Shown here: piece after piece, positions 1-64,000 of the stretch
Numbering within the stretch: the stretch's first letter is position 1
Layout: each line of letters starts with the position of its first letter
From: a virus
Lineage: Duplodnaviria; Caudoviricetes
Virus record (IMG/VR): IMGVR_UViG_3300008262_003210
Direction: 5' to 3' (one strand)
Length of the DNA stretch: 64,000 nucleotides
Notes under the pieces: generated by a model
The model's input: the letters and a program-made list of their open reading frames with translations, nothing else
Told to the model about the DNA's origin: nothing
The model's database searches: none
Program-made: the position numbers and the translations under genes

Positions 1-219
1 GCTGTTATGCTACCAATGGGTCTATCAGCAGAAAGACCACTAGCTACTGAAACGGGACTAGTGCGATATAACACAACATTTCCACGTTTAGAAGTTTACA
101 CCGGCGACCCAGGCCAAGGAGAAAATGGTTGGGTAACAGCATTAGGCGAAGCAACCGGTATTGTAGACGCAAACGTCATTGAAGGTCTTCTTGATTTTTG
201 GACCCTGATACTAGGGTAA
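1..219 (+). CDS. 3' end of a virion structural/tail-associated protein (5'-truncated by window edge)
   Basis: Frame is open from base 1 (AVMLPMG...). It carries GLVRYNT..RLEVY..W and ends LILG, matching the C-terminal module of 368..6004 (GMMRYNT..LVEVY..W, ending LVLG), so it is probably a paralog. Confidence 0.7.
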   Translation, partial: AVMLPMGLSAERPLATETGLVRYNTTFPRLEVYTGDPGQGENGWVTALGEATGIVDANVIEGLLDFWTLILG

Positions 220-231
220 AATCTCCCAAAC

Positions 232-239
232 GATAAATA
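232..239 (+). promoter_or_regulatory. T4-type late promoter-like motif GATAAATA
   Basis: Resembles the T4 late promoter TATAAATA and recurs upstream of many structural genes in this window. Confidence 0.6.
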
Positions 240-247
240 CTATTGAT

Positions 248-355
248 TACAAGAAACGACCAATTTCTTGTATGGTTAAACTGTGGTAAACCAGCAAAGA
301 GCCGTAAAAACGGATGCGGAGAAATCCTAAATGGTTAACCGTGAAACACGGGGTT
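248..355 (+). ncRNA. Putative structured 5' leader / cis-regulatory RNA upstream of the 1878-aa gene
   Basis: Hairpins: TACAAGAAA(248-256)/TTTCTTGTA(264-272); TGGTT(273-277)/AACCA(289-293); CCGT-AAAA-ACGG(302-313); GGA-GAAA-TCC(318-327); CCGTG-AAA-CACGG(339-351). No family assigned. Confidence 0.4.
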
Positions 356-367
356 TGAGGAGAGCTG

Positions 368-3300
368 ATGGCTGTTGGTCGTATTACCGGTCCACTCTTA
401 AAAGCGAATCTACTTCGTAATGGCGTAGATCTGGCTTTTGAGACCGACCTTTTATATTTAGATGTTAATAACGGCAGGGTCGGAATTAAGACGAGCCTAC
501 CTGACTACGACCTAGATGTCAACGGCACAACCCGTTCAACAAACTTAACAGCAACTACCCAAGCAGATTTAGCTACTTTTAACGTAGCAACAGATACTAT
601 TTCAAGTAGTAGTTCTATTATTAATTTACGACCAGCCGGTGCTAATCCTGTAGTTTATCAAGGTAAAATTCAAACAGGTGATTTACAACTTAGCACTAAC
701 ACTATCGAAACTACTGCAACAGACCAAGATTTAGATATCAACACACTTGGCACCGGGCAAGTAAATGTAAACGCAAATTTAAATGTTAACGGCGATGTGC
801 ATGTAACAGGAAATTTACAAGTTGACGGTGATGCTAGCGGAACAATTACAATCGGCGATGCTGACACAGATAATGTTGAATTTAAAGCAGATGTTAACAG
901 TAATATTATACCCGATGATAACGAAACTTGGGATTTAGGTAGCAATCCTACTTCTGGCGGAAAACGTTGGAAAACAGTTTACACTAAAGATTTAATAGCT
1001 CAGCAGATTACAGCATCAAATGTATTAGTTGACGGCATTGACCTAACGCAAATTCAAGGAAACATATATTATGTTGCTACAACTGGTAGCAATTCTAATG
1101 CTGGCGAACACGAGCATGATCCGGTATTAACATTAAAATATGCACTTAGCTTGGCAAATGCAGGCGATTGCATTTATATTTTTCCAGGCGTTTATCAAGA
1201 AATTTTTCCATTAACTGTTCCAGCAGGAGTAAGCGTTAAAGGTGCAGGTCTTCGTTCAGTTAAAATTACACCTACAGTAGGTACACGATTTAATGATGCA
1301 TTTTTGCTAAACGGTGAAACTACTATTGAAGATTTAACTATAGCAGATTTCTTTAGCACTTCGACAGCACAAATTACTTTATCCAGCGTACTTAATAATC
1401 CCAATGCTTACAGCACAAGTTCAAGTGATCAATTTGGTTGGTCAGTTGCTGTATCAGACAACTATGCTATAGTTGGCGCAGTATCAGAAGATGATGCAGG
1501 TGGGCAAAGTTCAGGTAAAGCCTATATTTTCAATACAACTACTGGAGCACTAGTACATACATTAAATAACCCCAACGCCTTTGGTACAAGTTTAGGTGAT
1601 CAATTTGCTTTGTCAGTTGGCATATCGGGCAATTATGCTATAGTTAGTGCAACTGTAGAAGATGATGCAGGCGGCACTGATTCGGGCAAGGTCTATATCT
1701 ACAACGTGACCACCGGCGCATTAATACGAACCCTAAACAACCCCAACGCTTACAGTACAAGTGGAGGCGATTTATTTGGACGATCAATTGCCGTATCAGG
1801 CAATTATGCAATAGTTGGCGCAGTATCAGAAGATGATGCGGGTGGTTCTAGTTCAGGTAAAGCCTACATATTTGACCTTACACATGCAAGTACCGACAGT
1901 ACCACTTCTGTACAAGTTGAATTTGGTGCTGCGGATAATCTAGACGGAACTTTCACTATTGATCTAGCTAGTCTAGGTATTACTGATCCAGGCGCTTTGA
2001 TTATTATCAATAGCGTAGATATTAGAGGAGACCTAAGTAGTAATGCAATCGAATATATAGATTTAAAATTAAGTACAGCAGCCGGTTATAATAGATATAT
2101 CTCAGGCTTTGATGATGCTACTTATAGAAATTTCGCCTGGCTTGGAGGTCAACCAACTAGTGTTGGAAACGTCAATATAGATTACATAATTCCGCCTGAC
2201 ATAAATTTTAGCCCTACTGGTATGCCTAACGGATATTTTTGGCAGGTAAGACTTAATATAACAGTAACTATTAGTGCATTAAGACATGTTTTAAATAACC
2301 CCAATGCTTACAGCACAAGTGGAAGTGATAATTTTGGTTTGTCAGTAGACATATCAGACAATTATGCAATAGTTGGTGCATATCTAGAAGATGATGCGGG
2401 TGGATCAGGTGCAGGTAAAGCCTATGTTTTCAACGTGGCCAGTGGCGCATTAGTACAAACTTTAAATAACCCCAACGCCTTTGGTACAAGTGTAAGTGAT
2501 CAATTTGGTTTGTCAGTTGGCATATCAGGCAACTATGCTATAGTTGGCGCATACCCAGAAGATGATGCGGGCGGCACTAGTTCAGGTAAAGCCTATATTT
2601 TCAATGCAACTACTGGTGCATTAATACACACTCTAAATAACCCCAACGCCTATAGTACAAGTGCAAGTGATCAATTTGGTTTTTCAGTAGACATATCAGG
2701 CAACTATGCTATAGTTAGTGCAAACGTAGAAGATGATGCGGGTGGTACTAGTTCAGGCAAGGTCTATATTTTTAGTACTATAAGCGGTCAGCTATTACAA
2801 ACTATTAATAATCCCAACGCTTACAGTACAAGTGCAGGTGATCAATTTGGCCATATAGTTGCAATATCAGGCAACTATGCTATGGTTGGCGCAATAGGAG
2901 AAGATGATGCAGGCGGCACTGATTCAGGTAAAGCCTATATTTACAACTTAACAGGTACTGTAGAAAACGGATACGCATTCCGTTTTGCTACCGGAATGAC
3001 TGTTACTAATCGTAGTCCTTATATTAGAAACGTAACAGTAATTACCAAAGGTTCAACTACAAGTGTAACCGATCCTTACGGTTTTGATAGCGGTGATGCA
3101 GGTAAAGGCGCATTAGCAGACGGTAGTGTAGTTAATGCTGCTAGTGTTGAAGCAAGTATGTTGTTTCATTCAGTAACATTTATTACACCTAATCAAGAAG
3201 CAATCACAGCAACTAACGGTGTACGTATTGAATGGTTAAATTCATTTAGTTATTTTGCTGATAAAGGATTATATTTAACAAGCGGACCTTTGGGTTTTGC

Positions 3301-6004
3301 TGGAGTTGGCCAAACACGTTTAAGAATTGAAAATCGTACAGGTACATGGGCAGTTGGTAATACTGTACTTTATTATAACACTGACGGAACTACTTTGTTA
3401 GCCAGCGGCACTATTTCCAGTATCAATGGAAACTATATTAATCTAGCAGGCAAATGTTCTGGATTTGAAACAATTACAGATAGAGTTGGTAAAACTGTTT
3501 ATGCTCAAGGCAACGCTAAACTTTCAACTAGTATTAGAAAGTTTGGTACTGCTAGTTTGGCTTTAGACGGTACAGGAGATTATGCAACAGTCCCAAGTCA
3601 ACCAGATTTTAATTTTGGAACTGGAGATTTTACAATAGAGTGCTGGATATATAGAAGCATATCTAACGTACAACATAACATACTTGATTTTAGAACAACC
3701 AATACACAAAATGCTCCCGTAGTCTACATTCAAAATACTAATCAGTTAACATATTACGTTAATGGTTCTATTAGGATTACAGGAACAACAGTATCAACAG
3801 GTGTGTGGCATCACGTTGCCCTGTCAAGACAAGGAACGTCTACAAAATTATTCTTTAACGGAGCCCAAGTTGGTTCTACATGGACTGATACAACTGACTA
3901 TATTCAATCTCCGTTAACTATCGGTTCTAGATTTGACGGCATATCTGGAAACTTTAATGGGTACATTGATGATGTTCGTGTTACTAAAGGACTAGCAAGG
4001 TATACTTCTACATTTATAACTCCTACAGCAGCGTTCGTGGGCGATACAGATACAGTATTACTATTACACTTTAATGGTACTAACAATTCAACAACATTTA
4101 TTGATGACGGCGTTACACTACAAGATTTACGAACTAATGCCGGTGGTACTGCAAGCCTAATCCAATTTGCTGATTATTCAGACTTTGGTGCTGAATTACG
4201 TGCAATTGGATCAGCAGCTATCTACGGTAACTATGGTGCATACGGCGAAGGCGAAGGTGTTATTGCCTATTTGATAAGCCAAAATTTTGCCTATGTAGGT
4301 TCTGGAAAAGTATCTACAAATGATCCTAATGACAGAATTGCAGCCAATGAAGTTACAAAACTCAACCTTGCTAAAATTTATTACACCAGTGTAGATAATG
4401 AAGGTAATTTTAGTATTGGAGATGCATTTTTTGTAAATCAAGAAACTGGTGATGTGTTGTTTAACGGTGAAAGTTTAAACATAACTGTTCCGGGCGGAAT
4501 AACATTTACCAACGGTGTAAATTCAACAACTATAACACCAACTGATGTCACTACTGGCAACATACGTATTAGTGGTAATACTATTGAAAGTATAACAGGC
4601 GATGTTAACGTAACTGCGGCCAGCGGATCAATTAATTTACAAAACAATACATTTATTACAGGTAACTTAGATGTAACGGGCGATATTATCCTCGGTGGAA
4701 ATATTCAAGTTGGTGATGCAAACACAGATACAATTAATTTTGTTGGTGGCATCAGCAGCAACTTAGTACCATCTACTACAGCAACATACGACTTGGGAAC
4801 TCCAAGTTTACGTTGGGATAATGTTTTCCTAAATCGTGTTGAAATTGATAATTTAGTAATTGACAACAATACTATTGAAACAACAACAAGTAACGACAAT
4901 CTAATACTTAAAGCAAATGGAACAGGTGTTGTTTCTGTACCTAATAATGATGTACTTATTGACCAAAATTTAACAGTCACCACTGACCTTACTGTTTCTA
5001 CTGGCACAACTTATCTTAAAAACACTGGGATTACTGGAACAGTTACTCAAACAGGTGATTTTAATCAAACTGGCGACTTTACTTCAAGCGGAACATTGCA
5101 AGTTACAGGAAATACAGAACTTACCGGATATTTAGATTTACCAAATATTAGTATTAACGGCAATACCATTTCTACAAAAACAGCAGGATCTGATTTGCTA
5201 TTATCTGCCAATGGTACTGGCGATGTTTTAATTGAAAACTTGTCAGTTGATGGATCTATAATATCAAGTACTGTTGCAGATTCTAGCATTACATTGAAAC
5301 CCTTAGGTCAAGGTATAGTAGAGATTGATAGTAATCAAAGTTTAAAATTACCTGTTGGCGGCGACAGCGATAGACCACTAACTCCAGCTAGCGGAATGAT
5401 TCGTTATAACTCAGATTTGAGCAGATACGAAGGATATAACAACGGCTACTGGTTAAGTATGAGTGGCGTTGCTGATGCAGACGGCAACACATATATTACA
5501 GCAGAACTTACCCCAGGTGCAAACGACAACACATTAAGATTTTATGCTGATAGTAGTCTAATGGTTACTATTGACGCTACAAAATTATATGCAGAGCGTT
5601 TACAAACTAGTAATTTAGACATACAAGATGACACAATAACTCCTATTTCTCCAAACAGTGATTTAAATTTATCATCTACTGGAACAGGAAGTGTAAGGTT
5701 AGGTAACTTGTCTGTTAAAAACAATACCATAACTAACATTGTGTCTGGAGCAGTAACACAGTTTTCTCAAACTGGAACTGGATATATAAAGATAGAAGGC
5801 ACCAATGGTTTAGTCTTTCCTAGCGGATCAGATTCAGACAGACCAGCAGCGCCTGTGCTTGGAATGATGCGATATAACACACAGCAACAGCTGGTAGAAG
5901 TTTATAATGGTAGCATATGGACTGGTGTTGCAGGATCGTCAGGCGGTGTAACTTTTGCAGAAGCTTCGGCTATTGCTATTGAATACGTGTTAGTTTTAGG
6001 ATAA
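368..6004 (+). CDS. Large virion structural/tail-appendage protein (1878 aa): beta-shaft repeats, pectin-lyase-like beta-helix, FG-GAP propeller, LamG-like domain
   Basis: Seven 57-aa FG-GAP-like repeats; LamG-like segment (FGTGDFTIECW...GYIDDVRVTKGLARY); repeated N.I.T...N.DL.L...GTG.V shaft motif; YYTSVDNEGNF motif shared with the 2900/3671-aa proteins. Confidence 0.8.
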   Translation: MAVGRITGPLLKANLLRNGVDLAFETDLLYLDVNNGRVGIKTSLPDYDLDVNGTTRSTNLTATTQADLATFNVATDTISSSSSIINLRPAGANPVVYQGKIQTGDLQLSTNTIETTATDQDLDINTLGTGQVNVNANLNVNGDVHVTGNLQVDGDASGTITIGDADTDNVEFKADVNSNIIPDDNETWDLGSNPTSGGKRWKTVYTKDLIAQQITASNVLVDGIDLTQIQGNIYYVATTGSNSNAGEHEHDPVLTLKYALSLANAGDCIYIFPGVYQEIFPLTVPAGVSVKGAGLRSVKITPTVGTRFNDAFLLNGETTIEDLTIADFFSTSTAQITLSSVLNNPNAYSTSSSDQFGWSVAVSDNYAIVGAVSEDDAGGQSSGKAYIFNTTTGALVHTLNNPNAFGTSLGDQFALSVGISGNYAIVSATVEDDAGGTDSGKVYIYNVTTGALIRTLNNPNAYSTSGGDLFGRSIAVSGNYAIVGAVSEDDAGGSSSGKAYIFDLTHASTDSTTSVQVEFGAADNLDGTFTIDLASLGITDPGALIIINSVDIRGDLSSNAIEYIDLKLSTAAGYNRYISGFDDATYRNFAWLGGQPTSVGNVNIDYIIPPDINFSPTGMPNGYFWQVRLNITVTISALRHVLNNPNAYSTSGSDNFGLSVDISDNYAIVGAYLEDDAGGSGAGKAYVFNVASGALVQTLNNPNAFGTSVSDQFGLSVGISGNYAIVGAYPEDDAGGTSSGKAYIFNATTGALIHTLNNPNAYSTSASDQFGFSVDISGNYAIVSANVEDDAGGTSSGKVYIFSTISGQLLQTINNPNAYSTSAGDQFGHIVAISGNYAMVGAIGEDDAGGTDSGKAYIYNLTGTVENGYAFRFATGMTVTNRSPYIRNVTVITKGSTTSVTDPYGFDSGDAGKGALADGSVVNAASVEASMLFHSVTFITPNQEAITATNGVRIEWLNSFSYFADKGLYLTSGPLGFAGVGQTRLRIENRTGTWAVGNTVLYYNTDGTTLLASGTISSINGNYINLAGKCSGFETITDRVGKTVYAQGNAKLSTSIRKFGTASLALDGTGDYATVPSQPDFNFGTGDFTIECWIYRSISNVQHNILDFRTTNTQNAPVVYIQNTNQLTYYVNGSIRITGTTVSTGVWHHVALSRQGTSTKLFFNGAQVGSTWTDTTDYIQSPLTIGSRFDGISGNFNGYIDDVRVTKGLARYTSTFITPTAAFVGDTDTVLLLHFNGTNNSTTFIDDGVTLQDLRTNAGGTASLIQFADYSDFGAELRAIGSAAIYGNYGAYGEGEGVIAYLISQNFAYVGSGKVSTNDPNDRIAANEVTKLNLAKIYYTSVDNEGNFSIGDAFFVNQETGDVLFNGESLNITVPGGITFTNGVNSTTITPTDVTTGNIRISGNTIESITGDVNVTAASGSINLQNNTFITGNLDVTGDIILGGNIQVGDANTDTINFVGGISSNLVPSTTATYDLGTPSLRWDNVFLNRVEIDNLVIDNNTIETTTSNDNLILKANGTGVVSVPNNDVLIDQNLTVTTDLTVSTGTTYLKNTGITGTVTQTGDFNQTGDFTSSGTLQVTGNTELTGYLDLPNISINGNTISTKTAGSDLLLSANGTGDVLIENLSVDGSIISSTVADSSITLKPLGQGIVEIDSNQSLKLPVGGDSDRPLTPASGMIRYNSDLSRYEGYNNGYWLSMSGVADADGNTYITAELTPGANDNTLRFYADSSLMVTIDATKLYAERLQTSNLDIQDDTITPISPNSDLNLSSTGTGSVRLGNLSVKNNTITNIVSGAVTQFSQTGTGYIKIEGTNGLVFPSGSDSDRPAAPVLGMMRYNTQQQLVEVYNGSIWTGVAGSSGGVTFAEASAIAIEYVLVLG
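1391..2950 (+). repeat. Seven 171-bp (57-aa) FG-GAP-like coding repeats, 3+4, split by an insertion
   Basis: Units LNNPNA(Y/F).TS..D.FG.SV.IS.NYAIV.A..EDDAGG..SGK.Y start at 1391, 1562, 1733, 2291, 2462, 2633, 2804. Confidence 0.9.
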
Positions 6005-6011
6005 AAAAAAT

Positions 6012-6341
6012 ATGGCAACCTCGTTTAATAATGCACTCCTATCAGAATTAGGACAAACAGAGCAAAATGTTTTTACTGTGGCTTCGAATGCTAGGGTAAC
6101 AGTTATTGGTTTAAGTTTTGCAAACTTAACTGATAGTGTTATACTAGCCAGTGTTAGAATACAAGGAAGTCCTAGCGGGTCAGCATATTTTTGTAAAAAT
6201 ATACCAGTACCACCAAATCAAAGTTTACGTGTAATTAACGGCGGCGAAAAATTAATTCTTTCTAGCGACATGACTATGTATGTTCAAGCTAGCCAAGAAG
6301 ACAGTTTAGATTTAATTGTCAGCTACGTTTCAATTACCTAA
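6012..6341 (+). CDS. Small virion-associated protein (109 aa), probable paralog of 26532..26858
   Basis: All-beta-like pattern; shares T.V(F/Y)TV...N...........(I/V)P...SL/VF...G..L.L with 26532..26858. Confidence 0.65.
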   Translation: MATSFNNALLSELGQTEQNVFTVASNARVTVIGLSFANLTDSVILASVRIQGSPSGSAYFCKNIPVPPNQSLRVINGGEKLILSSDMTMYVQASQEDSLDLIVSYVSIT

Positions 6342-6352
6342 GGAAAAGAATT

Positions 6353-6721
6353 ATGACATACTACGTTGGAGCAGTTAGTACAACAGATTTATTAGGAAAT
6401 GATAATCCTAGGTTCTTCTATGGATTGAGAAGAACAGAAGATGGTACTTTATACTTTACAAAATTAGGTCAGTTAATTGGAACTGAAGCAGTTAGAATTA
6501 ATATTGCAGGACCTGCATCAGAAGATTTTGAAGATTTTGAATATGGTGTAGATTTTTTTGATGGAAGGCTTGCCGAAGATCACAGCAGACCTTATGCTAA
6601 CTTAAATTTCGATCAATATCGCTGGGATCAACGGAATTGTTATTATTACATTAATACTAGCGGCGAACTAGTAATTAGAGTTAATCAAGCATACGTATAC
6701 GATCCATCACAAATTATTTAA
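6353..6721 (+). CDS. Hypothetical virion-associated protein (122 aa)
   Basis: Intact ORF with AAGGA RBS, tightly packed in the structural operon. Confidence 0.65.
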   Translation: MTYYVGAVSTTDLLGNDNPRFFYGLRRTEDGTLYFTKLGQLIGTEAVRINIAGPASEDFEDFEYGVDFFDGRLAEDHSRPYANLNFDQYRWDQRNCYYYINTSGELVIRVNQAYVYDPSQII

Positions 6722-6735
6722 TATAGGATAAAAAA

Positions 6736-9700
6736 ATGGCCGCAGAGTTTAAAATTTCCCGACTTAGATATAACTATCTTGGAGAATGGGACGTTGACGC
6801 ATTTTATAATCGAGATGCTGTTGTTACCTACGAAGGTAAACTGTATGTTTGTTTAGAACCACATACTTCTGGCACAACCCAGCCTACTTTTTATGATGCT
6901 CTTAATAATGTAACATTGGGAGCACCCAATCCTTACTGGGAAATAGTTATTGATTCAAGAAAATGGTCCGGTGATTGGCAAACAACAACGTTTTATAGTT
7001 TAGGAAATATTGTTCGTTATGGCGGGTCGTTGTATATTTGTACAGAACAGCATACTAGTGGCTTAGTTATTGATGAAAATAAATTTGACTTGTTTGCTAC
7101 CTCAAACGGCAATTGGGATAATACATGGGACGTAGGTATCGCATACGGAGTAGGCGATATAGTTAGATATGGCGGAATTCTATATAGATGTATTGAAAAC
7201 CACATATCCGCTGCCACTGTTGCGCTAGGCTTAGAAGAAGATCAAGCATCGTGGGCTGATTTTTTTGTTGGAGTCGAGTTTAAAGGAACTTGGAACAGCT
7301 CTGGTTACAGATACAAGAAGAATGACCTTGTAAAATACGGCGCTGACGTATGGATTGCAGAATCAGGCCACACTTCGTCATTAACATTTGACCAAACAAA
7401 ATGGGATTTATGGGCACCAGGGCAAGATTATACAGATTCTTGGAGCTCAAGTGTAACTTATCAAATAGGAGATGTTATACTATACGGCGGTTATACTTAT
7501 ACTAGTTTAGTTGCCAACAACTTAAACAATGTTCCTTCAGTTGATGCAATTTCTTGGGAGTTGTTAACAAAAGGATACAGTTTTGAAAACGACTGGAATT
7601 CCAGCACAAGTTACAAAGTAGGTAATGTAGTTAGAAGAGGTGGATTGATATATGTAGCTGTACAAGATAATAATAATCAAGATCCTACAAATCTTAGTGT
7701 ATCAAAAACTTTTCAATCATCAACTGACACAACAATTACTTTAAACAATACATCTGGATTAGTTCCAGGATTGATTATTACAGGTCCTAAAATATCTACA
7801 GGGCCGTCAATAGTAACTGTTATAGACGGATTGCAAATTAAGATTAGCGAATTATTTGACGGCTCTCTTACTACTGGAGATACTTTAGATTTTCGAGGAA
7901 TTAATTACATATATTGGAGTCTTGTAGTTCCTAGTGTAAATTGGAGAGGAATTTGGGAGGATGAGGTAGATTATTCTATAGGTGATGTTGTTTTATACGG
8001 CAATAAAACATATAAGTGTATTCAAAGCCATACTAGCTCTGAAATTACTGGCGATAAACCAACTTCTAATACTGGTTATAATTTTTGGATATCTTATTTC
8101 TATCATGCAAGAAGAAACAGTCTCACAGATCAGGGAGATATTAGAACTATTGCTGGAGGAGCATCAACTGTTGTTAATATTGGCGAACAAGACCAAGTAC
8201 TCCAAGCGTGTATCTATCTAAACGAAACAGGCAGTAATAGTGGATATGGTACTTCAGTTGAAATTCCTGACGGCGAAGTATTGCCAAAGTGGAAGAAAAT
8301 TTTAGTAAGTCCAAATCTGTTTTATGTTTCAGAAAGTGGAGTTGATGCACCAGGTTACGGGGAAACATGGGATAGACCTTGGAGAACAATTAAGTATGCT
8401 ACTGAGCGAGTAGATGCCGGCACAGAAAATCAAGGAATTAAAGCCTGTTTAGAAGCAAACAAAAAGTTTCTTACAACTGAAATGTATCAGTGGATGTTGT
8501 ATCAAAAACAATATACCATTGCTCCTTTCTCACCAACAAGTCAGTTTGATCCTGATAAAACTGTTAGAGATGCCAGTTATATAATTGATGGTGTTGTTTA
8601 TGACTTGTCTCGCGGAGGCAATGCACAAACCGTTATAAATGCAAGAGCATTTTTTAACGCTGAAGGCAGGGGCGGCTATATCAATTCATCAGTTGAAGCA
8701 CAAATGCCATTCTTTATTGCCGCATTAAATAGACTCAAAACATTAATGTTAAGCAATGTTTTAATTGGACAAGTACCAACAACATTATACCAAGAAGTAA
8801 ACGGTATTACACCTGGCGACATTATAGAAATGCAAACAGGATTCATAACAGGATTCTTAACTGATGTTGAAACATTATTAGATATTGTTATAGATGCCCT
8901 CACTGATGCAACAACAGATAATATCCCGTACCCAAATAAAGGGTTAACGGCAACAATCATGGTAAAAACAGGAACTTATGAAGAAGAACTACCAATTATA
9001 GTTCCTGAATACTGTGTTATCCAGGGAGACGAGCTTAGAGGTGTAACTGTAACACCAAAAACAGTTATCAATACATTTACAGAAACAAGTGTATCTGGCA
9101 GTACAACTCCTGCTACCACAACATTGACAGGTGCTGTTGGCCATAGCGAGTGGGATTTCAGCACAGACGGAACAGTAACTTTAACTGCAACAGGCTTGCC
9201 GTACCATAGTTACGGAAATTTAGACGATCCTAATACACCTGATGATATTGAAATTGATAAAACATTTCCGTGGAGAGGTGGTACTGATATTTCAGCAGAA
9301 GATAAAGTTGCAACAGATCCAGGAACAATAGGTTATTGGATTAACGGTGTTAGTATTGTAAGCCCTAATGCTGGTACTGATGCACCAGATGGTTTTGTTG
9401 CGTTGTCGGGTTTTAATTACAATAAAAGCGCATATACAGCATTTGCATTAAACTATTCTTGGGGAGCAGATGATGCCGGCGGATTTTCTTCCGCTGACGG
9501 TACATATCATTACACTGACTTTAGTTTTGATTTATCATGGACTAGTGGTGATGGCTTTGTGAGTGGCAATAATAATACAGGATCTAGTGAGTTAAGCGAA
9601 ATTCCTTATTTGAGCGGTTCTTTAACACAAGCAAACGGCCATAGCAAAATCATCGGTATAAGTCTAGACGGCTATCCAATATACGGTCCATTTGGTTATA

Positions 9701-12700
9701 CCGATCCTCTTAGTTCTACTGGTGGTGTTTCGTTGATGGAGTCTGGATATACTTTTAAAAATTCTAACTACCGAGCAGGAACAGCTGCAAGTAATCTTAC
9801 ACAGTATCCAATGGGTATGTTTGTACAAGATTACGAATTTACAGATGCAGGTACACTAGATGAACACAATGGACGCTATTGTGTAACTCCAGAATATCCT
9901 AACGGAACTTATGCATATTTTGTCACAGTAGATGCCGCAAATTTATATCCAGTATATCCGTACGTTATTGGTAACACATACTACGCACAACCAGCTGCAG
10001 AAGCACCAACAGCAACTACTGAAGGTGCTGGAGGCGGCTTTGCACCACTAGGATTAGATATTATTTTTACAGGCGGATATTTTAACTGCTACAGCACACA
10101 GAACATGTCTGCCGACGAGCCAATTCAATTTGTGTCAACATCTAGCTTTATTACTAATTTAGATCCGTTTGAAACAGCCGCAATCACAGCAGGTAAAACA
10201 TATTATGTAGTTGGCGACACATTAACCGCAACAACATTCCAGGTTGCAGAAGTGCCGGGAGGAAGTCCTATTGGTCTATCTGGTGGCAATGGATTCATGC
10301 AGATTATTGGCGGCGATGCAACCAAAGATATGTTCCGTATAAGAAATGCTACAGGATTAAGAAATTTAACATTAAAAGGTTTATTAGGAACACTAACCCC
10401 AGTAAACGAATACTTGACAGCAAGACCAACTGGCGGAAGTTATTGTGCTTTTGATCCAGGATCAGGACCTGACGATACTAAAACTTGGATTAAAAATAGA
10501 AGTCCGTATTTACAAAACGTAACGTTATTTGGATCTGGTTGCTCGGCCATGAAAGTTGACGGGACTTTACACAACGGTGGCAATAGGTCTATGACTGCCA
10601 ACGATTTTACTTGTGTACTAAGTGACGGTATTGGTGCATGGATTACAGGAACAGAAAGTAAAGCAGAACTTATTTCTGTGTTTACTTACTATAACTATGC
10701 AGGTTATTTTGCAGAAGACGGCGGAAGAATTCGTGCAGCTAATGGAAACTGTTCTTACGGAGAATTTGGCGCTATTGCAGAAGGATTTGACTTAGAAGAA
10801 GATCCTATTACTGCCACTGTTGATAATCAAACTTTTCAAGCTAGTGCAAGTGTGCAACAATCGTTTGGATTACAAGCGGCATTATTAAAATTACAATATA
10901 GTAACGCAGGTATTGAATACATTCAAACAGTTACTAATTTATTAAATCACAGTAATAACTTTTTAGGTGCAGGATGGACTACAGACGGCAACGTAAACTT
11001 ATCTAAAAATTTAATAGCACCAAGCGGATTGAATGATGGATGGACATTTAATGGTACAACATCTAATACAGATAGTTCATACATTTATAAAAACGTAACT
11101 ATACCCCCTCAAGGAGCAATCTACACCAACTTAGCTGGTTCAAACATTTCAGGAAGTGGTAGTGGTGCAACATTTGACGTAACTGTCACTGCAACAACTT
11201 TTAGTGTTGTAGTTTCATCGTTAGGATCAGGCGGTGTTGGTTATGTTTTAGGAAATCAAATTACAATCTACGGAAGTCAAGTTGGCGGTCTAGATGGTGT
11301 TAACGACATTACATTAACTGTTGCAAGTCTAGTAGGTTCGACTATTATTACAGTTTCTGCTGCGGGTACTGTTCCAGCAGGTTCTGCACTAAGATACACA
11401 TTTAGTATTCATGCTAAAAAATCAACATCAAACGTATTTGATTTATACGCCATATTCACAGGATCAAGCACACGAACAAGCTCTGTTACGTGGAATTTTA
11501 ACACCAGAACATTGACTTCTACAGATTTTGGAGACGGTGGTTTAGTTCCCGGTGTTGCATATAGAGGAGTTGATTATTTAGACAATGACTGGTACAGAAT
11601 TTGGTTCTCTGTCTATGATACTAATGCTCTTAATAATACTGTGCAACTAAGAATCTACCCAAGGGGCAGATTAGGAACTACTGGAGCAACATCATTTTAC
11701 GGAGCTCAGGTGGAAATTGGAAGTTCTCGTAGATTCTATCTTTCTACTACTACAGGATTATACGATGCGTATGCAGATTACATTATTAGCGGTGCAGGTG
11801 TTGATGCACAATTAGTAGCTGACGAAACAAGATCTAATTCTGTTTATCAGTCACGAATTACAGATCCAGGATCTGGCGCAGGTGGTACAGGATATTTAAT
11901 TGCAAGCAACAATGCACAAGGTGGCAATGCATCGTTTATTATACTTGCACAATCAGATATTAACACAGCTGCTAATTATAACGGAATGAGAATATTTGTT
12001 AATAGCGGTACTGGTGCTGGACAATTTGGATTTATTTCTAATTATGACGAAAACACAAAAATTGCTTCTGTTTTAAAAGAATCTGTGACACCACTGACAA
12101 TCAGTGCTGTATCAACAGCCGATGATTCATTTACACTTAGCGATACAGCAGATGATATTGGTACGTTGTACATAGATCAACCTGTGCAATTTATTCCAAC
12201 ATATTATAGTACTAGTGTTACTAATACATCAGAAGAATCATATCCAATTATTTCTATTGTAGGCGGAACAGTAAACACTATGGCAATGGCTAATACTGCT
12301 GTGCTTTATTATAATATGCCTATTAAATTTAGCGGAAATATTCCAGAAACAGCTGGGGTGATTGCAAACTTCACATATTTTGTACAAGAAATTGTTGATG
12401 AATTCTATTTTAAAATTACAAGTACATCATTTGGTCCAGTACTTCCGTTATCAGCAAATACACCAACAGGAATGAACATTGACATTCCGTCAAATACTAG
12501 TTACTTAAAAGTAACTTCAACTGCTGGAATGGCTGCAAATATGCCAATTCAATTTACTGGTACAGCATTAGGCGGCATCAGTTTAGGACAAATTTACTTC
12601 ATTCACGATGTAATTGATTCAGTAAGATTATCTATCTCTACATCATTGCTGTCACCGGTAGTTACTGCAACAGATTCAGCAAACAACAGATTATCTGTTA

Positions 12701-15438
12701 CAGCAACTGGAAGTTTAGCTCCGTTAGCTCCGATTGTATTTTCTGAACCTACTATTGGAGGAGTAACACCAGACGTCAAATATTATATTAGTAAAATTAC
12801 TAGCGGAACATCTTTTAGAATTGCTGATAGTATATTAAGTGTTACAGTTTCAGAAACTTTCTTTAGCACAAACCTAATCAAGTGTGATTCAACATCAGGC
12901 TTTGTTCCAGATAACCCAATTAAATTTACAGGCAACGGTTTTGGAGGCATTACCGCAGAACTAACTTATTATATTCTAGCTGTTAACGATTCTACTACAT
13001 TTACGGTAGCAAGTTCAGTTGGCGGTTCAAGTATACCGCTCACAACAGCCAAAGGATATATGGTTGGAAGAACCTGCCCCGAAGAAGTTAGTGTTGTAAC
13101 AGATGCTGGATCGATGAATGGAAAAACAACCATTGCTAAATCTACAATAACAAGAGGTTCTGGCGCAATTATGAATGCGGTATTTTCTACTCCAGTATTT
13201 GGCGGAGTTGAACAAGGAACAACATACTACATTTCAACCATAACCCCAGGCGCTCCTAATAAAATACAAGTATCAGATACTATAGGAGGTGCCGTGTTTA
13301 ATCTAACAACAGGCACCGGTACTATGAAAATTGGTGAAGTTGGTTGGGATCATGTTAATGCTGGAACACAACCTGTTACCGCGTTTGATACAACAACTTT
13401 ATACTTTATAGAACCAAGACTTACCTATTCAGAACCTCCATTTACGCAAACAGATACAACACTACCTACGGCCGGTGCAGGCACATTCTATACGGCTATA
13501 GCATACGGAGATAACTTCTGGATTGCAGTACCAAATGGAAATACAACTATTGCTGGATCGTCTAATGGTAGCTCTTGGTCAACTTATACATTACCAGTAA
13601 CTTCTCCGTTAACGTGGTCAGATATCTGCTATGGCAATACTGCGTGGGTATTGATTGCTACTGGTACGGATAAAGTACTTTATTCGTTCTCAAAAGGTCA
13701 ATCGTGGAAAACAGGAACCATGCCTAGTGTCAGCACTTGGTCAAGTGTAGCTTATTCAAACGGTGTGTTTGTAGCCATCGCAACAGGAACAGCAAATGCT
13801 GCTTATTCAATAAACTATGGAGCAACATGGACTCCTAGTACTATTCCAGGAACAGGCTCAGGAACCTATACAAATATTGCATCTGGTAAGGGCAATTTTG
13901 TGTTCTTAGAAAATAATACTACAAAATATTATGTTAGTGAAGATGAAGGTGCAACCTGGACAGAGTATAATACTTTGCCGTTATCTGCATCCTGGACAAG
14001 AGTGTCTTATGGTAACGGAAGATTCGTTGCTACAGCAGACTCTTCGGCAACTCCAGTCTACAGTTTAGACGGAGGTTTAACTTGGACTGCTTCTCCTCAA
14101 AGTATTGATGCTAAAGTTCTAGCATATGGTAACGGGGTGTTTTTAGCATTAAAAGCGAATAATGCTTTTAGTTGGCAAAGTGAAGATGGAAGAGTTTGGA
14201 GGAAGAAAGCTACTACTCTTGTTGACTATGAAGATGCAGCTTTTGGATTTACTCCTTTACATCCTGGAAGATTTGTTACTTGTGCAGGATCAACTGCTGC
14301 AAGTACAATAGTTACAGGATCTAAAACTAAAGGCAGACCTATTGTAGAAAGTGGAGTTGTAACGGCAGTTACTGAGTTTGAAACAGGTGGTGGCTATCTT
14401 GTTGCACCAATAGTAACTTTATTTGATCCAAACGTAACCACTGCTGCGACCATAGAACCAAGATTAGGAAACGGCACATTAAGTGCGCCAACTTTCTTAA
14501 ATCCTGGAGAAGGATACAATACCAGTTCTACTACTATTACAATCAATGGTAGCGGCTATGCGGAAGAGTTTCAAACTGGATTAGGCATTAGAGTAAGTAA
14601 TTTAACTCAGCTACCAAGGCCAGGTGACGATTTAGTTGTTACTGGTGATGCTACTATTTACAAAGTTACTAATGCAACTGCTTTACGAGGCAGCGTAGCA
14701 CCAAACTTAACTGCTGAAATTCAAATTTCACCAGATATGAGTATTGCACTAAGTCCAGATCATGCAACGCCGTTGATTATTAGAGAAAGATATAGTCAAT
14801 GTCGATTAACCAACCATGACTTCTTAAATATTGGATTTGGTGACGAAAGAGAATCTGGATATCCAGCACCAGTTCCAACAGTTAATACACTACAGTCGCA
14901 AAATCAGACAATTGAAAATCATTTTGGTCGTGTATTCTATACAAGTACTGACCAAGACGGTAACTTTAAAACTGGTAGTTTGTTTGGAGTTGAACAAGCC
15001 ACTGGTATTGTTACTTTAAGTGCTAGTCAATTTGGATTATCAGGACTAGAAGTACTAACACTTGGTGGTATTGCAGTTGGTGGATCAAGCGTTGTTATTA
15101 CTCAGTTTAGTAATGACGCAACATTTGTTGCTAACAGCGATAGTGTAGTTCCAACACAGCGAGCTATTAAATCGTATATGACAGCTCGTTTGAGCCAAGG
15201 TGGTTCAAATACATTTACAGGAAATACTACAGCAGGTAGTATTACAATTGGAGGTCCAAATGTCATGGGTAGCACTATCCCAGCAGGAACTCCAGGATAC
15301 GGAATATTCATGCTAAACCGAGTGAATTTTGATGGTTTAGAAAATGGTATGGTTGATGGTGATATGCCAGCATTTAACTTTTTCATTCGTGGAAAGGGTG
15401 TTGAACGGTTAGTCGACCCAAGTCGCATTATAAGATAA
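6736..15438 (+). CDS. Giant virion structural/tail-appendage protein (2900 aa): CBM5/12-like Trp repeats, YHYH domain, beta-helix, BNR/Asp-box-like propeller
   Basis: Seven W....Y..GD.V.YGG..Y.C...H.S repeats; YHYH-type motifs (GLPYHSYG, DGYPIYGPFGY, LDEHNGRYCVTPEYPNGTYAYF); RSPYLQNVT beta-helix; W..VAY.NG.FVA repeats; C-terminal RLTNHDFL..G.G...RVFYTSTDQDGNF. Confidence 0.85.
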   Translation: MAAEFKISRLRYNYLGEWDVDAFYNRDAVVTYEGKLYVCLEPHTSGTTQPTFYDALNNVTLGAPNPYWEIVIDSRKWSGDWQTTTFYSLGNIVRYGGSLYICTEQHTSGLVIDENKFDLFATSNGNWDNTWDVGIAYGVGDIVRYGGILYRCIENHISAATVALGLEEDQASWADFFVGVEFKGTWNSSGYRYKKNDLVKYGADVWIAESGHTSSLTFDQTKWDLWAPGQDYTDSWSSSVTYQIGDVILYGGYTYTSLVANNLNNVPSVDAISWELLTKGYSFENDWNSSTSYKVGNVVRRGGLIYVAVQDNNNQDPTNLSVSKTFQSSTDTTITLNNTSGLVPGLIITGPKISTGPSIVTVIDGLQIKISELFDGSLTTGDTLDFRGINYIYWSLVVPSVNWRGIWEDEVDYSIGDVVLYGNKTYKCIQSHTSSEITGDKPTSNTGYNFWISYFYHARRNSLTDQGDIRTIAGGASTVVNIGEQDQVLQACIYLNETGSNSGYGTSVEIPDGEVLPKWKKILVSPNLFYVSESGVDAPGYGETWDRPWRTIKYATERVDAGTENQGIKACLEANKKFLTTEMYQWMLYQKQYTIAPFSPTSQFDPDKTVRDASYIIDGVVYDLSRGGNAQTVINARAFFNAEGRGGYINSSVEAQMPFFIAALNRLKTLMLSNVLIGQVPTTLYQEVNGITPGDIIEMQTGFITGFLTDVETLLDIVIDALTDATTDNIPYPNKGLTATIMVKTGTYEEELPIIVPEYCVIQGDELRGVTVTPKTVINTFTETSVSGSTTPATTTLTGAVGHSEWDFSTDGTVTLTATGLPYHSYGNLDDPNTPDDIEIDKTFPWRGGTDISAEDKVATDPGTIGYWINGVSIVSPNAGTDAPDGFVALSGFNYNKSAYTAFALNYSWGADDAGGFSSADGTYHYTDFSFDLSWTSGDGFVSGNNNTGSSELSEIPYLSGSLTQANGHSKIIGISLDGYPIYGPFGYTDPLSSTGGVSLMESGYTFKNSNYRAGTAASNLTQYPMGMFVQDYEFTDAGTLDEHNGRYCVTPEYPNGTYAYFVTVDAANLYPVYPYVIGNTYYAQPAAEAPTATTEGAGGGFAPLGLDIIFTGGYFNCYSTQNMSADEPIQFVSTSSFITNLDPFETAAITAGKTYYVVGDTLTATTFQVAEVPGGSPIGLSGGNGFMQIIGGDATKDMFRIRNATGLRNLTLKGLLGTLTPVNEYLTARPTGGSYCAFDPGSGPDDTKTWIKNRSPYLQNVTLFGSGCSAMKVDGTLHNGGNRSMTANDFTCVLSDGIGAWITGTESKAELISVFTYYNYAGYFAEDGGRIRAANGNCSYGEFGAIAEGFDLEEDPITATVDNQTFQASASVQQSFGLQAALLKLQYSNAGIEYIQTVTNLLNHSNNFLGAGWTTDGNVNLSKNLIAPSGLNDGWTFNGTTSNTDSSYIYKNVTIPPQGAIYTNLAGSNISGSGSGATFDVTVTATTFSVVVSSLGSGGVGYVLGNQITIYGSQVGGLDGVNDITLTVASLVGSTIITVSAAGTVPAGSALRYTFSIHAKKSTSNVFDLYAIFTGSSTRTSSVTWNFNTRTLTSTDFGDGGLVPGVAYRGVDYLDNDWYRIWFSVYDTNALNNTVQLRIYPRGRLGTTGATSFYGAQVEIGSSRRFYLSTTTGLYDAYADYIISGAGVDAQLVADETRSNSVYQSRITDPGSGAGGTGYLIASNNAQGGNASFIILAQSDINTAANYNGMRIFVNSGTGAGQFGFISNYDENTKIASVLKESVTPLTISAVSTADDSFTLSDTADDIGTLYIDQPVQFIPTYYSTSVTNTSEESYPIISIVGGTVNTMAMANTAVLYYNMPIKFSGNIPETAGVIANFTYFVQEIVDEFYFKITSTSFGPVLPLSANTPTGMNIDIPSNTSYLKVTSTAGMAANMPIQFTGTALGGISLGQIYFIHDVIDSVRLSISTSLLSPVVTATDSANNRLSVTATGSLAPLAPIVFSEPTIGGVTPDVKYYISKITSGTSFRIADSILSVTVSETFFSTNLIKCDSTSGFVPDNPIKFTGNGFGGITAELTYYILAVNDSTTFTVASSVGGSSIPLTTAKGYMVGRTCPEEVSVVTDAGSMNGKTTIAKSTITRGSGAIMNAVFSTPVFGGVEQGTTYYISTITPGAPNKIQVSDTIGGAVFNLTTGTGTMKIGEVGWDHVNAGTQPVTAFDTTTLYFIEPRLTYSEPPFTQTDTTLPTAGAGTFYTAIAYGDNFWIAVPNGNTTIAGSSNGSSWSTYTLPVTSPLTWSDICYGNTAWVLIATGTDKVLYSFSKGQSWKTGTMPSVSTWSSVAYSNGVFVAIATGTANAAYSINYGATWTPSTIPGTGSGTYTNIASGKGNFVFLENNTTKYYVSEDEGATWTEYNTLPLSASWTRVSYGNGRFVATADSSATPVYSLDGGLTWTASPQSIDAKVLAYGNGVFLALKANNAFSWQSEDGRVWRKKATTLVDYEDAAFGFTPLHPGRFVTCAGSTAASTIVTGSKTKGRPIVESGVVTAVTEFETGGGYLVAPIVTLFDPNVTTAATIEPRLGNGTLSAPTFLNPGEGYNTSSTTITINGSGYAEEFQTGLGIRVSNLTQLPRPGDDLVVTGDATIYKVTNATALRGSVAPNLTAEIQISPDMSIALSPDHATPLIIRERYSQCRLTNHDFLNIGFGDERESGYPAPVPTVNTLQSQNQTIENHFGRVFYTSTDQDGNFKTGSLFGVEQATGIVTLSASQFGLSGLEVLTLGGIAVGGSSVVITQFSNDATFVANSDSVVPTQRAIKSYMTARLSQGGSNTFTGNTTAGSITIGGPNVMGSTIPAGTPGYGIFMLNRVNFDGLENGMVDGDMPAFNFFIRGKGVERLVDPSRIIR

Positions 15439-15469
15439 CATGTTGATTATAATGTCAGATTATGGTTTA

Positions 15470-15477
15470 GATAAATA
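15470..15477 (+). promoter_or_regulatory. Late promoter-like GATAAATA
   Basis: About 24 nt upstream of the 3671-aa gene start, followed by AAGGA RBS. Confidence 0.65.
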
Positions 15478-15500
15478 TGATATCAAAGGAATAATTTAAA

Positions 15501-18500
15501 ATGGCAGAATTTATACTAGGTAGAATCAAGTTTGTTTACAGAAACAACTGGGCAACTTCTACAGATTATGTTGTTGACGACGTCGTAACAGTAGGCGGTA
15601 AAACATTTATTTGCATTAAGAATCACGAATCATCTGCAATATTTGAAACAGATTACGATACAAACACAGCAATTAGTAAATGGAATCTTCTTGCTGATGG
15701 TCAACAATGGAGAGAAGACTGGGCTGCAGCCACAGTCTACAATCAAGGTGACCTCGTTAAATACGGCGGCCTAGTTTATTTGTGTAACGAGCCACACACT
15801 TCTGCCACATATACTTCTCCAACTTGGTTAGGATTAGAAGACGACCAATCCAAGTGGGACATATTTGCAACATCATTTGACTGGAAAGGAGCTTGGGCTA
15901 CTAGTACTCGCTATAAGGTAAATGATATTGTATCTTATAACGGTTATACTTATGTATGTACATTGAAACATATATCTGCTGCAACTGCATCTTTAGGTTT
16001 AGAAGACGACCTTGGCAATTGGGACGTTGTAAATCCAGGATTAAAATATCTAGGTTCATGGGAAAGTCTTGGATCATCATATAGATATAAATTAAACGAT
16101 GTAGTTAAGTACGGTGCAAGTTTGTGGATTTGTACAGCACATCATACTTCTACTACTGATTTTGAAGACGGCGACTGGACTATTTTCTTAAACGGATTTG
16201 AATTTGAAAATAGTTGGAGCAGCTCAACAACTTACCAAGTTGGTGATATTGTCACATACGGTGGTGTGTCTTATGTTGCAAAACAAAATAACGACAATAA
16301 AAAACCATCTGCAGAACCAACATATTGGGATGTCTACACTACCGGTTTTAGTTTTGAAGGTGATTGGAATAGACTTACAACATATAAGATAGGTAGTGTA
16401 GTAAGAAACGGTGGATACACTTATCTTGCAGAATTAGATTCTCCTAGTATCACTTCTGTAGCAACGGATACTACTGTTTCAACCGATCCTACTAATCCTA
16501 ATACAGTCTCAGCAGACACTACTGGATTTGTAGCTGGAATGACTGTTTATTTTGGTACTTCTTTTGGCGGACTAGTTGCTAATACAAAATATTATGTGTT
16601 AAGTGCAGGCTTGTCGCCAACCAGATTTAAAGTAAGTACTACTCCTGGCGGAACTCCTGTTACACTAACTACAACAACAGGGCAAACTGTAGGCGTTACA
16701 GTATCGCCAGAGCCATCAAACACAACTTACTGGTCTCAATTAAACTCAGGGTTCAAATGGAAGAATAATCCTGTTACTTATACCGCAGTAGCAGGAACTG
16801 TACAAGGAACAAGTTTAGGAATTAATCAACTGTTTGATGTAACAAGAACAGGAACTATTTACACAGTTACTATTAACGACGGCGGCGATTATTTTGCTGC
16901 TGGAGATGAAATAGTTATTGCAGGAACAAGCATTGGCGGTATTAGTCCTGCAAACGATTTAACTATTACAGTAACAACAGAATCTTCTGGAGTAATTACA
17001 GCAGTTACTCACGCAGGTATCAGTGTCACATGGACTTCTGGACTAGTTTATGTTATTGGGGACGTTATATTCTTTGGAGCAAGTAGCTACACTTGTGTAA
17101 CCGAACACGTTGCTTCAACAGGAACTCGACCAGATAATGACATCGATGCAACATACTGGAACATTGTTTCAGTTGGTGCAGAAATTGCAACGCTTACTAC
17201 AGCAGGAGATACACTCTATTACAGTCCTAACGGTCCTGCAAGATTACCTATTGGAAGAGATGGACAGGTATTGCGTGTCAAAGATGGATATCCTAGTTGG
17301 GAAACTTACGGACATGTGTTTAACGCAGTATTCGTAGGACCAACCGGAGTCGACTTACCGTATCCGCAAAGTGGATTTAGTATAGACCAGCCATGGAAAA
17401 CTGTTAGATACGCTTGTAAACAAATTGAGGAAGGTTATAGAGACCCTCAAACTAGACATATTTTACAAACTAATAAATCATTTTTAATTAAAGAAACATT
17501 TAACTATCTAGAATACACTTATCAAGTTAGTGTAACAGGAACTTCTGTTGGAGAATTTTTAGTTGCTGACACATCAATGTTAAATTTAAAAATGCCAATT
17601 AGATTTTTAGATCAAACAGGCAGTTTAACTTTAAACGGCAACCCTATTTTATCTACAACAACATACTATGTTAAGTCAATTACTTCAAATACAAGTTTTA
17701 CTGTTGCCGCAACACCAACTGGTGCCACACTAGTTTCAGCTGGAACAGGAACTGCAACTGCTAAATTTGAATACGATAAAGCCAAAGCAAAAAGAGATGC
17801 TGGTATATTAATTGAAGGAATGATTTATGATGTAACACACGGTGGTAATTATAAAACAACCGGAAACACTTTATCATTCTACGATACAAGCGGAACTGCT
17901 TATATTACTACAAATACAGAATTACAAATTACTCAATTTATTGATAGTCATGTATATTTAAAATCTATCATTCCATCAGTACTAGCAAATACCGTAGTAA
18001 GCCCAAGCTATCAAACTTTGAATAATGAAACAGATCCAATTTATCAAATTATTGATACCGATTACACAGCAGAATCTGATGCTCTACCAAGATTAAACGA
18101 ATTATTTGATATTCTTATTGATGGATTAACTCAAGGCGATACATCTACTACACCTATTGCCAAGACTCCTAATACAACAATTAATATTAAAACAGGAACT
18201 TACTTAGAAGTTCTTCCTGTTGTTGTGCCAGAATATACAGCACTAGTTGGAGACGAACTACGTTCCACCGTTGTTCAGCCTAGAGGTGGTAATGATTTAC
18301 TGGTTAACGATCAACCAAAAACTAAAAGCGCATTAGAACGTCTAAAGGCAGTTTTACCTAACATCATGTCTAACACCGCAGTTTCAGCAAGTGCGGAAAA
18401 TACTGTTAACCAAGAGTACTTGTATACTGCCCAAGACAACACCATTACTGCAAGTATAACAGCCAACACTAATACTATGGTTGATATAATTGTCAATGGT

Positions 18501-21500
18501 GATAATTTCAGTACAGCATCTCCAGTAGCAGTATTACCAACCCCAACCGGAGGTTCTAATAACGCATTTACCGCAGGATATTTTAATGCGGCAAGATTAA
18601 TTAAATTAAACAGAGCACTAATTGTTGATGAAGTTGAGTATTTGATGGACACAACATATAATACTCTGTGGAATACAACATTTACAGCAACACAACGAGC
18701 ACAAACTCTTAGAGATGCAGGATACATTGTTGATGCAGTTGTTTATGATTTAACTTATGGTGGTAATTTAGCCAGTGTAATTGCTGGAAGATCTTATTAC
18801 AGTAAAGGATCAATTGTTGTTCCTACAAGTAAAACAGAAACTCTAGCATGTCAGGCACGTATTAAAGATATTATTGACAATATTGCTCAAGGACTAACAA
18901 CTGGTTGGACAAAGAATAGTGCATTATCTCAAGACATCAGCGGAACAGCAGGATCATTAGCAGCTGCTACTGCTGCACAGGCTCGTGTTCAGGAAATTTA
19001 CGATGCTACAGACACTGGTACAGCACCTACAACCATTGCACCAGATATTACTTGGCCAAGTGCATTAAAATTGTCAGCAAATACTTCTATTGTAGCTGCA
19101 ATAACTGATATACAAGCCGAAACCCAGCAATGGATACAGGATGCATACCCATTACTTCCTTACGATGTAACATTATGCGATAGAGACATTGGTTATTTTA
19201 TTGACGCCTTGCGTTACGACATGATGTTTGGCAGTAATTTCTTAAGTATTTGGAACGGAGAATCTTACAGAAGAAACTTAACTTCTACTCAGTTTGTAGT
19301 TGACAATCAGTTAGAAGCAGAAGTTGGTATGATTGGTTTCCTTAGTGCAATCATCAAAGAAATTACCGGTGGCGGCACATCAGGAAGTGCAGGAAGTTTC
19401 CGTGCAATTCGTCGTGTTGAAAGTGCAGCAAAAACAGTTTATAACATTATAGCTTCTGGTTTTACTAGAGTACCAAGTATTCAATTTACAACACCAACCG
19501 GTTATAATACATCTGCATTAACAGATACTGCTTATGCAGCCACTGGTTATGCAACTGGCGATACTACAGGGTTTGGTGATGGTAAAGCACAATTAGTACA
19601 AAACTATGATTTTATTGTAGCAGATGTTTTACAATTCTATGCTAACGGATCATATTCAGCTATTTGGGCTGCAACAACTACAGAAGGCAGGGATAAAGGT
19701 AAACGAGATATTCGTTATATTTTAGATGCACTACAGCACGACATGACATATGGCGGAAATTATCAGGCATCTATTGCTGGTAGTTCCTATTATAGTTCTT
19801 ATCTACTAAACATTAGCGAAGAAGAAAAACCAGCATTCTTAGATGCGTTTGCATTTATGAAAGTTTTAGTAGGCCAAATAGTTCGTGAAGATGCTATTAC
19901 TGCTCAATCAGGAAACACCGTAAATCGTGTTACTACTGGTCCTGGCGGCAGCGCAGCAGCAGGAGCTTTTGCGGAAGATAGAATTCAAGATGTAATTGAT
20001 TGGATTACTGACGGCGAAGCACCAACACAAGTTGCTCCTTACTACGGCTGGGCTAGTGATACATTACAAAATGCCTACAATGCTGTTGTAGCAAAGCGCG
20101 AAGAAATTTCTTTAGATGCTACTGGATGGGTTCAAAAATACTATCAAGAAGTTCTATTAGATTTAACTTTAACTACAAGAGATGCTGAATTAGTCATTGA
20201 TGCTATTGCATTAGACATGGTGCTAGGCACTAACTTCAATGCGTTAAGTGCAGGTCGTGCTTATCTAAGAGGTACTGCATCAACCGAAGCACTATTAAAT
20301 GGTCCTATCAAAGATCCAACATTGGGTGCTATTGATTTTATTAAATTTAAAGTTAAAACTATTGCTGGATACGGTGCAGTTGCACAAGCACAGTCTATCT
20401 TGACAGATATTATTAATAAAACTTCATCTAATTTTACACCAAAATTAGCAATGATTGAACCTGTACTTCCTGCTGGAAGTTATTCAGCAATTTCTGGAAC
20501 TAATACAGTTGGTTCAGGATCGAGTGCAACATTTAACTTTGTTAGAACTAACGCAGGATTTACTCCTAGTGTCAATGCTGGCGGTACTGGTTATGCAGTC
20601 AACGACCAGATTAGAATTAATGGATCTGATATTGGAGGTAGAACATCTGCCAACGATATTACAGTTTTAGTAACTGGTGTTTCAGGTTCAACTATTAATA
20701 GAGTCAAAGTATTAACTGATAGAGAAGCTGTTATTTTATTAGAAGACAATAGAGATTTCTTATTGTCAGAAGTTATTGCTTATATTGACTACACATATCC
20801 AAGCCTTGTCTATAATAAAGATTTAACAGTACGTGATGCTGGCTATATTATTGATGCAGTACACTACGATTTATTATACGGCGGAGATTTTGCAAGTCAA
20901 CAAGCAGGCCAGGCATACTATACTTTTGGAACAAGCCAAATAAGTGCTTATGTCAAAACTGCAACACTAGATGCAATCAATCGTCTTAAAACAACAGCTA
21001 AACAAGTTATTCAAAATACAAGTGTAACAATAACCACTGGTAACACTAAAACACAAGTGTTCAAGAACGGCGCTCAACTACAAGGTAGTTTTGCAACTGC
21101 TACAATGATGGACTCATTGATTACTAAAATTTATAACTATGTAGATTTAGGACTAATAGCAGGTGCACCGAGCGTTACAGTTACAGATATTGCTACTGGT
21201 GATACCTTTACATCTAATGCACACGGATTAGAAAACGGGGATTATATTGTAAATGAGTCAACAACTGTTTTTGGTTTAACAAGTGGAACAAGATATTACG
21301 TTGTTAATGCCACAACTAATGCATTTAAGTTAGCAGCAACTTACAACGGTACTGCACTTACATCATTTACAAACGGAACAGGATTAAGTTTATCTTTACA
21401 CTATACTAATAATCCATATTTAGGTTGGGTAAATGCAGATTTAATTACAGAATATTCAACATTGATGGCTGATAGAAATACAATCACAGCTGACGTTGTA

Positions 21501-24500
21501 ACATGGATTGATGAAAACTATCCTAACTTAGTTTATGATTCTGCTTTAGCCGCAAGGGATTCTGGCCTAGCCATAGATGCAGCTTGTTTTGACTTTATGT
21601 TTAACAGTAATTTTAGAGGTGTTAAAGGTGCTCAATCTTATGCCCGCCCTCAGTCTGTTGAATTACTAAAAGGTACACTAGCTAAGGCAACTAGAGAATC
21701 ACTCAAATATTTGACAGAAGTTGTATTAGACGAAATTACAGACGACACAGCTCAAACTAGAGCAAGAAAATCTTTAGTTTATGTAATTGATTATCTTGCA
21801 GGCAAGAGTGTTGATGAAGATACCGAAACTAACGGTACAATTTTTTACAACATGAATGAAGGAGTATTGAGAGGAGTTGAAATTTTAAGAGCTAATACTG
21901 CTTTCCTTGCTAACGAATCTTCTGCTTGGACTACTAAAACTTATAGTTCAACAGTAACATCAACAGCAAGTACAGGTAATGTTATAACAACTAGTTCTTC
22001 ACATAACTTTTCTGTTGGAGATCCAGTTAAATTTACTTTCACAGAATACAATTATATTGCTACATCTGCTAGCTCTGTTACTAATAGATTTACATTAAAC
22101 AATACAGCAGGACTTGTAGTAGGCATGCCAGTAAGTTTCTCAGGAGCATTATTGTTTGGTGGAGTAATTAACAGTTCATCTTATTTTGTAGATGGAATTG
22201 TTGGTAACGAAATATCAATTAGATCGTCAAACGGCGGAACAACGTATGCTCTAAGCTCAGGATCAGGTGTAATGGCTGTGACAGTTGGTGGAGTGATGGG
22301 AGGATTAGTTGAAAATCAAACATACTTTGTATTGACAACTCCAAGTATTACTACACTTACAGTAACCGCTACGCAATTTAGCAGTATACCGTTTATCTTA
22401 TCTAATGCAGTTGGAGAAATGACAGCGGGTTATGCATTTGATGAAGATTTGTGCAAACGAGACATGACTGAGTTTGTTCATGCATTAGTATATGACACTC
22501 AATACACTGGAAATTACAAATCTAAGAGAGCAGCAAGATTGTATTTTAACGCAATCAAAGGTTCTAACAAGAGCGACATGTGGCATGTAAGAAATGCTAC
22601 TGGTGTACGTAATATGACTATGAACGGTATAGAAGGAACTCTTTCTATTCCTAACAAATTTGGTACACGTAGACCAGAAGCTGGATCTTATACAAGTTTA
22701 GATCCAGGATTCGGTCCTTATGATAGGAATGCGTGGGTGAACAACCGTTCTTGCTATGTACAGAACTGTACGTTGTTTGGTTCTGGTACCGCAGCATTAA
22801 AAATTGATGGTGCGCTACATGCAGGCGGAAATCGTAGTATTGTTGCTAACGACTACACAACATTTATTAGTGACGGTATTGGAACATGGTGTTCAGGTTC
22901 TAATTCTTTAACAGAACTTGTGTCAGTGTTTGCATACTATTCATACGCAGGATATATTGCAGATTTAGGTGCTAAGATTCGTGCTACTAACGGTAACAGC
23001 TCTTATGGTACATACGGAGTAGTTGCTGAAGGAGTTGACACATACGAAGAACCTATTTACGGTAATCTTAACAATAGAGGTGCTGAGGCATTCATCACCA
23101 ATGTTCTTACAGACGGCGCAGAAGAAGTATTGAGAATTGAATTTGCTAATGCAGGTCAATCGTATACAAACGCAGAATGGAATGTAAGCGGAGCTGGATT
23201 TAATATTGTAGCAGTTGGTGATGAATTTAGAGATCGTGCGGTAACAGAAACAAGATTGATTGATTTAAATGACGGTTTTGGTTACGGTGGAGACGGATAC
23301 CTAACAGCTTCTAACGCAGCACAGATAAGCGGCATTGGTACAATTCTATTGGCTGCGTCCGATACCCAGTTAAGTTCAGCTTATATTGGTATGCGAGTTC
23401 TATTAATTGCAGGTACAGGTGCAGGACAAACTGCCGCTATTTTAACATATAATAACGGTAGTAAAGAAGCTAAGATTTATAAAGAATCTTTCACTACACT
23501 AACAGTAACAGCTACCGATGACAGTAACGACAGACTAACAGTAGCAAGTACTATTACATTATATGCTAATATGCCAATTTACTTAGGAAGTGCAATTGGT
23601 GGTGCAAGTGCCAATATTCTTTACTATGTTAAAGATATTATAAGCACAACACAATTTACAATCAGCACTTCAAGCGGCGGAGGAACATTTGATATTACTT
23701 CAGCAACCACAGGACAATCAGTTAGTCTGTATGCAGCTGGATGGGATCATACAGTACCAGGAAAAACAATAGCAAATAGCTTGGATCTTACAACTACTTA
23801 CATTGTTGAACCTCGTATAACTTACACAGAACCAGGATTTACATCAACTGCTAGAACACTTTCTTCTTCATCAATTTGGAAATCAGTTACATATTCAGCA
23901 GGAAGATTTATTGCTGTAAGCACCGCAGGCACCGCAACATCAACATCAACTAACGGTACAACGTGGGCAACTGGTGGTAATCTTCCAAGTAGTGCTAACT
24001 GGGTAGATGTAGTTTATGGCGGAGGCGAAGGAGCCACTGCAACTGCTGTAGTTGGAGGCTTAGGAGGTATTGGTGCAGAATTAGAAGCTGTAATTGTTTC
24101 TGGACAAGTAACTGCTGTTAATATTATTCAAGGCGGATTTGGATATTTAACACCTCCCACTATTACATTCAGTAGCGGATTGGCTGCAGCCTCGGCAATT
24201 GTACTTGATGGAGAAATTGTTGGAGTTGAAGTATCTATTCCTGGATCAGGTTATATTACTGCTCCTACAGTTACAGCTAGAACTGATATTATTACAGGAT
24301 TTACCATAAACACTAGCGGTAAAAATTACACTAGTCCTCCAAATGTAACAATAAGCGGCGGTGGCTCAACCAACCAAGCTACAGGAACTGCTGTTCTAAA
24401 TACAAACAACGGATTAGCAAGCATTACTGTTGGTAACAGTGGCGGAACAGGTTACACTAGTCAGCCTACAGTGACTATTATTGACACCAACGCTAAGTTT

Positions 24501-26516
24501 GTTACTATTCCAGATACAGCATCTGGAGGTACAACTAAAGCAGCTTATCAGACAGTAGCTGGTGCAGCTGCAGGTAGCGCATGGACCGCATCGACAGGAT
24601 CGCTTCCAAACGGTTCTTATAACTCAATTATCTACGGAGGCGGATACTGGATTGCTGTTGGTGGTGCTGGTGGCTCTAATGGATGTGCAAGAACTATCGA
24701 TGCTGATACTACATGGAATAATGTTGCATTACCAGCGTTAGGTGCAGGAACTTATAGCGGAGTAGCCTACGGACACGGTGCGTTTGTTGCAATTACTACT
24801 GGTAACAACCAAACAGCAGTCTCTACAACATTAGGTTCGTCATGGTCAGCAGGCGGCACATTACCTTCAACAGCAAGCTGGAGATCTATTGTTTACGGAA
24901 ACGGTAGATTTGTAGCTATGGCATCTGACGGTAGTGTAGCAATCAGTATTGACAAAGGAACCACATGGGTAGCATCTTCAGCAGGACTAGGTACACCTGC
25001 ATATGGTTGGACTGATTTAGCCTACGGACAAGGCGTATTTTTTGCTGTACAAGAAGCAGTAACCGTAGCATCTACAAGCGTTGATGGATTAAACTGGACA
25101 AGACGTACAATGCCAAGCGCAGCCATTTGGCAAACAACTGCATTCGGTAATCCAAATTCTAATCCAACTTTTGTTGCGTTGGCAGGTGTTAGCTCAACAA
25201 CAAATGCAGCAAGTGTAAAAACAGGTGCAAGAGCACAAGGAAGAATTGAAGTTGCTTCTAATGCGGTATCTGAAATTCGAATGATTGAACCAGGTTCTGG
25301 TTATCCAGCAGGTTCAATAACAGCTACAACAGCTACAACAAATATCATTACAACTGGTGATACTACTAACCTTGTTAATTTACAGCCTGTAGAATTTACA
25401 GATTTAGATTCATACGGTTTAGAGACTGGAGTTACCTACTACGTAACAACAGGCACGATTGTTACTGACACTTCATTTAAAGTGTCTATAGATACAACAC
25501 TAGCTGCTGCTGGTATTAGTATTAATCTAACAACTGGAACCGGACTAAGTGGAACTTACCAAGCAGGACCAATTGTAACTCAAGTAGATCCAAATAAAGT
25601 TCGTACTGCTCCAACAAGAGTTCGTATGGCTAACGGTGTGTTAGGTAATCCAAGTTTCAGTAATAGAGGTAGCCTAAATACAACAGCAACCGCAACAGTT
25701 TCAGGTGACGGTTTTAGTGACTTGTATCAAGCCAGCAACTTTATTAACGTTAGCGGACTTTTTGACACTCCTGTGGCAGGTTCTAACGTTGAATTTGCAA
25801 GTATTCCAAATACATGGTTCAAACTTGTAGCAGTAACAAATAAACTAGGAAATCCTGGGGACTATAGTGCTACATTCCAAATTAATCCAGCTCTTAGTGT
25901 ACTAAATGCACCAGATCATAACGACAGGATTACAACAAGATACAAGTATAGCCAAGTTCGACTAACAGGACATGACTTCCTGTACATTGGAACTGGTAAC
26001 TTTAGTGATACAAACTATCCGTTTGTAGATCCATCAACTGCTATCCAGGCAAATCAAACATTTGCATCAGAAGGCGGGCGTGTGTTCTTTACAAGTACTG
26101 ACCAAGACGGTAACTTCAACGTTGGTAACTTGTTTGCAGTTCAACAGGCAACTGGTACAGCAACATTGAATGCGTCAGCGTTCAACTTGTCAGGTTTGCA
26201 ATCCTTGCAACTTGGTACTGTTTCTGTTGGTGCAGGATCAGCAGTAATTACAAGTTTCTCAACAGACCCGTTTTTTACTGCAAACAGTGATAATATTTTA
26301 CCAACACAGCGAGCTATTAAATCATACATTACAGCTCAAATTGGTGGCGGACAAAGCTCACTGAACGTAAATACACTGACTTCAGGTGTTATCTACGTGG
26401 CAAACAACACTATAAGTACAACTAGCGGAGTTCAGATTAATGTCAGAGCTAAGATGTACTTCCAAGGCGGCATTGACGGAGCACCTGTCGCCCTAGCTTA
26501 TTTCATGCAAAGATAA
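15501..26516 (+). CDS. Giant virion structural/tail-appendage protein (3671 aa), paralog of 6736..15438
   Basis: Same N-terminus (AEF.(I/L).R.....W), seven Trp repeats, GDELR motif, beta-helix (NRSCYVQNCT..GSG..A.K.DG.LH.GGNRS..ANDYT), propeller and C-terminal RLTGHDFL...TSTDQDGNF...PTQRAIKSY; adds eight RD.GY..DA..YD..YGGN helical repeats. Confidence 0.85.
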   Translation: MAEFILGRIKFVYRNNWATSTDYVVDDVVTVGGKTFICIKNHESSAIFETDYDTNTAISKWNLLADGQQWREDWAAATVYNQGDLVKYGGLVYLCNEPHTSATYTSPTWLGLEDDQSKWDIFATSFDWKGAWATSTRYKVNDIVSYNGYTYVCTLKHISAATASLGLEDDLGNWDVVNPGLKYLGSWESLGSSYRYKLNDVVKYGASLWICTAHHTSTTDFEDGDWTIFLNGFEFENSWSSSTTYQVGDIVTYGGVSYVAKQNNDNKKPSAEPTYWDVYTTGFSFEGDWNRLTTYKIGSVVRNGGYTYLAELDSPSITSVATDTTVSTDPTNPNTVSADTTGFVAGMTVYFGTSFGGLVANTKYYVLSAGLSPTRFKVSTTPGGTPVTLTTTTGQTVGVTVSPEPSNTTYWSQLNSGFKWKNNPVTYTAVAGTVQGTSLGINQLFDVTRTGTIYTVTINDGGDYFAAGDEIVIAGTSIGGISPANDLTITVTTESSGVITAVTHAGISVTWTSGLVYVIGDVIFFGASSYTCVTEHVASTGTRPDNDIDATYWNIVSVGAEIATLTTAGDTLYYSPNGPARLPIGRDGQVLRVKDGYPSWETYGHVFNAVFVGPTGVDLPYPQSGFSIDQPWKTVRYACKQIEEGYRDPQTRHILQTNKSFLIKETFNYLEYTYQVSVTGTSVGEFLVADTSMLNLKMPIRFLDQTGSLTLNGNPILSTTTYYVKSITSNTSFTVAATPTGATLVSAGTGTATAKFEYDKAKAKRDAGILIEGMIYDVTHGGNYKTTGNTLSFYDTSGTAYITTNTELQITQFIDSHVYLKSIIPSVLANTVVSPSYQTLNNETDPIYQIIDTDYTAESDALPRLNELFDILIDGLTQGDTSTTPIAKTPNTTINIKTGTYLEVLPVVVPEYTALVGDELRSTVVQPRGGNDLLVNDQPKTKSALERLKAVLPNIMSNTAVSASAENTVNQEYLYTAQDNTITASITANTNTMVDIIVNGDNFSTASPVAVLPTPTGGSNNAFTAGYFNAARLIKLNRALIVDEVEYLMDTTYNTLWNTTFTATQRAQTLRDAGYIVDAVVYDLTYGGNLASVIAGRSYYSKGSIVVPTSKTETLACQARIKDIIDNIAQGLTTGWTKNSALSQDISGTAGSLAAATAAQARVQEIYDATDTGTAPTTIAPDITWPSALKLSANTSIVAAITDIQAETQQWIQDAYPLLPYDVTLCDRDIGYFIDALRYDMMFGSNFLSIWNGESYRRNLTSTQFVVDNQLEAEVGMIGFLSAIIKEITGGGTSGSAGSFRAIRRVESAAKTVYNIIASGFTRVPSIQFTTPTGYNTSALTDTAYAATGYATGDTTGFGDGKAQLVQNYDFIVADVLQFYANGSYSAIWAATTTEGRDKGKRDIRYILDALQHDMTYGGNYQASIAGSSYYSSYLLNISEEEKPAFLDAFAFMKVLVGQIVREDAITAQSGNTVNRVTTGPGGSAAAGAFAEDRIQDVIDWITDGEAPTQVAPYYGWASDTLQNAYNAVVAKREEISLDATGWVQKYYQEVLLDLTLTTRDAELVIDAIALDMVLGTNFNALSAGRAYLRGTASTEALLNGPIKDPTLGAIDFIKFKVKTIAGYGAVAQAQSILTDIINKTSSNFTPKLAMIEPVLPAGSYSAISGTNTVGSGSSATFNFVRTNAGFTPSVNAGGTGYAVNDQIRINGSDIGGRTSANDITVLVTGVSGSTINRVKVLTDREAVILLEDNRDFLLSEVIAYIDYTYPSLVYNKDLTVRDAGYIIDAVHYDLLYGGDFASQQAGQAYYTFGTSQISAYVKTATLDAINRLKTTAKQVIQNTSVTITTGNTKTQVFKNGAQLQGSFATATMMDSLITKIYNYVDLGLIAGAPSVTVTDIATGDTFTSNAHGLENGDYIVNESTTVFGLTSGTRYYVVNATTNAFKLAATYNGTALTSFTNGTGLSLSLHYTNNPYLGWVNADLITEYSTLMADRNTITADVVTWIDENYPNLVYDSALAARDSGLAIDAACFDFMFNSNFRGVKGAQSYARPQSVELLKGTLAKATRESLKYLTEVVLDEITDDTAQTRARKSLVYVIDYLAGKSVDEDTETNGTIFYNMNEGVLRGVEILRANTAFLANESSAWTTKTYSSTVTSTASTGNVITTSSSHNFSVGDPVKFTFTEYNYIATSASSVTNRFTLNNTAGLVVGMPVSFSGALLFGGVINSSSYFVDGIVGNEISIRSSNGGTTYALSSGSGVMAVTVGGVMGGLVENQTYFVLTTPSITTLTVTATQFSSIPFILSNAVGEMTAGYAFDEDLCKRDMTEFVHALVYDTQYTGNYKSKRAARLYFNAIKGSNKSDMWHVRNATGVRNMTMNGIEGTLSIPNKFGTRRPEAGSYTSLDPGFGPYDRNAWVNNRSCYVQNCTLFGSGTAALKIDGALHAGGNRSIVANDYTTFISDGIGTWCSGSNSLTELVSVFAYYSYAGYIADLGAKIRATNGNSSYGTYGVVAEGVDTYEEPIYGNLNNRGAEAFITNVLTDGAEEVLRIEFANAGQSYTNAEWNVSGAGFNIVAVGDEFRDRAVTETRLIDLNDGFGYGGDGYLTASNAAQISGIGTILLAASDTQLSSAYIGMRVLLIAGTGAGQTAAILTYNNGSKEAKIYKESFTTLTVTATDDSNDRLTVASTITLYANMPIYLGSAIGGASANILYYVKDIISTTQFTISTSSGGGTFDITSATTGQSVSLYAAGWDHTVPGKTIANSLDLTTTYIVEPRITYTEPGFTSTARTLSSSSIWKSVTYSAGRFIAVSTAGTATSTSTNGTTWATGGNLPSSANWVDVVYGGGEGATATAVVGGLGGIGAELEAVIVSGQVTAVNIIQGGFGYLTPPTITFSSGLAAASAIVLDGEIVGVEVSIPGSGYITAPTVTARTDIITGFTINTSGKNYTSPPNVTISGGGSTNQATGTAVLNTNNGLASITVGNSGGTGYTSQPTVTIIDTNAKFVTIPDTASGGTTKAAYQTVAGAAAGSAWTASTGSLPNGSYNSIIYGGGYWIAVGGAGGSNGCARTIDADTTWNNVALPALGAGTYSGVAYGHGAFVAITTGNNQTAVSTTLGSSWSAGGTLPSTASWRSIVYGNGRFVAMASDGSVAISIDKGTTWVASSAGLGTPAYGWTDLAYGQGVFFAVQEAVTVASTSVDGLNWTRRTMPSAAIWQTTAFGNPNSNPTFVALAGVSSTTNAASVKTGARAQGRIEVASNAVSEIRMIEPGSGYPAGSITATTATTNIITTGDTTNLVNLQPVEFTDLDSYGLETGVTYYVTTGTIVTDTSFKVSIDTTLAAAGISINLTTGTGLSGTYQAGPIVTQVDPNKVRTAPTRVRMANGVLGNPSFSNRGSLNTTATATVSGDGFSDLYQASNFINVSGLFDTPVAGSNVEFASIPNTWFKLVAVTNKLGNPGDYSATFQINPALSVLNAPDHNDRITTRYKYSQVRLTGHDFLYIGTGNFSDTNYPFVDPSTAIQANQTFASEGGRVFFTSTDQDGNFNVGNLFAVQQATGTATLNASAFNLSGLQSLQLGTVSVGAGSAVITSFSTDPFFTANSDNILPTQRAIKSYITAQIGGGQSSLNVNTLTSGVIYVANNTISTTSGVQINVRAKMYFQGGIDGAPVALAYFMQR

Positions 26517-26531
26517 TGGAGAAAAATTAAT

Positions 26532-26858
26532 ATGGCAACAGGAAGATTAGCAGCGCCAGCACAACTGGCAGCAACAACAAACACAACTGTTTATACAGTT
26601 CCAACCGGATACTATGCGGTGGCAAACGTGTCGTTTTGTAATACAGGTTCAAGCTCTGTAGCAATTCGTCTAGCGATGGCAACATCAGGAACACCAAGCG
26701 CAGCAGAATGGATTGAATATGACACAGTTATAGTTGGTAAAGGTGTTTTTGAACGTACAGGTTTAGTCTTGCAAGCAGGTTTAAATCTTATAGCGTATTC
26801 AAACACTGGAGCAGCCGTAAGTGTCAGTGTTTATGGATTTGAAACAGCAACAACATAA
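26532..26858 (+). CDS. Small virion-associated protein (108 aa)
   Basis: GGAG RBS; similar in size and pattern to 6012..6341. Confidence 0.7.
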   Translation: MATGRLAAPAQLAATTNTTVYTVPTGYYAVANVSFCNTGSSSVAIRLAMATSGTPSAAEWIEYDTVIVGKGVFERTGLVLQAGLNLIAYSNTGAAVSVSVYGFETATT

Positions 26859-26874
26859 TAGGGGATAGAGCGAC

Positions 26875-27453
26875 ATGGCACGTTATAACACCGTAAATAC
26901 GGCTACAACATCTAGCGGTACAGCTACATTTAGTACACCTACACAAGGTTTGCTTACAACACTAACTGGAGTAGCACCTTACACAGTTACACTAGCTATG
27001 CCAGCAATGTTTACCGGTATTACGCAGAGCTTTTTTAATAATACCGGTGGTGTAGTAACACTTACCACACCATCAGGAAATATACTTGGTGCAGGATTTT
27101 CAGGCGCAGTATCACAAACTATTCCTGCTAATGCTACCTATACTCTAACATCAGATGGAACTAACTATGTTATTGTTAACAACGAAGGTGGACCAATTTC
27201 AGCAACAACGTTAAGTGCCAGTGGCACAGTTACACTCAGCCCAACTACTGCTGGAGTTTCAATTAATCCTGCCAACGGCAACGTTGTTATAAGCCCAACA
27301 GGAACTGGAACTGTTACAATTAATCCGGCTGTAACTGGGACAATTAACAAAGTAAATATTGGTGCATCAACTGCGGGCGACGCAACATTTAATACAGTTA
27401 CATTGAATACAACACTTACTGGAAACGGCACTATTGATGGAGGCACATTCTAA
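26875..27453 (+). CDS. Thr/Gly-rich tail-fibre-like protein (192 aa)
   Basis: Y..TL..P.......Q.F.N..G..VTL segment, ISPTGTGTVTI shaft motif, terminal IDGGTF. Confidence 0.65.
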   Translation: MARYNTVNTATTSSGTATFSTPTQGLLTTLTGVAPYTVTLAMPAMFTGITQSFFNNTGGVVTLTTPSGNILGAGFSGAVSQTIPANATYTLTSDGTNYVIVNNEGGPISATTLSASGTVTLSPTTAGVSINPANGNVVISPTGTGTVTINPAVTGTINKVNIGASTAGDATFNTVTLNTTLTGNGTIDGGTF

Positions 27454-28412
27454 TGCCAACGATTAAATTAAAGACTAATAGCACACCAGGACAAGTTCCT
27501 TCTAGCTTAGATGTTGGAGAAATTGCTATGAATACTGGAGACGGTAATGTCTTTATAGGCACAGGCAGCGGTGTGGTTAAAATTGTAGGTACAGCAGCAA
27601 GATTTCCAGCAAATTCAGTTACGTTTACTGGAGGAACTGTAAATGGCACAGCAATAGGAACAACAACCCCAAGTAGCATAGCCGTTAGCAATCTTCAACT
27701 TAACAGCGGCCAAACAGTAAGTTCGGTTTCAACGTCTACTAGTTTAGGTACAAGTAATACAACTCTTGCTACAAGAGATGCTGTTACAGGGTATGTTGAC
27801 ACCATGCGTGGCACACTTAAAAATATCTTTACATACACCAGTGGTACAAATACCTACACAAAAAGTGGAACTGATGTAAAACAACTTAGAGTTATCTGTG
27901 TTGGCGGTGGAGGTGGTGGACGTGGTTACGGAGAAAGCGGCGGCGCTGGCGGATTTTCAGAAGCGTGGATTAATGCAACCGGTATAACAACAGTTACCGT
28001 GACCATAGGCGGTGGTGGCGGTGGTGGCGTGTATTACGGATACAGTCCTAGCGGTGCAACTACAAGTTTTGGTGGATTTTGTTCAGCCAGCGGTGGCAAC
28101 GGTGCAAATAATAATCAAGACCACACAGGCGGTCAAGGTGGTATTGGATCAGGTGGTAATTTAAATTTTCATGGCGGCGGCGGTCGCGGCCATATCAATT
28201 GTCACACAGCGAGTTATCATAATCCAGGACACGGCGGAAATAGTTTCTTTGGAGGGTCTACACCAGGTGTACACTATACTAGTAGATCCCAAGATAACTC
28301 TGCGTTTGGTGCAGGAGGCACAGGATCTAATTTCTATAACAACGGTGCCAATAATTACGACAGAGGTTTTGATGGTCAAACCGGTGTTTGTGTAGTTTAC
28401 GAATATAAGTAA
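27453..28412 (+). CDS. Tail-fibre-like protein with Gly-rich C-terminal domain (319 aa), paralog 1
   Basis: N-terminal P..L..GEIA.N..D anchor motif; C-terminal FTYTSGTNTYTKSG...GGGGGG...ESGGAGG...G.C.VYEY. Confidence 0.75.
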   Translation: MPTIKLKTNSTPGQVPSSLDVGEIAMNTGDGNVFIGTGSGVVKIVGTAARFPANSVTFTGGTVNGTAIGTTTPSSIAVSNLQLNSGQTVSSVSTSTSLGTSNTTLATRDAVTGYVDTMRGTLKNIFTYTSGTNTYTKSGTDVKQLRVICVGGGGGGRGYGESGGAGGFSEAWINATGITTVTVTIGGGGGGGVYYGYSPSGATTSFGGFCSASGGNGANNNQDHTGGQGGIGSGGNLNFHGGGGRGHINCHTASYHNPGHGGNSFFGGSTPGVHYTSRSQDNSAFGAGGTGSNFYNNGANNYDRGFDGQTGVCVVYEYK

Positions 28413-28418
28413 AATATT

Positions 28419-29924
28419 ATGCCAAAAATTAAAGTTAAAACATCAACAACTGCATCAGCTGTTCCAGCTAATGGATCCCTAGAACAAGGGGAAATAGCTG
28501 TTAACTTAGCAGACAACAAAATTTACATGGGAAATGCTTCAGGCAATCCGGTATTAATGGGAGATAGCCTTGGTAGGCAAGATTCAAATGCTGTTATAAT
28601 TACTGGCGGCTCAATTAACAGTACAACTATAAGTGCAACTACAGGAAATTTTAGTTCTTTAGGCATGTCTTCTGAAAGAATATGGTACGATGAAGGCACA
28701 AATGCAGGAGCGTTTACAGCCAATTGGAACGATGCAACTACAACTAACATGCCAGAATTTGGCGGGTTAGGGAATGTTACTGCACACGGTTGGACTGCTG
28801 GTCCTAGAAGCTACACTTTAAATCTAAATGGAATTCCAACCCACACCGAAGTCAGATATCAAGTCTTTTGGCATCATGTAGATAGTATTGATAACGAAGC
28901 AAATGAATTATATACTACAAATAGTGCAGGATCGGAAGTTTTAAGAGTTGCATTCACAAGAACTAGCGGAACACCACCAAGTTACTCAACAATAGCAAGT
29001 GGAACAACAGTTAGATGGCATGCAAATCGTTGGTACTCAACTGCTCCGTGGGGAGGTGTAGGTAGAAATGTTGAACAAGGAGCCGGCAATGGATATATTG
29101 TAATGGATACTGGTTGGTATGCACATACTCCTAGTACATTTACTGCTAGACATTTTACTGGTGTTGATCAAGCTCAGTCAGACGAAGCAGTTTATCTTTC
29201 ACATGTAAGACTTTGGATTAGAGGCGGCACTAGTACAGTAACAAGTATATCCACTTCGACTGCCTTAGATACCAGTGCAACAACCCTAGCAACACAAGGT
29301 GCAATCAAATCGTACATTGACACAAACATGTCAGGTTTGGTAAAAAATGTCTTTACATACACCAGTGGTACAAACACCTACACAAAAAGCGGTACAGATG
29401 TTAAAAGAATAAGGGTCATTTGTATTGGTGGAGGTGGTGGTGGACGAGGCTATGGCGAAAGTGGTGGCGCAGGCGGCTACGCTGAACGAACACTTGACGC
29501 GGCCAGCATTTCTACTGTAACTGTCACAATAGGTGGTGGTGGCGGAGGTGGTGGCTATTTTGGTTACAGCCCAGCAGGCGGAACTACTAGTTTTGGCAGT
29601 TATCTCAGTGCCTCTGGCGGCTCTGGTGCTAACAATCACGGATCACACATTGGCGGACACGGCGGTATTGGATCGCAAGGCGACGTAAATTCTTATGGTG
29701 GCGGCGGCATGGGTCACAACAACGGACGGAATAACCCCTCTAATTCAGCAGTAGGTCGAGGCGGCGGCAGTTTCTTTGGAGGATCTAGAAATAGTCATCA
29801 TAGTGCTTCTCGACCAGCAGACCACGGAGCACCAGGTGCGGGTGCTTCTGGATCGGTCGGTGATTCAGGCGGTGCTGGTTCGGACGGCCGTACAGGAATT
29901 TGCATAGTTTATGAACTAAGGTAA
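28419..29924 (+). CDS. Tail-fibre-like protein with inserted Trp/His-rich domain and Gly-rich C-terminal domain (501 aa), paralog 2
   Basis: Same N- and C-modules as its neighbours plus an extra domain of about 185 aa (RIWYDEG...SHVRLWIR). Confidence 0.75.
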   Translation: MPKIKVKTSTTASAVPANGSLEQGEIAVNLADNKIYMGNASGNPVLMGDSLGRQDSNAVIITGGSINSTTISATTGNFSSLGMSSERIWYDEGTNAGAFTANWNDATTTNMPEFGGLGNVTAHGWTAGPRSYTLNLNGIPTHTEVRYQVFWHHVDSIDNEANELYTTNSAGSEVLRVAFTRTSGTPPSYSTIASGTTVRWHANRWYSTAPWGGVGRNVEQGAGNGYIVMDTGWYAHTPSTFTARHFTGVDQAQSDEAVYLSHVRLWIRGGTSTVTSISTSTALDTSATTLATQGAIKSYIDTNMSGLVKNVFTYTSGTNTYTKSGTDVKRIRVICIGGGGGGRGYGESGGAGGYAERTLDAASISTVTVTIGGGGGGGGYFGYSPAGGTTSFGSYLSASGGSGANNHGSHIGGHGGIGSQGDVNSYGGGGMGHNNGRNNPSNSAVGRGGGSFFGGSRNSHHSASRPADHGAPGAGASGSVGDSGGAGSDGRTGICIVYELR

Positions 29925-29930
29925 GGAAAA

Positions 29931-30878
29931 ATGCCAAAATACAAATTTAAAAATTCAAATACAGCATCAACTGTTCCTAGCTCTTTAGTAGCAGGAGAAG
30001 TTGCATTTAATCTGTCAGACGGAAGAGGTTGGCAAGGAAATAGTGCAGCATCAGTTACAAAAATTATAGACACAGTTGGTAAACAGGCAGCAAATAATGT
30101 AGCTATAACCGGAGGTTCTCTTGCTGTAACTAGTGTTGGTGCTACAGCTCAGGCCGCAGCAGTTGCAACTTCAACTACAATTGGCGGAACAGCATTGGCT
30201 AATATATCTTCAGATCCAAGATCTGTTGCCACAAACGCTGTTTTAACTAATTATGCAGCTCAAAATTTAGCAGTTGAAGCTGGATCAAAGTTAAAAAATG
30301 TCTTTACATACACTGGCGGAACAAATACCTATACAAAAAGCGGCGATGATGTTAGAATAATACATGTAATAGTCTGCGGAGGTGGCGGTGGTGGCCGTGC
30401 GTATGCCGAATCAGGCGGCGCCGGCGGGTACGCTGAAAGAGTAATAGATGCTACTGGTATAACAACTGTTACAGTAACAGTTGGTGGCGGCGGAGCAGGC
30501 GGGGCATATTTTGGATTTAGCCCCGGCGGATCTACAACTAGTTTTGGAGGATTTGTTTCAGCACCAGGAGGTGGTGGCGCAAATGCTCACATACAGCATA
30601 ATGGTGGTTTAGGTGGACTAGGATCAGGCGGACAACTAAATGTGTGGGGAGGTGGCGGTGGTGGCCACAACAATCAAGATCAATATAACGGTAACGGTGC
30701 TCCCGGACACGGTGGAGTAAGCTTCTTTGGCGGCTCTCAACCTAGTGGGCACGGTGGTCAACAACCATCAGATGTAGCAGCTTGGGGTTCAGGTGGAGTA
30801 GCAACTAACCCAGCCCATAACGGCCAAGGCGGCAGAAATGGCAAGGGCGGAATTTGTATTGTTTATGAATATAAATAA
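29931..30878 (+). CDS. Tail-fibre-like protein with Gly-rich C-terminal domain (315 aa), paralog 3
   Basis: VPSSLVAGEVAFN N-terminus; KNVFTYTGGTNTYTKSG...GICIVYEYK C-terminus. Confidence 0.75.
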   Translation: MPKYKFKNSNTASTVPSSLVAGEVAFNLSDGRGWQGNSAASVTKIIDTVGKQAANNVAITGGSLAVTSVGATAQAAAVATSTTIGGTALANISSDPRSVATNAVLTNYAAQNLAVEAGSKLKNVFTYTGGTNTYTKSGDDVRIIHVIVCGGGGGGRAYAESGGAGGYAERVIDATGITTVTVTVGGGGAGGAYFGFSPGGSTTSFGGFVSAPGGGGANAHIQHNGGLGGLGSGGQLNVWGGGGGGHNNQDQYNGNGAPGHGGVSFFGGSQPSGHGGQQPSDVAAWGSGGVATNPAHNGQGGRNGKGGICIVYEYK

Positions 30879-30896
30879 AAAATAGGAATTAGGAAC

Positions 30897-31292
30897 ATGA
30901 AAAGAGCATTAGTTGATAAAAGATTTTGGACTGTATGTCAAATACTAGGACCAGACGAAAACGAGTTTGAAACAACCTCAGATTTTATCTGGGTTGACTG
31001 CCCTGATAATTGCGAATCAGCCTGGGGATACGACGAAGACACAAGAGAATTCACAGACCCACATGCTCATGCAAGGGACGAATTTGGAAATCCAATTGAA
31101 CCATTTTACATGCAAAGAATGAGAGCATATCCTCCCATGGGTGATCAATTAGATATGTTGTTTAAAGAAATAAGAGATACTGGTACAATTTCTTCGGACG
31201 GACAATGGTTCCAATCCATACAGACTGTCAAAGATACTGTTCCTAAACCAGGTGCAGAAGGCGATCCTGGAAATTACCTTCCTCCTACCTAA
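30897..31292 (+). CDS. Probable tail-fibre assembly/chaperone-like protein (131 aa)
   Basis: Acidic; WVDCPD...W.YD and R..AYP..GDQLDML motifs typical of small proteins that follow phage fibre genes. Confidence 0.55.
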   Translation: MKRALVDKRFWTVCQILGPDENEFETTSDFIWVDCPDNCESAWGYDEDTREFTDPHAHARDEFGNPIEPFYMQRMRAYPPMGDQLDMLFKEIRDTGTISSDGQWFQSIQTVKDTVPKPGAEGDPGNYLPPT

Positions 31293-31889
31293 TCACCATA
31301 CACCAAAGTTAACTACACATCTGTGTCCGGTAGTTGGCCTAGTGCTAGTATGATAACGAGAGCCATCAAATACGATGGCTCTTCCTTTTTTAGGTGTAAT
31401 ACTCTTAAAAATTTGTAAATTTTCTTTTTTAAGATCATCAGGCGGAATGTCTCTAAAAGTTTTGTCATATATTACAGTATCTCCGTCGCTGTCTGTAACA
31501 TAATATAGAACTACAATATGACTAACTTCTCTATCAACATGCGGATGGTCTAATGCACTTTCTAAATTTGGCAGTGGGATAGTTAAAAAACTTCTTGCAG
31601 CAATAACTTCGTTTACATGAAATTTAATTTTTTCGCAAGCATTATATACAATAGGTAAAACTAGTCCGTATCCAGGACTGATAATTCCAGCAGTCCTGTC
31701 ATAGAATTTATGAGCAAATGCAGGTTTAGCAACTGCTACATTTAATTCGTTAAATTTTTCATTGTCAAATGTTATATCTCTCATATAATGCCAAGTTATA
31801 TTATTTCCCAGCATCTGAGTTTCTATCAAATCTTGATATTGTTTAGGAACAATATCATCTAATACAACAACGTCGTCTATTATAAGCAT
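31293..31889 (-). CDS. Fe(II)/2OG dioxygenase (HxD type), 198 aa
   Basis: PHVD...VLYYV.DSDGDT...KGRAIVFDG..YH.S..P....R.V.N. Confidence 0.8.
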   Translation of the reverse strand: MLIIDDVVVLDDIVPKQYQDLIETQMLGNNITWHYMRDITFDNEKFNELNVAVAKPAFAHKFYDRTAGIISPGYGLVLPIVYNACEKIKFHVNEVIAARSFLTIPLPNLESALDHPHVDREVSHIVVLYYVTDSDGDTVIYDKTFRDIPPDDLKKENLQIFKSITPKKGRAIVFDGSRYHTSTRPTTGHRCVVNFGVW

Positions 31890-32461
31890 ATTGAATTAAA
31901 TGAAATAACTATCCTTGGTTGCGTTCCTTGATACACGTCGGCATCGTGTAGCAACATACTAGGAAATAAAACTAAATTTCCAGGAGAACAATTAACAGTA
32001 AAATGTTCATCGGCAAATTCTAAACCAAGTTTTCTTTCCATGTAATAAGGCAAGTACCAGTTATTACTTCCTCCTTTATTGTTTTCACTATCAACATAAA
32101 AAATACCAGACCAAGTTGAACCAGGGTGATGATGGGGTTTGTGATACCCGCCACATCTAGTAACATGTGCCCAACTTTCGGTAATTACTGTTCTGTAATT
32201 AGTGTTGTTAAAATTATTAATTAATGCAGTAGATTCTTGTATCAACCATAATTTTAAATTATTAATATCTGTTTGTTTTTCTAAAAAATCAAACGATGAC
32301 TCCCATAAATTTAATTTGGCATTAACTGCTATATTAGATTCTACAGTATTAGGGATTTCAGCTTTAAGGCAAGTCTCGACTATTGTTTTCTTATTATCCT
32401 CAAATTCTTTCCATGTACTTGTAAGTAAAGGAATTTTTCCTAATAGCGTAAATTGTCTCAT
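31880..32461 (-). CDS. Putative Fe(II)/2OG dioxygenase, TIGR02466/PF13759-like (HxH), 193 aa
   Basis: ESW.......YH.PHHH....WSGIFYV...G.LVLFPS.L.H...R..ISFN. Confidence 0.8.
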   Translation of the reverse strand: MRQFTLLGKIPLLTSTWKEFEDNKKTIVETCLKAEIPNTVESNIAVNAKLNLWESSFDFLEKQTDINNLKLWLIQESTALINNFNNTNYRTVITESWAHVTRCGGYHKPHHHPGSTWSGIFYVDSENNKGGSNNWYLPYYMERKLGLEFADEHFTVNCSPGNLVLFPSMLLHDADVYQGTQPRIVISFNSICL

Positions 32462-33195
32462 TTATCTATCTCTAAATCTTTAGATTCTAAAATGTATTTT
32501 ACTTTATTTTTAATAAAACTTCTCCAACCAAATCTTGATAGTTTGTTTAAATTAAGAAGATTAGAAAATCTTTTATGATCTTTTTCAGTATATGATTTAG
32601 ACTCTGCGTGTATAGTTTCTCTTTTATAAGGAATCACTTGCACTAACGGATCACCCATTTTAATTAATGTATCTTTTTTTTCAAAAAACATTAGATTTAT
32701 AGGATTGCGATTTAGCATACTATCTGTATCAACTATTGCGGGTAATGCTTGATAATTTTTATTGTGATAAAAATAAGGCAACCACATTAGGCCATACCCT
32801 TGTTCGGTTACAATACTCCAGGGGCTATTTAATTTAATAGACATTCGTAATTCAAACTGATTGCCAATAGTATCTCCTATCTGTTCCGAAGAATGAATTT
32901 CATACCCGTAATCAGTATTGCTCATTTCTATTTTTACAGAATCCTCAAAAAAAGATACTTGTATATCGCACCATGCAGGAATGATATAACCTGCTTTTGT
33001 ATAATTTGATATAGCCGGGCATTGCCTAATTGTTAACTGACTTGCAGATTTACTGTGGTCAAAAGGACAAATCTCACCAACCGGCAGATTTTTAAATTCG
33101 TCAGGAAAGTATTTTTCTGCCGGAATAACTGGAGCATAGTTTCTTATAGCCCAATCAGGACAACTAAATGTTATTTGATTATTACTCATTGGCAA
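32458..33195 (-). CDS. Conserved hypothetical protein, dUTPase-like beta fold (DUF6065-like), 245 aa
   Basis: QCPA....GY.IP...D; K..SPW...T..GY; IKMGDPLVQVIP; paralog of 39555..40256. Confidence 0.5.
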   Translation of the reverse strand: MPMSNNQITFSCPDWAIRNYAPVIPAEKYFPDEFKNLPVGEICPFDHSKSASQLTIRQCPAISNYTKAGYIIPAWCDIQVSFFEDSVKIEMSNTDYGYEIHSSEQIGDTIGNQFELRMSIKLNSPWSIVTEQGYGLMWLPYFYHNKNYQALPAIVDTDSMLNRNPINLMFFEKKDTLIKMGDPLVQVIPYKRETIHAESKSYTEKDHKRFSNLLNLNKLSRFGWRSFIKNKVKYILESKDLEIDK

Positions 33196-33772
33196 ATATA
33201 TCCACTGATATTGTCAGTGTCATAACTAGCCTATTTTCTTGACTAGAATTTATTTCAGTTTTATGATGTAAAAATCCAGGGAAAAAGATCACATCATTCT
33301 GGTTAACTTCTAAAATAGTCCAGTCATTTTTGTTATTTTTTGGAAAACCAGAAAATGTATATTGTAACGGATCTTTAAACATTATATTTCCGCCTAATTT
33401 AGGTTGTTTTAAATAGATAACAATATTTTGATGACACATTGCATGATCATGCTCATCTGTCCATGCGCCTGGGGGATGTAAGTTTACCCAGCTTCTGTGT
33501 ACACGTCTTGGACGGTCAACAAAATTAGATGTATCCCACACTATTTTACTTTGTTGAATTAACCACTCTTTTAGATCTTTACAAACAGGATCATTAATTA
33601 AGTTGTTTATAGTACTGTATGTAGACTTGCCACCGTTTTTTTCTAAATTATGATTTGAATTTTCATTAAAGTATGTCAAAAATTTACTAGAAATATTTGT
33701 TAAATCTCCGGGATAAACAGATTTATGTATTAAACTAGGCCAAAGATTTATGTGTTCGATTGATGACGTCAT
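33182..33772 (-). CDS. Putative Fe(II)/2OG dioxygenase, TIGR02466-like (HxH), 196 aa
   Basis: RSWVN...G..T.EHDH......YL...GG...F.DP...FFP..L.H......R.V. Confidence 0.8.
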   Translation of the reverse strand: MTSSIEHINLWPSLIHKSVYPGDLTNISSKFLTYFNENSNHNLEKNGGKSTYSTINNLINDPVCKDLKEWLIQQSKIVWDTSNFVDRPRRVHRSWVNLHPPGAWTDEHDHAMCHQNIVIYLKQPKLGGNIMFKDPLQYTFSGFPKNNKNDWTILEVNQNDVIFFPGFLHHKTEINSSQENRLVMTLTISVDIFANE

Positions 33773-33773
33773 A

Positions 33774-34361
33774 TTATTCTACCAATTCGATCCACGTTGA
33801 CATAATGTATTTTGTTCCAGACAGCGGAGGATTTCCTCGATGAGTGTGTGTATAACTTGCAGGCGCAATAATCATTGTTCCCCGTTTTGGCGGGATTCTT
33901 ACAGACTGATATAAAAATTCTGTTTCCCCACCATGTTCAATATCATTTAGATATAGCAACACAAATGCCAGTCGTCTTGCTGTTCCTATGTTTGCATGTT
34001 CACAATGCCATACATGATAGCCTTGCCTAGGTTCTGTTTTTTGTATTTTTACAGATTCACTTATGGCTTGTTTTGATATACTATTCAAAACTCCAATTTC
34101 ATTAGAATACGATAAAAAATTAGCTCTAATTGATTGATTAAATTCTTTTAAAATATTACTGTTGATATTAATTATAAAATCGTCAACCTCGTTTTCAACA
34201 AAATACTTTTCGTCGTCTTTGTTAATTTTTAAAGCACCGTCGTGTTGCTGTCGATTTAACGTTCTCCCTTCAGATTGCATTCTTTCAAAATGTGCAATCG
34301 CTCTATTACAGAAATCATCTGTTACAGAATTTGAATAAACTTTTATAAAAAAATCATTCAT
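33774..34361 (-). CDS. Fe(II)/2OG dioxygenase, prolyl-4-hydroxylase-like (HxE), 195 aa
   Basis: KIQKT....GYH.WHCE...R.L...LYLND...GGETEF.YQ....P..G.....P..YTH.HRGNPP....KYI...W. Confidence 0.85.
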   Translation of the reverse strand: MNDFFIKVYSNSVTDDFCNRAIAHFERMQSEGRTLNRQQHDGALKINKDDEKYFVENEVDDFIININSNILKEFNQSIRANFLSYSNEIGVLNSISKQAISESVKIQKTEPRQGYHVWHCEHANIGTARRLAFVLLYLNDIEHGGETEFLYQSVRIPPKRGTMIIAPASYTHTHRGNPPLSGTKYIMSTWIELVE

Positions 34362-35943
34362 ATTTGTTTTTTAAATATTGATATAATGTCGTAGCAGAAT
34401 CAGCAAATTCGTTTCTTTCGGCTAGGTCAGCATCCCATTTGTGCCAACATATATCCTTTAAGTAAGTCACGTACTCTGTATTAGCATTCCTAAACAACGT
34501 TCTTTTTAGTAAACTACTATCAATTGGAAACAGATTCATTCCTGTGGCAATCATCATAGATCCGCCCATTTCTATATCATATAAATGACTTACAAATTTT
34601 CTATGTATTAGACTGTCTATTCCGTAAGTTGCATAAACACCTAACTGCATAGTTTTAGGATAATTACGTTTTTGAGCAGCTTGCCAATAAGGTGTTTGAT
34701 CTCTGTGACTCATAGCATAATGTAAGGCTACAAATTCTGCAAACGCTCTAAAATCTCCTCTACATGCTTCGTTAAAAGCAGTTTTATCAAACTGACTTAC
34801 CGAGTTTCTATTAAGTATTGCAACCAGTTTTAATAAAAATTCATGAACTGTATACAAACCGTTAGACTCTAATGGTTCAATAAAGCCGGCAGCAAGTCCA
34901 ATTCCACAAACATTTTTGTGATAAATTTCTTTGTGTATTCCTACTCTCATCTTAATGTTTTTAAATTCTAAAGAGTCAATAACAGATTTAGGAATTGGAA
35001 CTTCTCTTTCGTTTTCTAAATATTGTTTAAATTCTTCAAGAGCAGCATCGTCAGAAATAAATTTATCACTATAAACATATCCAGTACCAGTACGACTCCA
35101 TAATGGAATGTTCCAAACCCACCCATTTCCTATAGCTGTGCAATTAGTAAATGGCTCTAGTTCTTTCTCTTTATCTTGAAACGGGATACGTGTTGCCCAT
35201 GCGCTGTTGTTAGGTAATAAATCATTATAACTTTCAAACGGTGTGTGTAATGCTTTATCTAACAATATAGATTTAAAACCGGTGCAATCTAAGAATAAAT
35301 CAGCAGTAACTATATCACCGTTATCTAATACTAAAGACTGAATTCCGTCGTCTTCCACTTGTACAGACAACACTTCTGCTTGAATGTGTACAACTCCTTT
35401 TGGAATAGCGTATGAATCTCTTAACCATGCACCAAACTTTGCCGCATCAAAATGATAAGCAACATCTCTATCAAAATTCCAGCCTGGTATTTCGTTGTTT
35501 TTATTATCGGTAATTTTATTTTTATTAACTAATGCCATGGCCGGAAAGAATGTATCGGCAAAATTTGAGACAGGTATCTCAGGTTGCATTGCTTTTCTTG
35601 TGTACCAGTCATTAACTCCGTAAGGAAAGAATTTATTGTCAAATAGCGGGACTCCAAACGGGTAATGAAATGCCCCAGCATTTTCTTTGTAAAAATTAGT
35701 GAATTTGATGCTCATTTTATAACTAGCATCACATTGTTTCATCCAGTCGTCGTCTTTTATGTCGAGGTCATGCAGCCATTCGTTTATCTGCCCAATAGTA
35801 CTTTCGCCTACGCCCACAGTTGGGACGTTAGGGCTTTCGATTACATAAATTTCTTTGTTTGGAAAATTTTTAATTAGCGTTGCTGCGCTCATCCATCCGG
35901 CGCTGCCGCCGCCTACTATAACAATTTTATTAACAATACTCAT
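34354..35943 (-). CDS. Flavin-dependent tryptophan halogenase homolog (PrnA/RebH family), 529 aa
   Basis: GGGSAGW FAD motif; VGVGEST; CDASYKMSIKF (catalytic Lys as in RebH K79); GWVWNIP; FIEPLESNG (Glu346-equivalent). Confidence 0.9.
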   Translation of the reverse strand: MSIVNKIVIVGGGSAGWMSAATLIKNFPNKEIYVIESPNVPTVGVGESTIGQINEWLHDLDIKDDDWMKQCDASYKMSIKFTNFYKENAGAFHYPFGVPLFDNKFFPYGVNDWYTRKAMQPEIPVSNFADTFFPAMALVNKNKITDNKNNEIPGWNFDRDVAYHFDAAKFGAWLRDSYAIPKGVVHIQAEVLSVQVEDDGIQSLVLDNGDIVTADLFLDCTGFKSILLDKALHTPFESYNDLLPNNSAWATRIPFQDKEKELEPFTNCTAIGNGWVWNIPLWSRTGTGYVYSDKFISDDAALEEFKQYLENEREVPIPKSVIDSLEFKNIKMRVGIHKEIYHKNVCGIGLAAGFIEPLESNGLYTVHEFLLKLVAILNRNSVSQFDKTAFNEACRGDFRAFAEFVALHYAMSHRDQTPYWQAAQKRNYPKTMQLGVYATYGIDSLIHRKFVSHLYDIEMGGSMMIATGMNLFPIDSSLLKRTLFRNANTEYVTYLKDICWHKWDADLAERNEFADSATTLYQYLKNKYE

Positions 35944-35973
35944 GTTACTCCAATCTAATGTATATAATAATTA

Positions 35974-36621
35974 TCACATTGTAGAGTCTACTATAACATT
36001 TCCTGAAATTGTTATTCTATGCTTGTCTGAAGATAAAAATGGGTAAACCAAATGTTTCATTTGAGACGGAAAAAATAAAACAGTACCTTCATACTTGCTT
36101 TCTGCAAAAAACGGTAACATAGTAATTTCCCCAAATACATTTGTATAGACAAAATTAAACGTTGTTGCTAACGGGTAATTAGAGCTAGAAACACAAGGCA
36201 TCTCCATCTCTGTTTTTAAATCATACGGAATGTTTACCCAAATAACAAAACTAAAAACACCAGTATGATCATGTAACGGATTGTATTCGGTTTTCTTTTG
36301 AAAATTAACCCATATAGGATCCAACTTAAAAGATATTGTTTTTACGGACGGGTGTTTTCTTAGAATTTCAGACTTATAGTTCCAGGCAAGCATATATTCG
36401 CCTGCCATTTCAAGCACAGTAGATTCTATAAGTGTTTGACACCTATCTAAATAAAATTGATATTCTAAATGGCCTGCTAGATTTTTTTGAATTTTAGGAT
36501 GGTCTTCAATTGCATTTTCAATAAGTGCAACTTCTTCTTTAATTTTTAAAAGAATATCATCAGGTATAGTAGCTATAGAATAGCCATAATTTGGAAACGC
36601 TTTATGTTCAATTTTCATCAT
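35974..36621 (-). CDS. Putative Fe(II)/2OG dioxygenase, TIGR02466-like (HxH), 215 aa
   Basis: WVNFQ...EYNPLHDH.G.FSFVIW...EG..LFFPS...H.VYPF......RI.ISGN. Confidence 0.8.
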   Translation of the reverse strand: MMKIEHKAFPNYGYSIATIPDDILLKIKEEVALIENAIEDHPKIQKNLAGHLEYQFYLDRCQTLIESTVLEMAGEYMLAWNYKSEILRKHPSVKTISFKLDPIWVNFQKKTEYNPLHDHTGVFSFVIWVNIPYDLKTEMEMPCVSSSNYPLATTFNFVYTNVFGEITMLPFFAESKYEGTVLFFPSQMKHLVYPFLSSDKHRITISGNVIVDSTM

Positions 36622-38102
36622 TTAGAAAAATTAACAACAGTACATGAGTTTCTAGATTTTAAAATTTCTAAACATTCTCTATGAGGAATCATAGTTTGTT
36701 CTTCAATAAACTTTTTAAAATCTTTTTGTAGTTCGTTTATAGAAAACAACATGTCTTCATTTTGTTGCGACATCATATTTTTTATGCTTTCTGCATCAAG
36801 CATTTTTAAACCGTGCATGACTAATAACCAATTTACTTCTCTAAAAAGCAAATATGGTTTAGTAAAGAACGTTGTATTAGGCCCAGACATTTTAAAATGC
36901 TCTAATGTTTGCTGATTAAATTCAGTTAATTTTAAATTTTTACAATCCTTCCAAAAAGCAGAATCACTTCTGTTAGTTATATAATGCAATTGAACAAAGT
37001 CAATAATATTTTTAGCTACGTCTTCAAAATCGGAATTATATTTGTCAATTAATGGCTGATTGCCGTGTTCATAGTTTACTAAAGAGTTAGCAATGCCAAA
37101 TGCTTGCTGAATAGAAGTTCCTATACTACTTGCCTCTAACGGTTCAACAAAACTTCCTGCAAGTCCAACAGAAATGCAATTTTTAATCCAAAATTTATTT
37201 ACATATCCTGCTGTAAATTTAAATGTTTTAGCAATATTAATAGGAGAGGAAAAAACTGATTGTGCTTCTGCTATGGCTTGTTCGTCTGTAATAAATTTAT
37301 CACAATATACATAACCATTACCAAATCTATCAATAGTTGGTATTCTCCACATCCAACCAGAACTCATTGCAGTACTAAGGGTGTGTGAAGGAATATCTTC
37401 TATTTTTTCTGTAGGAAATGCAAACGCACTATTCATTGGTAGATAGTCAGAACAGTCTACCCATGTTGCACCTAATTTAGAAGATATGACACGTTTAAAT
37501 CCACTACAGTCAATAAAAAAATCTGCTGAATATTTTCCAGATTTGCCAACTAGTTCTGAAACATGACCTGTGTTATCTAAGATAACATCGTCTATTGTAT
37601 CATCAATAATTTTTATATCTCTGATTAAACATTGCTTAATAAGATAATCGTTAAGTTTCATTGTATTGAAATGAAACTGATTAACGGTTCCCTCCAATGG
37701 CTCGTAATGAACTGATTTATGAAGGTTATCAGGAATAATATCGTGATGTGTTTTTCCTTCAGCAATCATACCTAAATAAATGTTATTAGGACCATTATAG
37801 CTTTCTTTTAAAAAATGACCATGGACACTATGAAAATAATAGTCATCGTCTCCATTCCAATTTATAAATTTTATACCAGATTTAAATGTTGCATCTGTTT
37901 CTTTTAATAATTCTTGGATTGAAATTCCTGCAACCTGCATAAAGCGAGCCCAATGTTCAGTTGACCCTTCTCCAACTCCAATAATGCCAATGTCAGATGA
38001 TTTTACTATTGTAATATCAAGTTTTCTGTAGATAGATTTTAATATAATTGCGTTAACTAGTCCACTAGTCCCACCGCCAAGAATTATTAAATTGTTAATC
38101 AT
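36618..38102 (-). CDS. Flavin-dependent tryptophan halogenase homolog, 494 aa
   Basis: GGGTSG; IGVGEGS; ATFKSGIKF; GWMWRIP; FVEPLEASS. Confidence 0.9.
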   Translation of the reverse strand: MINNLIILGGGTSGLVNAIILKSIYRKLDITIVKSSDIGIIGVGEGSTEHWARFMQVAGISIQELLKETDATFKSGIKFINWNGDDDYYFHSVHGHFLKESYNGPNNIYLGMIAEGKTHHDIIPDNLHKSVHYEPLEGTVNQFHFNTMKLNDYLIKQCLIRDIKIIDDTIDDVILDNTGHVSELVGKSGKYSADFFIDCSGFKRVISSKLGATWVDCSDYLPMNSAFAFPTEKIEDIPSHTLSTAMSSGWMWRIPTIDRFGNGYVYCDKFITDEQAIAEAQSVFSSPINIAKTFKFTAGYVNKFWIKNCISVGLAGSFVEPLEASSIGTSIQQAFGIANSLVNYEHGNQPLIDKYNSDFEDVAKNIIDFVQLHYITNRSDSAFWKDCKNLKLTEFNQQTLEHFKMSGPNTTFFTKPYLLFREVNWLLVMHGLKMLDAESIKNMMSQQNEDMLFSINELQKDFKKFIEEQTMIPHRECLEILKSRNSCTVVNFSK

Positions 38103-39564
38103 ATAGTTTTTTCCATTCTTCTGTTGATAAACAATCTTTTGTTATCAAATTTATTTCGTTTCGCAACTGATTGTATTCGGTTGTGACTTTTTCTAATATG
38201 TTTTCGTGTTTAGAATTTAAAATATTCTTCAACATTGTTTTATCAACTAAATTATAAGCCTGTAATACAACCGCATAATTTTCTAAAGAGTATGCAACTC
38301 CAAAATCATAAAAATTTCCATTTTTAATAGCATCTAATTTAGATTGTAAAGATTCAGGAATAGAACTAATGGACAAATGCCTATTCCAAAATTCTGTGTC
38401 ATTTTTTCTATTTCTATAGTGTAAAGAAATAAAATCTACTGTATCATTAACAATATCTTCGTATGCAGAATTAAACCTGCTTTGTCCGTGCAAATGAGTT
38501 TGCTTGCAAGGGCTCCATGTTTCAGAAAGTATTCGCAACATCATGGCTATCATAGTGTGTCCGCCAGACCCAAGCGGTTCTAAAAATCCAGAACTGAGTC
38601 CTATAGCAATTACATTTTTCTGCCAAGGATTCATGGCCATTTCAGGTACCCACGATGCCTTTGCAACTAAATCAACAGTTTTACCAAGTTTGCGTTCAGC
38701 TTCTAATTGTGCTTGTTCTGAAGATATTAGAGATTCATCGTAGACATATCCATTCCCACTTCTTGATTGTAAATCAATATTAAATCTCCAACCATAATCC
38801 ATTGCAATCATGTTGCTATAGGGCTGTAAGTTTGATTTGTCCCACCAAGCAATAACACTATTAGCTGTAAAATATTTAGAAAAATTTTTAAATTTAATTC
38901 CTAATTCTTTTTTTAACAGCAGTTGATTAAATCCGCTACAGTCAATAAAAAAATCAGCTTCAATGTCTTGATTTTCTAAAATTAATTTTTTAATACCAGT
39001 TTCGTCTTGTAACGATGATTTATATTTTGATAGAACTAGTTTTATATCTAAAGATAATCCTATGTTTTTAAAATAATCAGCGTTCTTTCTGCTATCAAAA
39101 TGATACATAGGTCTAACTACAAATCCGTTTGCAGTAAATGGTGTCAATCTATTTTCTAACAGAGCTCCTGAAACGGTAGTTTTGTGTAAAGGTATATCTG
39201 CAGCTAACAATCCTTTAAGTAAGACATTGTCAGTTCCAAATTCAGGATTGTAATAATCCCACCGATTTCTGTAAGAAGAAAAAAGAGGCTGTATAAATGT
39301 AGTGTTGTTTGCACCCCACCCTACAAATTTACCTCCTAATTTTGGTAATGCATCAACTTTTTTAATCCAGTCGTTTGTGTCAATGTCTAAAAAATCTAAC
39401 AAATCAACAAAAGGCGCTGTGCAACTTTCTCCGGCTATGATTGGCGGGTGTTTTGGATCTTCTATAACTGTAATATCTAAGGACGGCCAAACTTTTTTGA
39501 AAAAAATAGCTGATAGCCAGCCACTTGTTCCTCCGCCTAGTATAGCAACAGTTTTTACATCCAT
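38095..39564 (-). CDS. Divergent flavin-dependent halogenase homolog (about 489 aa; start re-called at MDVK)
   Basis: GGGTSGW; IIAGES; ALPKLGGKF (Lys kept); WxWxIP replaced by WRFNID and FLEPLES by FLEPLGS. The 39564 start gives a short overlap with the upstream gene, like others in the array. Confidence 0.8.
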   Translation of the reverse strand: MDVKTVAILGGGTSGWLSAIFFKKVWPSLDITVIEDPKHPPIIAGESCTAPFVDLLDFLDIDTNDWIKKVDALPKLGGKFVGWGANNTTFIQPLFSSYRNRWDYYNPEFGTDNVLLKGLLAADIPLHKTTVSGALLENRLTPFTANGFVVRPMYHFDSRKNADYFKNIGLSLDIKLVLSKYKSSLQDETGIKKLILENQDIEADFFIDCSGFNQLLLKKELGIKFKNFSKYFTANSVIAWWDKSNLQPYSNMIAMDYGWRFNIDLQSRSGNGYVYDESLISSEQAQLEAERKLGKTVDLVAKASWVPEMAMNPWQKNVIAIGLSSGFLEPLGSGGHTMIAMMLRILSETWSPCKQTHLHGQSRFNSAYEDIVNDTVDFISLHYRNRKNDTEFWNRHLSISSIPESLQSKLDAIKNGNFYDFGVAYSLENYAVVLQAYNLVDKTMLKNILNSKHENILEKVTTEYNQLRNEINLITKDCLSTEEWKKLYD

Positions 39565-40256
39565 CGTTTTGGCCTCAATTTGTTTATGGCGTTGTGTATT
39601 TTCCAACTAAGTTTAGGCATATAATGTTTAAGAGTTAAACAACTGTTAACTGCATGTTCTAATTTTTCTGTTCTTTCTATTTGTTTAAGTACAAATTTAT
39701 CACTTGGATTGTCAGACCTAAATCTAATGTAGGCCATTGGTTGACCTCGTTTTAAAATAACTTCATCTTCTAACATCTCAATAGTAGTTACAATAGGTCG
39801 CTGCCAAGAGTAAATGTTAAACATACCTGGAATGAGTCTCCAAGAATGATCAATGTGATTAAATGGGGGAATAAATTCTACATAAACAGGTTGATCCGCT
39901 ACAAATACAAAACTATTGCTAATGGCTACAATGGGTCTACCATTGTCAGGATCAAAATCACCCCAATGAGTTCTTACCATTGCATCAGCAGCATCTTTGG
40001 GTAAATTTGTGCTGATTACTTTGTTATATTTGTCCCAGTGTAAAACTAAATCTACTGTATTTTTTAACACAAATGTATTTTTTACATATTTTACAAATGC
40101 AGGACATTGATGATAACGAGAAGTTGAGTCGTTCCAAGTATCTAGTGGCTCTAGATCAAAATAGGCCAAATCAACCCACCCATAATAGTTAAGTGCAGTA
40201 TTTGTAGTTCGAATATTTTTTTCAAACCACGGACAAAAACCAATTTTAATAGTCAT
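39555..40256 (-). CDS. Conserved hypothetical protein, dUTPase-like beta fold (DUF6065-like), 233 aa
   Basis: QCPA......F.L....D; LIPG.F.I..W.RP; LKRGQPMAYIRF; paralog of 32458..33195. Confidence 0.5.
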   Translation of the reverse strand: MTIKIGFCPWFEKNIRTTNTALNYYGWVDLAYFDLEPLDTWNDSTSRYHQCPAFVKYVKNTFVLKNTVDLVLHWDKYNKVISTNLPKDAADAMVRTHWGDFDPDNGRPIVAISNSFVFVADQPVYVEFIPPFNHIDHSWRLIPGMFNIYSWQRPIVTTIEMLEDEVILKRGQPMAYIRFRSDNPSDKFVLKQIERTEKLEHAVNSCLTLKHYMPKLSWKIHNAINKLRPKRWM

Positions 40257-40464
40257 AGTTAGATGACCAAAATCCTTGCGGGCAGCTACCGGCTTTTAAA
40301 GCGCACTTAGCACTTACTGGACTGCCTACAATTTTACATATACCCTCGTTTTTGTTTTCATATGCATAACAATTTTTACAAATTTCCATTCTTTGTTCGT
40401 ATATTTGCATAGAAACGCGAAGCACTCTTTCGTCTAAGTGCATCTGTCTTGGTTTTTTAATCAT
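40246..40464 (-). CDS. Small Cys-rich protein (72 aa), putative metal-binding
   Basis: R..ICKNC...........C.........C......CP...W; overlaps both neighbours, so it is embedded in the operon. Confidence 0.6.
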   Translation of the reverse strand: MIKKPRQMHLDERVLRVSMQIYEQRMEICKNCYAYENKNEGICKIVGSPVSAKCALKAGSCPQGFWSSNYDY

Positions 40465-41176
40465 TTTTTAAACTCCGTTTCATATGATCTAGAATAAATT
40501 CTAAATTTAAAATTTTATTTTGTAACTGATCAATTTCACTAGTATGTGGTTGATAGTCTATTACATAGTTGCTGTCTGACGAAAGATATTTTCCAGAGTA
40601 ATTAATGTTGTAACTCATTACAATTCTAGGGTGATTAGAAAGATTTTCTTTTGTCTTATGTCTAATCCATCCCGGAAATAATATTAAATCTCCTGTCGAA
40701 ACTGGAATAGAAGTTTCTATTTTATTTTCAATAGCAACTCCATACGGTATATGGGTTAGTCCATATTCCATTGGATTTATTAATACTAAGTCTCCAGAGT
40801 TTTTTTCGGCTTTTATGTATAATGTAGCAACTATTGGATATAAACTATGAGAATGTTCTACTGTAAGACTATTATTATAATGTATATTTGACCAACATTG
40901 GTCAATCCTAGGTTCTAACCTAGGATCAATATCTAATATTTTCCAATATAATTTAGTATGTTGTAGAACAATATCTGATACTGTTTTTGAATATTCTTCT
41001 AGATGTAAATTACAGTCAGTGGAATAAGTGCTCACTCCACCGTTCATTTCTAAATTACTAGTTTTAGGGGAAGATTGCTTTAATTTAACCTGTAGATTTT
41101 CTTCAAGATTACTAGTATCTATTTGATCTAAAATATTAACTTTATATATTGGTAAAGAGAATAAATTGATAATCAT
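40457..41176 (-). CDS. Putative Fe(II)/2OG dioxygenase, TIGR02466-like (HxH), 239 aa
   Basis: CWSN......T.EHSH......LYI....SGDL...NP...GDLILFPGW..H......RIV.SYN, plus a short coiled-coil-like C-tail. Confidence 0.8.
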   Translation of the reverse strand: MIINLFSLPIYKVNILDQIDTSNLEENLQVKLKQSSPKTSNLEMNGGVSTYSTDCNLHLEEYSKTVSDIVLQHTKLYWKILDIDPRLEPRIDQCWSNIHYNNSLTVEHSHSLYPIVATLYIKAEKNSGDLVLINPMEYGLTHIPYGVAIENKIETSIPVSTGDLILFPGWIRHKTKENLSNHPRIVMSYNINYSGKYLSSDSNYVIDYQPHTSEIDQLQNKILNLEFILDHMKRSLKND

Positions 41177-41182
41177 CGCGCT

Positions 41183-41770
41183 TTATTCCAAGTACCATTT
41201 TTTACTCACAAAAGTTTTAAAAGAAAGATATGTTCTAAGTTTTTTGCAATCTCTATTAGGTGCAAGGCCCCTGTGAGGTATGTTACTATCAAAAACTAAA
41301 CAAGTATTGGGCATTGGGTAATAGGTTGCAATAACATTTCCGTCTTGATCAAAAAACTGAAATTCTCCTCCCCATTCTGGATTCCATTCCTGATTAGGGA
41401 AAAAACAAAAAGTCATAAATCCGTCGCCCATGTCGTTAAACTCTACTTCTTTATCAGTGTGTATTCCGCCATCTAACCCAAATGTTTTTCCTCCGGCAAT
41501 AGCACTATAAAGTTTAAATTGATATTTTTTGGTACTAGGCTCAAGTTCATTTAATTTATTAATGATTTCGTAAAACGCCTGTTCTCCTACCATGTGATAC
41601 AATGTTAAATCGGCTTGCCAAAACATTGTTGTATCCTCGTCCCAAACGTCAGGATTTGTAACTCTGCCATATTGCCAAATTGGTTTTTTCAATTCAGCAA
41701 CAATGTTTACAAATGTATCATTTCTCAGTACATTTTCTAAATAAAATATTTCAGACATGGGTTTGTTCAT
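41183..41770 (-). CDS. Fe(II)/2OG dioxygenase (2OG-FeII_Oxy_3-like, HxD), 195 aa
   Basis: G.IHTD...W..EWGGE..F...N..L.FDS...H.G..P.......R....FK. Confidence 0.85.
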   Translation of the reverse strand: MNKPMSEIFYLENVLRNDTFVNIVAELKKPIWQYGRVTNPDVWDEDTTMFWQADLTLYHMVGEQAFYEIINKLNELEPSTKKYQFKLYSAIAGGKTFGLDGGIHTDKEVEFNDMGDGFMTFCFFPNQEWNPEWGGEFQFFDQDGNVIATYYPMPNTCLVFDSNIPHRGLAPNRDCKKLRTYLSFKTFVSKKWYLE

Positions 41771-41771
41771 A

Positions 41772-42404
41772 TTAGTTGATATCCTTATTGTGTCTATTTA
41801 TGGCCTGTTTTGCCATATTTTTAGAATTTTGATTAGACCATTCTGGGAAATTATGCTCCTCCGCTGCTAGGCTAGACAGCAAATTTGTGTCTAAATCGTG
41901 TTTGTAATTTGCATAACTGCCATGTTTTTTAACATAATGAAGAAATGCTTGATACTGATACTGTTGCCCTTGCATAGGGTGTCTAAAATGCATAATTTCA
42001 GTTCCTTTGTACAGTAGCACATCACCAATGTCTAAGTCAACACTTATAACTTGTCCGTTATCTACTAACCAAAATGGCCATATGTATTTTTCATAATTCA
42101 ACGTTAACGTAAGACTAATTTCACAACTTGGTCTATCAGTGTGTGGTGGAAGACTATCATTTTCTTGATATATCCTAGCATATGAATAGCATGGATATAA
42201 TTCTTCTCCTACTATTGTTTCAACATTTTTTTGTATTTCTACTAATTCATCATTAAATATTCCGTAAAACGCAGGACTTAACGTACACAACGGATCAGGA
42301 TTTCGATATACTCCTCGGCCAAATAATGTATTAAGCCTGTTGGCCATCTCTACACATTTTTCTTTTTCAAAGAAATTTTTTAAAATCTTATAATTTTCTT
42401 TCAT
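41772..42404 (-). CDS. Fe(II)/2OG dioxygenase (HxD), 210 aa
   Basis: YSYARIY.....L.PHTDRPSCEIS.T...GD..LY.G....H.R......Q.FLHYV. Confidence 0.85.
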   Translation of the reverse strand: MKENYKILKNFFEKEKCVEMANRLNTLFGRGVYRNPDPLCTLSPAFYGIFNDELVEIQKNVETIVGEELYPCYSYARIYQENDSLPPHTDRPSCEISLTLTLNYEKYIWPFWLVDNGQVISVDLDIGDVLLYKGTEIMHFRHPMQGQQYQYQAFLHYVKKHGSYANYKHDLDTNLLSSLAAEEHNFPEWSNQNSKNMAKQAINRHNKDIN

Positions 42405-42975
42405 TTTGGCTAAGAGTTATATTAAACGATAAACTAATTCTTTTATGACTTGTATTATTATGAAACACGGCATGTTCTAAAAAACTTGGAAATAACAAAA
42501 TCTTTCCAACTTCTGGTTTATAGTTAACAGCGTTATCAATATTGTAAGTTAGCTTATGAAATCTATTAACTAAAGAAGGATTTCTAAAAACAATATCTCC
42601 GTCATCACCAGAAGTTTGGTGATAATAAACACCAGACATGTCACTATCGCCGTGCAAATGATAATGTTGAAAAGAATGTTCGCCTCCTATATTACACCAT
42701 GATTCTCTAACATTAATGTTTAAATTAGAATAGTTTAATCGTATTAAGAATTCCCTACAATGTTTTTTTATTTCTTCTAATAGAATTGGTGTTTCAGATA
42801 AAACGTGTTCGTAATTACCATACTTAAAAGTAGTTGAAACTGTGTCTCCCCAAGGATTTACAAGCCGTGCTCCATGTAAAGTAGACACATACTCTGAAAC
42901 TTCTTTTTGAATTGAATCTATATTTTCAACAATAGCAAAATATATAGGAGTAGGAAAAAAATATTCAACTGGCAT
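42388..42975 (-). CDS. Putative Fe(II)/2OG dioxygenase, TIGR02466-like (HxH), 195 aa
   Basis: ESW.N......Q..HLH....SGVYY...G.I.F.NP...G...LFPS.L.H.V......RISLSFN. Confidence 0.85.
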   Translation of the reverse strand: MPVEYFFPTPIYFAIVENIDSIQKEVSEYVSTLHGARLVNPWGDTVSTTFKYGNYEHVLSETPILLEEIKKHCREFLIRLNYSNLNINVRESWCNIGGEHSFQHYHLHGDSDMSGVYYHQTSGDDGDIVFRNPSLVNRFHKLTYNIDNAVNYKPEVGKILLFPSFLEHAVFHNNTSHKRISLSFNITLSQNERKL

Positions 42976-43591
42976 TGGATTCTATTGACAAGTTAAAAGG
43001 AATACTTATTTTATTTTTTAATTGTTTATGACTATCATATCCATGATATACATTAGATTTAAACAATACTAATCTTCCAGGAACACAGTCATATGAGATT
43101 TTAGAATAATTCATCGGGTTATGAACCCAAGGTTTAACCGGTTCGTATGCATCTCTGTAAGGCGAACCAAAACATATCTTTGCACCTGGCGGAGCATCTA
43201 CATAAAATACTCCGCTTATAGCAGCCCTGCCAACAGTACTATGAATATGTTGAGCATGATAATCATATGGACCAATAGAATTTAACCACATGTTTGTAAA
43301 AGCCAGTTGATTCTCTTTTAAAGAAGGATATCCTAATACTTCACAAAATAGTAATGTTTGTTTTCGAATAGCTAAACATAAATCAGAAAATCTAACATCA
43401 TTGTATAAATGACCGTATACGTCATGCCAAAAAGAAGTATGCAGACTACTTTCACCAAACGGATGAGGATCCTTTTCAATGTCTTTCAACATTTCCAAAG
43501 CAATCTGTTCGTAGTCGGCAAGTTTATCCATGCAGTTAAGGTCTGAATAATAGACCAATGTTGGAAACCACGAATCAATATAATGTGTCAT
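42965..43591 (-). CDS. Putative Fe(II)/2OG dioxygenase, TIGR02466-like (HxH), 208 aa
   Basis: NMW.N......H..HIH.....ISGVFYV...GRL.LF.S...HG.......KISI.FN. Confidence 0.8.
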   Translation of the reverse strand: MTHYIDSWFPTLVYYSDLNCMDKLADYEQIALEMLKDIEKDPHPFGESSLHTSFWHDVYGHLYNDVRFSDLCLAIRKQTLLFCEVLGYPSLKENQLAFTNMWLNSIGPYDYHAQHIHSTVGRAAISGVFYVDAPPGAKICFGSPYRDAYEPVKPWVHNPMNYSKISYDCVPGRLVLFKSNVYHGYDSHKQLKNKISIPFNLSIESNAS

Positions 43592-44175
43592 TTAAATCTT
43601 GGCCCTACGACCCAGGAAACTAAACTTTTTCTTAAACCTTCTGTTACCGGAGTTACTTCGTGAATTACATAACTGGGGAATACAATTAAAGTTCCTTTAG
43701 TTTTAGGAGCAATTACTGGATCCTTTGTTGAAAATCTATAAAATAATAATTCACCTCCTTGGTAGTCGGCTTCATCTGAAAGTTGAATAGTTAAACTTAA
43801 TTTTCTAAAAAGATTATATTTGTAACCGTCGTCGCTGTGTGGTTTGTAATGACCTAGTGTATCTGAATGGTATTCAGCGTACTGTAAGTCTTCCATTTCT
43901 GTTAAATCGTATCTGTAAAATCTGTCATTCAACTGTTGAATAATATTTGAAAGTTTCATGTAAAGATCTTTGGATTCTTCGTTAGTTTCAATCCAAGAAA
44001 TTTTATTCTTACGAATTTCTTCGTTAGAAATTCCGGCTTCTAAAGTGCCATCGCCCTGCATAGTACTTTTGCTAGCCAGCATTTCTACTAATTTTATTTC
44101 ATCATCGGTAAGAACGCCTGGTGCGTATGCAAATGGTTCATTTGCGTAATTTAAATCTTTTATAAACCAGCTCAT
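43588..44175 (-). CDS. PKHD-type (PiuC/YbiX-like) Fe(II)/2OG hydroxylase, 195 aa
   Basis: LQ...Y.....GHY..HSD....RKLS..IQLS....Y.GGEL...KGT..VFPS...HEVTPVT.G.R.SLV.W..GP.FK. Confidence 0.9.
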   Translation of the reverse strand: MSWFIKDLNYANEPFAYAPGVLTDDEIKLVEMLASKSTMQGDGTLEAGISNEEIRKNKISWIETNEESKDLYMKLSNIIQQLNDRFYRYDLTEMEDLQYAEYHSDTLGHYKPHSDDGYKYNLFRKLSLTIQLSDEADYQGGELLFYRFSTKDPVIAPKTKGTLIVFPSYVIHEVTPVTEGLRKSLVSWVVGPRFK

Positions 44176-44744
44176 TGTTTCAATCCTGTATCAAAACTAA
44201 CCACATATCGTTGATTAGAAAAATTATTTTCAGTGTAATGCATCAGCCAACTAGGAAACAATATTAAATCTCCCAGTGCTACTTTAAAATTAAAGGCTTG
44301 TCTGTTGTATTCAGTTAATCTTGTTGAAATTTCATTAACCTTAAAAGGTTGACATGGGTTATCAAATATTAACTCGCCCGAATCGTCATCTGCTTTGCTA
44401 TAAAAAACACCACTTATTAGACTAAGTTCGTGCCTATGAGGTTTAATTGTGCTGCCATCTCTGTATATGTTACACCAACTATAAGTTATTTTACAAGGAT
44501 GCAATCCTAATTGATCAGCATAAAGATCTACACATTCCTGTATAGCATTTTTAAGATCTAAATTAGAATCTAAAAAAGAAGATGAGTTGCTTCTTAAACC
44601 TTTACCATTAAACAACTTATGATAAGTGTTAACAAGTTCAGTTTCTTCAATTTTTTTACTAATTTCTTCTAAGTTAGCTTTGCCTAACAAATTATAAACA
44701 TTTATAACGGTTGGAAATAACCAACATTCTGCTTTTTTAATCAT
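44172..44744 (-). CDS. Putative Fe(II)/2OG dioxygenase, TIGR02466-like (HxH), 190 aa
   Basis: SWCN......I.PHRH..S.ISGVFY....SG.L.F.NP...GDLILFPSWL.H.T......R.V.SFD. Confidence 0.85.
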   Translation of the reverse strand: MIKKAECWLFPTVINVYNLLGKANLEEISKKIEETELVNTYHKLFNGKGLRSNSSSFLDSNLDLKNAIQECVDLYADQLGLHPCKITYSWCNIYRDGSTIKPHRHELSLISGVFYSKADDDSGELIFDNPCQPFKVNEISTRLTEYNRQAFNFKVALGDLILFPSWLMHYTENNFSNQRYVVSFDTGLKQ

Positions 44745-44745
44745 T

Positions 44746-45195
44746 TTAAATTAAGTCCACTAAATCAAATATTGTTTGTAATTTTGTTCTAATAGTTTTA
44801 TTACTAAAACTATTTCTCAAACCTTGATGCAATGGTTTAGGAGCGTAATCAACATTTACCCATGCGTAGCCGGTGTGTTCTTGGCTGAGAATGGGAATAA
44901 ATTCGTTGTCTATTACACAGAGATATGTGTGAAAATTAAAAACTTTGTCGTTTGATACAAACGTCTCTAATGGTATAGTTTTGATTATGTGGGGAGTTGT
45001 GCCTACTTCTTCAGATACTTCTCTTTGAAGTCCTTGCCAGGGATTTTCATGTTGTAGGTTAGTGCCACCTACTAATCCCCAAGTACCAGCATGTTTGCCT
45101 TCGGCTTTTTGTAACAGTAAAAATCTTCGTGTAGATTTAGCGTAGAATAATGCTCCGCTACATACAATCTTATCTGTTACAGTTCTAATCTCCAT
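44746..45195 (-). CDS. Nudix hydrolase (149 aa)
   Basis: Complete Nudix box G-x5-E-x7-REVSEEVG; EH..Y.W near C-terminus. Confidence 0.9.
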   Translation of the reverse strand: MEIRTVTDKIVCSGALFYAKSTRRFLLLQKAEGKHAGTWGLVGGTNLQHENPWQGLQREVSEEVGTTPHIIKTIPLETFVSNDKVFNFHTYLCVIDNEFIPILSQEHTGYAWVNVDYAPKPLHQGLRNSFSNKTIRTKLQTIFDLVDLI

Positions 45196-46637
45196 TCGCC
45201 CGCCCTATACTCGCCTTCAAACGATTTAGCCCAAAATACACCATTCCAGACGTACTGGACCCCAGTATATATATTCGTTTGATATATGAGTGTGTCGGAT
45301 TCTTGAGTAGAATTAAAAATTATATACCAATTTGTATTATCAAATTCTATAATATCGTTTGCATAGGCAACTAGATTCCCCCAAGCACTAGCTGGTTGAG
45401 TGTTATTTTCGTTGCCTATATCTTCTATAATTAAGTATCGAGTACCTGCTACTGGTGACTCTGGATTATAGGTCAGGGGATTAATAATTGCATCAAATGT
45501 TCCTGGGCTTGCTGGCCTTAAGTTATTTGTTCCGTAGTCGGCATCAGTGTCCAAATTACCGTCGCTATCAATTCCTGTATTCGTATTAAGTGTATCTGCG
45601 TCCCAGGATACTTGTAGGATTGTTGGATCTAGTGGACTTATTGCCACTGTGCCTATAACTTCTGTTCCGTTTGATTGAGTTAAGTACAATGAACTTGATC
45701 CTGCTGTGTACTTTCCAGGATATTTGTCAAAAAGTGCTTGCCATTCAATTGGCGTTCCTTGACGAACAGGTATATCCAGTGTTGGTTCTCTAGGCACGCT
45801 GCTTTCTGATTTATTCAATAAAATTACTTGATTGTTATAAACTTGAACATTGTAATCTGTAATAGTAGCAGATTCGCGAGTTAACAACTGCCCCATAGCA
45901 ATATCTGGACCTGCTAATGGCTGACCTAATCCTTCTATGTAAGAATTATTGTTTACATTTGCACCGTCATATAAACTTGTAATAATTTTAGTAATAACTC
46001 CAAGATGCTTAACTTTAACTGGAGGACTAATCCATATAGGAGTTTCTAACTGTAGTGTTGCAATATCAATAGGACTATCAGTACCTACTGGAACACTACG
46101 ACTAGACCATGTTGTCTGTGTTAGATTTAAAATTGAAAGGCTTGTCCAGTCAACATAATTGTCGGTTGTCTGTAGTTCAAGGCTTGGATTAAACAATACT
46201 AGTATTTGTTCTAGTAACTGTAATTTTTGTTCAGTATTTGCAGTCCATATATCACACTTCATAGTTAACTTAAAAGGCGTTGGCATCAAACGCTCAACAG
46301 TATAGTTGCGTCCTTGTCCAGAAGTGTACACTGGATTATTTGGATCAGCGTCATTTATTTCGCGTTCTCTTACATGAACTTTGCCTACAAAAGTAGAGTC
46401 ACTCATTCTAGTCATGTCTAAATCTAAACCAGAAATATAAACAGCAATTCTTGGCACACTACTAATTTTGTTTTCACTGTTTTGACGAACAATACTTGCC
46501 GCCTGCCTATCAGCATCTCCGTACATAACCGGAACACGAACAAGAGTTCCATCTCCGTATTTGACTGTAAAATTACTCAACACACGAATAGTTTGAGTTA
46601 AGTACCTTCTTATTTGTCCGTCATAAAAAAATTGCAT
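45177..46637 (-). CDS. gp15: Tail completion/sheath stabilizer protein, T4 gp15-like, with C-terminal extension (486 aa)
   Basis: FYD.QIRRY.......F...VP..YG...PR.......D..R...P.P..L....IW......Q.LEQIL..FNP; located next to the neck genes. Confidence 0.7.
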   Translation of the reverse strand: MQFFYDGQIRRYLTQTIRVLSNFTVKYGDGTLVRVPVMYGDADRQAASIVRQNSENKISSVPRIAVYISGLDLDMTRMSDSTFVGKVHVREREINDADPNNPVYTSGQGRNYTVERLMPTPFKLTMKCDIWTANTEQKLQLLEQILVLFNPSLELQTTDNYVDWTSLSILNLTQTTWSSRSVPVGTDSPIDIATLQLETPIWISPPVKVKHLGVITKIITSLYDGANVNNNSYIEGLGQPLAGPDIAMGQLLTRESATITDYNVQVYNNQVILLNKSESSVPREPTLDIPVRQGTPIEWQALFDKYPGKYTAGSSSLYLTQSNGTEVIGTVAISPLDPTILQVSWDADTLNTNTGIDSDGNLDTDADYGTNNLRPASPGTFDAIINPLTYNPESPVAGTRYLIIEDIGNENNTQPASAWGNLVAYANDIIEFDNTNWYIIFNSTQESDTLIYQTNIYTGVQYVWNGVFWAKSFEGEYRAGEWRLEL

Positions 46638-48049
46638 TATAAATCTGCCTTTGGTCTAAGAGCTTTAGATAAACTCTGTCGTTGTGCTTCTCTATTCTTG
46701 CAAAGACTAATCTTCCAAGTGCCTGTATGAGGAATAATTTGTTGCTCATCGCTAATTACAGGAAGTTCAATGCGAATTTTACCAGCGTTATTAGTTATCA
46801 TGCTAGTATAATCTTCAATAGTAAAACCTATTTCCGTTGTTTCTAATTTTAATACCAGATATACTGCACCTGTTAAATCTGAATAGTTAATATTGGTGTC
46901 AAATTCAATATCGCCTTCGTCTAACTTCACCCAATCAATTGCAGTTGCTTGATTGTAGATATAAGAAGTATTATTAATAAATCCAGTTTTAAGAGTTTGA
47001 CGAGTATCGTTGTTGGTCATATTCATACGCACAGCATCTTCTACTTTAATCCAACGTGTGCCGTCAAAGCGGAATAATCTGTTGGGCATAAAATCTGTAC
47101 GTAGGAAAAAATCATCTGGACCTGGTGCTTCGGGAAACTGTATGCCGTGGCCAAAATCATATCCGTTTTGCGGGAACCCATCTCCAACTAGATAACCAGT
47201 GTAACCAGTTCTGACAGGACGAGCATTGCTTTCTAGTGCAGTAATACTTGTTATAGATGCATCTAGTTCAGTTGTATCTGAAGTATTAAGTACAGTTTTT
47301 CCTTTTTCATCAACTGCCAAAGTATAAAACTGTCTTGTTTCATATCCACTCTTAGGAGCATCTGCTTCTGCTTGTTGAACAACAGCATCGTTAATCACAA
47401 GTTCTTGTGTTCTCATACTTAACAAATCACGCAGAGTTTTATCGCTTGGATTACCGTACGCATCAGTTGCTGGCTTATCTAAAATATCTGCGAATTGTTG
47501 TGCATCTAGTAATTTCTTGCAACGTAATCTATACAAGTGAGGATACCATGTTGCACTAAATCCTTCGCTAGCACGGCCAACATCTTCAATTACGTAATAT
47601 CTTGGCAGAGCAATGTCGTAATCATTTAATGCAAATTGGTCTTTTAAATGAGGTAATTCAATAACGTCACCTGATAAGGGTTTACGTCCAACATATTCAA
47701 TAAAATTATTAATGTGGACCGTCATAAAAATTATATCATTGTCAATGAATAATCCAAATTGACTTAGGTTAAAATCAATATTTGCAACATTATAGAGCCC
47801 GCGAATTTTGTAAATTTCTTCGCTGTATTTTCTGTCTCTATTTTCTAAAAATAACAAATCTTGAATGTTTGTTTCTTTGACAGCATCGTACACTGGTTGA
47901 TCTGCTGTACCTTCGTCTTTTAGTTTAGGACCTAGATACTTGTGCAAATAAACATCTGTACCGCCAACCTGAAACATCTCAGAAATTGAGCGATCTATAA
48001 ATTTGTAGTCTTGCCCTCGTTCGGGCTTATATAAGGATAATCGTGGCAT
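46637..48049 (-). CDS. gp14: Head closure/neck protein, T4 gp14-like (about 470 aa; start re-called at MPRL)
   Basis: F.E.RDR.Y...L.QFGLF..ND......H...GD.I.LP....Y.IE.V...F..TW..H...L.C; late promoter directly upstream of 48049. Confidence 0.65.
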   Translation of the reverse strand: MPRLSLYKPERGQDYKFIDRSISEMFQVGGTDVYLHKYLGPKLKDEGTADQPVYDAVKETNIQDLLFLENRDRKYSEEIYKIRGLYNVANIDFNLSQFGLFIDNDIIFMTVHINNFIEYVGRKPLSGDVIELPHLKDQFALNDYDIALPRYYVIEDVGRASEGFSATWYPHLYRLRCKKLLDAQQFADILDKPATDAYGNPSDKTLRDLLSMRTQELVINDAVVQQAEADAPKSGYETRQFYTLAVDEKGKTVLNTSDTTELDASITSITALESNARPVRTGYTGYLVGDGFPQNGYDFGHGIQFPEAPGPDDFFLRTDFMPNRLFRFDGTRWIKVEDAVRMNMTNNDTRQTLKTGFINNTSYIYNQATAIDWVKLDEGDIEFDTNINYSDLTGAVYLVLKLETTEIGFTIEDYTSMITNNAGKIRIELPVISDEQQIIPHTGTWKISLCKNREAQRQSLSKALRPKADL

Positions 48050-48053
48050 AATG

Positions 48054-48075
48054 ATATTTATCGCTAGATAAATAT
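48054..48075. promoter_or_regulatory. Back-to-back divergent late promoters forming an inverted repeat
   Basis: ATATTTATC-GCTA-GATAAATAT gives GATAAATA on each strand, between the divergent starts at 48049(-) and 48092(+). Confidence 0.7.
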
Positions 48076-48091
48076 AGTAGGAGAACTTAAA

Positions 48092-48886
48092 ATGGCAGAT
48101 ATATACCCGCAAGATCCTGGGCTTTCTGATAGCACAATAGAGCGAAACAAAGCATTTGACTATGTTCGCAATATGCTAGGCGACGGCATGGTCGAAGTAG
48201 AATTAGATCCAAAACACTACGAAACAGCATTAGATCGTGCGCTAACTAAATTTCGTCAGCGTAGTAGTAATGCAGTGGAAGAAAGTTACATGTTTTTAGA
48301 ACTAATTCAAGACGTGAACGAATACAGACTGCCAGATGAAGTTATCGAAGTTCAGAGTATTTTTAGACGTGCAGTGGGTTCTCGTAGCGGTTTGGGTGCA
48401 GGCGGAACATTGTTCGAGCCGTTCAACTTGGCGTACACAAACAGCTACTTGTTAACTGGTAGTATGATGGGCGGACTAGCAACATATGAAATGTTTGCTG
48501 GATATCAAAAATTAGTAGGACGTATGTTTGGTGCTTACATAGAATTTAAATGGCGTCAAACTAATCATATACTAACCATACTGCAACGTCCTTTTGCAGC
48601 AGGTGAACAAGTACTGTTAAGAACTCATAACTTCCGTCCAGATTTCATTTTACTACAAGACATCTATGCAAAGCAGTGGTTGTACGACTACACATTAGCA
48701 GTATGTAAACTAATGCTAGGTGAAGCTCGTAGTAAATTTGGAAATATTGCCGGACCCGGTGGATCAGGAATACAACTTAACGGTACTGCACTTATGACCG
48801 CAGGCCAACAAGAAATCGAAAAACTTGAAAAAGAAATCAACGATATGGTTCCGGGCGGTACACCGCTAACATTTGTAATTGGTTAA
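48092..48886 (+). CDS. gp13: Neck/head-tail connector protein, T4 gp13-like (264 aa)
   Basis: Y....LG...V.VEL...H...A...AL..F; W..DY..A..K...GE.R.KF....GP.G...LNG..L...G..E...LE.E. Confidence 0.75.
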   Translation: MADIYPQDPGLSDSTIERNKAFDYVRNMLGDGMVEVELDPKHYETALDRALTKFRQRSSNAVEESYMFLELIQDVNEYRLPDEVIEVQSIFRRAVGSRSGLGAGGTLFEPFNLAYTNSYLLTGSMMGGLATYEMFAGYQKLVGRMFGAYIEFKWRQTNHILTILQRPFAAGEQVLLRTHNFRPDFILLQDIYAKQWLYDYTLAVCKLMLGEARSKFGNIAGPGGSGIQLNGTALMTAGQQEIEKLEKEINDMVPGGTPLTFVIG

Positions 48887-48893
48887 AAATATC

Positions 48894-48922
48894 TTGACCT
48901 TGTAATAAACCTGTTATATACT
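48894..48922 (+). promoter_or_regulatory. Sigma70-type promoter for dNMP kinase
   Basis: TTGACC(48894-48899)-N17-TATACT(48917-48922), followed by AGGAG RBS. Confidence 0.7.
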
Positions 48923-48944
48923 AGAGCTAACTTAGGAGAGCTCT

Positions 48945-49628
48945 ATGATTATAGGCGTGTGTGGTTTTATTGGTTCTGGCAAAGATACAGTTGCCGATTA
49001 TCTAGTTAATTTTCATGGCTTTAGGCGAGAAAGTTTTGCTAATAGCTTAAAAGATGCTGTTGCCCATGTATTTGGCTGGGACAGAACTATGCTAGAAGGC
49101 CGCACAAAACAAGCACGTGAATGGCGCGAACAAGTAGATCCGTGGTGGGCTAACCGCTTGAATATGCCCAACTTAACTCCAAGACTAATGCTACAACTAT
49201 GGGGCACCGAAGTATGCCGCAGAGGCTTTCATGATGATATTTGGATTGCTAGCCTAGAAAATAAACTACGCAATAGCACAGACGACGTTGTCATTAGCGA
49301 TTGTCGCTTTCCTAATGAAATTAAATCAATTAAAACTGCCGGTGGCGTTGTAGTACGTGTTATCCGAGGTGAAGAACCTGAGTGGTACGAAGATGCTATT
49401 AATGCTAACCGTGGAGAAGTTGGTAATTTCTCATGGGCTACTAGTCGTAGTAGGCTTGAAAAACTAGGCATTCACGCTAGCGAAACAGCGTGGGTTGGAA
49501 CTAAGTTTGATGCTATCCTAGACAACAACGGCAGTATTGATGATCTGTATGCAAAAATTAGAGATCTGGTATCAGATCCCCTTGACGCCAACGAACGCCC
49601 TCTTTATGCAGGACTCGTTGGCAATTAG
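48945..49628 (+). CDS. gp1: Deoxynucleoside monophosphate kinase (T4 gp1-like)
   Basis: IIGVCGFIGSGKDT P-loop; FA..LK......F.W; R..LQ..GTE..R; ISD.RF.NE; H.SE; I.N.GS..DL. Confidence 0.9.
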   Translation: MIIGVCGFIGSGKDTVADYLVNFHGFRRESFANSLKDAVAHVFGWDRTMLEGRTKQAREWREQVDPWWANRLNMPNLTPRLMLQLWGTEVCRRGFHDDIWIASLENKLRNSTDDVVISDCRFPNEIKSIKTAGGVVVRVIRGEEPEWYEDAINANRGEVGNFSWATSRSRLEKLGIHASETAWVGTKFDAILDNNGSIDDLYAKIRDLVSDPLDANERPLYAGLVGN

Positions 49629-49884
49629 CACATATTGTTTTAAGGTTGTTATGGCGGCAATTGTTTAAGTCGCCATCTACATGAAACACATTAAACACTT
49701 CTCGGTGATTGCTTTTAAACCCGCACTTATCGCAAGTGTTTTTTATTTTATAGCCAGCACTTTGCCACCGAGGTGCAGTTATACCTCGTAGACAGTACCC
49801 ACAACGTTTTCTATAAAACGCTTTTCCTTCCTTGTAGTAATTGATTGCTACAGGATGTCTTCCGCATAAACAAAGTGGCCTCAT
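49558..49884 (-). CDS. HNH-family/Zn-binding protein (108 aa)
   Basis: C.C.......C..C; CDKCGF; HVDG..NN....NL..ICANC.R..H; TTAAATA motif just upstream on the minus strand. Confidence 0.7.
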   Translation of the reverse strand: MRPLCLCGRHPVAINYYKEGKAFYRKRCGYCLRGITAPRWQSAGYKIKNTCDKCGFKSNHREVFNVFHVDGDLNNCRHNNLKTICANCQRVLHKEGVRWRQGDLIPDL

Positions 49885-49950
49885 ACGAATATTTAAGCCT
49901 TTTTAGGACCTTTTTCACGGTAGATATACCTGTCAAAAAGCCAAAATACA

Positions 49951-49957
49951 CTAAATA
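49951..49957 (+). promoter_or_regulatory. Late promoter-like CTAAATA
   Basis: Upstream of tail sheath, followed by GGAG RBS. Confidence 0.6.
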
Positions 49958-49988
49958 CAATTAGAAATCGTATTCATGGAGATCATAA

Positions 49989-52900
49989 ATGGCTCAACTT
50001 AATTCACCGGGCGTAAGCGTAACAGTTATCGATGAAAGTTTTTATACATCGGCTGCACCTGGAACCACACCTTTAATTATTGTAACGTCTGAACAAGACA
50101 AATCAAATGGTGCATCAACAGGTACTGCTGTTGGTACTACTGCTATAAACGCAGGCAAAGTCTATCTAATGACTAGCCAAAAAGAGTTAGCAGATACATT
50201 TGGCACACCAATTTTTAAAACTGACGCAAACAATAATCCAATTCATGCTGGAGAACAAAACGAGTATGGTCTTCAAGCAGCATATAGTTATTTAGGCGTA
50301 AGCAACCGTGCTTATATTGTAAGAGCGGATGTTGACCTTGGTCAACTAGATCCTAGTGCAGAAGCACCTTCAGGTGATCCTGAAGATGGTACTTTATGGT
50401 TTGACACAAGAAGTACAAATTTTGGTATTTTTCAATGGAACAGCTCAGAAGCAACAGTTACTGGCGGGCAGACCTTTAGTAATAAAGTTCCTTTGGTAAT
50501 TACAGCATCTAGCGACATCGATGCAGGCGCTCCTAAGACTAGCATTGGAGCAGTTGGAGATTATGCACTTGTTTTACAAGATGCTGTCTACACCCTATTC
50601 TTTAAGAAAGGCAACACAGGCGGATCAGGACCTGCAACAGGAGCGTGGGTGGCAGTTGGAAGTTCTAACTGGATTAGAAGTTGGCCAGCAGCTCAAAGTT
50701 TAGCAACTCCTGCGGCACTATTGGTTGGTGATACCCTTTCTATTACTGTAGACGGTAATACAAATAATTACACAGGACATACAACATTAAGTTCTCTAGT
50801 AACTGACATCAATACAACGAACGAAGGTATTGGCGATGAGACCGATGCTCGCGGCATTTCTGCGGCAGTAATTAATGGTCGATTAGAATTGTACACAACT
50901 GGAGAAAACTTCAGTGTTAGCGGTACTGCTGTTGCAAAACTAAGACTAGTATCAGATGGTAGCGGTTCATGGGCAAGCTCAGGAACATTTATTGCACCTA
51001 CTCTTAAAACAAGCCCGCACTACACAGTTCCTACATTTAAACGTTCAGACAACAATTCGTCTGTTCAAGGATACCCAACTGGGTCTCTATGGGTTAAAAC
51101 AACAGATCCTAATTTAGGTGCTCGTTGGAGAGTTAAAGTTTATAACGAAGCTATTAATAGTTGGGTTGATAAAACAGCACCGTTGTTTAGTTCAAATGCA
51201 GAAGCACTTAAAGGGCTAGACTCAGCAGGTGGCGGTATTAACTTAACACAAAGCGCACTATTTGTAAAAACAAACGTAGACGAATCAGTAAACGGCCAAG
51301 GCAATGTTGTTAACGCAAATTTCAAAATTTACGCTCGTAAGGTATCAGGCGCAACTGAAATTTCTTCAACTTCTTCTTTCACTGGATTTACAGCTGGTAG
51401 CAATGAGTTTACAATTCAGGAAACAGTTAAAGGAAAAGCAACACTTTCAGACGCTCTTACTGTTGAATTTACAGCATTAGGCGGTTCATCAAATGCCGCA
51501 GCTGATATTGACACATTTATTGCTGCACTAACAGCTAAATTAAGCGATGCTACTTGGGCAACATCTCCAATTAGTTCAAGAGTAACTGTTTCTAAAACAA
51601 CTACTGGAACAGTTTTAATTCGTCATAACGATGGCGGAGATATTGTATTTGATGAATCAACAGCAACTCCGTTAACAGATCTTTTCACTCCATATACTGT
51701 AGATGTAAACGGTGTTGGACAAGGTACTGTTAATTTTTATGACAACAGCACTGGAAGCGGATATGTTGCATCTCTTTGGAGCCCATACCCAGCAATTTCT
51801 ACCAGTTCAGACGCACCAACTACAGAAGCACCAGATGGACAATTATGGTACAACTCTATGGTTGATGAAGTTGATGTGTTAGTTCACAACGGCGAAACAT
51901 GGGTAGGTTATCAATACAACGGTACTGGAATTTCTGCAATTACTTCTCCATATTATACAGCGGTAGAAGATGACAAAACTGATCCAAAAGGCCCAATCAT
52001 AAGTGCCACAAAACCAAAGACACAAACAGATGGTACTTCATTAGTATCTGGAGATTTGTGGGTTGACACCAGCGATTTGGAAAATTATCCTTCGCTTTAC
52101 AAATACAATAAAGATTTAGGAAAATGGGTTGCAGTAGATACAGGCGACCAAACAACTGAAGAAGGAATTCTATTTGCAGACGCTCGTTGGGCTACATCAG
52201 GAGAATCTGCTGATTCTTCAACAGTAATAGAACTGTTAGTTAGCGACTTTGTAGACTTCGATGCACCAGACCCTGCATTGTACCCACGTGGTATGTTGTT
52301 ATGGAATTTACGTCGTTCAGGATTTAATGTTAAGAAATTTGTACACGATTACATTGATGTTACTGCTGATAACGTAAGACAAGACGGCGCTAGCATGGCA
52401 AATTATTATGCTAATCGTTGGGTTACTGAGTCTGGCAATCAAGCTAGCGGAGCAGGAACATTTGGCCGTAAAGCACAACGTAAAGTGATTGTTCAATCAT
52501 TGCAAGCTCTTGTAAACAGCAATCAACAAATTAGAGATGAAGAAAGCCGTATATTTAATTTAATCGCTTGCCCAGGATATCCTGAATTAATTAGTGAAAT
52601 GACAGCACTTAATTACGACAGAGGATTAACTGCGTTTGTTGTAGGAGATACTCCAGCAAGATTAACACCAGATGCAACTAGCCTCAATAATTGGGGCAAG
52701 AACGTTGCAGGTGCATTTGAAGACAATGACGACGGTTTAGTTACTTCAGACGAATATCTAGGAATTTTCTATCCATGGGGCTTTACTAGCGACAACATTG
52801 GTAATAACATTGTTGTTCCTCCAAGTAACATGATTTTACGTACTATTGCATTAAATGACCAAGTTAGTTATCCATGGTTTGCACCAGCAGGTACACGTCG

Positions 52901-53408
52901 CGGCGGCATTACTAATGCAACAGCAGTTGGTTACATTACCAGCGAAGGCGAATTCCAATCTGTATCATTAAATACTGGACAACGAGACACTCTTGCTGAT
53001 AGTAAAATTAATCCAATTACATTTATCACAGGAACTGGACTTGTTAACTACGGGCAATATACTCGTGCTAGAAACGCCAGTGCATTGGATCGTATCAATG
53101 TAGCTCGTCTAGTAGTTTACCTACGTCGTCAGTTTGCACTATTGGCCAAACCATATGTATTTGAACCAAACGACAAAGTAACAAGAGATGAATTAAAAGG
53201 TGCTGTAGAAAGCCTACTTTTAGAATTAGTAGGACAACGTGCTCTATATGACTACATTGTAGTTTGTGATACAAGTAATAATACCCCAGCACGTATTGAC
53301 AGAAACGAACTATATCTAGACGTTGCGATTGAACCAGTTAAGGCAGTGGAATTTATCTATATTCCACTACGCTTGAAGAACACTGGCGAAATCAAGGGCC
53401 TAGCATAA
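49989..53408 (+). CDS. gp18: Tail sheath protein with large internal insertion (1139 aa)
   Basis: L.SPGVSVTVIDES N-terminus; C-terminal WFAPAG..RG, INPI.F..G.G...YGQ.T.....SALDRINV.RL..Y.R...FEPND...R, CD.SNNTP.RID.NEL..D..I.P.K..EFIYIP. Confidence 0.95.
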   Translation: MAQLNSPGVSVTVIDESFYTSAAPGTTPLIIVTSEQDKSNGASTGTAVGTTAINAGKVYLMTSQKELADTFGTPIFKTDANNNPIHAGEQNEYGLQAAYSYLGVSNRAYIVRADVDLGQLDPSAEAPSGDPEDGTLWFDTRSTNFGIFQWNSSEATVTGGQTFSNKVPLVITASSDIDAGAPKTSIGAVGDYALVLQDAVYTLFFKKGNTGGSGPATGAWVAVGSSNWIRSWPAAQSLATPAALLVGDTLSITVDGNTNNYTGHTTLSSLVTDINTTNEGIGDETDARGISAAVINGRLELYTTGENFSVSGTAVAKLRLVSDGSGSWASSGTFIAPTLKTSPHYTVPTFKRSDNNSSVQGYPTGSLWVKTTDPNLGARWRVKVYNEAINSWVDKTAPLFSSNAEALKGLDSAGGGINLTQSALFVKTNVDESVNGQGNVVNANFKIYARKVSGATEISSTSSFTGFTAGSNEFTIQETVKGKATLSDALTVEFTALGGSSNAAADIDTFIAALTAKLSDATWATSPISSRVTVSKTTTGTVLIRHNDGGDIVFDESTATPLTDLFTPYTVDVNGVGQGTVNFYDNSTGSGYVASLWSPYPAISTSSDAPTTEAPDGQLWYNSMVDEVDVLVHNGETWVGYQYNGTGISAITSPYYTAVEDDKTDPKGPIISATKPKTQTDGTSLVSGDLWVDTSDLENYPSLYKYNKDLGKWVAVDTGDQTTEEGILFADARWATSGESADSSTVIELLVSDFVDFDAPDPALYPRGMLLWNLRRSGFNVKKFVHDYIDVTADNVRQDGASMANYYANRWVTESGNQASGAGTFGRKAQRKVIVQSLQALVNSNQQIRDEESRIFNLIACPGYPELISEMTALNYDRGLTAFVVGDTPARLTPDATSLNNWGKNVAGAFEDNDDGLVTSDEYLGIFYPWGFTSDNIGNNIVVPPSNMILRTIALNDQVSYPWFAPAGTRRGGITNATAVGYITSEGEFQSVSLNTGQRDTLADSKINPITFITGTGLVNYGQYTRARNASALDRINVARLVVYLRRQFALLAKPYVFEPNDKVTRDELKGAVESLLLELVGQRALYDYIVVCDTSNNTPARIDRNELYLDVAIEPVKAVEFIYIPLRLKNTGEIKGLA

Positions 53409-53427
53409 TAATAACGGAGCATACAAA

Positions 53428-54051
53428 ATGGCAATCGCAAGTTTATCAAAATTTACAGTACCTTTAGCAACTGATCAATCAGCTAGTGCTCAAGGTATGT
53501 TGATGCCGAAGTTAAAATATCGCTTTAGAGTGATGTTTGAAAACTTTGGAGTTTCAACACCAACTACAGAACTAACAAAACAAGTTCAAGATGCAGCTCG
53601 TCCAAGTGTTACTTTTGAAAACCAGAAAATTATGGTTTATAACTCAACTATTAACTACGCAGGCCGTCCAACATGGAATGAACTTATAGTTAAACTTCGT
53701 GACGATGTAACTGGTCAAGTTTCGAAACTTGTTGGTGAGCAAATGCAAAAGCAATTTGACTTCTTTGAACAAAGTAGCGCAGCTTCAGGCGGCGACTACA
53801 AGTTCTTAATGCGTGTTGAAATGCTAGACGGCGGCAACGGAGCACAAACACCTAACGTTCTTGAAACATGGGAGTGCTATGGTTGTTATGTCAAAGCTGC
53901 AAACTATAACCAAATTGGTTACGGTACTCAGGATATGTTAACCATTGATTTAACAATTCAACCAGATAACTGTATTCAAACATCAGGTGGAGCAAGTGCT
54001 CCTACTTCAAGACGTATTGGTACAGCAGCAACAGCAGCTGGAGCAAGATAA
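53428..54051 (+). CDS. gp19: Tail tube protein (T4 gp19-like, 207 aa)
   Basis: Follows sheath; PKLKYRFRV.F; RP...F......YN....AG...W..........DD; E.LDG......LE.W...GC......Y..........I..D. Confidence 0.85.
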   Translation: MAIASLSKFTVPLATDQSASAQGMLMPKLKYRFRVMFENFGVSTPTTELTKQVQDAARPSVTFENQKIMVYNSTINYAGRPTWNELIVKLRDDVTGQVSKLVGEQMQKQFDFFEQSSAASGGDYKFLMRVEMLDGGNGAQTPNVLETWECYGCYVKAANYNQIGYGTQDMLTIDLTIQPDNCIQTSGGASAPTSRRIGTAATAAGAR

Positions 54052-54058
54052 TAAAACT

Positions 54059-54081
54059 GGCCTACTTAGTAGGCCTTTTTT
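54059..54081 (+). terminator. Intrinsic terminator after tail tube gene
   Basis: GGCCTAC-TTA-GTAGGCC followed by TTTTTT. Confidence 0.8.
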
Positions 54082-54116
54082 ATAGGTAACCATTAACTAC
54101 TCAGTTAATAACCATA

Positions 54117-54124
54117 GATAAATA
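54117..54124 (+). promoter_or_regulatory. Late promoter-like GATAAATA
   Basis: Lies after the terminator and 5 nt before the ATG at 54130; no RBS evident. Confidence 0.6.
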
Positions 54125-54129
54125 TTTGT

Positions 54130-55116
54130 ATGGCATTCACACCTAATAATTTTTTATATTCTCCAAGCAACGTCACGTTGAAAGACTATCAACATGCGGC
54201 ACGTATTTTTGTTGACGATCAATTTAGACTAGCTCCAAAACTTAAATTTTTATTTCATGTTGCCTTTAGCATTAATCCTGCGGCTTTACGCAACATAGAT
54301 CTAGTTGAAAAATATAGAAACGAAATTAATGTATTAGTAAAAGCAGTTGATCTTCCTCAGTTTAAAGTTAGTACTGACACACTGAATCAGTACAACAGAA
54401 AAAAAGTCATTCAAACAACACACAAATACGAACCAATAAATGTTACGTTTCACGACGACAACATGGGTTTAATTAATCAGTTATGGCAAAATTACTATAG
54501 TTACTATTATGCAGACACTAATAGTGCTAGTACCCCAGGCGCTTATAGAAGGAATGCAACTCGGAACTCAAATTTTATAACAACGCCTTATGGTCTAGAC
54601 AATGGCAGTACAACACCATTTTTTAACTATATTACAATTTATCAAATGGCTCGTCACGAATATGTTAGTTATACGTTAGTTAATCCGTTGATTAATTCAT
54701 TTAACCACAACAAACTAGATTCAGCACAACCCGGCATTCATGATTTTACTATGGGAATTGCATTTGAATCGGTAGCCTATTCGTATGGTGAAGTGACAAC
54801 AGGCGATCCAGATGGATTTGGCTTTCAACATTACGATCAAATTCCAAGCTCTTTACAAGCTGGAGATACTCCATCGCAAGCACTTTCTAGTTTCAACAGT
54901 GGTAGTTTAGATGGAACACAAGTATTAGATACTGTTTCTCAACAGATTAACACATATCAAAACACCAAAGAAAATCAAAATTCAGGAGCAGTAACATCTG
55001 CTTCAACACCTCAAACTAGTACAAGCACTAGCGGGTTACAAGGATTCAATTTTCCCTCAGCTACAGTAAGTAATCCTCAAGCAGTGGTTGCTTCTCAGTC
55101 ATCAATAGGACGATAA
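54130..55116 (+). CDS. Tail-tube-like/baseplate hub protein (gp48/gp54-like), 328 aa
   Basis: VK.VDLP.F....T.NQYNRK......KY.P....FHDD is a tube-fold signature; low-complexity Ser/Thr/Gln tail. Confidence 0.6.
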   Translation: MAFTPNNFLYSPSNVTLKDYQHAARIFVDDQFRLAPKLKFLFHVAFSINPAALRNIDLVEKYRNEINVLVKAVDLPQFKVSTDTLNQYNRKKVIQTTHKYEPINVTFHDDNMGLINQLWQNYYSYYYADTNSASTPGAYRRNATRNSNFITTPYGLDNGSTTPFFNYITIYQMARHEYVSYTLVNPLINSFNHNKLDSAQPGIHDFTMGIAFESVAYSYGEVTTGDPDGFGFQHYDQIPSSLQAGDTPSQALSSFNSGSLDGTQVLDTVSQQINTYQNTKENQNSGAVTSASTPQTSTSTSGLQGFNFPSATVSNPQAVVASQSSIGR

Positions 55117-55117
55117 C

Positions 55118-55480
55118 ATGGCAACAAATTTACCAGCCGAACAAAGCACAACTGTGGATGTAAGACAATTCTTTGATAAGTTTTATACAAATCAAATTAC
55201 ATTTCCTAGCAATCAAATTGATGCCGTAGTTGGTTTCTTTGAGAAACACGGATTTGATGTTGAGAGTGCTAGAAGTACTAGTATTGTTTTACTCAATCAG
55301 GCCCGTGAAGATAATGTAAACGTGTTTCAACTGATTGATACTCTTAAAACTTTATCAGATGTACAGTTAAGTCAGGTAGTGGCTCAAGTATTAAACACTT
55401 ACAGAGAAAAAATAAGTGTCTTAGGATATCGCATTGCGTCTATTGAAGACGAATACGAAAGTAGAAACATTCTAGTATAA
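55118..55480 (+). CDS. Hypothetical virion/baseplate-associated protein (120 aa)
   Basis: Intact ORF, coupled to both neighbours. Confidence 0.6.
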   Translation: MATNLPAEQSTTVDVRQFFDKFYTNQITFPSNQIDAVVGFFEKHGFDVESARSTSIVLLNQAREDNVNVFQLIDTLKTLSDVQLSQVVAQVLNTYREKISVLGYRIASIEDEYESRNILV

Positions 55481-55908
55481 TGGCCAAATTTGCACGTGGA
55501 AAATTCAATATGAAACACCCAGAAAAATATGTAGGGAATAAAAGTCCTACATATAGAAGTTCATGGGAGCATAGTTTTATGAATTTTTGCGATGTAAATG
55601 AAAATGTACACAAGTGGGCCAGTGAAGCTATTCAAATTCCCTATAGAGATCCGTTAACAGGCCGTCAAACGGTATATGTACCCGATTTCTTCATCCAATA
55701 TATTGATAAGTTTAACAAAACACACATTGAGCTGATTGAGATTAAGCCAGCTAGTCAAACTATTTTAGAGCGTGTTGGAAAAAACAAATACAATCAAGCA
55801 CAGTTTGTAAAAAATCAAGCTAAATGGGCCGCGGCTAATATATGGTGTAGACAACAAGGTATAAAATTCCGCATCATTAACGAAAATGACATGTTTCATC
55901 AAGCATAA
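55480..55908 (+). CDS. gp4: Head completion nuclease, T4 gp4-like (TnsA-N PD-(D/E)xK fold), 142 aa
   Basis: G.F....PEKY.G......YRSSWE..FM.FCD.......WASE...IPY.......Y.PDF...IEIKP..Q...N.AKW.AA. Confidence 0.85.
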   Translation: MAKFARGKFNMKHPEKYVGNKSPTYRSSWEHSFMNFCDVNENVHKWASEAIQIPYRDPLTGRQTVYVPDFFIQYIDKFNKTHIELIEIKPASQTILERVGKNKYNQAQFVKNQAKWAAANIWCRQQGIKFRIINENDMFHQA

Positions 55909-55915
55909 GTAAAGT

Positions 55916-56410
55916 ATGACCAAAAAACTTGAAGAATTACTAAATCTCCCTGACAGTAAAAAAATAATCAAGGACGAGGAAAAACAACAGGCTAAGATAG
56001 AAATAGCCAAAACTCAGCCTTTGCTTAGAGATGTGTCAGAATTTGATAAAATTGCGGCTGCATTGCCTCAAGTAAAGGGACTGGGTGATGTCAGTGACAG
56101 TGAATTCGATGCACTAGCCCAACGTGCTACAGATGCCTACGATGATTTGATGGATCTAGGTATGAATGTAGAAGCCCGTTATAGCGGCCGTATTTTTGAA
56201 GTTGCGGGCACAATGCTAAAAAATGCTATTGACGCAAAAGCTGCCAAAATTGACAAAAAACTTAAAATGATTGAGTTGCAACTTAAAAAACAGAAACTGG
56301 ATCAAGATGCTGCCGGCGGCGAGGATCACGGTATCAACCTAAACGGCGACGGCGTTATCATAACGGATCGCAACAGCCTCATCGAAAAACTTAAAAATAT
56401 GAATAAATAA
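55916..56410 (+). CDS. Probable terminase small subunit (gp16-like), 164 aa
   Basis: Helical; R..EVAG..LK...DA...K...KL..I.LQ resembles T4-like TerS; located upstream of TerL. Confidence 0.55.
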   Translation: MTKKLEELLNLPDSKKIIKDEEKQQAKIEIAKTQPLLRDVSEFDKIAAALPQVKGLGDVSDSEFDALAQRATDAYDDLMDLGMNVEARYSGRIFEVAGTMLKNAIDAKAAKIDKKLKMIELQLKKQKLDQDAAGGEDHGINLNGDGVIITDRNSLIEKLKNMNK

Positions 56411-56427
56411 CATATCAGGATTACAAT

Positions 56428-57051
56428 ATGAGATCATTTACAGAATACCTAATGGAAGGCAAGAAAGTTTACGAATTTAAGGTAAAACTTGCCGGTGACT
56501 ACAAAAACGCTGCAGATGCTATTAAACTAGCACTAGCACCTTATAAAGTAGAAAGTTGTTCAGCGGGCAAACGTTTGCCCATAGCAGAAACCCACAGCGA
56601 TTTCCCCAATCACAAAAATGTAAATGTTACAATTTTTGATGTTTGTACAGCTTATCCAACAAACAGCGCAACAGTACGTGCTGCTATTGCTGATAAATGT
56701 CGTTGCACATTAGAGAGTGTTAAAGTGCGTACACCAATGGAAGAAGCTGAGATTGCTCTTAATCATGCCAATGATGAAAAAAGCGGAGAAGCGTTGTTAG
56801 GTAAAGACTATGATGCAACTTCAGAAGGCCAAAAACTAGTTGGTGAAAAACAAAAAATGAGTTTGTTAAAACAATTAACAAAAGACAAAAAAACGCTTGA
56901 GCAATATACAGGTGTTAACGATTCTATCTTAGCTAAGAGCGCACCTACAAGCGAATCAGCTGCTTCAGATAGCAGTAAAATTAATTCAAAGAGCCCGGTT
57001 GGCAGTACGAAAGTTAAAAAGCCAACAGCCAAAACTGTTGGAGTAAAATAA
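56428..57051 (+). CDS. Hypothetical protein (207 aa)
   Basis: Intact ORF preceded by ATAAATA (56403-56409); MRSFTEYL.E start typical of T4-like head-associated proteins. Confidence 0.6.
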   Translation: MRSFTEYLMEGKKVYEFKVKLAGDYKNAADAIKLALAPYKVESCSAGKRLPIAETHSDFPNHKNVNVTIFDVCTAYPTNSATVRAAIADKCRCTLESVKVRTPMEEAEIALNHANDEKSGEALLGKDYDATSEGQKLVGEKQKMSLLKQLTKDKKTLEQYTGVNDSILAKSAPTSESAASDSSKINSKSPVGSTKVKKPTAKTVGVK

Positions 57052-57581
57052 TGAACTTTCAAGACTTATTATCAAAATTAAAAACCTTAGACGAATCGGG
57101 TCAAGGTGTTATGGCGCCACCAAGCGAGCCAGAGTTACCTGAATGCGGTGACATGGATGGCGAGCCTAACAAAATGGCCGGCGGTGATTTATTAACTGGT
57201 GAATGCGGTACTAGCATGATGCCTATGAGCGCACCTAAACAAAGCGATTCAGTAACTATGAACGTTAGCATGAACGGCAGCGGTTCTGGCGGTATCAAAG
57301 ACCTATTAGACATTCTGAGAAACATTGAAAAAAGTGGCGGAGATATGCCTGCTGGACACGATGATGACGATGTATTATTTGGCATTGGAAAAGAAGGATT
57401 TGACGATGCAACTACTGTGCCCGATCCGCAAGTAGCAGGTATGGGTGCAGTAATACCCACAGGCGATGATATGTTTAGCAAAGGTAAAGAAGCGCCTAAA
57501 GTAAACGGTGGTGGCAATCCAATGCGCGAAGCCTTAATTGCCAGATTATCAGAAAAATATCAAACAATTAAAGGAAACTAA
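57051..57581 (+). CDS. Hypothetical acidic low-complexity protein (176 aa)
   Basis: Intact ORF coupled by a TAATG overlap. Confidence 0.6.
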   Translation: MNFQDLLSKLKTLDESGQGVMAPPSEPELPECGDMDGEPNKMAGGDLLTGECGTSMMPMSAPKQSDSVTMNVSMNGSGSGGIKDLLDILRNIEKSGGDMPAGHDDDDVLFGIGKEGFDDATTVPDPQVAGMGAVIPTGDDMFSKGKEAPKVNGGGNPMREALIARLSEKYQTIKGN

Positions 57582-57582
57582 T

Positions 57583-57984
57583 ATGTCTTCACTAGCAGAA
57601 CAAATTAAAGAACTGCAACTTAAATTGCAGGCAATACAAGAAGCAGAGGTAGCTGCGTTTCAACCCACTGGTAGCGATGCAGTAGGGTCAATTGCCAGTA
57701 CCGATGCGCCGCCCGCACCTGCACCAGTGCCCCAATCAGCTGGAGAACAGATTCCAACAATAGAAGCACCAACATTTAGCCAAGCATACGCACAGGCTAA
57801 AAAACAAGGATTAAAGAAATTTAAATGGTGTGGTGTGTATGCAGTTAAAGATAAAGTAAGACCGCAACCAGTTCCACCAAGACCAAAACCAAGACCGCCA
57901 GAAGCAACACAGGATTTCCAAGTAACAAATCCAATGGGCGACTTCGATCCTACAGCGTTCAGCGGACAAGCTGCTGCTCGGTAA
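57583..57984 (+). CDS. Hypothetical Pro-rich protein (about 133 aa; start re-called at MSSL)
   Basis: AAGGA RBS before ATG 57583; TF.QA.A.A.K.G.K.F.W.G motif shared with 59648..62599. Confidence 0.6.
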   Translation: MSSLAEQIKELQLKLQAIQEAEVAAFQPTGSDAVGSIASTDAPPAPAPVPQSAGEQIPTIEAPTFSQAYAQAKKQGLKKFKWCGVYAVKDKVRPQPVPPRPKPRPPEATQDFQVTNPMGDFDPTAFSGQAAAR

Positions 57985-58002
57985 TATCTTTGCAGTTATA
58001 TC

Positions 58003-58030
58003 AAAAGGGGCTCTTTGGAGCCCTTTTTTT
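58003..58030 (+). terminator. Intrinsic, possibly bidirectional terminator before terL
   Basis: AAAAG-GGGCTC-TTTG-GAGCCC-TTTTTTT. Confidence 0.8.
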
Positions 58031-58032
58031 AT

Positions 58033-58039
58033 GTAAATA
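58033..58039 (+). promoter_or_regulatory. Late promoter-like GTAAATA
   Basis: Directly after the terminator and 5 nt before terL ATG (58045). Confidence 0.55.
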
Positions 58040-58044
58040 AAGTT

Positions 58045-59637
58045 ATGGCAAAATCACTAGAAGGCGTCTTAATTAAAAAGGCGCATAAACAAGAAAAGTT
58101 TACAGAAGCGCAAGTTCAGGACTTGCTAATGTGTGCCGACCCAGTTGAAGGTTACATGCACTTTGTCACAAACTTTTTTCATATACAGCATCCAACAAAA
58201 GGTAAGATAAAATTTGAACCTTTTGAATATCAAAATAGACTACTACACAGTTATCACGATTATCGTTTTAACATCAACATGATGCCACGTCAAAGTGGTA
58301 AGACTACTTGTGCTGCAGGTTACTTGTTATGGTATGCTATGTTTCATCCAGATCAAACTATTCTAGTAGCCGCACACAAATATACAGGTGCTCAAGAAAT
58401 TATGCAACGTATTCGTTACGGATATGAATTGTGTGCCGATTATGTTCGTTGTGGCGTTACTAGTTACAACAAGGGTTCAATTGAATTTGACAACGGCAGT
58501 CGTATTGTAAGTCAAACAACAACAGGGACAACAGGTCGTGGTATGTCTATATCACTACTATACTGTGATGAGTTTGCGTTTGTACAACCTAATATTGCTG
58601 AAGAATTTTGGACTTCAATCAGCCCTACACTAGCAACTGGTGGTAAGGCTATTATTACATCAACTCCTAACAGCGACGAAGATACCTTTGCAAATATTTG
58701 GAAGGAAAGTCAAGATTTATACGACGAGTACGGCAATACACGAGAAGATGAGATTGGTCGGAATGGCTTTCATGGATTCCGTGCAGAATGGCACGAACAC
58801 CCAGATCGAGATGAAAACTGGAAAAAAGAGGAACTAGGACGTATTGGCGAAGAACGATTCCGTCGTGAATACGGTTGTGAATTCTTGGTTTTTGACGAGA
58901 CACTAGTAAGCTCGCTAAAATTAATTGATATGGTGGGACGAGATCCGTTATTCAAGATGGGGCAAGTTAGATGGTATAAAAAACCTATACCAGGAATGCT
59001 TTATCTAGTAGCATTAGATCCTTGTTTAGGAACAGGTGGCGACTATGCCGGTATACAAGTTTTTGAATTACCCAGCTTTGTACAAGTCGCAGAATGGCAA
59101 CACAATATCACACCTATACAGGGACAGGTTAAAATATTTAGAGACGTACTAAAACATATTTTAGAAGAAGTTGGACAAGACAACAGCAACAGCATTTATT
59201 ATAGTGTAGAAAATAACACAGTAGGAGAAGCGGCGCTGGTTGTTATACAAGATCTTGGAGAAGACACATTTCCAGGAATGTTTGTAAGCGAGCCGCAACG
59301 AAAGGGTCATGTACGTAAATTCCGTAAAGGATTTAACACAACGCATTCATCTAAAATTAGTGCCTGCTCAAGACTTAAATATCTAGTTGAAGAAGATAAA
59401 ATGAAGATTTACAGTAGAACGTTAATCAGTGAACTTAAAACATTTATTGCTCAGGGCGTCAGCTTCAAAGCCAAAGACGGACAGCACGACGACCTGGTTT
59501 CTGCGCTTCTTTTAGTGGTGCGTATGAGTGTGGTTCTAGCAGATTGGGATCCTAAGGTGTTCGAGCTTATGAGCGTAAATGACGAATTTAACGATGACTG
59601 GGAGCCACCGCTTCCGATATTCGTTTCTGGTTTGTGA
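58045..59637 (+). CDS. terL: Terminase large subunit (T4 gp17-like, about 530 aa; start re-called at MAKS)
   Basis: Walker A MPRQSGKTT; Walker B LLYCDEFAF; ITSTP; F.REY.CEF; nuclease ALDP..G.G.DY, VENN..G, HDDLV.A. Confidence 0.95.
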   Translation: MAKSLEGVLIKKAHKQEKFTEAQVQDLLMCADPVEGYMHFVTNFFHIQHPTKGKIKFEPFEYQNRLLHSYHDYRFNINMMPRQSGKTTCAAGYLLWYAMFHPDQTILVAAHKYTGAQEIMQRIRYGYELCADYVRCGVTSYNKGSIEFDNGSRIVSQTTTGTTGRGMSISLLYCDEFAFVQPNIAEEFWTSISPTLATGGKAIITSTPNSDEDTFANIWKESQDLYDEYGNTREDEIGRNGFHGFRAEWHEHPDRDENWKKEELGRIGEERFRREYGCEFLVFDETLVSSLKLIDMVGRDPLFKMGQVRWYKKPIPGMLYLVALDPCLGTGGDYAGIQVFELPSFVQVAEWQHNITPIQGQVKIFRDVLKHILEEVGQDNSNSIYYSVENNTVGEAALVVIQDLGEDTFPGMFVSEPQRKGHVRKFRKGFNTTHSSKISACSRLKYLVEEDKMKIYSRTLISELKTFIAQGVSFKAKDGQHDDLVSALLLVVRMSVVLADWDPKVFELMSVNDEFNDDWEPPLPIFVSGL

Positions 59638-59643
59638 TAAATA
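59636..59643 (+). promoter_or_regulatory. Late promoter-like GATAAATA
   Basis: Overlaps the terL stop, 4 nt before ATG 59648. Confidence 0.6.
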
Positions 59644-59647
59644 TAAC

Positions 59648-62599
59648 ATGGACTCAAATTTAAACAAAATAGCGCAAGATTTGTATGGAAAAATACAAAC
59701 TCGCTTTAAAGACATTAATATCGGTGACGAAAACGCCGAAGTATTGAGCAAAAAGGAAGATATTCCTAGAGCCCGTTTTTTCGAATTTGAATACGAAGAA
59801 GACGGCGAATCACTAGGAACTATTGCCATTACGCTTGATCCTGAAGACGGAATTGTCATGCAAGTAAGTGGCGATTTAGTCGACGACGAAAGCAAAAGTA
59901 CTAGACACAGAGCTTTTAAATTCATTAGAGGCTTTAGACAATTTGCTAAAGATAGACTTTTAAATTTTGATGTACAAAATATCGGAAAAAGTAATCTTGA
60001 TAAAAGAGATTATGAATTTCAGGCCAAACGTAAGGAAATGCCAATTATGCCCGCAATTATGGAAAATAAACTCTATGGTAATAACAGGGTAAGTTACCAA
60101 GATTTAGGTGACACACGTCTTATTATTAAACACAGCCAACAAATCAACATGGATTTGCCCGCTGGCAGGACTATGCATATTGAAAGCATTTATATTGAAA
60201 ATAATCAAGGCGAACGATTTAAATATCCTTATAGACACATTAATGGTGCTCGCGCTCTTGCAGAGCACATTGGTCATGGCGGAAATCCTTATGATAACAT
60301 TGGCCGTCATATTTGTGGTTTGAGTGAAGAACTAGCTGGATTAAGAAAATTTAAAGGGTATGTTAGCCGCCAAGAACAATTGAGCGAAGCAATGTCTTCA
60401 GTTACTGAGCGTGTTATTAATCGCATTGAAGAAATTAAAGAAACAATCAATAAATTACAAAGAACTTCTTACTATGAAGAATTTGTTGAAAATTTCCAAG
60501 AACAAGATGAACAAATGATTCCAGAAGAAGTTCAAAACGATTTAATTGACCGTTTAACTATTCGTACATTTAATGAAGAATTAAAATCAGTATTTCCATA
60601 TATCTATAAATTTGTAGACGAAAATGAATTACCAGTTGTTGAATTAACAGCAGACGATATTCTTGAAGATAACAATGAGAAATGTGACGACTGTGGAGAA
60701 CCAGTTGCAGATTGCGAATGCCCAGGACACGAACATAAAACCGACGAGTCATTTGATATTGAAAAACAGTTTGAGTCTTATATTGACGATTTAGTAAATG
60801 AAGATAAAAACGAAATTCTAAGCCCAAACGAAGGTGCAAAGTCAGCTGCTATTGAAAAATTAAACGATATATTGGCACAAAATTTGCAAGTAGGGCCTAA
60901 CGGCGACAACGCTGTTATGACGCTAAAGGGTCTAATCGATCATCCTTCGTTTATCGAAGCAGTCAAATCAGTTCCTGCTGAAACTGACTTAAATGATATT
61001 ATTCGAGGTTGGATAGAAACAGAACACGAAGATTTGTTAGACCAACTTACTTTTCCATCAGACGAAAATGCGTCAGCACCTGAGGCACCGCCAGAACCTG
61101 CTCCAGCGGAACCTGCTCCAGCTCCAGCGGAACCTGCACCACCAGCGCCAGCAGCCGGAGAAGTTCCTCCTGAATTAGCAGAACCTGCGGCAGATGCCGG
61201 GCTTCCAGCAAATCCTGCTCCTCCAGCACCTGTCGCTGAGGCAAAGAAAGACGACAGTCCTCCTTGGGATGTTGATCCAAAAGATAAAAAATCTAAACCT
61301 GTAACTCCAGGAAAGCACGGACAAGGATATAGTCAAGCACGACATCTTGCACGTCAGGGCATGGCCAATGCAATGAAAAAAGCTAAAGATGCTGGTGCAA
61401 CTTTAGAAACACAACTTGATTTAGGCGATGGTATTAAGACTATTGCTGAAATTATTAAAGATTGTGGAATGAAACCTACAGATTTTGGTTTTGAAACTCC
61501 AACAGAAGGCGGCTTAGAAGGAATGTTAAAATTTGTAAGCGGCTTTTATGATACAAAAACTGGCAAGTTTCCGCTTGGAGCAATGCGTATTAAGATTAAA
61601 CTAAAGAAAGCATTTGAAGACGGAATGTTTGACGGAGCAACAGAAGAAGATCTAATTAAAGTTCTAAAATTTATTGACATGAAGGATCCAGGCGGAGATG
61701 AGTCTGATCGAATCATGCAACTAGCTGGAATTGAAAAAAAAACTGGTAGGACAGGATTTGACGTCGGTGCGTTAGAAGACCAAATGAATCAAATGTCTTT
61801 GCAGTTTAATGAATCGCTTAAAGAATATGTGGCGGTTCAACCTAATACTCAAAATGCAAGCCAAGTACCGTCGGCGGCAGAACCTGCTGCAACAAACACA
61901 GCACCAGCTAGTAGTATGATGTCTGGCAGAGATATTATGGGGCGCCCTGTAATGAAAGGCAGTCCAAACGATATTACTAGCAATGGAGCAACTCCTCCAG
62001 CACCTGCTCCGGCACCTGCTGATGCGCCACCCGCACCTGCTCCGGCACCTGCTGATGCGCCACCCGCACCTGCTCCAGCACCTACAGCTCCAAAAAATAG
62101 AGATTCTATGACATTTGGTCAAGCATTTGCAGATGCTCGTAAATTAGGAGAAAAAACTTTTCCTTGGAGAGGTAAGCAATACGGTACTCAACTAGCATCA
62201 CAACAATCACGACAAGTTGCTACACAACCTGGCGAACCTAAAACTGCATATAGAGATCCGGATCAAGGAGGTCAGGGAGGTCAGAACGCTTTATGGTTAA
62301 ATCAAAAATTTCCTAAGGCACAGCCTGGTCAAGAATATTGGGTAAAAGGTACTAGATACGAAAAAGGTGCCGATGGATGGTATAGAACTTTTGAAAAGAG
62401 TGATTGGTTTGCTAAACCTATCAATCGTCAAGCTTCTAATTTAGGCTATACTGGACCAACTGACGATGCTTCAATGCAAGCGTGGGTTGCAAAAAATAGA
62501 CCAAAGCAACAGGTAACTCAAGCAGATATTCCAATATATGAAGAGTCCACTGGTTATGACGAAGTTCAACGATTAATTAGTTTAGTACACCATAGATAA
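59648..62599 (+). CDS. Large hypothetical protein with acidic and Pro/Ala-rich linkers (about 983 aa; start re-called at MDSNL)
   Basis: Globular N-terminal region (R.I..I...N..GERF.YP..H..GARA.A.H...GG.PYD..G..I), PAP/APA tracts and a C-terminal mosaic tail. Confidence 0.75.
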   Translation: MDSNLNKIAQDLYGKIQTRFKDINIGDENAEVLSKKEDIPRARFFEFEYEEDGESLGTIAITLDPEDGIVMQVSGDLVDDESKSTRHRAFKFIRGFRQFAKDRLLNFDVQNIGKSNLDKRDYEFQAKRKEMPIMPAIMENKLYGNNRVSYQDLGDTRLIIKHSQQINMDLPAGRTMHIESIYIENNQGERFKYPYRHINGARALAEHIGHGGNPYDNIGRHICGLSEELAGLRKFKGYVSRQEQLSEAMSSVTERVINRIEEIKETINKLQRTSYYEEFVENFQEQDEQMIPEEVQNDLIDRLTIRTFNEELKSVFPYIYKFVDENELPVVELTADDILEDNNEKCDDCGEPVADCECPGHEHKTDESFDIEKQFESYIDDLVNEDKNEILSPNEGAKSAAIEKLNDILAQNLQVGPNGDNAVMTLKGLIDHPSFIEAVKSVPAETDLNDIIRGWIETEHEDLLDQLTFPSDENASAPEAPPEPAPAEPAPAPAEPAPPAPAAGEVPPELAEPAADAGLPANPAPPAPVAEAKKDDSPPWDVDPKDKKSKPVTPGKHGQGYSQARHLARQGMANAMKKAKDAGATLETQLDLGDGIKTIAEIIKDCGMKPTDFGFETPTEGGLEGMLKFVSGFYDTKTGKFPLGAMRIKIKLKKAFEDGMFDGATEEDLIKVLKFIDMKDPGGDESDRIMQLAGIEKKTGRTGFDVGALEDQMNQMSLQFNESLKEYVAVQPNTQNASQVPSAAEPAATNTAPASSMMSGRDIMGRPVMKGSPNDITSNGATPPAPAPAPADAPPAPAPAPADAPPAPAPAPTAPKNRDSMTFGQAFADARKLGEKTFPWRGKQYGTQLASQQSRQVATQPGEPKTAYRDPDQGGQGGQNALWLNQKFPKAQPGQEYWVKGTRYEKGADGWYRTFEKSDWFAKPINRQASNLGYTGPTDDASMQAWVAKNRPKQQVTQADIPIYEESTGYDEVQRLISLVHHR
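62000..62076 (+). repeat. Perfect 33-bp tandem repeat (about 2.3 copies) encoding APAPAPADAPP
   Basis: GCACCTGCTCCGGCACCTGCTGATGCGCCACCC at 62000 and 62033, partial third copy at 62066. Confidence 0.9.
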
Positions 62600-62603
62600 C
62601 AAT

Positions 62604-63431
62604 ATGGATCTGCTTACAGTAACTTGTAGTCACGACAAGTTACAAATGCTGTTACAAGCAGAAAGCATACAAAAATTTTTAAGTCCTTGTACTCACTGGG
62701 TTGTAATAGACGACCCAGTAATTTCTATAGAAGAGTGGTCATCTCTATTATCTCCGTATTATACAAAACACAAGCTAATAATAGTTGATGGATTCAAAAT
62801 AAATTCTAATTTTAATAATAACAAAGGCGGATGGGTACGACAACAGTATCATAAATTTGCTGCTTTTGAGTACATTAAAAACGACTACCTAATACTTGAC
62901 TCAAAGAATTTTTTTATTAAAGAAACTAACATTGATGAATGGAATTCAACAATAGGCAACGGTTCACAAACAGATTTCTATAATAATCATAACTGGGGTG
63001 ATACAGTAATAGAATACGCAAAGTATCTTGACGTTCCTGTAAATTTTCAACATCTATCAATTTTAACTCCTTTTGTTTTTCACAAAAATATTTTAGAAAC
63101 TATTCCAGATTATCAGAAATTTTTAGATTATTTTTCTAATCAGTCAGTCATCGAAAGTGAATTTATGCTTTACTCTACACTACTGTACAAACTAGATAAG
63201 TTCCCAAAAGAATTTGAAAAAATGCCAAAATTTTGCCTACTCACCAGTGATTTTAATTTAAAAGCAGATCAGCTGTTACCTTATTTTTTTGATAAAGAAC
63301 ATGTGAAGGTGGCTGGCATACACCGTTCGTTATTATATCAGTTCAATTACGAAAACAAAGTATTTCTTTCTAGCTGGCTCAACAAAAAGGGGCTGTTTGT
63401 TAATGTTTTTGGTGAAAAAATCCACATTTAG
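62604..63431 (+). CDS. Glycosyltransferase-like protein (DUF6492-like), 275 aa
   Basis: L..VT...D...M.LQA.S; GW.RQQ..K; Y..LDSKNFF (DxD-like position); E..LY. Confidence 0.5.
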   Translation: MDLLTVTCSHDKLQMLLQAESIQKFLSPCTHWVVIDDPVISIEEWSSLLSPYYTKHKLIIVDGFKINSNFNNNKGGWVRQQYHKFAAFEYIKNDYLILDSKNFFIKETNIDEWNSTIGNGSQTDFYNNHNWGDTVIEYAKYLDVPVNFQHLSILTPFVFHKNILETIPDYQKFLDYFSNQSVIESEFMLYSTLLYKLDKFPKEFEKMPKFCLLTSDFNLKADQLLPYFFDKEHVKVAGIHRSLLYQFNYENKVFLSSWLNKKGLFVNVFGEKIHI

Positions 63432-63444
63432 AGCAATATTTCTC

Positions 63445-63473
63445 TTGCTCTGCTAAATAAAAACGCATACAAT
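63445..63473 (+). promoter_or_regulatory. Sigma70-type promoter with embedded late motif upstream of SSB
   Basis: TTGCTC(63445-63450)-N17-TACAAT(63468-63473), with CTAAATA (63453-63459) in the spacer. Confidence 0.6.
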
Positions 63474-63552
63474 AACACGTATGCGTTTTTTGTTGAAAGG
63501 TTTCAACAAATAAAGGCAAATAAAAGCAAAGGCATATTAAAGGAGAAATATT

Positions 63553-64000
63553 ATGGCAACTTTGGCTGAAATTAGAGCAAAACTTAAGGCATCTGAATCA
63601 AAAGGTTCAGGAGAAAGAACAAGCGGAGACAATTCAATATATCCGTTTTGGAATCTCAAAGAAGGCGGTGAATCCGTACTTCGTTTCTTACCCGATGGTA
63701 ACACTGACAACACATTTTTCTGGGTTGAACGTGCAATGATCAAACTGCCATTCGCTGGCGTCAAGGGTGAATCAGAAAGCAAACCAACTATTGTACAAGT
63801 ACCATGCATGGAAATGTATGGAGACTCTTGCCCAATCCTGAATGAAGTTCGCGGTTGGTTCAAGGACCCAGCATTGGAAGATATGGGTCGTAAATACTGG
63901 AAAAAGCGTTCATACATTTTCCAAGGCTTCGTTGCTGAAGATGGTCTGAAAGAAGAAAGTCATCCAGAAAATCCAATTCGCCGATTTATCATCGGCCCAC
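63553..64000 (+). CDS. gp32: Single-stranded DNA-binding protein, T4 gp32-like (3'-truncated; absent from ORF track)
   Basis: Translated by hand from ATG 63553 after AAGGAG: MATLAEIRAKLK...YPFWN...LRFLPDG...FW.ER..I..PF.G...VPC.EMY...CP...EV..WF.D....GRKYWKKRSYIFQG.V.....PENPIRRFIIGP. Confidence 0.85.
   Translation, partial: MATLAEIRAKLKASESKGSGERTSGDNSIYPFWNLKEGGESVLRFLPDGNTDNTFFWVERAMIKLPFAGVKGESESKPTIVQVPCMEMYGDSCPILNEVRGWFKDPALEDMGRKYWKKRSYIFQGFVAEDGLKEESHPENPIRRFIIGP

Follow-up and report, generated by a model that had tools for sequence, protein, structure and literature searches.

A covarying pseudoknotted mRNA leader upstream of a giant fiber gene in uncultured aquatic T4-like phages

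The leader region and its surroundings

The window (the whole 64-kb stretch of phage DNA that was analyzed) contained a 148-nt gap, read directly from the sequence, between a stop codon at 217-219 and the ATG at 368. A reading made from the letters alone (the sequence-only reading) had called this gap the longest in the structural block, and it was so by far: elsewhere in this + strand block (368-31292) the gaps measured 0-62 nt. The late promoter claimed for the same gap was also present, in the form of a T4-type -10-like element, GATAAATA. Features of the leader that follows this element, and the gene that it precedes, are listed in Table 1.

TABLE 1. Positions in the window of the leader features and of the gene directly downstream.
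Feature	Position	Strand	Remarks
T4-type late promoter, -10-like element GATAAATA	232-239	+	Predicted transcription start ~245-246
H1, 9-bp hairpin	248-256 with 264-272	+	Loop CGACCAA (257-263); compensatory changes in all nine pairs
Linker	273-279	+	Corresponds to the 5' ATGGTTAA copy; usually 7 nt, variable sequence
A280 C281	280-281	+	Conserved, after the linker
Pseudoknot core with S1	282-296	+	S1 = U282-A296, G283-C295, U284.G294; encloses L1 and the S2 5' strand
L1 (G285 G286 U287 A288)	285-288	+	4 nt, within S1
S2 5' strand (AACCA)	289-293	+	Partner at 332-336
L3, variable loop	297-331	+	Long two-hairpin form here (P2a and P2b), A-rich 3' end
P2a hairpin (CCGU-AAAA-ACGG)	302-313	+	Inside L3
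P2b hairpin (GGA-GAAA-UCC)	318-327	+	Inside L3, GAAA loop
S2 3' strand (UGGUU)	332-336	+	Within the 3' ATGGTTAA copy (331-338)
P3 hairpin (CCGUG-AAA-CACGG)	339-351	+	Compensatory variants in relatives
Spacer after P3	352-358	+	7 nt here; fixed length, variable sequence
Shine-Dalgarno (SD) GGAG	359-362	+	7 nt after P3; second spacer, then ATG 368
1878-aa fiber/baseplate-wedge-like gene	368-6004	+	Directly downstream of the leader

The 1878-aa protein matched two PHROGs annotated as baseplate wedge subunit, PHROG 13163 and PHROG 1469 (E 1e-199 and 4e-165, respectively), and its Pfam domains were seven copies of FG-GAP together with Laminin_G_3. An AlphaFold model of the N-terminal 100 aa of this protein was poor (pLDDT 66, pTM 0.35). 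Downstream of the gene lay giant paralogues and fiber-assembly-like genes. The giant fiber genes probably decide host recognition. One other late promoter was found in the block (15470-15500, with GATAAATA at 15470), and it preceded a 3671-aa gene (15501) with an unstructured leader of ~22 nt. Since this late promoter serves its giant gene without a structured leader, the long leader is specific to the 1878-aa gene.

Farther along the window, on the - strand, three tandem genes (34354-39606) matched PHROG 2928, tryptophan halogenase (E 1e-146, 5e-99, and 3e-88). These genes were flanked by long same-strand runs of ORFs of ~190-245 aa (31293-34361 and 39555-44744). Tryptophan-halogenase-like genes are unusual cargo beside a tail module.

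A small hairpin (CCCU-GAUACU-AGGG) was seen at 203-216, ending just before the upstream stop codon. It was not conserved in relatives, where the sequence of this region tracked the C-terminus of the encoded protein (...FW[ST]LILG). A candidate leader peptide (MVKLW, from the AUG at 272) was rejected, the AUG being missing in most relatives.

Folded as a single sequence, the window leader had a minimum free energy of -40.6 kcal/mol, only modestly better than that of shuffled sequences (z = -2.15). The case that the leader is more than chance therefore came from comparison with its relatives and not from the single-sequence fold.

Occurrence of the leader and covariation of its fold

The 5' half and the 3' half of the leader each supplied an independent 17-base pattern, and each pattern matched at least 119 IMG/VR contigs. 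Among the unique matches listed for the first pattern, ~105 of 107 preceded a gene starting MA[VI]GRISGPLLK. Metagenome loci were also fetched by protein N-terminus alone to remove ascertainment bias; at least 583 relatives were found and the best 80 were kept. A covariance model (R1) was built from 98 leaders and used to search these 80 best protein-selected loci. The motif immediately preceded the start codon in 79 of them; the remaining locus had only 11 nt of upstream sequence. In IMG/VR, loci picked by way of the protein also had this leader in front of this gene. Over the 774 kb of 93 loci, the model gave one hit per locus.

The window itself scored 93.8 bits against the model (E 9e-22) over the full model length, and this was its one real hit. 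It contained every part by which the family was defined: H1, the core ACNGUGGU-N-ARCC-N-GCNA, S2, a hairpin, and an SD at fixed spacing, all before a gene beginning MAxGRISG. The N-terminus MAxGRISGPLLK of the served gene was conserved in all leader carriers. A weak second R1 match (33484-33610, - strand, 17.6 bits, E 0.044) fell inside a coding region and was probably due to chance.

One carrier contig (L221) was named as Tara Oceans, and the lower-scoring clade (40-58 bits) had the same variant form of the motif. In another contig (L006:3001-5617), an upstream paralogue that was 34% identical to the query and had a different N-terminus lacked the motif, while the motif was found at 5513-5617 before the next gene. 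The leader thus singles out one particular paralogue of the fiber array.

Searches of 50,697 phage records by blastn and tblastn turned up no cultured phage with the leader or with the gene N-terminus, and returned only weak matches (E >= 5e-3) and chance matches of 19-24 nt. A scan of genome contigs with a loose pattern (15 fixed bases) returned at least 120 loci, which were chance matches with the downstream half of the motif in none, and it gave no clue to a host. Overall, judged from these sequence matches, hundreds of T4-like phages, all uncultured and aquatic, have the leader before the fiber gene. It is limited to such phages and tied to one gene, the first of the giant fiber gene set.

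Covariation among these relatives indicates that the leader is almost certainly a real folded RNA forming a distinct family. In the protein-selected set, 95.0% of cells were paired, as against 36-42% (~39%) when the partners were slid. Double (compensatory) changes occurred in 18 of the 26 pairs in this set, and the observed values were reached by none of 500 shuffles. The diverse set (A4) gave similar values: 91.2% of cells paired, 20 of 26 pairs with double changes, and 0/500 shuffles. Alignments fitted to the covariance model tend to favor H1, S2, and P3. This bias touches neither S1, which the model did not include, nor the unfitted MAFFT alignment (A1), which gave the same picture as the fitted alignments. 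The sequence-only reading had proposed an unannotated structured RNA in the mRNA leader and had named covariation among homologous leaders as one of its checks. That proposal was borne out, the leader being conserved and covarying in relatives. Frequent G.U pairs placed the structure on the sense-strand RNA.

All nine H1 pairs showed compensatory changes, both in A1 and in the fitted alignments. The H1 stem varied in sequence while the core of its loop, GACC, was conserved. The first S1 pair was UA in 52 members of the protein-selected set, AU in 15, and CG in 1, and was never unpaired; the third S1 pair was UG in 60 and UA in 8, with no mismatch. Five of the six S2 pairs showed compensatory changes, and the remaining C-G pair (alignment columns 80:137) never varied. 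The S2 changes included A-U to U-A and C-G, A-U to G-C, and C-G to U-A, and the closing pair was C-G, A-U, U-A, or G.U. The A.A apposition flanking S2 was replaced by C-G or U-A in a divergent clade. Most relatives had one bulged base in the S2 3' strand, and the window had none.

S1 crosses S2, which gives an H-type pseudoknot with a 3-bp S1, a 5-6-bp S2, no linker between the two helices, and a 4-nt L1. This pseudoknot was missing from the sequence-only reading, which had described five short hairpins. Four of these were simple hairpins as described (H1, P2a, P2b, and P3); the fifth was one helix of the pseudoknot.

L3 was 7 nt long (AUGYAAG) in 54 of 93 relatives. In the other 39 it was 19-48 nt long, held one or two covarying hairpins, always began with AAGAG, and had an A-rich end. 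P2a and P2b of the window, which has the two-hairpin form, are thus optional decorations. A loose resemblance to GNRA-rich riboswitch-like motifs had been suggested earlier; these two hairpins are inserts absent in over half of the relatives.

P3 showed compensatory CGGUG/CACCG variants and, in divergent clades, its site was occupied by another hairpin (GGSA-CAGGA-USCC or UUGGGU-GUGA-UACCCAA). P3 lies 2 nt away from S2 and probably stacks on it. The hairpin GGSA-CAGGA-USCC was seen in a subset of the loci L200-L257 (e.g., L251:1398-1503 and L221), and its conserved loop holds an SD-like AGGA. Beyond what pairing alone requires, invariant bases were found inside the helices and in L1.

The ACC of the H1 loop (259-261) could pair with G285 G286 U287 of L1 in 87-96% of cells. 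Changes between these two elements were one-sided (GGCC, GAUC, and GACU in the H1 loop) and all wobble-compatible, and several clades without the ACC loop retained GGU. A kissing pair between the two is raised here as a possibility only. The flank GGGGUC after P3 (e.g., in L031, L034, and L055) was also complementary to the GACC of the H1 loop and was absent in the divergent clade. By complementarity, then, the H1 loop has two candidate partners: the GGU of L1 and the P3 flank.

Rfam 15 (4227 models, including riboswitches, ribozymes, and phage and metagenome motifs) gave nothing overlapping the fold (245-351) at E <= 10 when the window was scanned from 1 to 1000. With four divergent members as queries, nothing was found at E <= 1. 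The leader thus matches no catalogued RNA family in these scans; the sequence-only reading had likewise been unable to place it in a known one. A literature search by keywords and by motif strings gave nothing relevant to the leader.

Spacing, the initiation region, and candidate roles

The promoter motif NNTAAATA was found in 92 of 93 diverse relatives and, in 66 of those, ended 7-8 nt before the first H1 pair. The element of T4 late promoters is -10-like and lies at the -10 position (PMC7892883). Taken together, this position and the promoter-H1 distance predict a transcript start 1-3 nt before H1. At the other end of the leader, 7-8 nt separated P3 from the GGAG in 76 of 92 relatives and 16-18 nt separated it from the start codon in 82 of 92, with variable sequence in the spacer.

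The SD was predicted to be largely free, its pairing with the leader averaging 0.13. RNAalifold run from P3 to +60 gave no consensus structure and no conserved helix masking the SD. Likewise, the leader showed neither a terminator nor a conserved alternative pairing able to hide the SD. With no terminator seen, read-through from the upstream paralogue is possible.

Codon 4 (377-379; GGU) and codons 8-12 (389-403; G P L L K, encoded by GGU CCG CUC UUA AAG) were nearly fixed at synonymous positions, and the same codons were used in L001-L257. Codon entropy was much lower at these positions than for the same amino acids farther downstream; for codons 8-12 it was 0.64-1.52 bits against a background of 0.97-1.98 bits. 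Codons 8-12 were complementary to the SD region (GGAGAGC or GGAGCG). The duplex between the SD and these codons was stronger than with synonymous recodings, at a mean z of -0.98 with 55% of sequences below -1, and a control window had a mean of +0.18, with 8% below -1; the sequences in this comparison are related and some clades lack the helix. These statistics are suggestive of RNA-level selection extending into the fiber ORF. The complementarity may represent a helix masking the SD or the footprint of a regulator. It was only partly conserved, and the SD may pair weakly with codons 9-11.

The leader is probably a new control element for fiber production, and control of translation initiation in some form is about as probable as its absence. 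Positions 245-367 of the window would be the 5' leader of a late mRNA running at least over the genes at 368-15438, and the leader would act in cis on that mRNA. Its compact pseudoknot-P3 block, held 16-18 nt from the start codon, would lie where the 30S footprint has its 5' edge, and there set or gate initiation of the giant fiber gene. Consistent with such control, the distances from P3 to the SD and start codon and from the promoter to H1 were fixed, the leader of the 15470 promoter was unstructured, and the helices and L1 held invariant bases in excess of pairing needs; T4-type phages also offer a precedent in the gene 32 leader pseudoknot (PMC3014915). The most likely way for the block to act would be as an operator for a trans-acting factor, like gene 32 or rpsO. 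This factor would be a phage protein, possibly the unassembled fiber or an assembly partner. In the proposed scheme the SD would not be masked by the leader, though it might pair weakly within the early codons, and H1, lying so close to the predicted 5' end, would shield an mRNA of more than 15 kb from 5'-end-dependent decay. Against control of translation stands the lack of a conserved SD-hiding pairing in the leader or, by RNAalifold, from P3 to +60. Additionally, the constant spacing could have a purpose that involves no factor, such as a ribosome standby site or enhancer, and a 5' hairpin with a stable pseudoknot is explicable by mRNA stabilization alone.

That the pseudoknot is a new riboswitch-class aptamer, or an assembly-feedback sensor bound by unassembled fiber or baseplate protein, is offered tentatively and is doubtful as it stands. 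If either were true, the giant receptor-binding fibers of a lytic phage would be made in tune with the state of the host or of virion assembly.

A role limited to stabilization, in which H1 and the pseudoknot block RNase E or a 5'-to-3' exonuclease and leave initiation unaffected, is unlikely. The position of H1, which in most members begins ~2-3 nt into the predicted transcript, and the exceptional length of that transcript (>15 kb) are in keeping with it, as is the T4 gene 32 leader, which also joins regulation with unusual mRNA stability (PMC3014915). A hairpin alone would suffice for this purpose, however, which leaves the sequence-invariant pseudoknot core unexplained. Nor would stabilization explain the fixed 16-18 nt to the start codon with a spacer of variable sequence, or the absence of such a leader from the giant gene that follows (15501). 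Together with the invariant bases inside helices, a spacer constant in length and free in sequence argues for a role beyond stabilization.

The pseudoknot could instead be the aptamer of a riboswitch that binds a small molecule or ion reporting host state and so tunes fiber synthesis. The fold is conserved, supported by covariation, and directly upstream of the SD, and its H-type pseudoknot, A-rich L3, near-invariant paired and unpaired bases, and peripheral hairpins of variable length are hallmarks of small pseudoknot aptamers such as preQ1-I and SAM-II. No expression platform was found (neither a terminator nor a conserved SD-sequestering alternative, with only the weak, partly conserved complementarity of the SD to codons 9-11), no riboswitch model in Rfam 15 matched, and the regulated gene is structural, whereas phage riboswitches mostly control metabolic genes. 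Moreover, a macromolecular partner that co-evolves with the leader would account for the clade-specific P3 loop at least as well as a ligand would. The lack of a recognizable expression platform and the structural-gene context weigh against a classical riboswitch, which we regard as quite improbable.

A self-cleaving ribozyme or an independent small RNA, rather than an mRNA leader, would agree with a compact pseudoknotted fold that has conserved unpaired bases, and small ribozymes are common in phages. This is nonetheless very unlikely: no Rfam ribozyme or small RNA model matched at E <= 1 (E <= 10 for the window), and the element always abuts the SD and start codon at fixed spacing, with its own promoter and no terminator.

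Least probable of all was the translational switch put forward in the sequence-only reading, in which two copies of ATGGTTAA compete for AACCA and so form mutually exclusive ON and OFF folds. Direct reading did place the copies at 272-279 and 331-338 and AACCA at 289-293, as described, and both 5-bp pairings are possible in the window; the pairing of the 3' copy (332-336) is, however, the constitutive and compensated helix S2, while the 5' copy (273-277) falls in the non-conserved linker, where TGGTT was present in only 9 of 93 relatives and its variants UGAUU and UGGUC were uncompensated. The alternative fold of the 5' TGGTT with AACCA may form transiently in this phage and is not a selected feature.

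Comparison with known systems

The fiber leader is classed here as a new RNA family within the structured cis-acting leaders of phage mRNAs. To our knowledge, structured leaders controlling phage structural genes are almost unknown. Neither a riboswitch on a structural gene nor another pseudoknot operator among T4-type phages would have a precedent, and a ligand or protein partner, if found, would add a new class of phage riboswitch or translational operator. The leader is abundant, with at least 583 relatives of its gene in one metagenome scan and the motif in 79 of the 80 examined. Its sequence can mark this phage group and the fiber operon, and it provides a test case for whether phages regulate fiber and baseplate stoichiometry post-transcriptionally. 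As a covariation-proven pseudoknot of ~105-130 nt, it is suited to structural and biochemical work.

The small H-type pseudoknot riboswitches have the same topology as the fiber leader and also lie in translational leaders. In preQ1-I and SAM-II/SAM-V, a short S1 directly abuts S2, and an A-rich L3 is able to line the groove of S1. The fiber leader differs from these riboswitches in having no covariance model match, in placing its SD outside S2, and in its extra H1 and P3 modules. H1 would resemble the hairpin of the ompA leader, a 5'-terminal stabilizer that lies within a few nucleotides of the mRNA 5' end, in its closeness to the predicted 5' end. The conserved GACC loop and the downstream pseudoknot of the fiber leader are without counterpart in ompA.

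In Escherichia coli rpsO, a pseudoknot beside the SD can sit on the 30S platform, and structure at the 5' edge of the footprint can gate initiation. The rpsO pseudoknot includes the SD and start region. In the fiber leader the SD and AUG lie outside the fold, and the two are not homologous. They are alike in having a pseudoknot near the SD. The rpsO (S15) operator is named in PMC3014915.

The gene 32 leader of T4, T2, and RB69 contains an H-type pseudoknot with coaxial stems, upstream of the ribosome binding site in the 5' leader of a T4-type phage mRNA (PMC3014915), and the fiber leader is like it in these respects. The gene 32 pseudoknot is an autogenous operator acting on translation, and that 2010 paper regards it as perhaps the sole pseudoknot in viruses with a role in translational autoregulation. 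The gene 32 leader combines regulation with mRNA stability (PMC3014915), the same combination that is proposed here for the fiber leader. The two leaders are unrelated in sequence, and gene 32 encodes an ssDNA-binding protein whereas the gene served here is a fiber/baseplate gene. In gene 32 the knot is ~67 nt upstream, and between it and the ribosome binding site runs an A+U-rich tract, unstructured and containing UUAA(A) repeats, which gp32 coats. In the fiber leader, by contrast, the knot is followed by the P3 hairpin and a 7-8-nt spacer with no A+U-rich tract, and it is accompanied by a 5' hairpin and optional inserted hairpins. By analogy, the fiber leader would work most like the T4 gene 32 leader, with which it shares, of that leader's defining features, only the pseudoknot.

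Follow-up and report, generated by a model that had tools for sequence, protein, structure and literature searches.

A probable expanded Syn9-type dioxygenase–halogenase array at the fibre/neck junction of a freshwater T4-like jumbo phage, with fibre tips as tentative substrate

A window of 64,000 nucleotides of viral DNA (IMGVR_UViG_3300008262_003210) was analysed and found to carry, at positions 31293-44744, an array of 18 consecutive minus-strand ORFs which is very probably an expanded member of the Syn9-type phage dioxygenase–halogenase arrays. The array is an island at one hypervariable site, the fibre/neck junction, of a widespread uncultured freshwater T4-like jumbo phage, relatives of which have genomes of roughly 370 kb according to CheckV estimates. 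Our overall explanation, to which a probability of about 0.4 is assigned, is that this expanded array encodes late enzymes tailoring a protein of virion assembly, with the fibre tips as the foremost candidate. New here are the single hypervariable site, the drop in identity from backbone to array, and the tips and gp40-like gene that travel with the enzymes across backbones.

In agreement with the original prediction of a gap-free array, the ORF listing of the window revealed that all 18 genes overlap or abut (Table 1), with junctions of -52 to +30 nt and no room for hidden genes between them; the -52 nt overlap is lost if g09 starts at ATG 39564 rather than TTG 39606. The predicted content of 12 Fe/2OG dioxygenases, three halogenases and accessory genes was borne out by Pfam, PHROGs, motifs and models. 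The 12 double-stranded β-helix (DSBH) oxygenases comprise seven PF13759 members (Pfam matches at 31880, 33182, 35974, 40457, 42388, 42965 and 44172), four PF13640-type proteins, three of which exceed the gathering score (33774, 41183 and 43588), and one Syn9-gp54-like protein. PF04820 matches identified the three halogenases (34354, 36618 and 38095), and the remaining members are two DUF6065-like proteins and one Cys-rich DUF6171 protein.

As had also been predicted, Pfam searches detected no NRPS, PKS or RiPP, flavin reductase or transporter families among the 18 array genes, and no flavin reductase family anywhere in the window. No family of the kind that marks RiPP, NRPS or PKS clusters (a precursor peptide or scaffold enzyme, together with export) turned up among the 18 genes; g11 is a conserved, Cys-rich protein of 72 aa. 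The anticipated scaffold-less, mutually divergent oxidative and halogenating set inside a virion module was likewise observed, the oxygenase paralogs being 20-39% identical in pairs or of undetectable similarity. The 18 proteins are soluble, and none has a TM-like or signal segment. The surrounding genes belong to the virion module (giant fibre/baseplate proteins, tips, gp15, gp14-like, adaptor, sheath, tube and terminase), and the array is packed in one same-strand block with the NUDIX, gp15-like and gp14-like genes, which every relative retains whether or not it carries an array. A look for promoters and terminators gave no signal that stood out, and the RNA evidence for the array consists of two short metatranscriptome contigs.

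Table 1. Genes of the array and of its surroundings, with positions in the window
Gene	Position	Strand	Assignment	Evidence or remark
giant fibre protein	15501..26516	+	3671 aa	C-terminal ~1000 aa shared with array-adjacent giant proteins of relatives
fibA	27453-28412	+	Gly_rich_2 fibre-tip paralog (tandem)	PF21722, phrog_863
fibB	28419-29924	+	Gly_rich_2 fibre-tip paralog (tandem)	PF21722, phrog_863
fibC	29931-30878	+	Gly_rich_2 fibre-tip paralog (tandem)	PF21722, phrog_863
p131	30897-31292	+	Syn9-gp40-like, 131 aa	convergent with array
g01	31293..31889	-	PF13640-type 2OG oxygenase, Syn9 gp51/gp53-like	last array gene, convergent with gp40-like gene
g02	31880..32461	-	PF13759 oxygenase	Pfam 3.2e-17; HxH...H and R-x-S conserved
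g03	32458..33195	-	DUF6065-like dUTPase-fold protein, Syn9 gp43-like	phrog_7084 4.4e-41
g04	33182..33772	-	PF13759 oxygenase, Syn9 gp45-like	Pfam, motif, BLASTP to Syn9
g05	33774..34361	-	PF13640 oxygenase, Syn9 gp50-like	Pfam, Syn9 match
g06	34354..35943	-	flavin-dependent halogenase, VirX1/Syn9 gp41-42 clade	PF04820 1.3e-106
g07	35974..36621	-	PF13759 oxygenase	Pfam, conserved motif
g08	36618..38102	-	halogenase, second subfamily	PF04820 9.4e-99; motifs intact
g09	38095..39564	-	halogenase, third subfamily	PF04820 3.4e-74; probable start ATG 39564
g10	39555..40256	-	second DUF6065-like protein	PHROGs, invariant Cys
g11	40246..40464	-	Cys-rich DUF6171 protein, 72 aa	Pfam 2.7e-07
g12	40457..41176	-	PF13759 oxygenase with C-terminal extension	Pfam, conserved motif
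g13	41183..41770	-	PF13640 oxygenase	Pfam
g14	41772..42404	-	Syn9 gp54-like 2OG oxygenase	phrog_2954; gp54 E 2.5e-24
g15	42388..42975	-	PF13759 oxygenase, Syn9 gp48-like	Pfam, motif, Syn9 match
g16	42965..43591	-	PF13759 oxygenase	Pfam, conserved motif
g17	43588..44175	-	PF13640 oxygenase	Pfam
g18	44172..44744	-	PF13759 oxygenase	Pfam 4.6e-18; first array gene after NUDIX
NUDIX, gp15-like tail-sheath stabiliser, gp14-like	44746..48112	-	backbone	upstream of array, same strand

HMM and structure-prediction assignment, which the original prediction had proposed as a check, provided families for the 18 genes and DSBH models for g14 and g18. The features of Fe(II)/2OG oxygenases (a DSBH, a metal triad and a 2OG-binding basic residue) were found, with the fold represented by these two models; PF13640-type genes and g14 carry HxD/E...H, and PF13759 members an invariant HxH...H plus R-x-S, a variant triad. 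The g01 protein, which scored 24.4 bits against PF13640 (under the gathering cut-off of 27), carries an HVD motif, matches phrog_274 and is 29-32% identical to Syn9 gp51/gp53 (31.7% for gp53, E 2.5e-24); its PHROGs label 'endonuclease V' was rejected in view of this similarity to PF13640-type oxygenases. For g14, which has no Pfam match, the PHROGs label 'ferrochelatase' was replaced by 2OG oxygenase on the basis of the DSBH model (pLDDT 86) and the invariant HxD...H plus Arg (H88, D90, H139 and R141), the model being closest to the protein prolyl hydroxylases PPHD/PHD2. The g18 model (pLDDT 88.5) is closest to the uncharacterised 3bvc/2rg4 and has HygX, PolD, TlxI and SnoN among its fold neighbours, placing the PF13759 fold equally near small-molecule and protein hydroxylases.

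The halogenase g06 matched VirX1 of cyanophage Syn10 (PDB 6QGM; Gkotsi et al. 2019 as summarised in PMC8407142) over its full length (E 1.7e-115) with the same motifs (GxGxxG, WVWNIP, the catalytic Lys and FIEPLES), and falls with ~40% identity in the Syn9/Syn10 halogenase clade (support 100/99). Similarity of g08 and g09 to VirX1 was weaker (E 1e-35 to 1e-40), and they belong to a 13-row clade (support 100/100) and a 4-row clade (support 100/99), respectively; on sequence grounds, the three array halogenases were shown to represent three ancient subfamilies. All three retain GxGxxG, Lys and FxEPLxS, while WxWxIP is present in two of them (WMWRIP in g08) and degenerate in alignments of g09 (WRFNID). 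They look catalytically intact. No reductase family was found in the window, and FADH2 would have to come from host reductases. The active site of VirX1 is large and open, and no natural substrate is known for this enzyme (PMC8407142).

Neither g03 nor g10 matched Pfam. The g03 protein is similar to Syn9 gp43 (3.3e-14), and both g03 and g10 carry one Cys (C59 in g03) that is invariant in 22 sequences. The Atlas neighbours of g03 are DUF6065 proteins, and the structural rows linking these DUF6065-like proteins to dUTPase are weaker (TM 0.45/0.62). The small g11 protein corresponds to Syn9 gp44 in size and position, a match by position only.

The original prediction had regarded the array as the best candidate for an undescribed system, a claim that does not stand because the Syn9 gp41-gp54 set was published in 2010 and almost every family maps onto it. 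The Syn9 cluster consists of 10 dioxygenases, two halogenases and one dUTPase-fold protein (Iyer, Abhiman, de Souza and Aravind 2010, NAR 38:5261, PMC2938197). Syn9 gp38-gp54 likewise combines tandem distant 2OG dioxygenases, Trp-halogenase-type enzymes, a conserved-Cys dUTPase-fold protein and a ~72-aa protein, and directly follows Gly_rich_2 'tail fibre assembly' genes and a gp40-like gene. The window shows the corresponding divergent dioxygenases, halogenase with Rossmann motif and Lys, conserved-Cys dUTPase-fold protein and fibre placement, and counterparts exist in Syn9 for g01, g03, g04, g05, g06, g12, g14, g15, the tips (50-58% local identity of fibA-C with gp38) and p131 (32% with gp40, 5.5e-11). 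S-RIM44 also maps family by family onto the array, and its tip triple is homologous to fibA-C.

Unlike the Syn9 cluster, the array in the window is larger (12 oxygenases, three halogenases and two DUF6065-like proteins versus 10, two and one), includes two extra halogenase subfamilies unseen in the cyanophages compared, lacks homologs of the JmjC/MINA-like gp49 and of gp46 and gp52, and runs opposite to the fibres as part of a block with NUDIX-gp15-gp14, on a backbone whose gp15 is only ~25% identical to Kyanoviridae gp15. BLASTP with gp49 and Pfam searches for JmjC/Cupin_8 revealed no JOR/JmjC (MINA/No66-like) member in the window; this member was treated as optional rather than defining, since none was seen in S-RIM44 or in most of the relatives' arrays either. 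Variable islands within conserved structural modules, with 2OG-Fe(II) oxygenases, a 'ferrochelatase-domain' protein and prnA, are also seen as hyperplastic AMG regions of T4-like cyanomyoviruses (Millard et al. 2009; Sullivan et al. 2010, PMC3037559), but these genomes have 1-5 oxygenases and 1-2 halogenases each, for which 2OG/NtcA or repair roles were proposed, compared with 15 enzymes in one block here.

Of 40 loci from relatives in which 5 kb or more follow gp15, 25 have one or more oxygenase or halogenase genes at the fibre/neck junction, and 21 of these have several including a halogenase; a halogenase is present in 25 of 49 whole contigs. Array content and order vary between close relatives, about half of which are without an array, and the window shares with its closest relatives 79-96% identity in the backbone, 63% in the giant fibre and 24-58% in the array. 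Gly_rich_2 tips, gp40-like gene, VirX1-clade halogenase, DUF6065 and oxygenases recur in this order on unrelated backbones, namely in Syn9, S-RIM44, two IMG/VR relatives (L084 and L086) and four contigs from GTDB assemblies (L089-L092), and three more IMG/VR contigs with such a tip within ~1.3 kb of a halogenase bring the total to 11 loci. The suggestion that array content co-varies with fibre genes was upheld to the extent that these tips and gp40-like genes adjoin the halogenase, DUF6065 and oxygenases on unrelated backbones. It failed in that three unrelated tip types lie beside arrays with matching family content, in that L028 and L055 have the same giant-fibre C-terminus without an array, and in that Syn33 has no halogenase, and no more than one or two oxygenases, near its Gly_rich_2/gp40-like pair. 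In the tree, the tip-proximal halogenase falls in the VirX1 clade whatever the tip type.

Modification of fibres is made plausible by the island's position at the fibre junction, its fibre-like turnover and the tips travelling with the enzymes. The array genes would be transcribed late, together with the neck genes, judging from gene packing, and the enzymes would hydroxylate and halogenate side chains on a protein or peptide produced while virions assemble, using host 2-oxoglutarate, O2, Fe(II), halide and FADH2 reduced by the host. The short receptor-binding fibre-tip proteins encoded beside the array would be the likeliest substrate, a guess which we advance tentatively; each divergent enzyme may take a separate site, altering the surface chemistry or stability of the tip. 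That halogenases and 2OG oxygenases modify the tips (or the giant fibre C-terminus), with island turnover diversifying tip chemistry against hosts, is possible but rather doubtful.

A natural fusion ORF in L064, joining a halogenase to a gp54-like protein, suggests joint action of these two types of enzyme. Among the hydroxylases that viruses encode, PBCV-1 prolyl 4-hydroxylase and mimivirus L230 modify virion or collagen-like proteins and would offer a functional analogy (viral 2OG oxygenase, viral structural substrate); unlike collagen-like substrates, the tips and fibres of the window have no G-X-Y runs except one short run in fibB. The adjacent fibres had been described as Trp/Pro/His/Asn-rich, of which only the Asn part agrees with their Gly/Thr/Ser/Asn-rich composition (W 0.3-1.8%, P 2.5-4.3%, H 0.6-3.0%), and no Trp, Pro or Tyr enrichment was found in fibres or tips. 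The virion proteome of a cyanomyovirus included one 2OG oxygenase (PMC12801897). Counted in favour of the tips were this oxygenase, the g14 fold, the lack of scaffold, export and TM proteins, the open VirX1 active site and the L064 fusion; counted against them were the three tip types, L028/L055, Syn33, fibre composition, the small-molecule halogenases and the ambivalent g18 fold.

Alternatively, a free amino acid, small peptide or host metabolite may be hydroxylated and halogenated stepwise in the infected cell, yielding a bioactive or siderophore-like compound that aids infection or the virion. Such secondary-metabolite tailoring, which we consider unlikely, was the published inference for the Syn9 cluster, drawn from bacterial neighbourhoods in which the same oxygenase families and 1-3 Trp halogenases are joined to NRPS, TonB receptors and SapC (Iyer et al. 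2010, PMC2938197). The window resembles the JOR/JmjC neighbourhoods of this kind in combining 1-3 halogenases with DSBH oxygenases, and Pseudomonadota carry fusions of DUF6065 with Cupin_8/JmjC proteins, but the window lacks genes for a TonB receptor, SapC or JmjC, and the array sits within a virion module. All characterised halogenase relatives, including those closest to g06, g08 and g09, act on free small molecules, and the g18 fold neighbours point the same way. Conversely, no scaffold-forming, activating or export gene was seen in the array or in ~25 related arrays examined, and this reading does not explain the conserved position next to receptor-binding tip genes; moreover, the cassette occurs on very different assemblies (a Prochlorococcus SAG, Nonlabens and freshwater MAGs), so a shared host precursor would need to be universal.

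Less probable still is modification of host proteins or of cytoplasmic precursors of the receptor recognised by the co-inherited tips, with superinfection exclusion, reduced sticking of progeny to debris or translation-factor hydroxylation as possible effects. Co-transfer of the enzymes with receptor-binding tips, the fibre-like rate of array evolution and the similarity of the g14 fold to the EF-Tu prolyl hydroxylase PPHD are consistent with this, but soluble proteins without signal or TM segments could reach only cytoplasmic targets, and packing with neck genes suggests an expression that is late for host takeover. It is very improbable that no common pathway exists and that independent oxygenases and halogenases, serving 2OG/succinate or nitrogen-status manipulation or AlkB-like repair, merely pile up by recombination at a permissive hyperplastic junction, as the scattered 1-5 oxygenase copies with proposed 2OG-level and repair roles in 14 of 16 cyanomyoviruses (Sullivan et al. 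2010, PMC3037559) and the differing content of close relatives might suggest, given that the VirX1-clade halogenase, DUF6065, PF13759, PF13640 and gp54-like genes recur in the same order on unrelated backbones, that all three halogenase subfamilies are conserved, that a halogenase–oxygenase fusion exists and that twelve divergent enzymes are too many for a 2OG drain.

Also counting against the tips, a literature search found no paper on hydroxylation or halogenation of phage fibres and no report of a modified residue. If the array enzymes do tailor the fibre tips, a viral structural protein would for the first time be seen to undergo enzymatic halogenation, and a natural substrate would have been found for the VirX1-type viral halogenases.

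An ORF listing of the window revealed 18 consecutive minus-strand genes (designated g01 through to g18), whose junctions range from a 30-nt gap to, at the extreme, a 52-nt overlap, the latter being lost if the third halogenase gene (g09) starts at the ATG at position 39564. Pfam searches assigned seven array genes to PF13759 (2OG-FeII_Oxy_5), three to PF04820 (Trp_halogenase; g06, g08 and g09), three to PF13640 with scores over the gathering threshold and, to DUF6171, a single gene encoding a 72-aa protein (g11); g01 scored 24.4 bits for PF13640, below the cut-off of 27. Three further genes lacked a Pfam match, even at E = 10, and were assigned as DUF6065-like (g03 and g10; phrog_7084; Atlas) or as an oxygenase (g14). 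Together with the Pfam calls, these assignments bear out the 12 oxygenases, three halogenases and three accessory proteins of the original prediction (Pfam, PHROGs, homology and models). Scaffold-building, flavin reductase and transporter families were not detected in the array by family searches, nor was a transmembrane-like segment found in any array protein.

Positions of the array and of associated features in the window and in other genomes
Feature	Sequence	Position	Strand	Description
fibA, fibB, fibC	Window	27453-30878	+	Three tandem tip paralogues with a common ~70-aa N-terminus and a C-terminal Gly_rich_2 domain
Late-box copy	Window	30870-30877		Sole copy, just ahead of the gp40-like gene
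p131	Window	30897-31292		131-aa Syn9-gp40-like protein
Array (g01-g18)	Window	31293-44744	-	18 genes
g01	Window	31293-31889	-	Oxygenase
g03	Window	32458-33195	-	DUF6065-like
g10	Window	39555-40256	-	DUF6065-like
g14	Window	41772-42404	-	gp54-like oxygenase
Island junction	Window	44744/44746		g18 end of the array
dNMP-kinase-like gene	Window	48945-49628	+	PF21448; between neck and sheath genes
Full cassette	L089 (NZ_RMVE01000006.1)	97558-118361		Nonlabens xiamenensis 1Q3, 188-kb contig of an isolate assembly
Halogenase-oxygenase ORF	L064	8374-10344	+	656 aa
Short halogenase-family ORF	G017:C1	133143-134183		Pfam model matched in two pieces
Short halogenase-family ORF	G018:C1	161767-162807		Pfam model matched in two pieces

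The array is surrounded by virion genes, encoding giant baseplate/fibre proteins, three Gly_rich_2 tips, NUDIX, gp15, a gp14-like protein, head-tail adaptor, sheath, tube, head closure and terminase. The neighbouring fibre proteins, which had been taken to be Trp/Pro/His-rich, were found not to be so but to be rich in Gly, Thr, Ser and Asn. The dNMP-kinase-like gene located among these virion genes is 88% conserved in close relatives. A foreign origin of the array on the basis of composition was rejected: its GC content is lower (0.32 vs 0.40), but GC3 is near equal (0.229 vs 0.256), so the difference mostly reflects amino-acid content. Recent tandem duplication was likewise rejected, as the paralogues are 20-39% identical and the three halogenases belong to three old clades.

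Clusters of this type have been known since 2010, and the array is therefore not an undescribed system, for which it was first put forward as a candidate. Iyer, Abhiman, de Souza and Aravind described in cyanophage Syn9 a run of 10 dioxygenases in tandem, made up of the JmjC-like gp49 and nine classical 2OGFeDOs from no fewer than five families; they termed this cluster unprecedented and proposed for it a role in secondary-metabolite synthesis (PMC2938197). The annotated order in Syn9 runs from fibres gp32-34 and 'tail fiber assembly' gp38/39 through gp40, halogenases gp41/42, gp43 and gp44 to oxygenases ending at gp54. BLASTP counterparts were identified for g01 (gp53/51), g03 (gp43), g04 and g12 (gp45), g05 (gp50), g06 (gp42/41), g14 (gp54), g02, g15, g16 and g18 (gp48), the tips (gp38) and p131 (gp40), whereas gp46, gp49 and gp52 have no BLASTP counterpart among the window proteins. 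Its identity as an expanded Syn9-type array is secure, and the array is a new, large example of a known, functionally unsolved cluster type. Smaller sets are also on record: one to five oxygenases, a 'ferrochelatase-domain' protein and prnA were reported by Sullivan et al. in 2010 as sporadic cyanomyovirus genes, with 2OG/NtcA or repair roles proposed (PMC3037559).

The carrier is not a deposited isolate, since the whole array gave no megablast match in INPHARED. Its gp15 is 33-37% identical to that of jumbo phages Phosso, Atu_ph07 and PA5oct, and at least 80 IMG/VR relatives were recovered by gp15 at 58-91% identity. CheckV completeness figures for relatives imply genomes of ~370 kb, and DNA near-identical to the window was detected in the lake and freshwater metagenomes of no fewer than 15 studies.

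From the gp14-like gene through to g01, 21 genes follow one another on a single strand and are never more than 30 nt apart, suggesting that the array is likely co-transcribed with the neck genes. Strong depletion was observed for the canonical T4 late box, TATAAATA, which has one match in the 64-kb window vs 8.65 expected, and the 30.5-48.6 kb region shows no enrichment of promoter-like or terminator-like sites; with this single copy and no promoter-like enrichment, a T4-type late promoter was not confirmed. One estuary metatranscriptome contained near-identical contigs on g06 (184 nt) and on fibC (161 nt), which are weak evidence of expression, since DNA carry-over is possible.

Conserved catalytic residues were observed in the PF13759 and g14 oxygenase groups. 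In a wider alignment of all seven PF13759 proteins with 40 homologues, the HxH...H motif is invariant and the Arg, in an R-x-S context, near-invariant; in the g14 family, H88, D90, H139 and R141 are invariant among 13 homologues. The predicted structure of g14 (pLDDT 86), which is 31.5% identical to Syn9 gp54, is a double-stranded beta-helix with the protein prolyl hydroxylases PPHD, PhyA and PHD2 as its nearest neighbours. The g18 model (pLDDT 88.5) adopts the DSBH fold and has as its only close structural relatives 3bvc and 2rg4, two uncharacterised structural-genomics proteins, beyond which it is equally near small-molecule enzymes (HygX, PolD, TlxI and SnoN) and protein prolyl hydroxylases; fold comparison thus did not discriminate between substrate classes in the main oxygenase family. 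The DUF6065-like proteins share one Cys that is invariant over 22 sequences, and their structural matches to dUTPase are weak. Two misleading names are propagated in PHROGs/RefSeq: 'DNA endonuclease V' for the oxygenase family of g01, Syn9 gp23/51/53 and Syn33 'denV' (phrog_274), and 'ferrochelatase' for that of g14 and Syn9 gp54 (phrog_2954).

The three halogenases are just 25-28% identical to one another; all retain GxGxxG, the catalytic Lys and the Glu of FxEPLxS, with WxWxIP being degenerate in g09. A tree of 45 sequences placed them in three separate, strongly supported clades, each with orthologues in related phages, which indicates that the paralogues are old and were brought together, rather than being recent duplicates. 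The g06 clade also includes Syn9 gp41/gp42 and both S-RIM44 halogenases, and g06 matches VirX1 of cyanophage Syn10 with an E value of 1.7e-115. In a related IMG/VR phage (L064), a ~440-aa halogenase is joined to a gp54-like 2OG oxygenase of the g14 family in a single ORF, either a natural Rosetta-stone fusion or an assembly/frameshift artefact, which hints at cooperation between the two enzymes. Short (~395-407 aa) Trp_halogenase-family ORFs whose match to the Pfam model is split in two, and which may belong to another FAD enzyme subfamily, were also observed in contigs G020-G022, G002, G004 and G041 besides those tabulated; such an ORF is the sole halogenase-like gene, far from gp15, in two array-less large contigs.

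The array occupies a variable island. While gp14, gp15 and NUDIX are conserved in all relatives, the sequence beyond varies: of the 40 loci that extend at least 5 kb beyond gp15, 25 have one or more genes of the array families (PF13759, PF13640, gp54-like, DUF6065 or halogenase) at the junction. In 21 of these there are several such genes, a halogenase among them, whose order and number differ; in the loci without any such gene, a fibre gene abuts NUDIX. A halogenase is present in 25 of 49 whole contigs, and none was found anywhere in the array-less contigs of 60-111 kb. When the window is set against its two closest relatives (L001 and L002), identity is 79-96% for the backbone (sheath, dNMP kinase, adaptor, gp14, gp15 and NUDIX), 63% for the giant fibre and 24-58% for the best matches of the array proteins, so turnover of the island at least equals that of the fibre genes. 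At the g18 end, identity to these relatives drops from 79-91% (NUDIX, gp15 and gp14) to 24-58% across one gene boundary, which marks the island's precise recombination edge.

On the opposite side, every array whose far end was reached (n=5) is flanked by a giant fibre that has its C-terminal ~1000 aa in common with the window's 3671-aa protein. In four of the five, it is followed by short tips in tandem, numbering four in L082 and three elsewhere, and by one small protein, and in the fifth (L085) by proteins of 289 and 557 aa. Three unrelated tip kinds were distinguished: Gly_rich_2 with a gp40-like protein (window, L084 and L086), ~320-aa, possibly C1q-like, proteins with an unrelated 217-aa protein (L082 and L083), and the 557-aa Ig-like protein (L085).

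For the Gly_rich_2 kind, a cassette order running from two or three tandem tips through a gp40-like gene, one or more VirX1-clade halogenases and DUF6065 to oxygenases recurs in Syn9, S-RIM44, L084 and L086. With the gp40-like protein as a proxy query for Gly_rich_2 tip loci, the same order was found in all four such loci from GTDB assemblies (a Nonlabens isolate contig, a Prochlorococcus single-cell genome, a Euryarchaeota MAG and an Acidimicrobiaceae MAG), which are probably phage DNA. The Nonlabens contig carries three Gly_rich_2 tips, a gp40-like gene, two halogenases, DUF6065 and oxygenases, and may represent either a flavobacterial prophage or a phage sequenced along with its flavobacterium. 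In three more IMG/VR contigs, Gly_rich_2 lies no more than ~1.3 kb from a halogenase. Across the cassette loci, as far as Syn9 gp38, the Gly_rich_2 domain retains invariant His, Asn, Tyr and Glu residues (H224, H247, H274, N219, N238, Y194, E161 and E170 of fibA), which look like a metal-binding or modification-site signature.

Strict co-variation of array and fibre type was rejected in view of the three tip types, of array-less relatives with the window-type giant-fibre C-terminus (L028 and L055) and of Syn33, which has an oxygenase ('denV'), gp38, a gp40-like gene and one more oxygenase with no halogenase nearby; L036, with just two oxygenases, is a further counter-example. Independence of array composition from fibre genes, which was to speak against tailoring of fibres, was therefore found in part: the families in an array do not follow the type of tip, whereas the occurrence of an array and the VirX1-type halogenase nearest the tips both go with that of a tip cassette.

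The favoured, still tentative, reading (probability ~0.35) is that the array enzymes would oxidise and halogenate a protein synthesised while virions are assembled, the fibre tips being the likeliest candidate. It is favoured by the cassette-level linkage across unrelated backbones, the fibre-like rate of island evolution, the lack of scaffold or export genes in ~25 arrays, the prolyl-hydroxylase-like fold of g14 and the detection of one 2OG oxygenase among the virion proteins of a cyanomyovirus (PMC12801897). A further argument is the large, accessible (open) active site of VirX1, an enzyme with very broad in vitro scope, no associated biosynthetic gene cluster and no known natural substrate (PMC8407142). 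Of the tailoring originally proposed, the scaffold-less enzyme set and the fibre linkage are retained, and its novelty and the Trp/Pro/His-rich fibres are not. Small-molecule tailoring, as put forward by Iyer et al., is the strongest alternative, small-molecule enzymes being among the fold neighbours of g18, but appears unlikely, the arrays carrying no scaffold or export gene. Modification directed at the host, acting on receptor precursors or host proteins, is somewhat less probable still. That the array genes share no common pathway is improbable.

Halogenases and small 2OG oxygenases are among the commonest unexplained 'auxiliary' genes of aquatic myoviruses, and the question of their substrate dates from the Syn9 genome (2007) and the 2010 analysis. 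The question is sharpened here in three ways: by the fibre-like evolution of the island, by its constant seat at the fibre-tip/neck junction and by the joint transfer, among unrelated phages, of the cassette genes (Gly_rich_2 tip, gp40-like gene, VirX1-type halogenase and DUF6065). With the window, a carrier other than a cyanophage is added, showing that the Syn9-type cluster is not confined to cyanophages and that an abundant jumbo phage of fresh water has one of the largest versions of it, and the comparative arguments make the substrate question testable in Syn9-like isolates. Unmodified tips would lend weight to the secondary-metabolite reading; modified tips would reveal a further level at which host range is determined, together with protein-modifying halogenases of a new class.

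Follow-up and report, generated by a model that had tools for sequence, protein, structure and literature searches.

The block that runs from position 48049 to 31293 on the minus strand of the window (the whole stretch of 64,000 nucleotides that was analysed) is, judging by its sequence and with moderate confidence, a unit transcribed late in the infection cycle of a jumbo myophage related to T4. In the proposed mechanism, the core RNA polymerase of the host, together with a gp55-like sigma of the phage, would open the late-promoter box GATAAATA at 48062-48055 and initiate no more than about 2 nt away from the A of the ATG at 48049. If the geometry of T4 holds, transcription probably starts at this very A, so that the first gene would be read from a leaderless mRNA. 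The polymerase would then transcribe the genes of a virion protein in the gp14 position, a gp15-like tail-completion protein and a Nudix hydrolase, and would continue into an 18-gene oxygenase/halogenase island, because the junction between them contains no terminator, hairpin or free space. Within the island, re-initiation may take place at CATAAATA (41802-41795) and perhaps at GATAATTA (35975-35968), and translation would be coupled by overlapping stop and start codons. Since a late promoter is followed by an unbroken chain of genes free of terminators, late synthesis of the island enzymes is predicted. The preliminary description had regarded these enzymes as late products co-transcribed with the neck genes; the box, the gp55-like sigma and the unbroken chain support this prediction, although the unit probably does not depend on a single promoter.

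The neck promoter and the genes behind it

The box GATAAATA lies on the minus strand, 5 nt 5' of the ATG at 48049, as the preliminary description had indicated, and matches the T4 late consensus TATAAATA in seven of its eight positions. In 19 distinct relatives, the gp14-position gene is preceded by the extended form of the box, CGATAAATAT, without any change and at a distance of 4-7 nt from the ATG in every case; the encoded protein is 56-91% identical across these relatives, and the flanks of the box as well as its spacing to the opposite box differ among them. At about 35 nt upstream of the box, nothing is conserved among relatives. An intrinsic terminator at 49550-49581 on the minus strand (-12.6 kcal/mol, with a T run behind it) ends an upstream ORF of 108 aa, and guards the neck promoter against read-through.

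The first gene (46637-48049, minus strand) encodes a protein of 470 aa that matches phrog_11591 (8e-84) and is 36% identical (E 4e-72) to the virion protein gp320 of phage PA5oct, which is marked in its record as detected in virions by mass spectrometry. The earlier designation of this product as gp14-like is weakly supported by the alignment to T4 gp14 itself (hhalign, E 0.023, probability 2%, residues 64-143 against 69-151); the firm evidence lies in the homology to gp320 and in the position of the gene. The protein has no match by sequence in the PDB, and its AlphaFold model, built from a 16-sequence alignment, was unusable (pLDDT 49). The gene starts at the ATG at 48049, with residues M1-L6 invariant in 16 homologues; the TTG at 48112 given in the ORF list was discarded since conservation begins at this ATG.

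The second gene (45177-46637, minus strand) codes for a gp15-like tail-completion or sheath-stabiliser protein of 486 aa, with a C-terminal extension. It matches PF16724 (1.6e-23), phrog_11196, phrog_227 and the T4 gp15 chains in the PDB (E 5e-4). The third (44746-45195, minus strand) specifies a Nudix hydrolase of 149 aa (PF00293, 2.5e-14) that is 42% identical to gp322 of PA5oct. The Pfam matches, and for the second protein the PDB matches, confirm the identities that had been given to both products. The -19 nt junction between the two genes is conserved across the relatives listed for the clade, with exceptions such as L038 and L042, where an ORF is inserted between them.

The ATAAATA box as a clade-wide signal

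The word ATAAATA is about four-fold depleted in the window, where it occurs nine times; eight of these copies are placed 4-24 nt before a gene start, a position taken by 5.6% of the permutations of the word. In 1.0 Mb of sequence from relatives, 113 of 135 copies of ATAAATA and 62 of 64 copies of GATAAATA are found just upstream of gene starts (6.3% for the permutations in both cases), and the same box also stands singly before many other genes. By its placement, the ATAAATA-type box is a real signal.

The genes that follow this box belong to a distinct functional class. In a relative of 223 kb (G001), the box is followed by genes annotated as encoding the tube, the sheath, fibres, and the hub and wedge of the baseplate; on the other hand, strict sigma70-type sites precede genes for the gp55-like protein, an HNH nuclease, a polymerase piece, a dNMP kinase and small ORFs without assignment. 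Likewise, in the window the box precedes morphogenesis rather than replication genes, and the contrasting class is represented by a sigma70-type promoter, TTGACC-17-TATACT, at 48894-48922 on the plus strand before the dNMP kinase gene, which is conserved in 33 distinct relatives. The footprints of both classes are kept in relatives. The phage's own contigs, which carry proteins identical to those of the window, contain a gene for a gp55-like sigma of 280 aa (phrog_12791 at 1.3e-75, phrog_234 at 5.8e-26) at a distance of about 21 kb upstream; relatives have such a gene as well. The conservation of the footprint, the structural genes downstream and this sigma support both the proposed kinship of the box with T4-type late promoters and its predicted role as the late promoter of the clade.

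An unbroken chain of genes into the island

The island comprises 18 genes on the minus strand (31293-44744): 2OG-Fe(II) oxygenases, three genes of the Trp-halogenase family, DUF6171 and ORFs with no assignment. The product of the first gene had been taken for an oxygenase, in agreement with its match to PF13759 (4.6e-18). The GC content of the island is 32.4% versus 36.7% for the neck trio. For two ORFs, of 503 aa and 245 aa, TTG starts were rejected in favour of the ATGs at 39564 and 33189, which fit better.

The whole block of 16,757 nt contains 39 non-coding bases. The junctions at its head are exactly those previously reported, i.e., a 1-nt overlap at 46637, a 19-nt overlap at 45177-45195 and a 1-nt gap at 44745, and within the island all genes overlap or are separated by 6 nt at most, with the exception of one gap of 30 nt. 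Two scans of the minus strand between 48049 and 31293 detected no canonical terminator, with five clear ones found elsewhere in the window, and the junction RNAs folded no better than shuffled sequences (z from -0.67 to +0.29), in accordance with the previous remark that the junctions are free of terminator hairpins. Weak hairpins at 42592 and 32775 were rejected as terminators, given that their stems do not abut a T run. The strongest hairpin of the window that is followed by a T run (31358-31393, plus strand, -16.4 kcal/mol) is located within the last island gene and is likely the terminator of the convergent fibre operon; it has no counterpart on the minus strand that would end the island transcript. 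A point against a single unit is that 16.7 kb is a long distance for the polymerase to travel, and that Rho-dependent termination or decay would be invisible in the sequence.

Among the sequencing runs listed as containing this stretch, none was an RNA run. Four sets of metatranscriptome contigs yielded eight short matching pieces (35-145 nt), none of them crossing a junction. Seven map to the conserved neck genes, and the eighth extends from the 3' end of the gp13-like gene into the start of the dNMP kinase gene.

Probable promoters within the island

The box CATAAATA (41802-41795, minus strand) lies inside the 3' end of an ORF of 210 aa, 24 nt before the ATG at 41770 of an oxygenase gene, with the sequence AAGGA in between. 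Boxes found inside the arrays of relatives share this geometry, 21-30 nt before the gene. From these features, CATAAATA is a probable internal late promoter, and with its geometry the chain is probably not an operon devoid of internal promoters; transcription of the distal 10 kb may thus be independent of the neck promoter. A second box, GATAATTA (35975-35968, minus strand, 7/8 match), overlaps the TGA stop codon of the preceding oxygenase gene in the sole 30-nt gap, 24 nt before the ATG at 35943 of a halogenase gene. Homologous halogenase genes of relatives have GATAAATA or AATAAATA 22-23 nt upstream, and GATAATTA is possibly a degenerate late box.

These boxes raise the question of whether the neck promoter mainly serves the trio, with the island expressed chiefly from internal late-type promoters and receiving little read-through; the enzymes would still be late products, but not part of one operon. 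Besides CATAAATA and the Shine-Dalgarno site behind it, this arrangement would account for the frequent presence of NATAAATA 21-30 nt before array genes in relatives, and for the fact that in many of them the ancestral unit stops after the Nudix gene with a terminator. Nevertheless, the five island genes that come before the first internal box (44744-41772) have no box, gap or terminator and can therefore be reached only from upstream, and direct coupling to the Nudix gene recurs in eleven relatives. For these reasons we consider this alternative somewhat unlikely, and favour transcription that starts at the neck promoter, continues into the island and would be reinforced inside it.

The arrangement of 46 relatives bears on both readings. 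The gene after the Nudix gene is convergent in 28 of them; an island is directly coupled to the Nudix gene in 11 and has its own late box, NATAAATA, in five. In seven loci (L029, L030, L031, L052, L057, L061 and L080) the unit ends after the Nudix gene with an intergenic gap that contains a canonical terminator. Of 46 gaps inside the arrays of relatives, 17 contain the box, against less than 1% expected according to our estimate from the frequency of the box in the window. Cultured phages gave no near-identity DNA match to the window.

Sigma70-type promoters and the timing of the enzymes

If host polymerase with sigma70 transcribed the island early or at middle times, starting from promoters concealed within its genes, the island enzymes would serve to reprogram the host and their link to the neck genes would be merely positional. 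Some relatives do have consensus promoters of this type before halogenase and oxygenase sub-arrays: L024 has TTGACA-18-TATACT before a halogenase gene, and in L072 and L076-L078 enzyme sub-arrays are preceded by an extended -10, TGTATAAT. The GC content of the island, below that of the core genes, is also expected of mobile cargo, and six sigma70-like sites with 10 of 12 matches are present on the minus strand in the coding sequence of the island. However, the number of these six sites is consistent with chance, the loose matches are as frequent as in shuffled sequences (80 versus 86 +/- 8), and intergenic room for such a promoter is absent. The minus-strand scan of 31-48 kb proposed in the preliminary description revealed the additional late box CATAAATA but, over the range 31293-48100, no site that fits the conserved sigma70 pattern of the clade. 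Early or middle expression of this island is for these reasons quite improbable. Across the clade, the occurrence of opposite-strand islands and of sigma70-type promoters before some sub-arrays indicates that the enzymes are not tied to late expression.

The divergent late box

A second late box GATAAATA (48067-48074, plus strand) is placed back-to-back with the neck promoter and would serve the divergent gp13-like gene, which starts at the ATG at 48092 and has a 17-nt leader with GGAGAA. In relatives this box is kept as GATAAATAT or GCTAAATAT, and the distance between the two divergent boxes is 4, 13, 14 or more than 500 nt; this variation argues that they are independent elements. In the window the two form a perfect 9-bp inverted repeat, ATATTTATC-N4-GATAAATAT, but its interpretation as one operator or an RNA hairpin in place of two promoters was rejected as extremely improbable on account of the variable spacing of its arms, each of which holds the distance to its own gene, and it is further opposed by the change of the left arm to GCTAAATAT with no compensating change and by the presence of the identical box alone before many other genes.

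Possible role of the island enzymes

The usual assumption for auxiliary enzymes of phages is an early action on the metabolism of the host. Here, oxidative enzymes in very large number are predicted to be produced at the same time as proteins of the neck and tail, and this timing directs the search for substrates to late-stage targets, for example the proteins of the virion, the DNA packaged in it or the cell during lysis. It is conceivable, though rather unlikely, that the oxygenases and halogenases tailor parts of the virion while it is assembled, by hydroxylating or halogenating, for instance, the giant fibre proteins; if so, the slot after the Nudix gene would serve throughout the clade for the exchange of gp55-controlled enzyme sets that decorate the virion. 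The earlier suggestion that late expression fits virion maturation gained no direct support; in the fibre proteins, no collagen-like or other obvious motif for hydroxylation was found. Two promoter classes are defined in a clade of jumbo phages from fresh water that is abundant and uncultured, and with them the timing of genes should be predictable from sequence across hundreds of contigs.

Comparison with known phages

The late promoters of T4 depend on gp55, gp33 and gp45. They consist of TATAAATA at -13 to -6 (PMC2988020). Cyanomyoviruses are reported to have the variant NATAAATA (PMC2984593), and in the jumbo phages CBB and GAP32 the motif ATAAATA has been described upstream of structural genes; the authors of the CBB study found neither gp33 nor gp45 in their phage (PMC5259590). 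The putative promoters described here share with these an 8-bp A/T box at -10 with no conserved -35, a position before structural genes, the occurrence on either strand and a phage-encoded gp55 homologue. In contrast to T4, the first base of the box is mostly G instead of T, and a subset of the boxes lies 4-7 nt from the ATG, for which leaderless mRNAs are predicted.

The position of the island recalls that of the hyperplastic region which marine cyanomyoviruses carry between g15 and g18 (Millard et al. 2009; summary in PMC2984593). As far as that summary describes it, both are hypervariable cargo slots just downstream of a gp15 homologue, inside the structural module, with cargo that varies between close relatives and includes genes of the oxygenase and halogenase types. 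The slot reported here differs in that it comes after a conserved gp15-Nudix pair, that the sheath gene is found beyond the divergent promoter on the opposite strand and not past the island, and that its cargo, with 18 genes, is of far greater size and almost wholly made up of oxidative enzymes. The phage itself is a member of the PA5oct/Atu_ph07-like jumbo group and not a cyanomyovirus.

In Pseudomonas phage PA5oct, gp320, gp321 and gp322 (virion protein, gp15-like and MutT/Nudix) form a homologous trio in the same order. It differs from the phage analysed here in what follows the Nudix gene, i.e., one small ORF and then convergent fibre genes, with no enzyme island, and in the leader of the first gene, which has 22 nt and a Shine-Dalgarno site. 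Upstream of this gene, PA5oct has a terminator, then GATAAATA and then the Shine-Dalgarno site.

Organization of the neck trio and the enzyme island

The window (GC content of 37.6%) belongs to a freshwater jumbo myophage that has not been cultured and whose core genes are of the T4 type; contigs encoding proteins identical to those of the window originate from a lake metagenome. Up to 31292 the plus strand is occupied by giant fibre and structural genes, and from 48092 onward by the gp13-like gene, a dNMP kinase, sheath, tube and other structural genes; between them, a block on the minus strand extends from 48049 down to 31293. The block includes the neck trio (the gp14-position gene, gp15-like and Nudix) followed by an island of oxygenase, halogenase and accessory genes. 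All the coordinates of the preliminary description hold on re-examination: GATAAATA is located at 48062-48055 on the minus strand, the stop of the gp14-position gene overlaps the gp15-like start by 1 base (46637), Nudix and gp15-like overlap by 19 nt, and a single base (44745) separates Nudix from the first oxygenase. The gp14-position gene starts at ATG 48049, and the N-terminal residues of its product do not vary among 16 homologues; a TTG upstream of this codon, proposed in the ORF list, was rejected because conservation begins at the ATG. The family assignments of gp15-like, Nudix and the first oxygenase are firm, but "gp14-like" would be a label based mostly on position and on the clear homology with the PA5oct virion protein gp320; compared directly with T4 gp14, the protein gives a weak match.

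The gp15-like protein shows 29-37% identity with its counterparts from Sinorhizobium phage Phosso, Agrobacterium phage Atu_ph07, and Pseudomonas phage PA5oct and relatives, and matches 80 IMG/VR loci at 57-91% identity. Wherever the contig extends far enough, the trio and the divergent gp13-like gene are present in all 80 loci. In PA5oct, the Nudix as annotated (105 aa) aligns only from residue 49 of the Nudix of the window and is preceded by a 110-nt "gap" (8371-8481 in its locus, L001); the annotation may place its start too far downstream.

The probable late promoter box and the gp55-like sigma factor

On both strands of the window ATAAATA occurs 9 times, versus a mean of 40 in 20 permutations, and 8 of the 9 copies are placed 4-24 nt 5' of a long-ORF start (5.6% in permutations). 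In 1.0 Mb of relatives, the same placement was found at 113 of 135 non-redundant ATAAATA sites (6.3% in permutations), and at 62 of 64 sites for GATAAATA; these distributions indicate that the box is a signal. The spacer between the divergent gp13-like and gp14-position genes measures 40-52 nt in 19 distinct relatives, in which CGATAAATAT is kept 4-7 nt (counted from the end of the 8-bp box) 5' of the gp14-position ATG, and GATAAATAT or GCTAAATAT is kept on the opposite strand approx. 17 nt 5' of the gp13-like ATG, while the remainder drifts. A single palindromic operator or hairpin is ruled out, since the distance between the two boxes varies across relatives from 4 to >500 nt, and the case with the largest value contains an inserted ORF with its own box. 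In PA5oct, a canonical terminator, GATAAATA and AGGAG succeed one another 5' of the homologous gene.

Several independent lines point to the box as a late promoter, as had been proposed. It agrees with the late consensus of T4, located at -13 to -6 (PMC2988020), with the NATAAATA reported for cyanomyoviruses (PMC2984593), and with the ATAAATA reported 5' of structural genes in CBB and GAP32, two jumbo phages that likewise encode a gp55-like sigma factor (PMC5259590). Walking upstream on contigs with proteins identical to those of the window revealed a 280-aa gp55-like gene (phrog_12791, 1.3e-75), followed by gp47- and gp46-like genes and preceded by TTGACT-17-TATAAT. In G001, a relative of 223 kb, 29 sites are of the box type and 17 of the strict sigma70 type; all annotated genes behind the former are structural, whereas the latter precede the gp55-like gene, an HNH nuclease, a DNA-polymerase piece, the dNMP kinase and clusters of small ORFs without assigned function. 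The footprints of both classes are clean in relatives: TTGACC-17-TATACT before the dNMP kinase, and CTAAATA, TATAAATA or CATAAATA approx. 31 nt 5' of the sheath gene.

With the T4 geometry, transcription would start on the A of ATG 48049, and the first cistron would therefore be leaderless. The spacing of 4-5 nt between GATAAATA and an ATG that lacks a Shine-Dalgarno sequence is repeated at 54130 and 59648, as well as with CTTAAATA before a Cys-rich 108-aa ORF (49884-49558, minus strand), and 19 relatives retain it at the gp14-position gene; other late genes have leaders of 17-31 nt with GGAG. This bimodal spacing suggests a class of leaderless late mRNAs, on which a literature search for T4-type phages found no report.

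The two back-to-back boxes at 48055-48074 are 4 bp apart, with predicted starts approx. 31 nt apart; the gp13-like and gp14-position units may compete, because two polymerases could hardly occupy both boxes together. In a relative (L051:2215-2743), a small ORF, possibly a homing-endonuclease-type insert, lies between the two divergent boxes with its own TATAAATA and CATAAATA, and both flanking genes retain theirs.

The island as part of a proposed late unit

The block (48049-31293; 16,757 nt) contains 39 non-coding bases and, after start-codon corrections, its successive junctions are -1, -19, +1, -4, -4, -11, -17, +1, +6, -8, -11, -10, -8, -4, +30, -8, +1, -8, -4 and -10 nt. A hairpin-plus-T-run scan detected clear terminators at 54076, 58024, 63486/63463, 49557 and 31386, and no comparable one within the block on the minus strand; the junction RNAs fold like shuffled sequences, in agreement with the reported absence of terminator-like hairpins. 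A terminator at 49581-49550 (minus strand) ends the upstream ORF, therefore the neck promoter is not simply fed by read-through. On the minus strand from 31293 to 48100 no site fits the sigma70 pattern of the clade, and loose matches occur at the frequency of shuffled sequences. The proposal of a late promoter ahead of the neck genes has to be extended with a probable internal one, CATAAATA at 41802-41795, located 24 nt 5' of ATG 41770 with AAGGA between them; in L004, TTAAATA is found about as far from the orthologous gene. The sole gap (35944-35973) contains GATAATTA, a 7/8 match that may be a degenerate box, 24 nt 5' of a halogenase start.

Among 46 distinct junctions in relatives, Nudix is followed by abutting same-strand enzymes in 11, by a gap of 55-65 nt with NATAAATA 24-29 nt 5' of the first enzyme ATG in 5, by other same-strand arrangements in 2 and by a convergent gene in 28; the slot is thus hypervariable. 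A textbook bidirectional terminator is present in the gap of the 7 convergent loci that have one; terminators are used and visible in this clade, so their absence at 44745 is meaningful. Of the 46 non-redundant gaps that measure 25 nt or more inside the arrays of relatives, 17 contain the box and 3 a strong sigma70-like site. The exceptions, TTGACA-18-TATACT before a halogenase (L024) and an extended -10 next to an inverted repeat 5' of two halogenases (L072, L076-L078), imply that, in the clade as a whole, expression of the enzymes is not restricted to the late period. In the latter loci (L078:6265-6344, L072, L076 and L077) the extended -10 TGTATAAT overlaps the conserved inverted repeat CTGCAGATTATCTGCG in a divergent oxygenase/halogenase spacer that looks like an operator, which hints at separate regulation of that sub-array.

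The GC content of the island is 32.4%, versus 36.7% in the neck trio and 39% in other structural genes, in line with exchangeable cargo. Sequence and comparison give good support to the late-unit reading, timing, start sites and read-through being predictions, and the most fitting description of the block would be a late neck operon that has a hypervariable cargo slot after Nudix and one or more internal late promoters. T4-type late promoters are already known, as is the slot for cargo that cyanomyoviruses have downstream of g15; the neck operon described here is a variant of both. In Phosso (L002, 9429-17116) the slot downstream of gp15-like carries NAD-salvage genes (NadE, NAPRT, MutT-like and NMNAT) and no oxygenases, thus distant jumbo relatives use the same cargo slot. 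The link of the enzymes to virion maturation, also put forward in the preliminary description, is only a hypothesis: the fibre proteins revealed no substrate-like motif, and nothing was found that ties the enzymes to the particle.

The 3' end of the island and nearby terminators

The island and the fibre operon are convergent and directly adjacent (zero spacing), and the last gene of the island, an oxygenase, contains the probable fibre-operon terminator (31293-31393 region, plus strand, -16.4 kcal/mol). The scan detected no terminator for the island itself on the minus strand, which predicts antisense read-through and polymerase collision in this region. Another good hairpin with a T run (38161-38196, plus strand, -13.4 kcal/mol), on the strand opposite to the island and located where two halogenase genes meet, may stop antisense transcripts. 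Elsewhere, a canonical terminator (57985-58030, GGGCTC...GAGCCC followed by a T run) coincides with the TTG start listed at 58015, and the 540-aa ORF probably starts further downstream.
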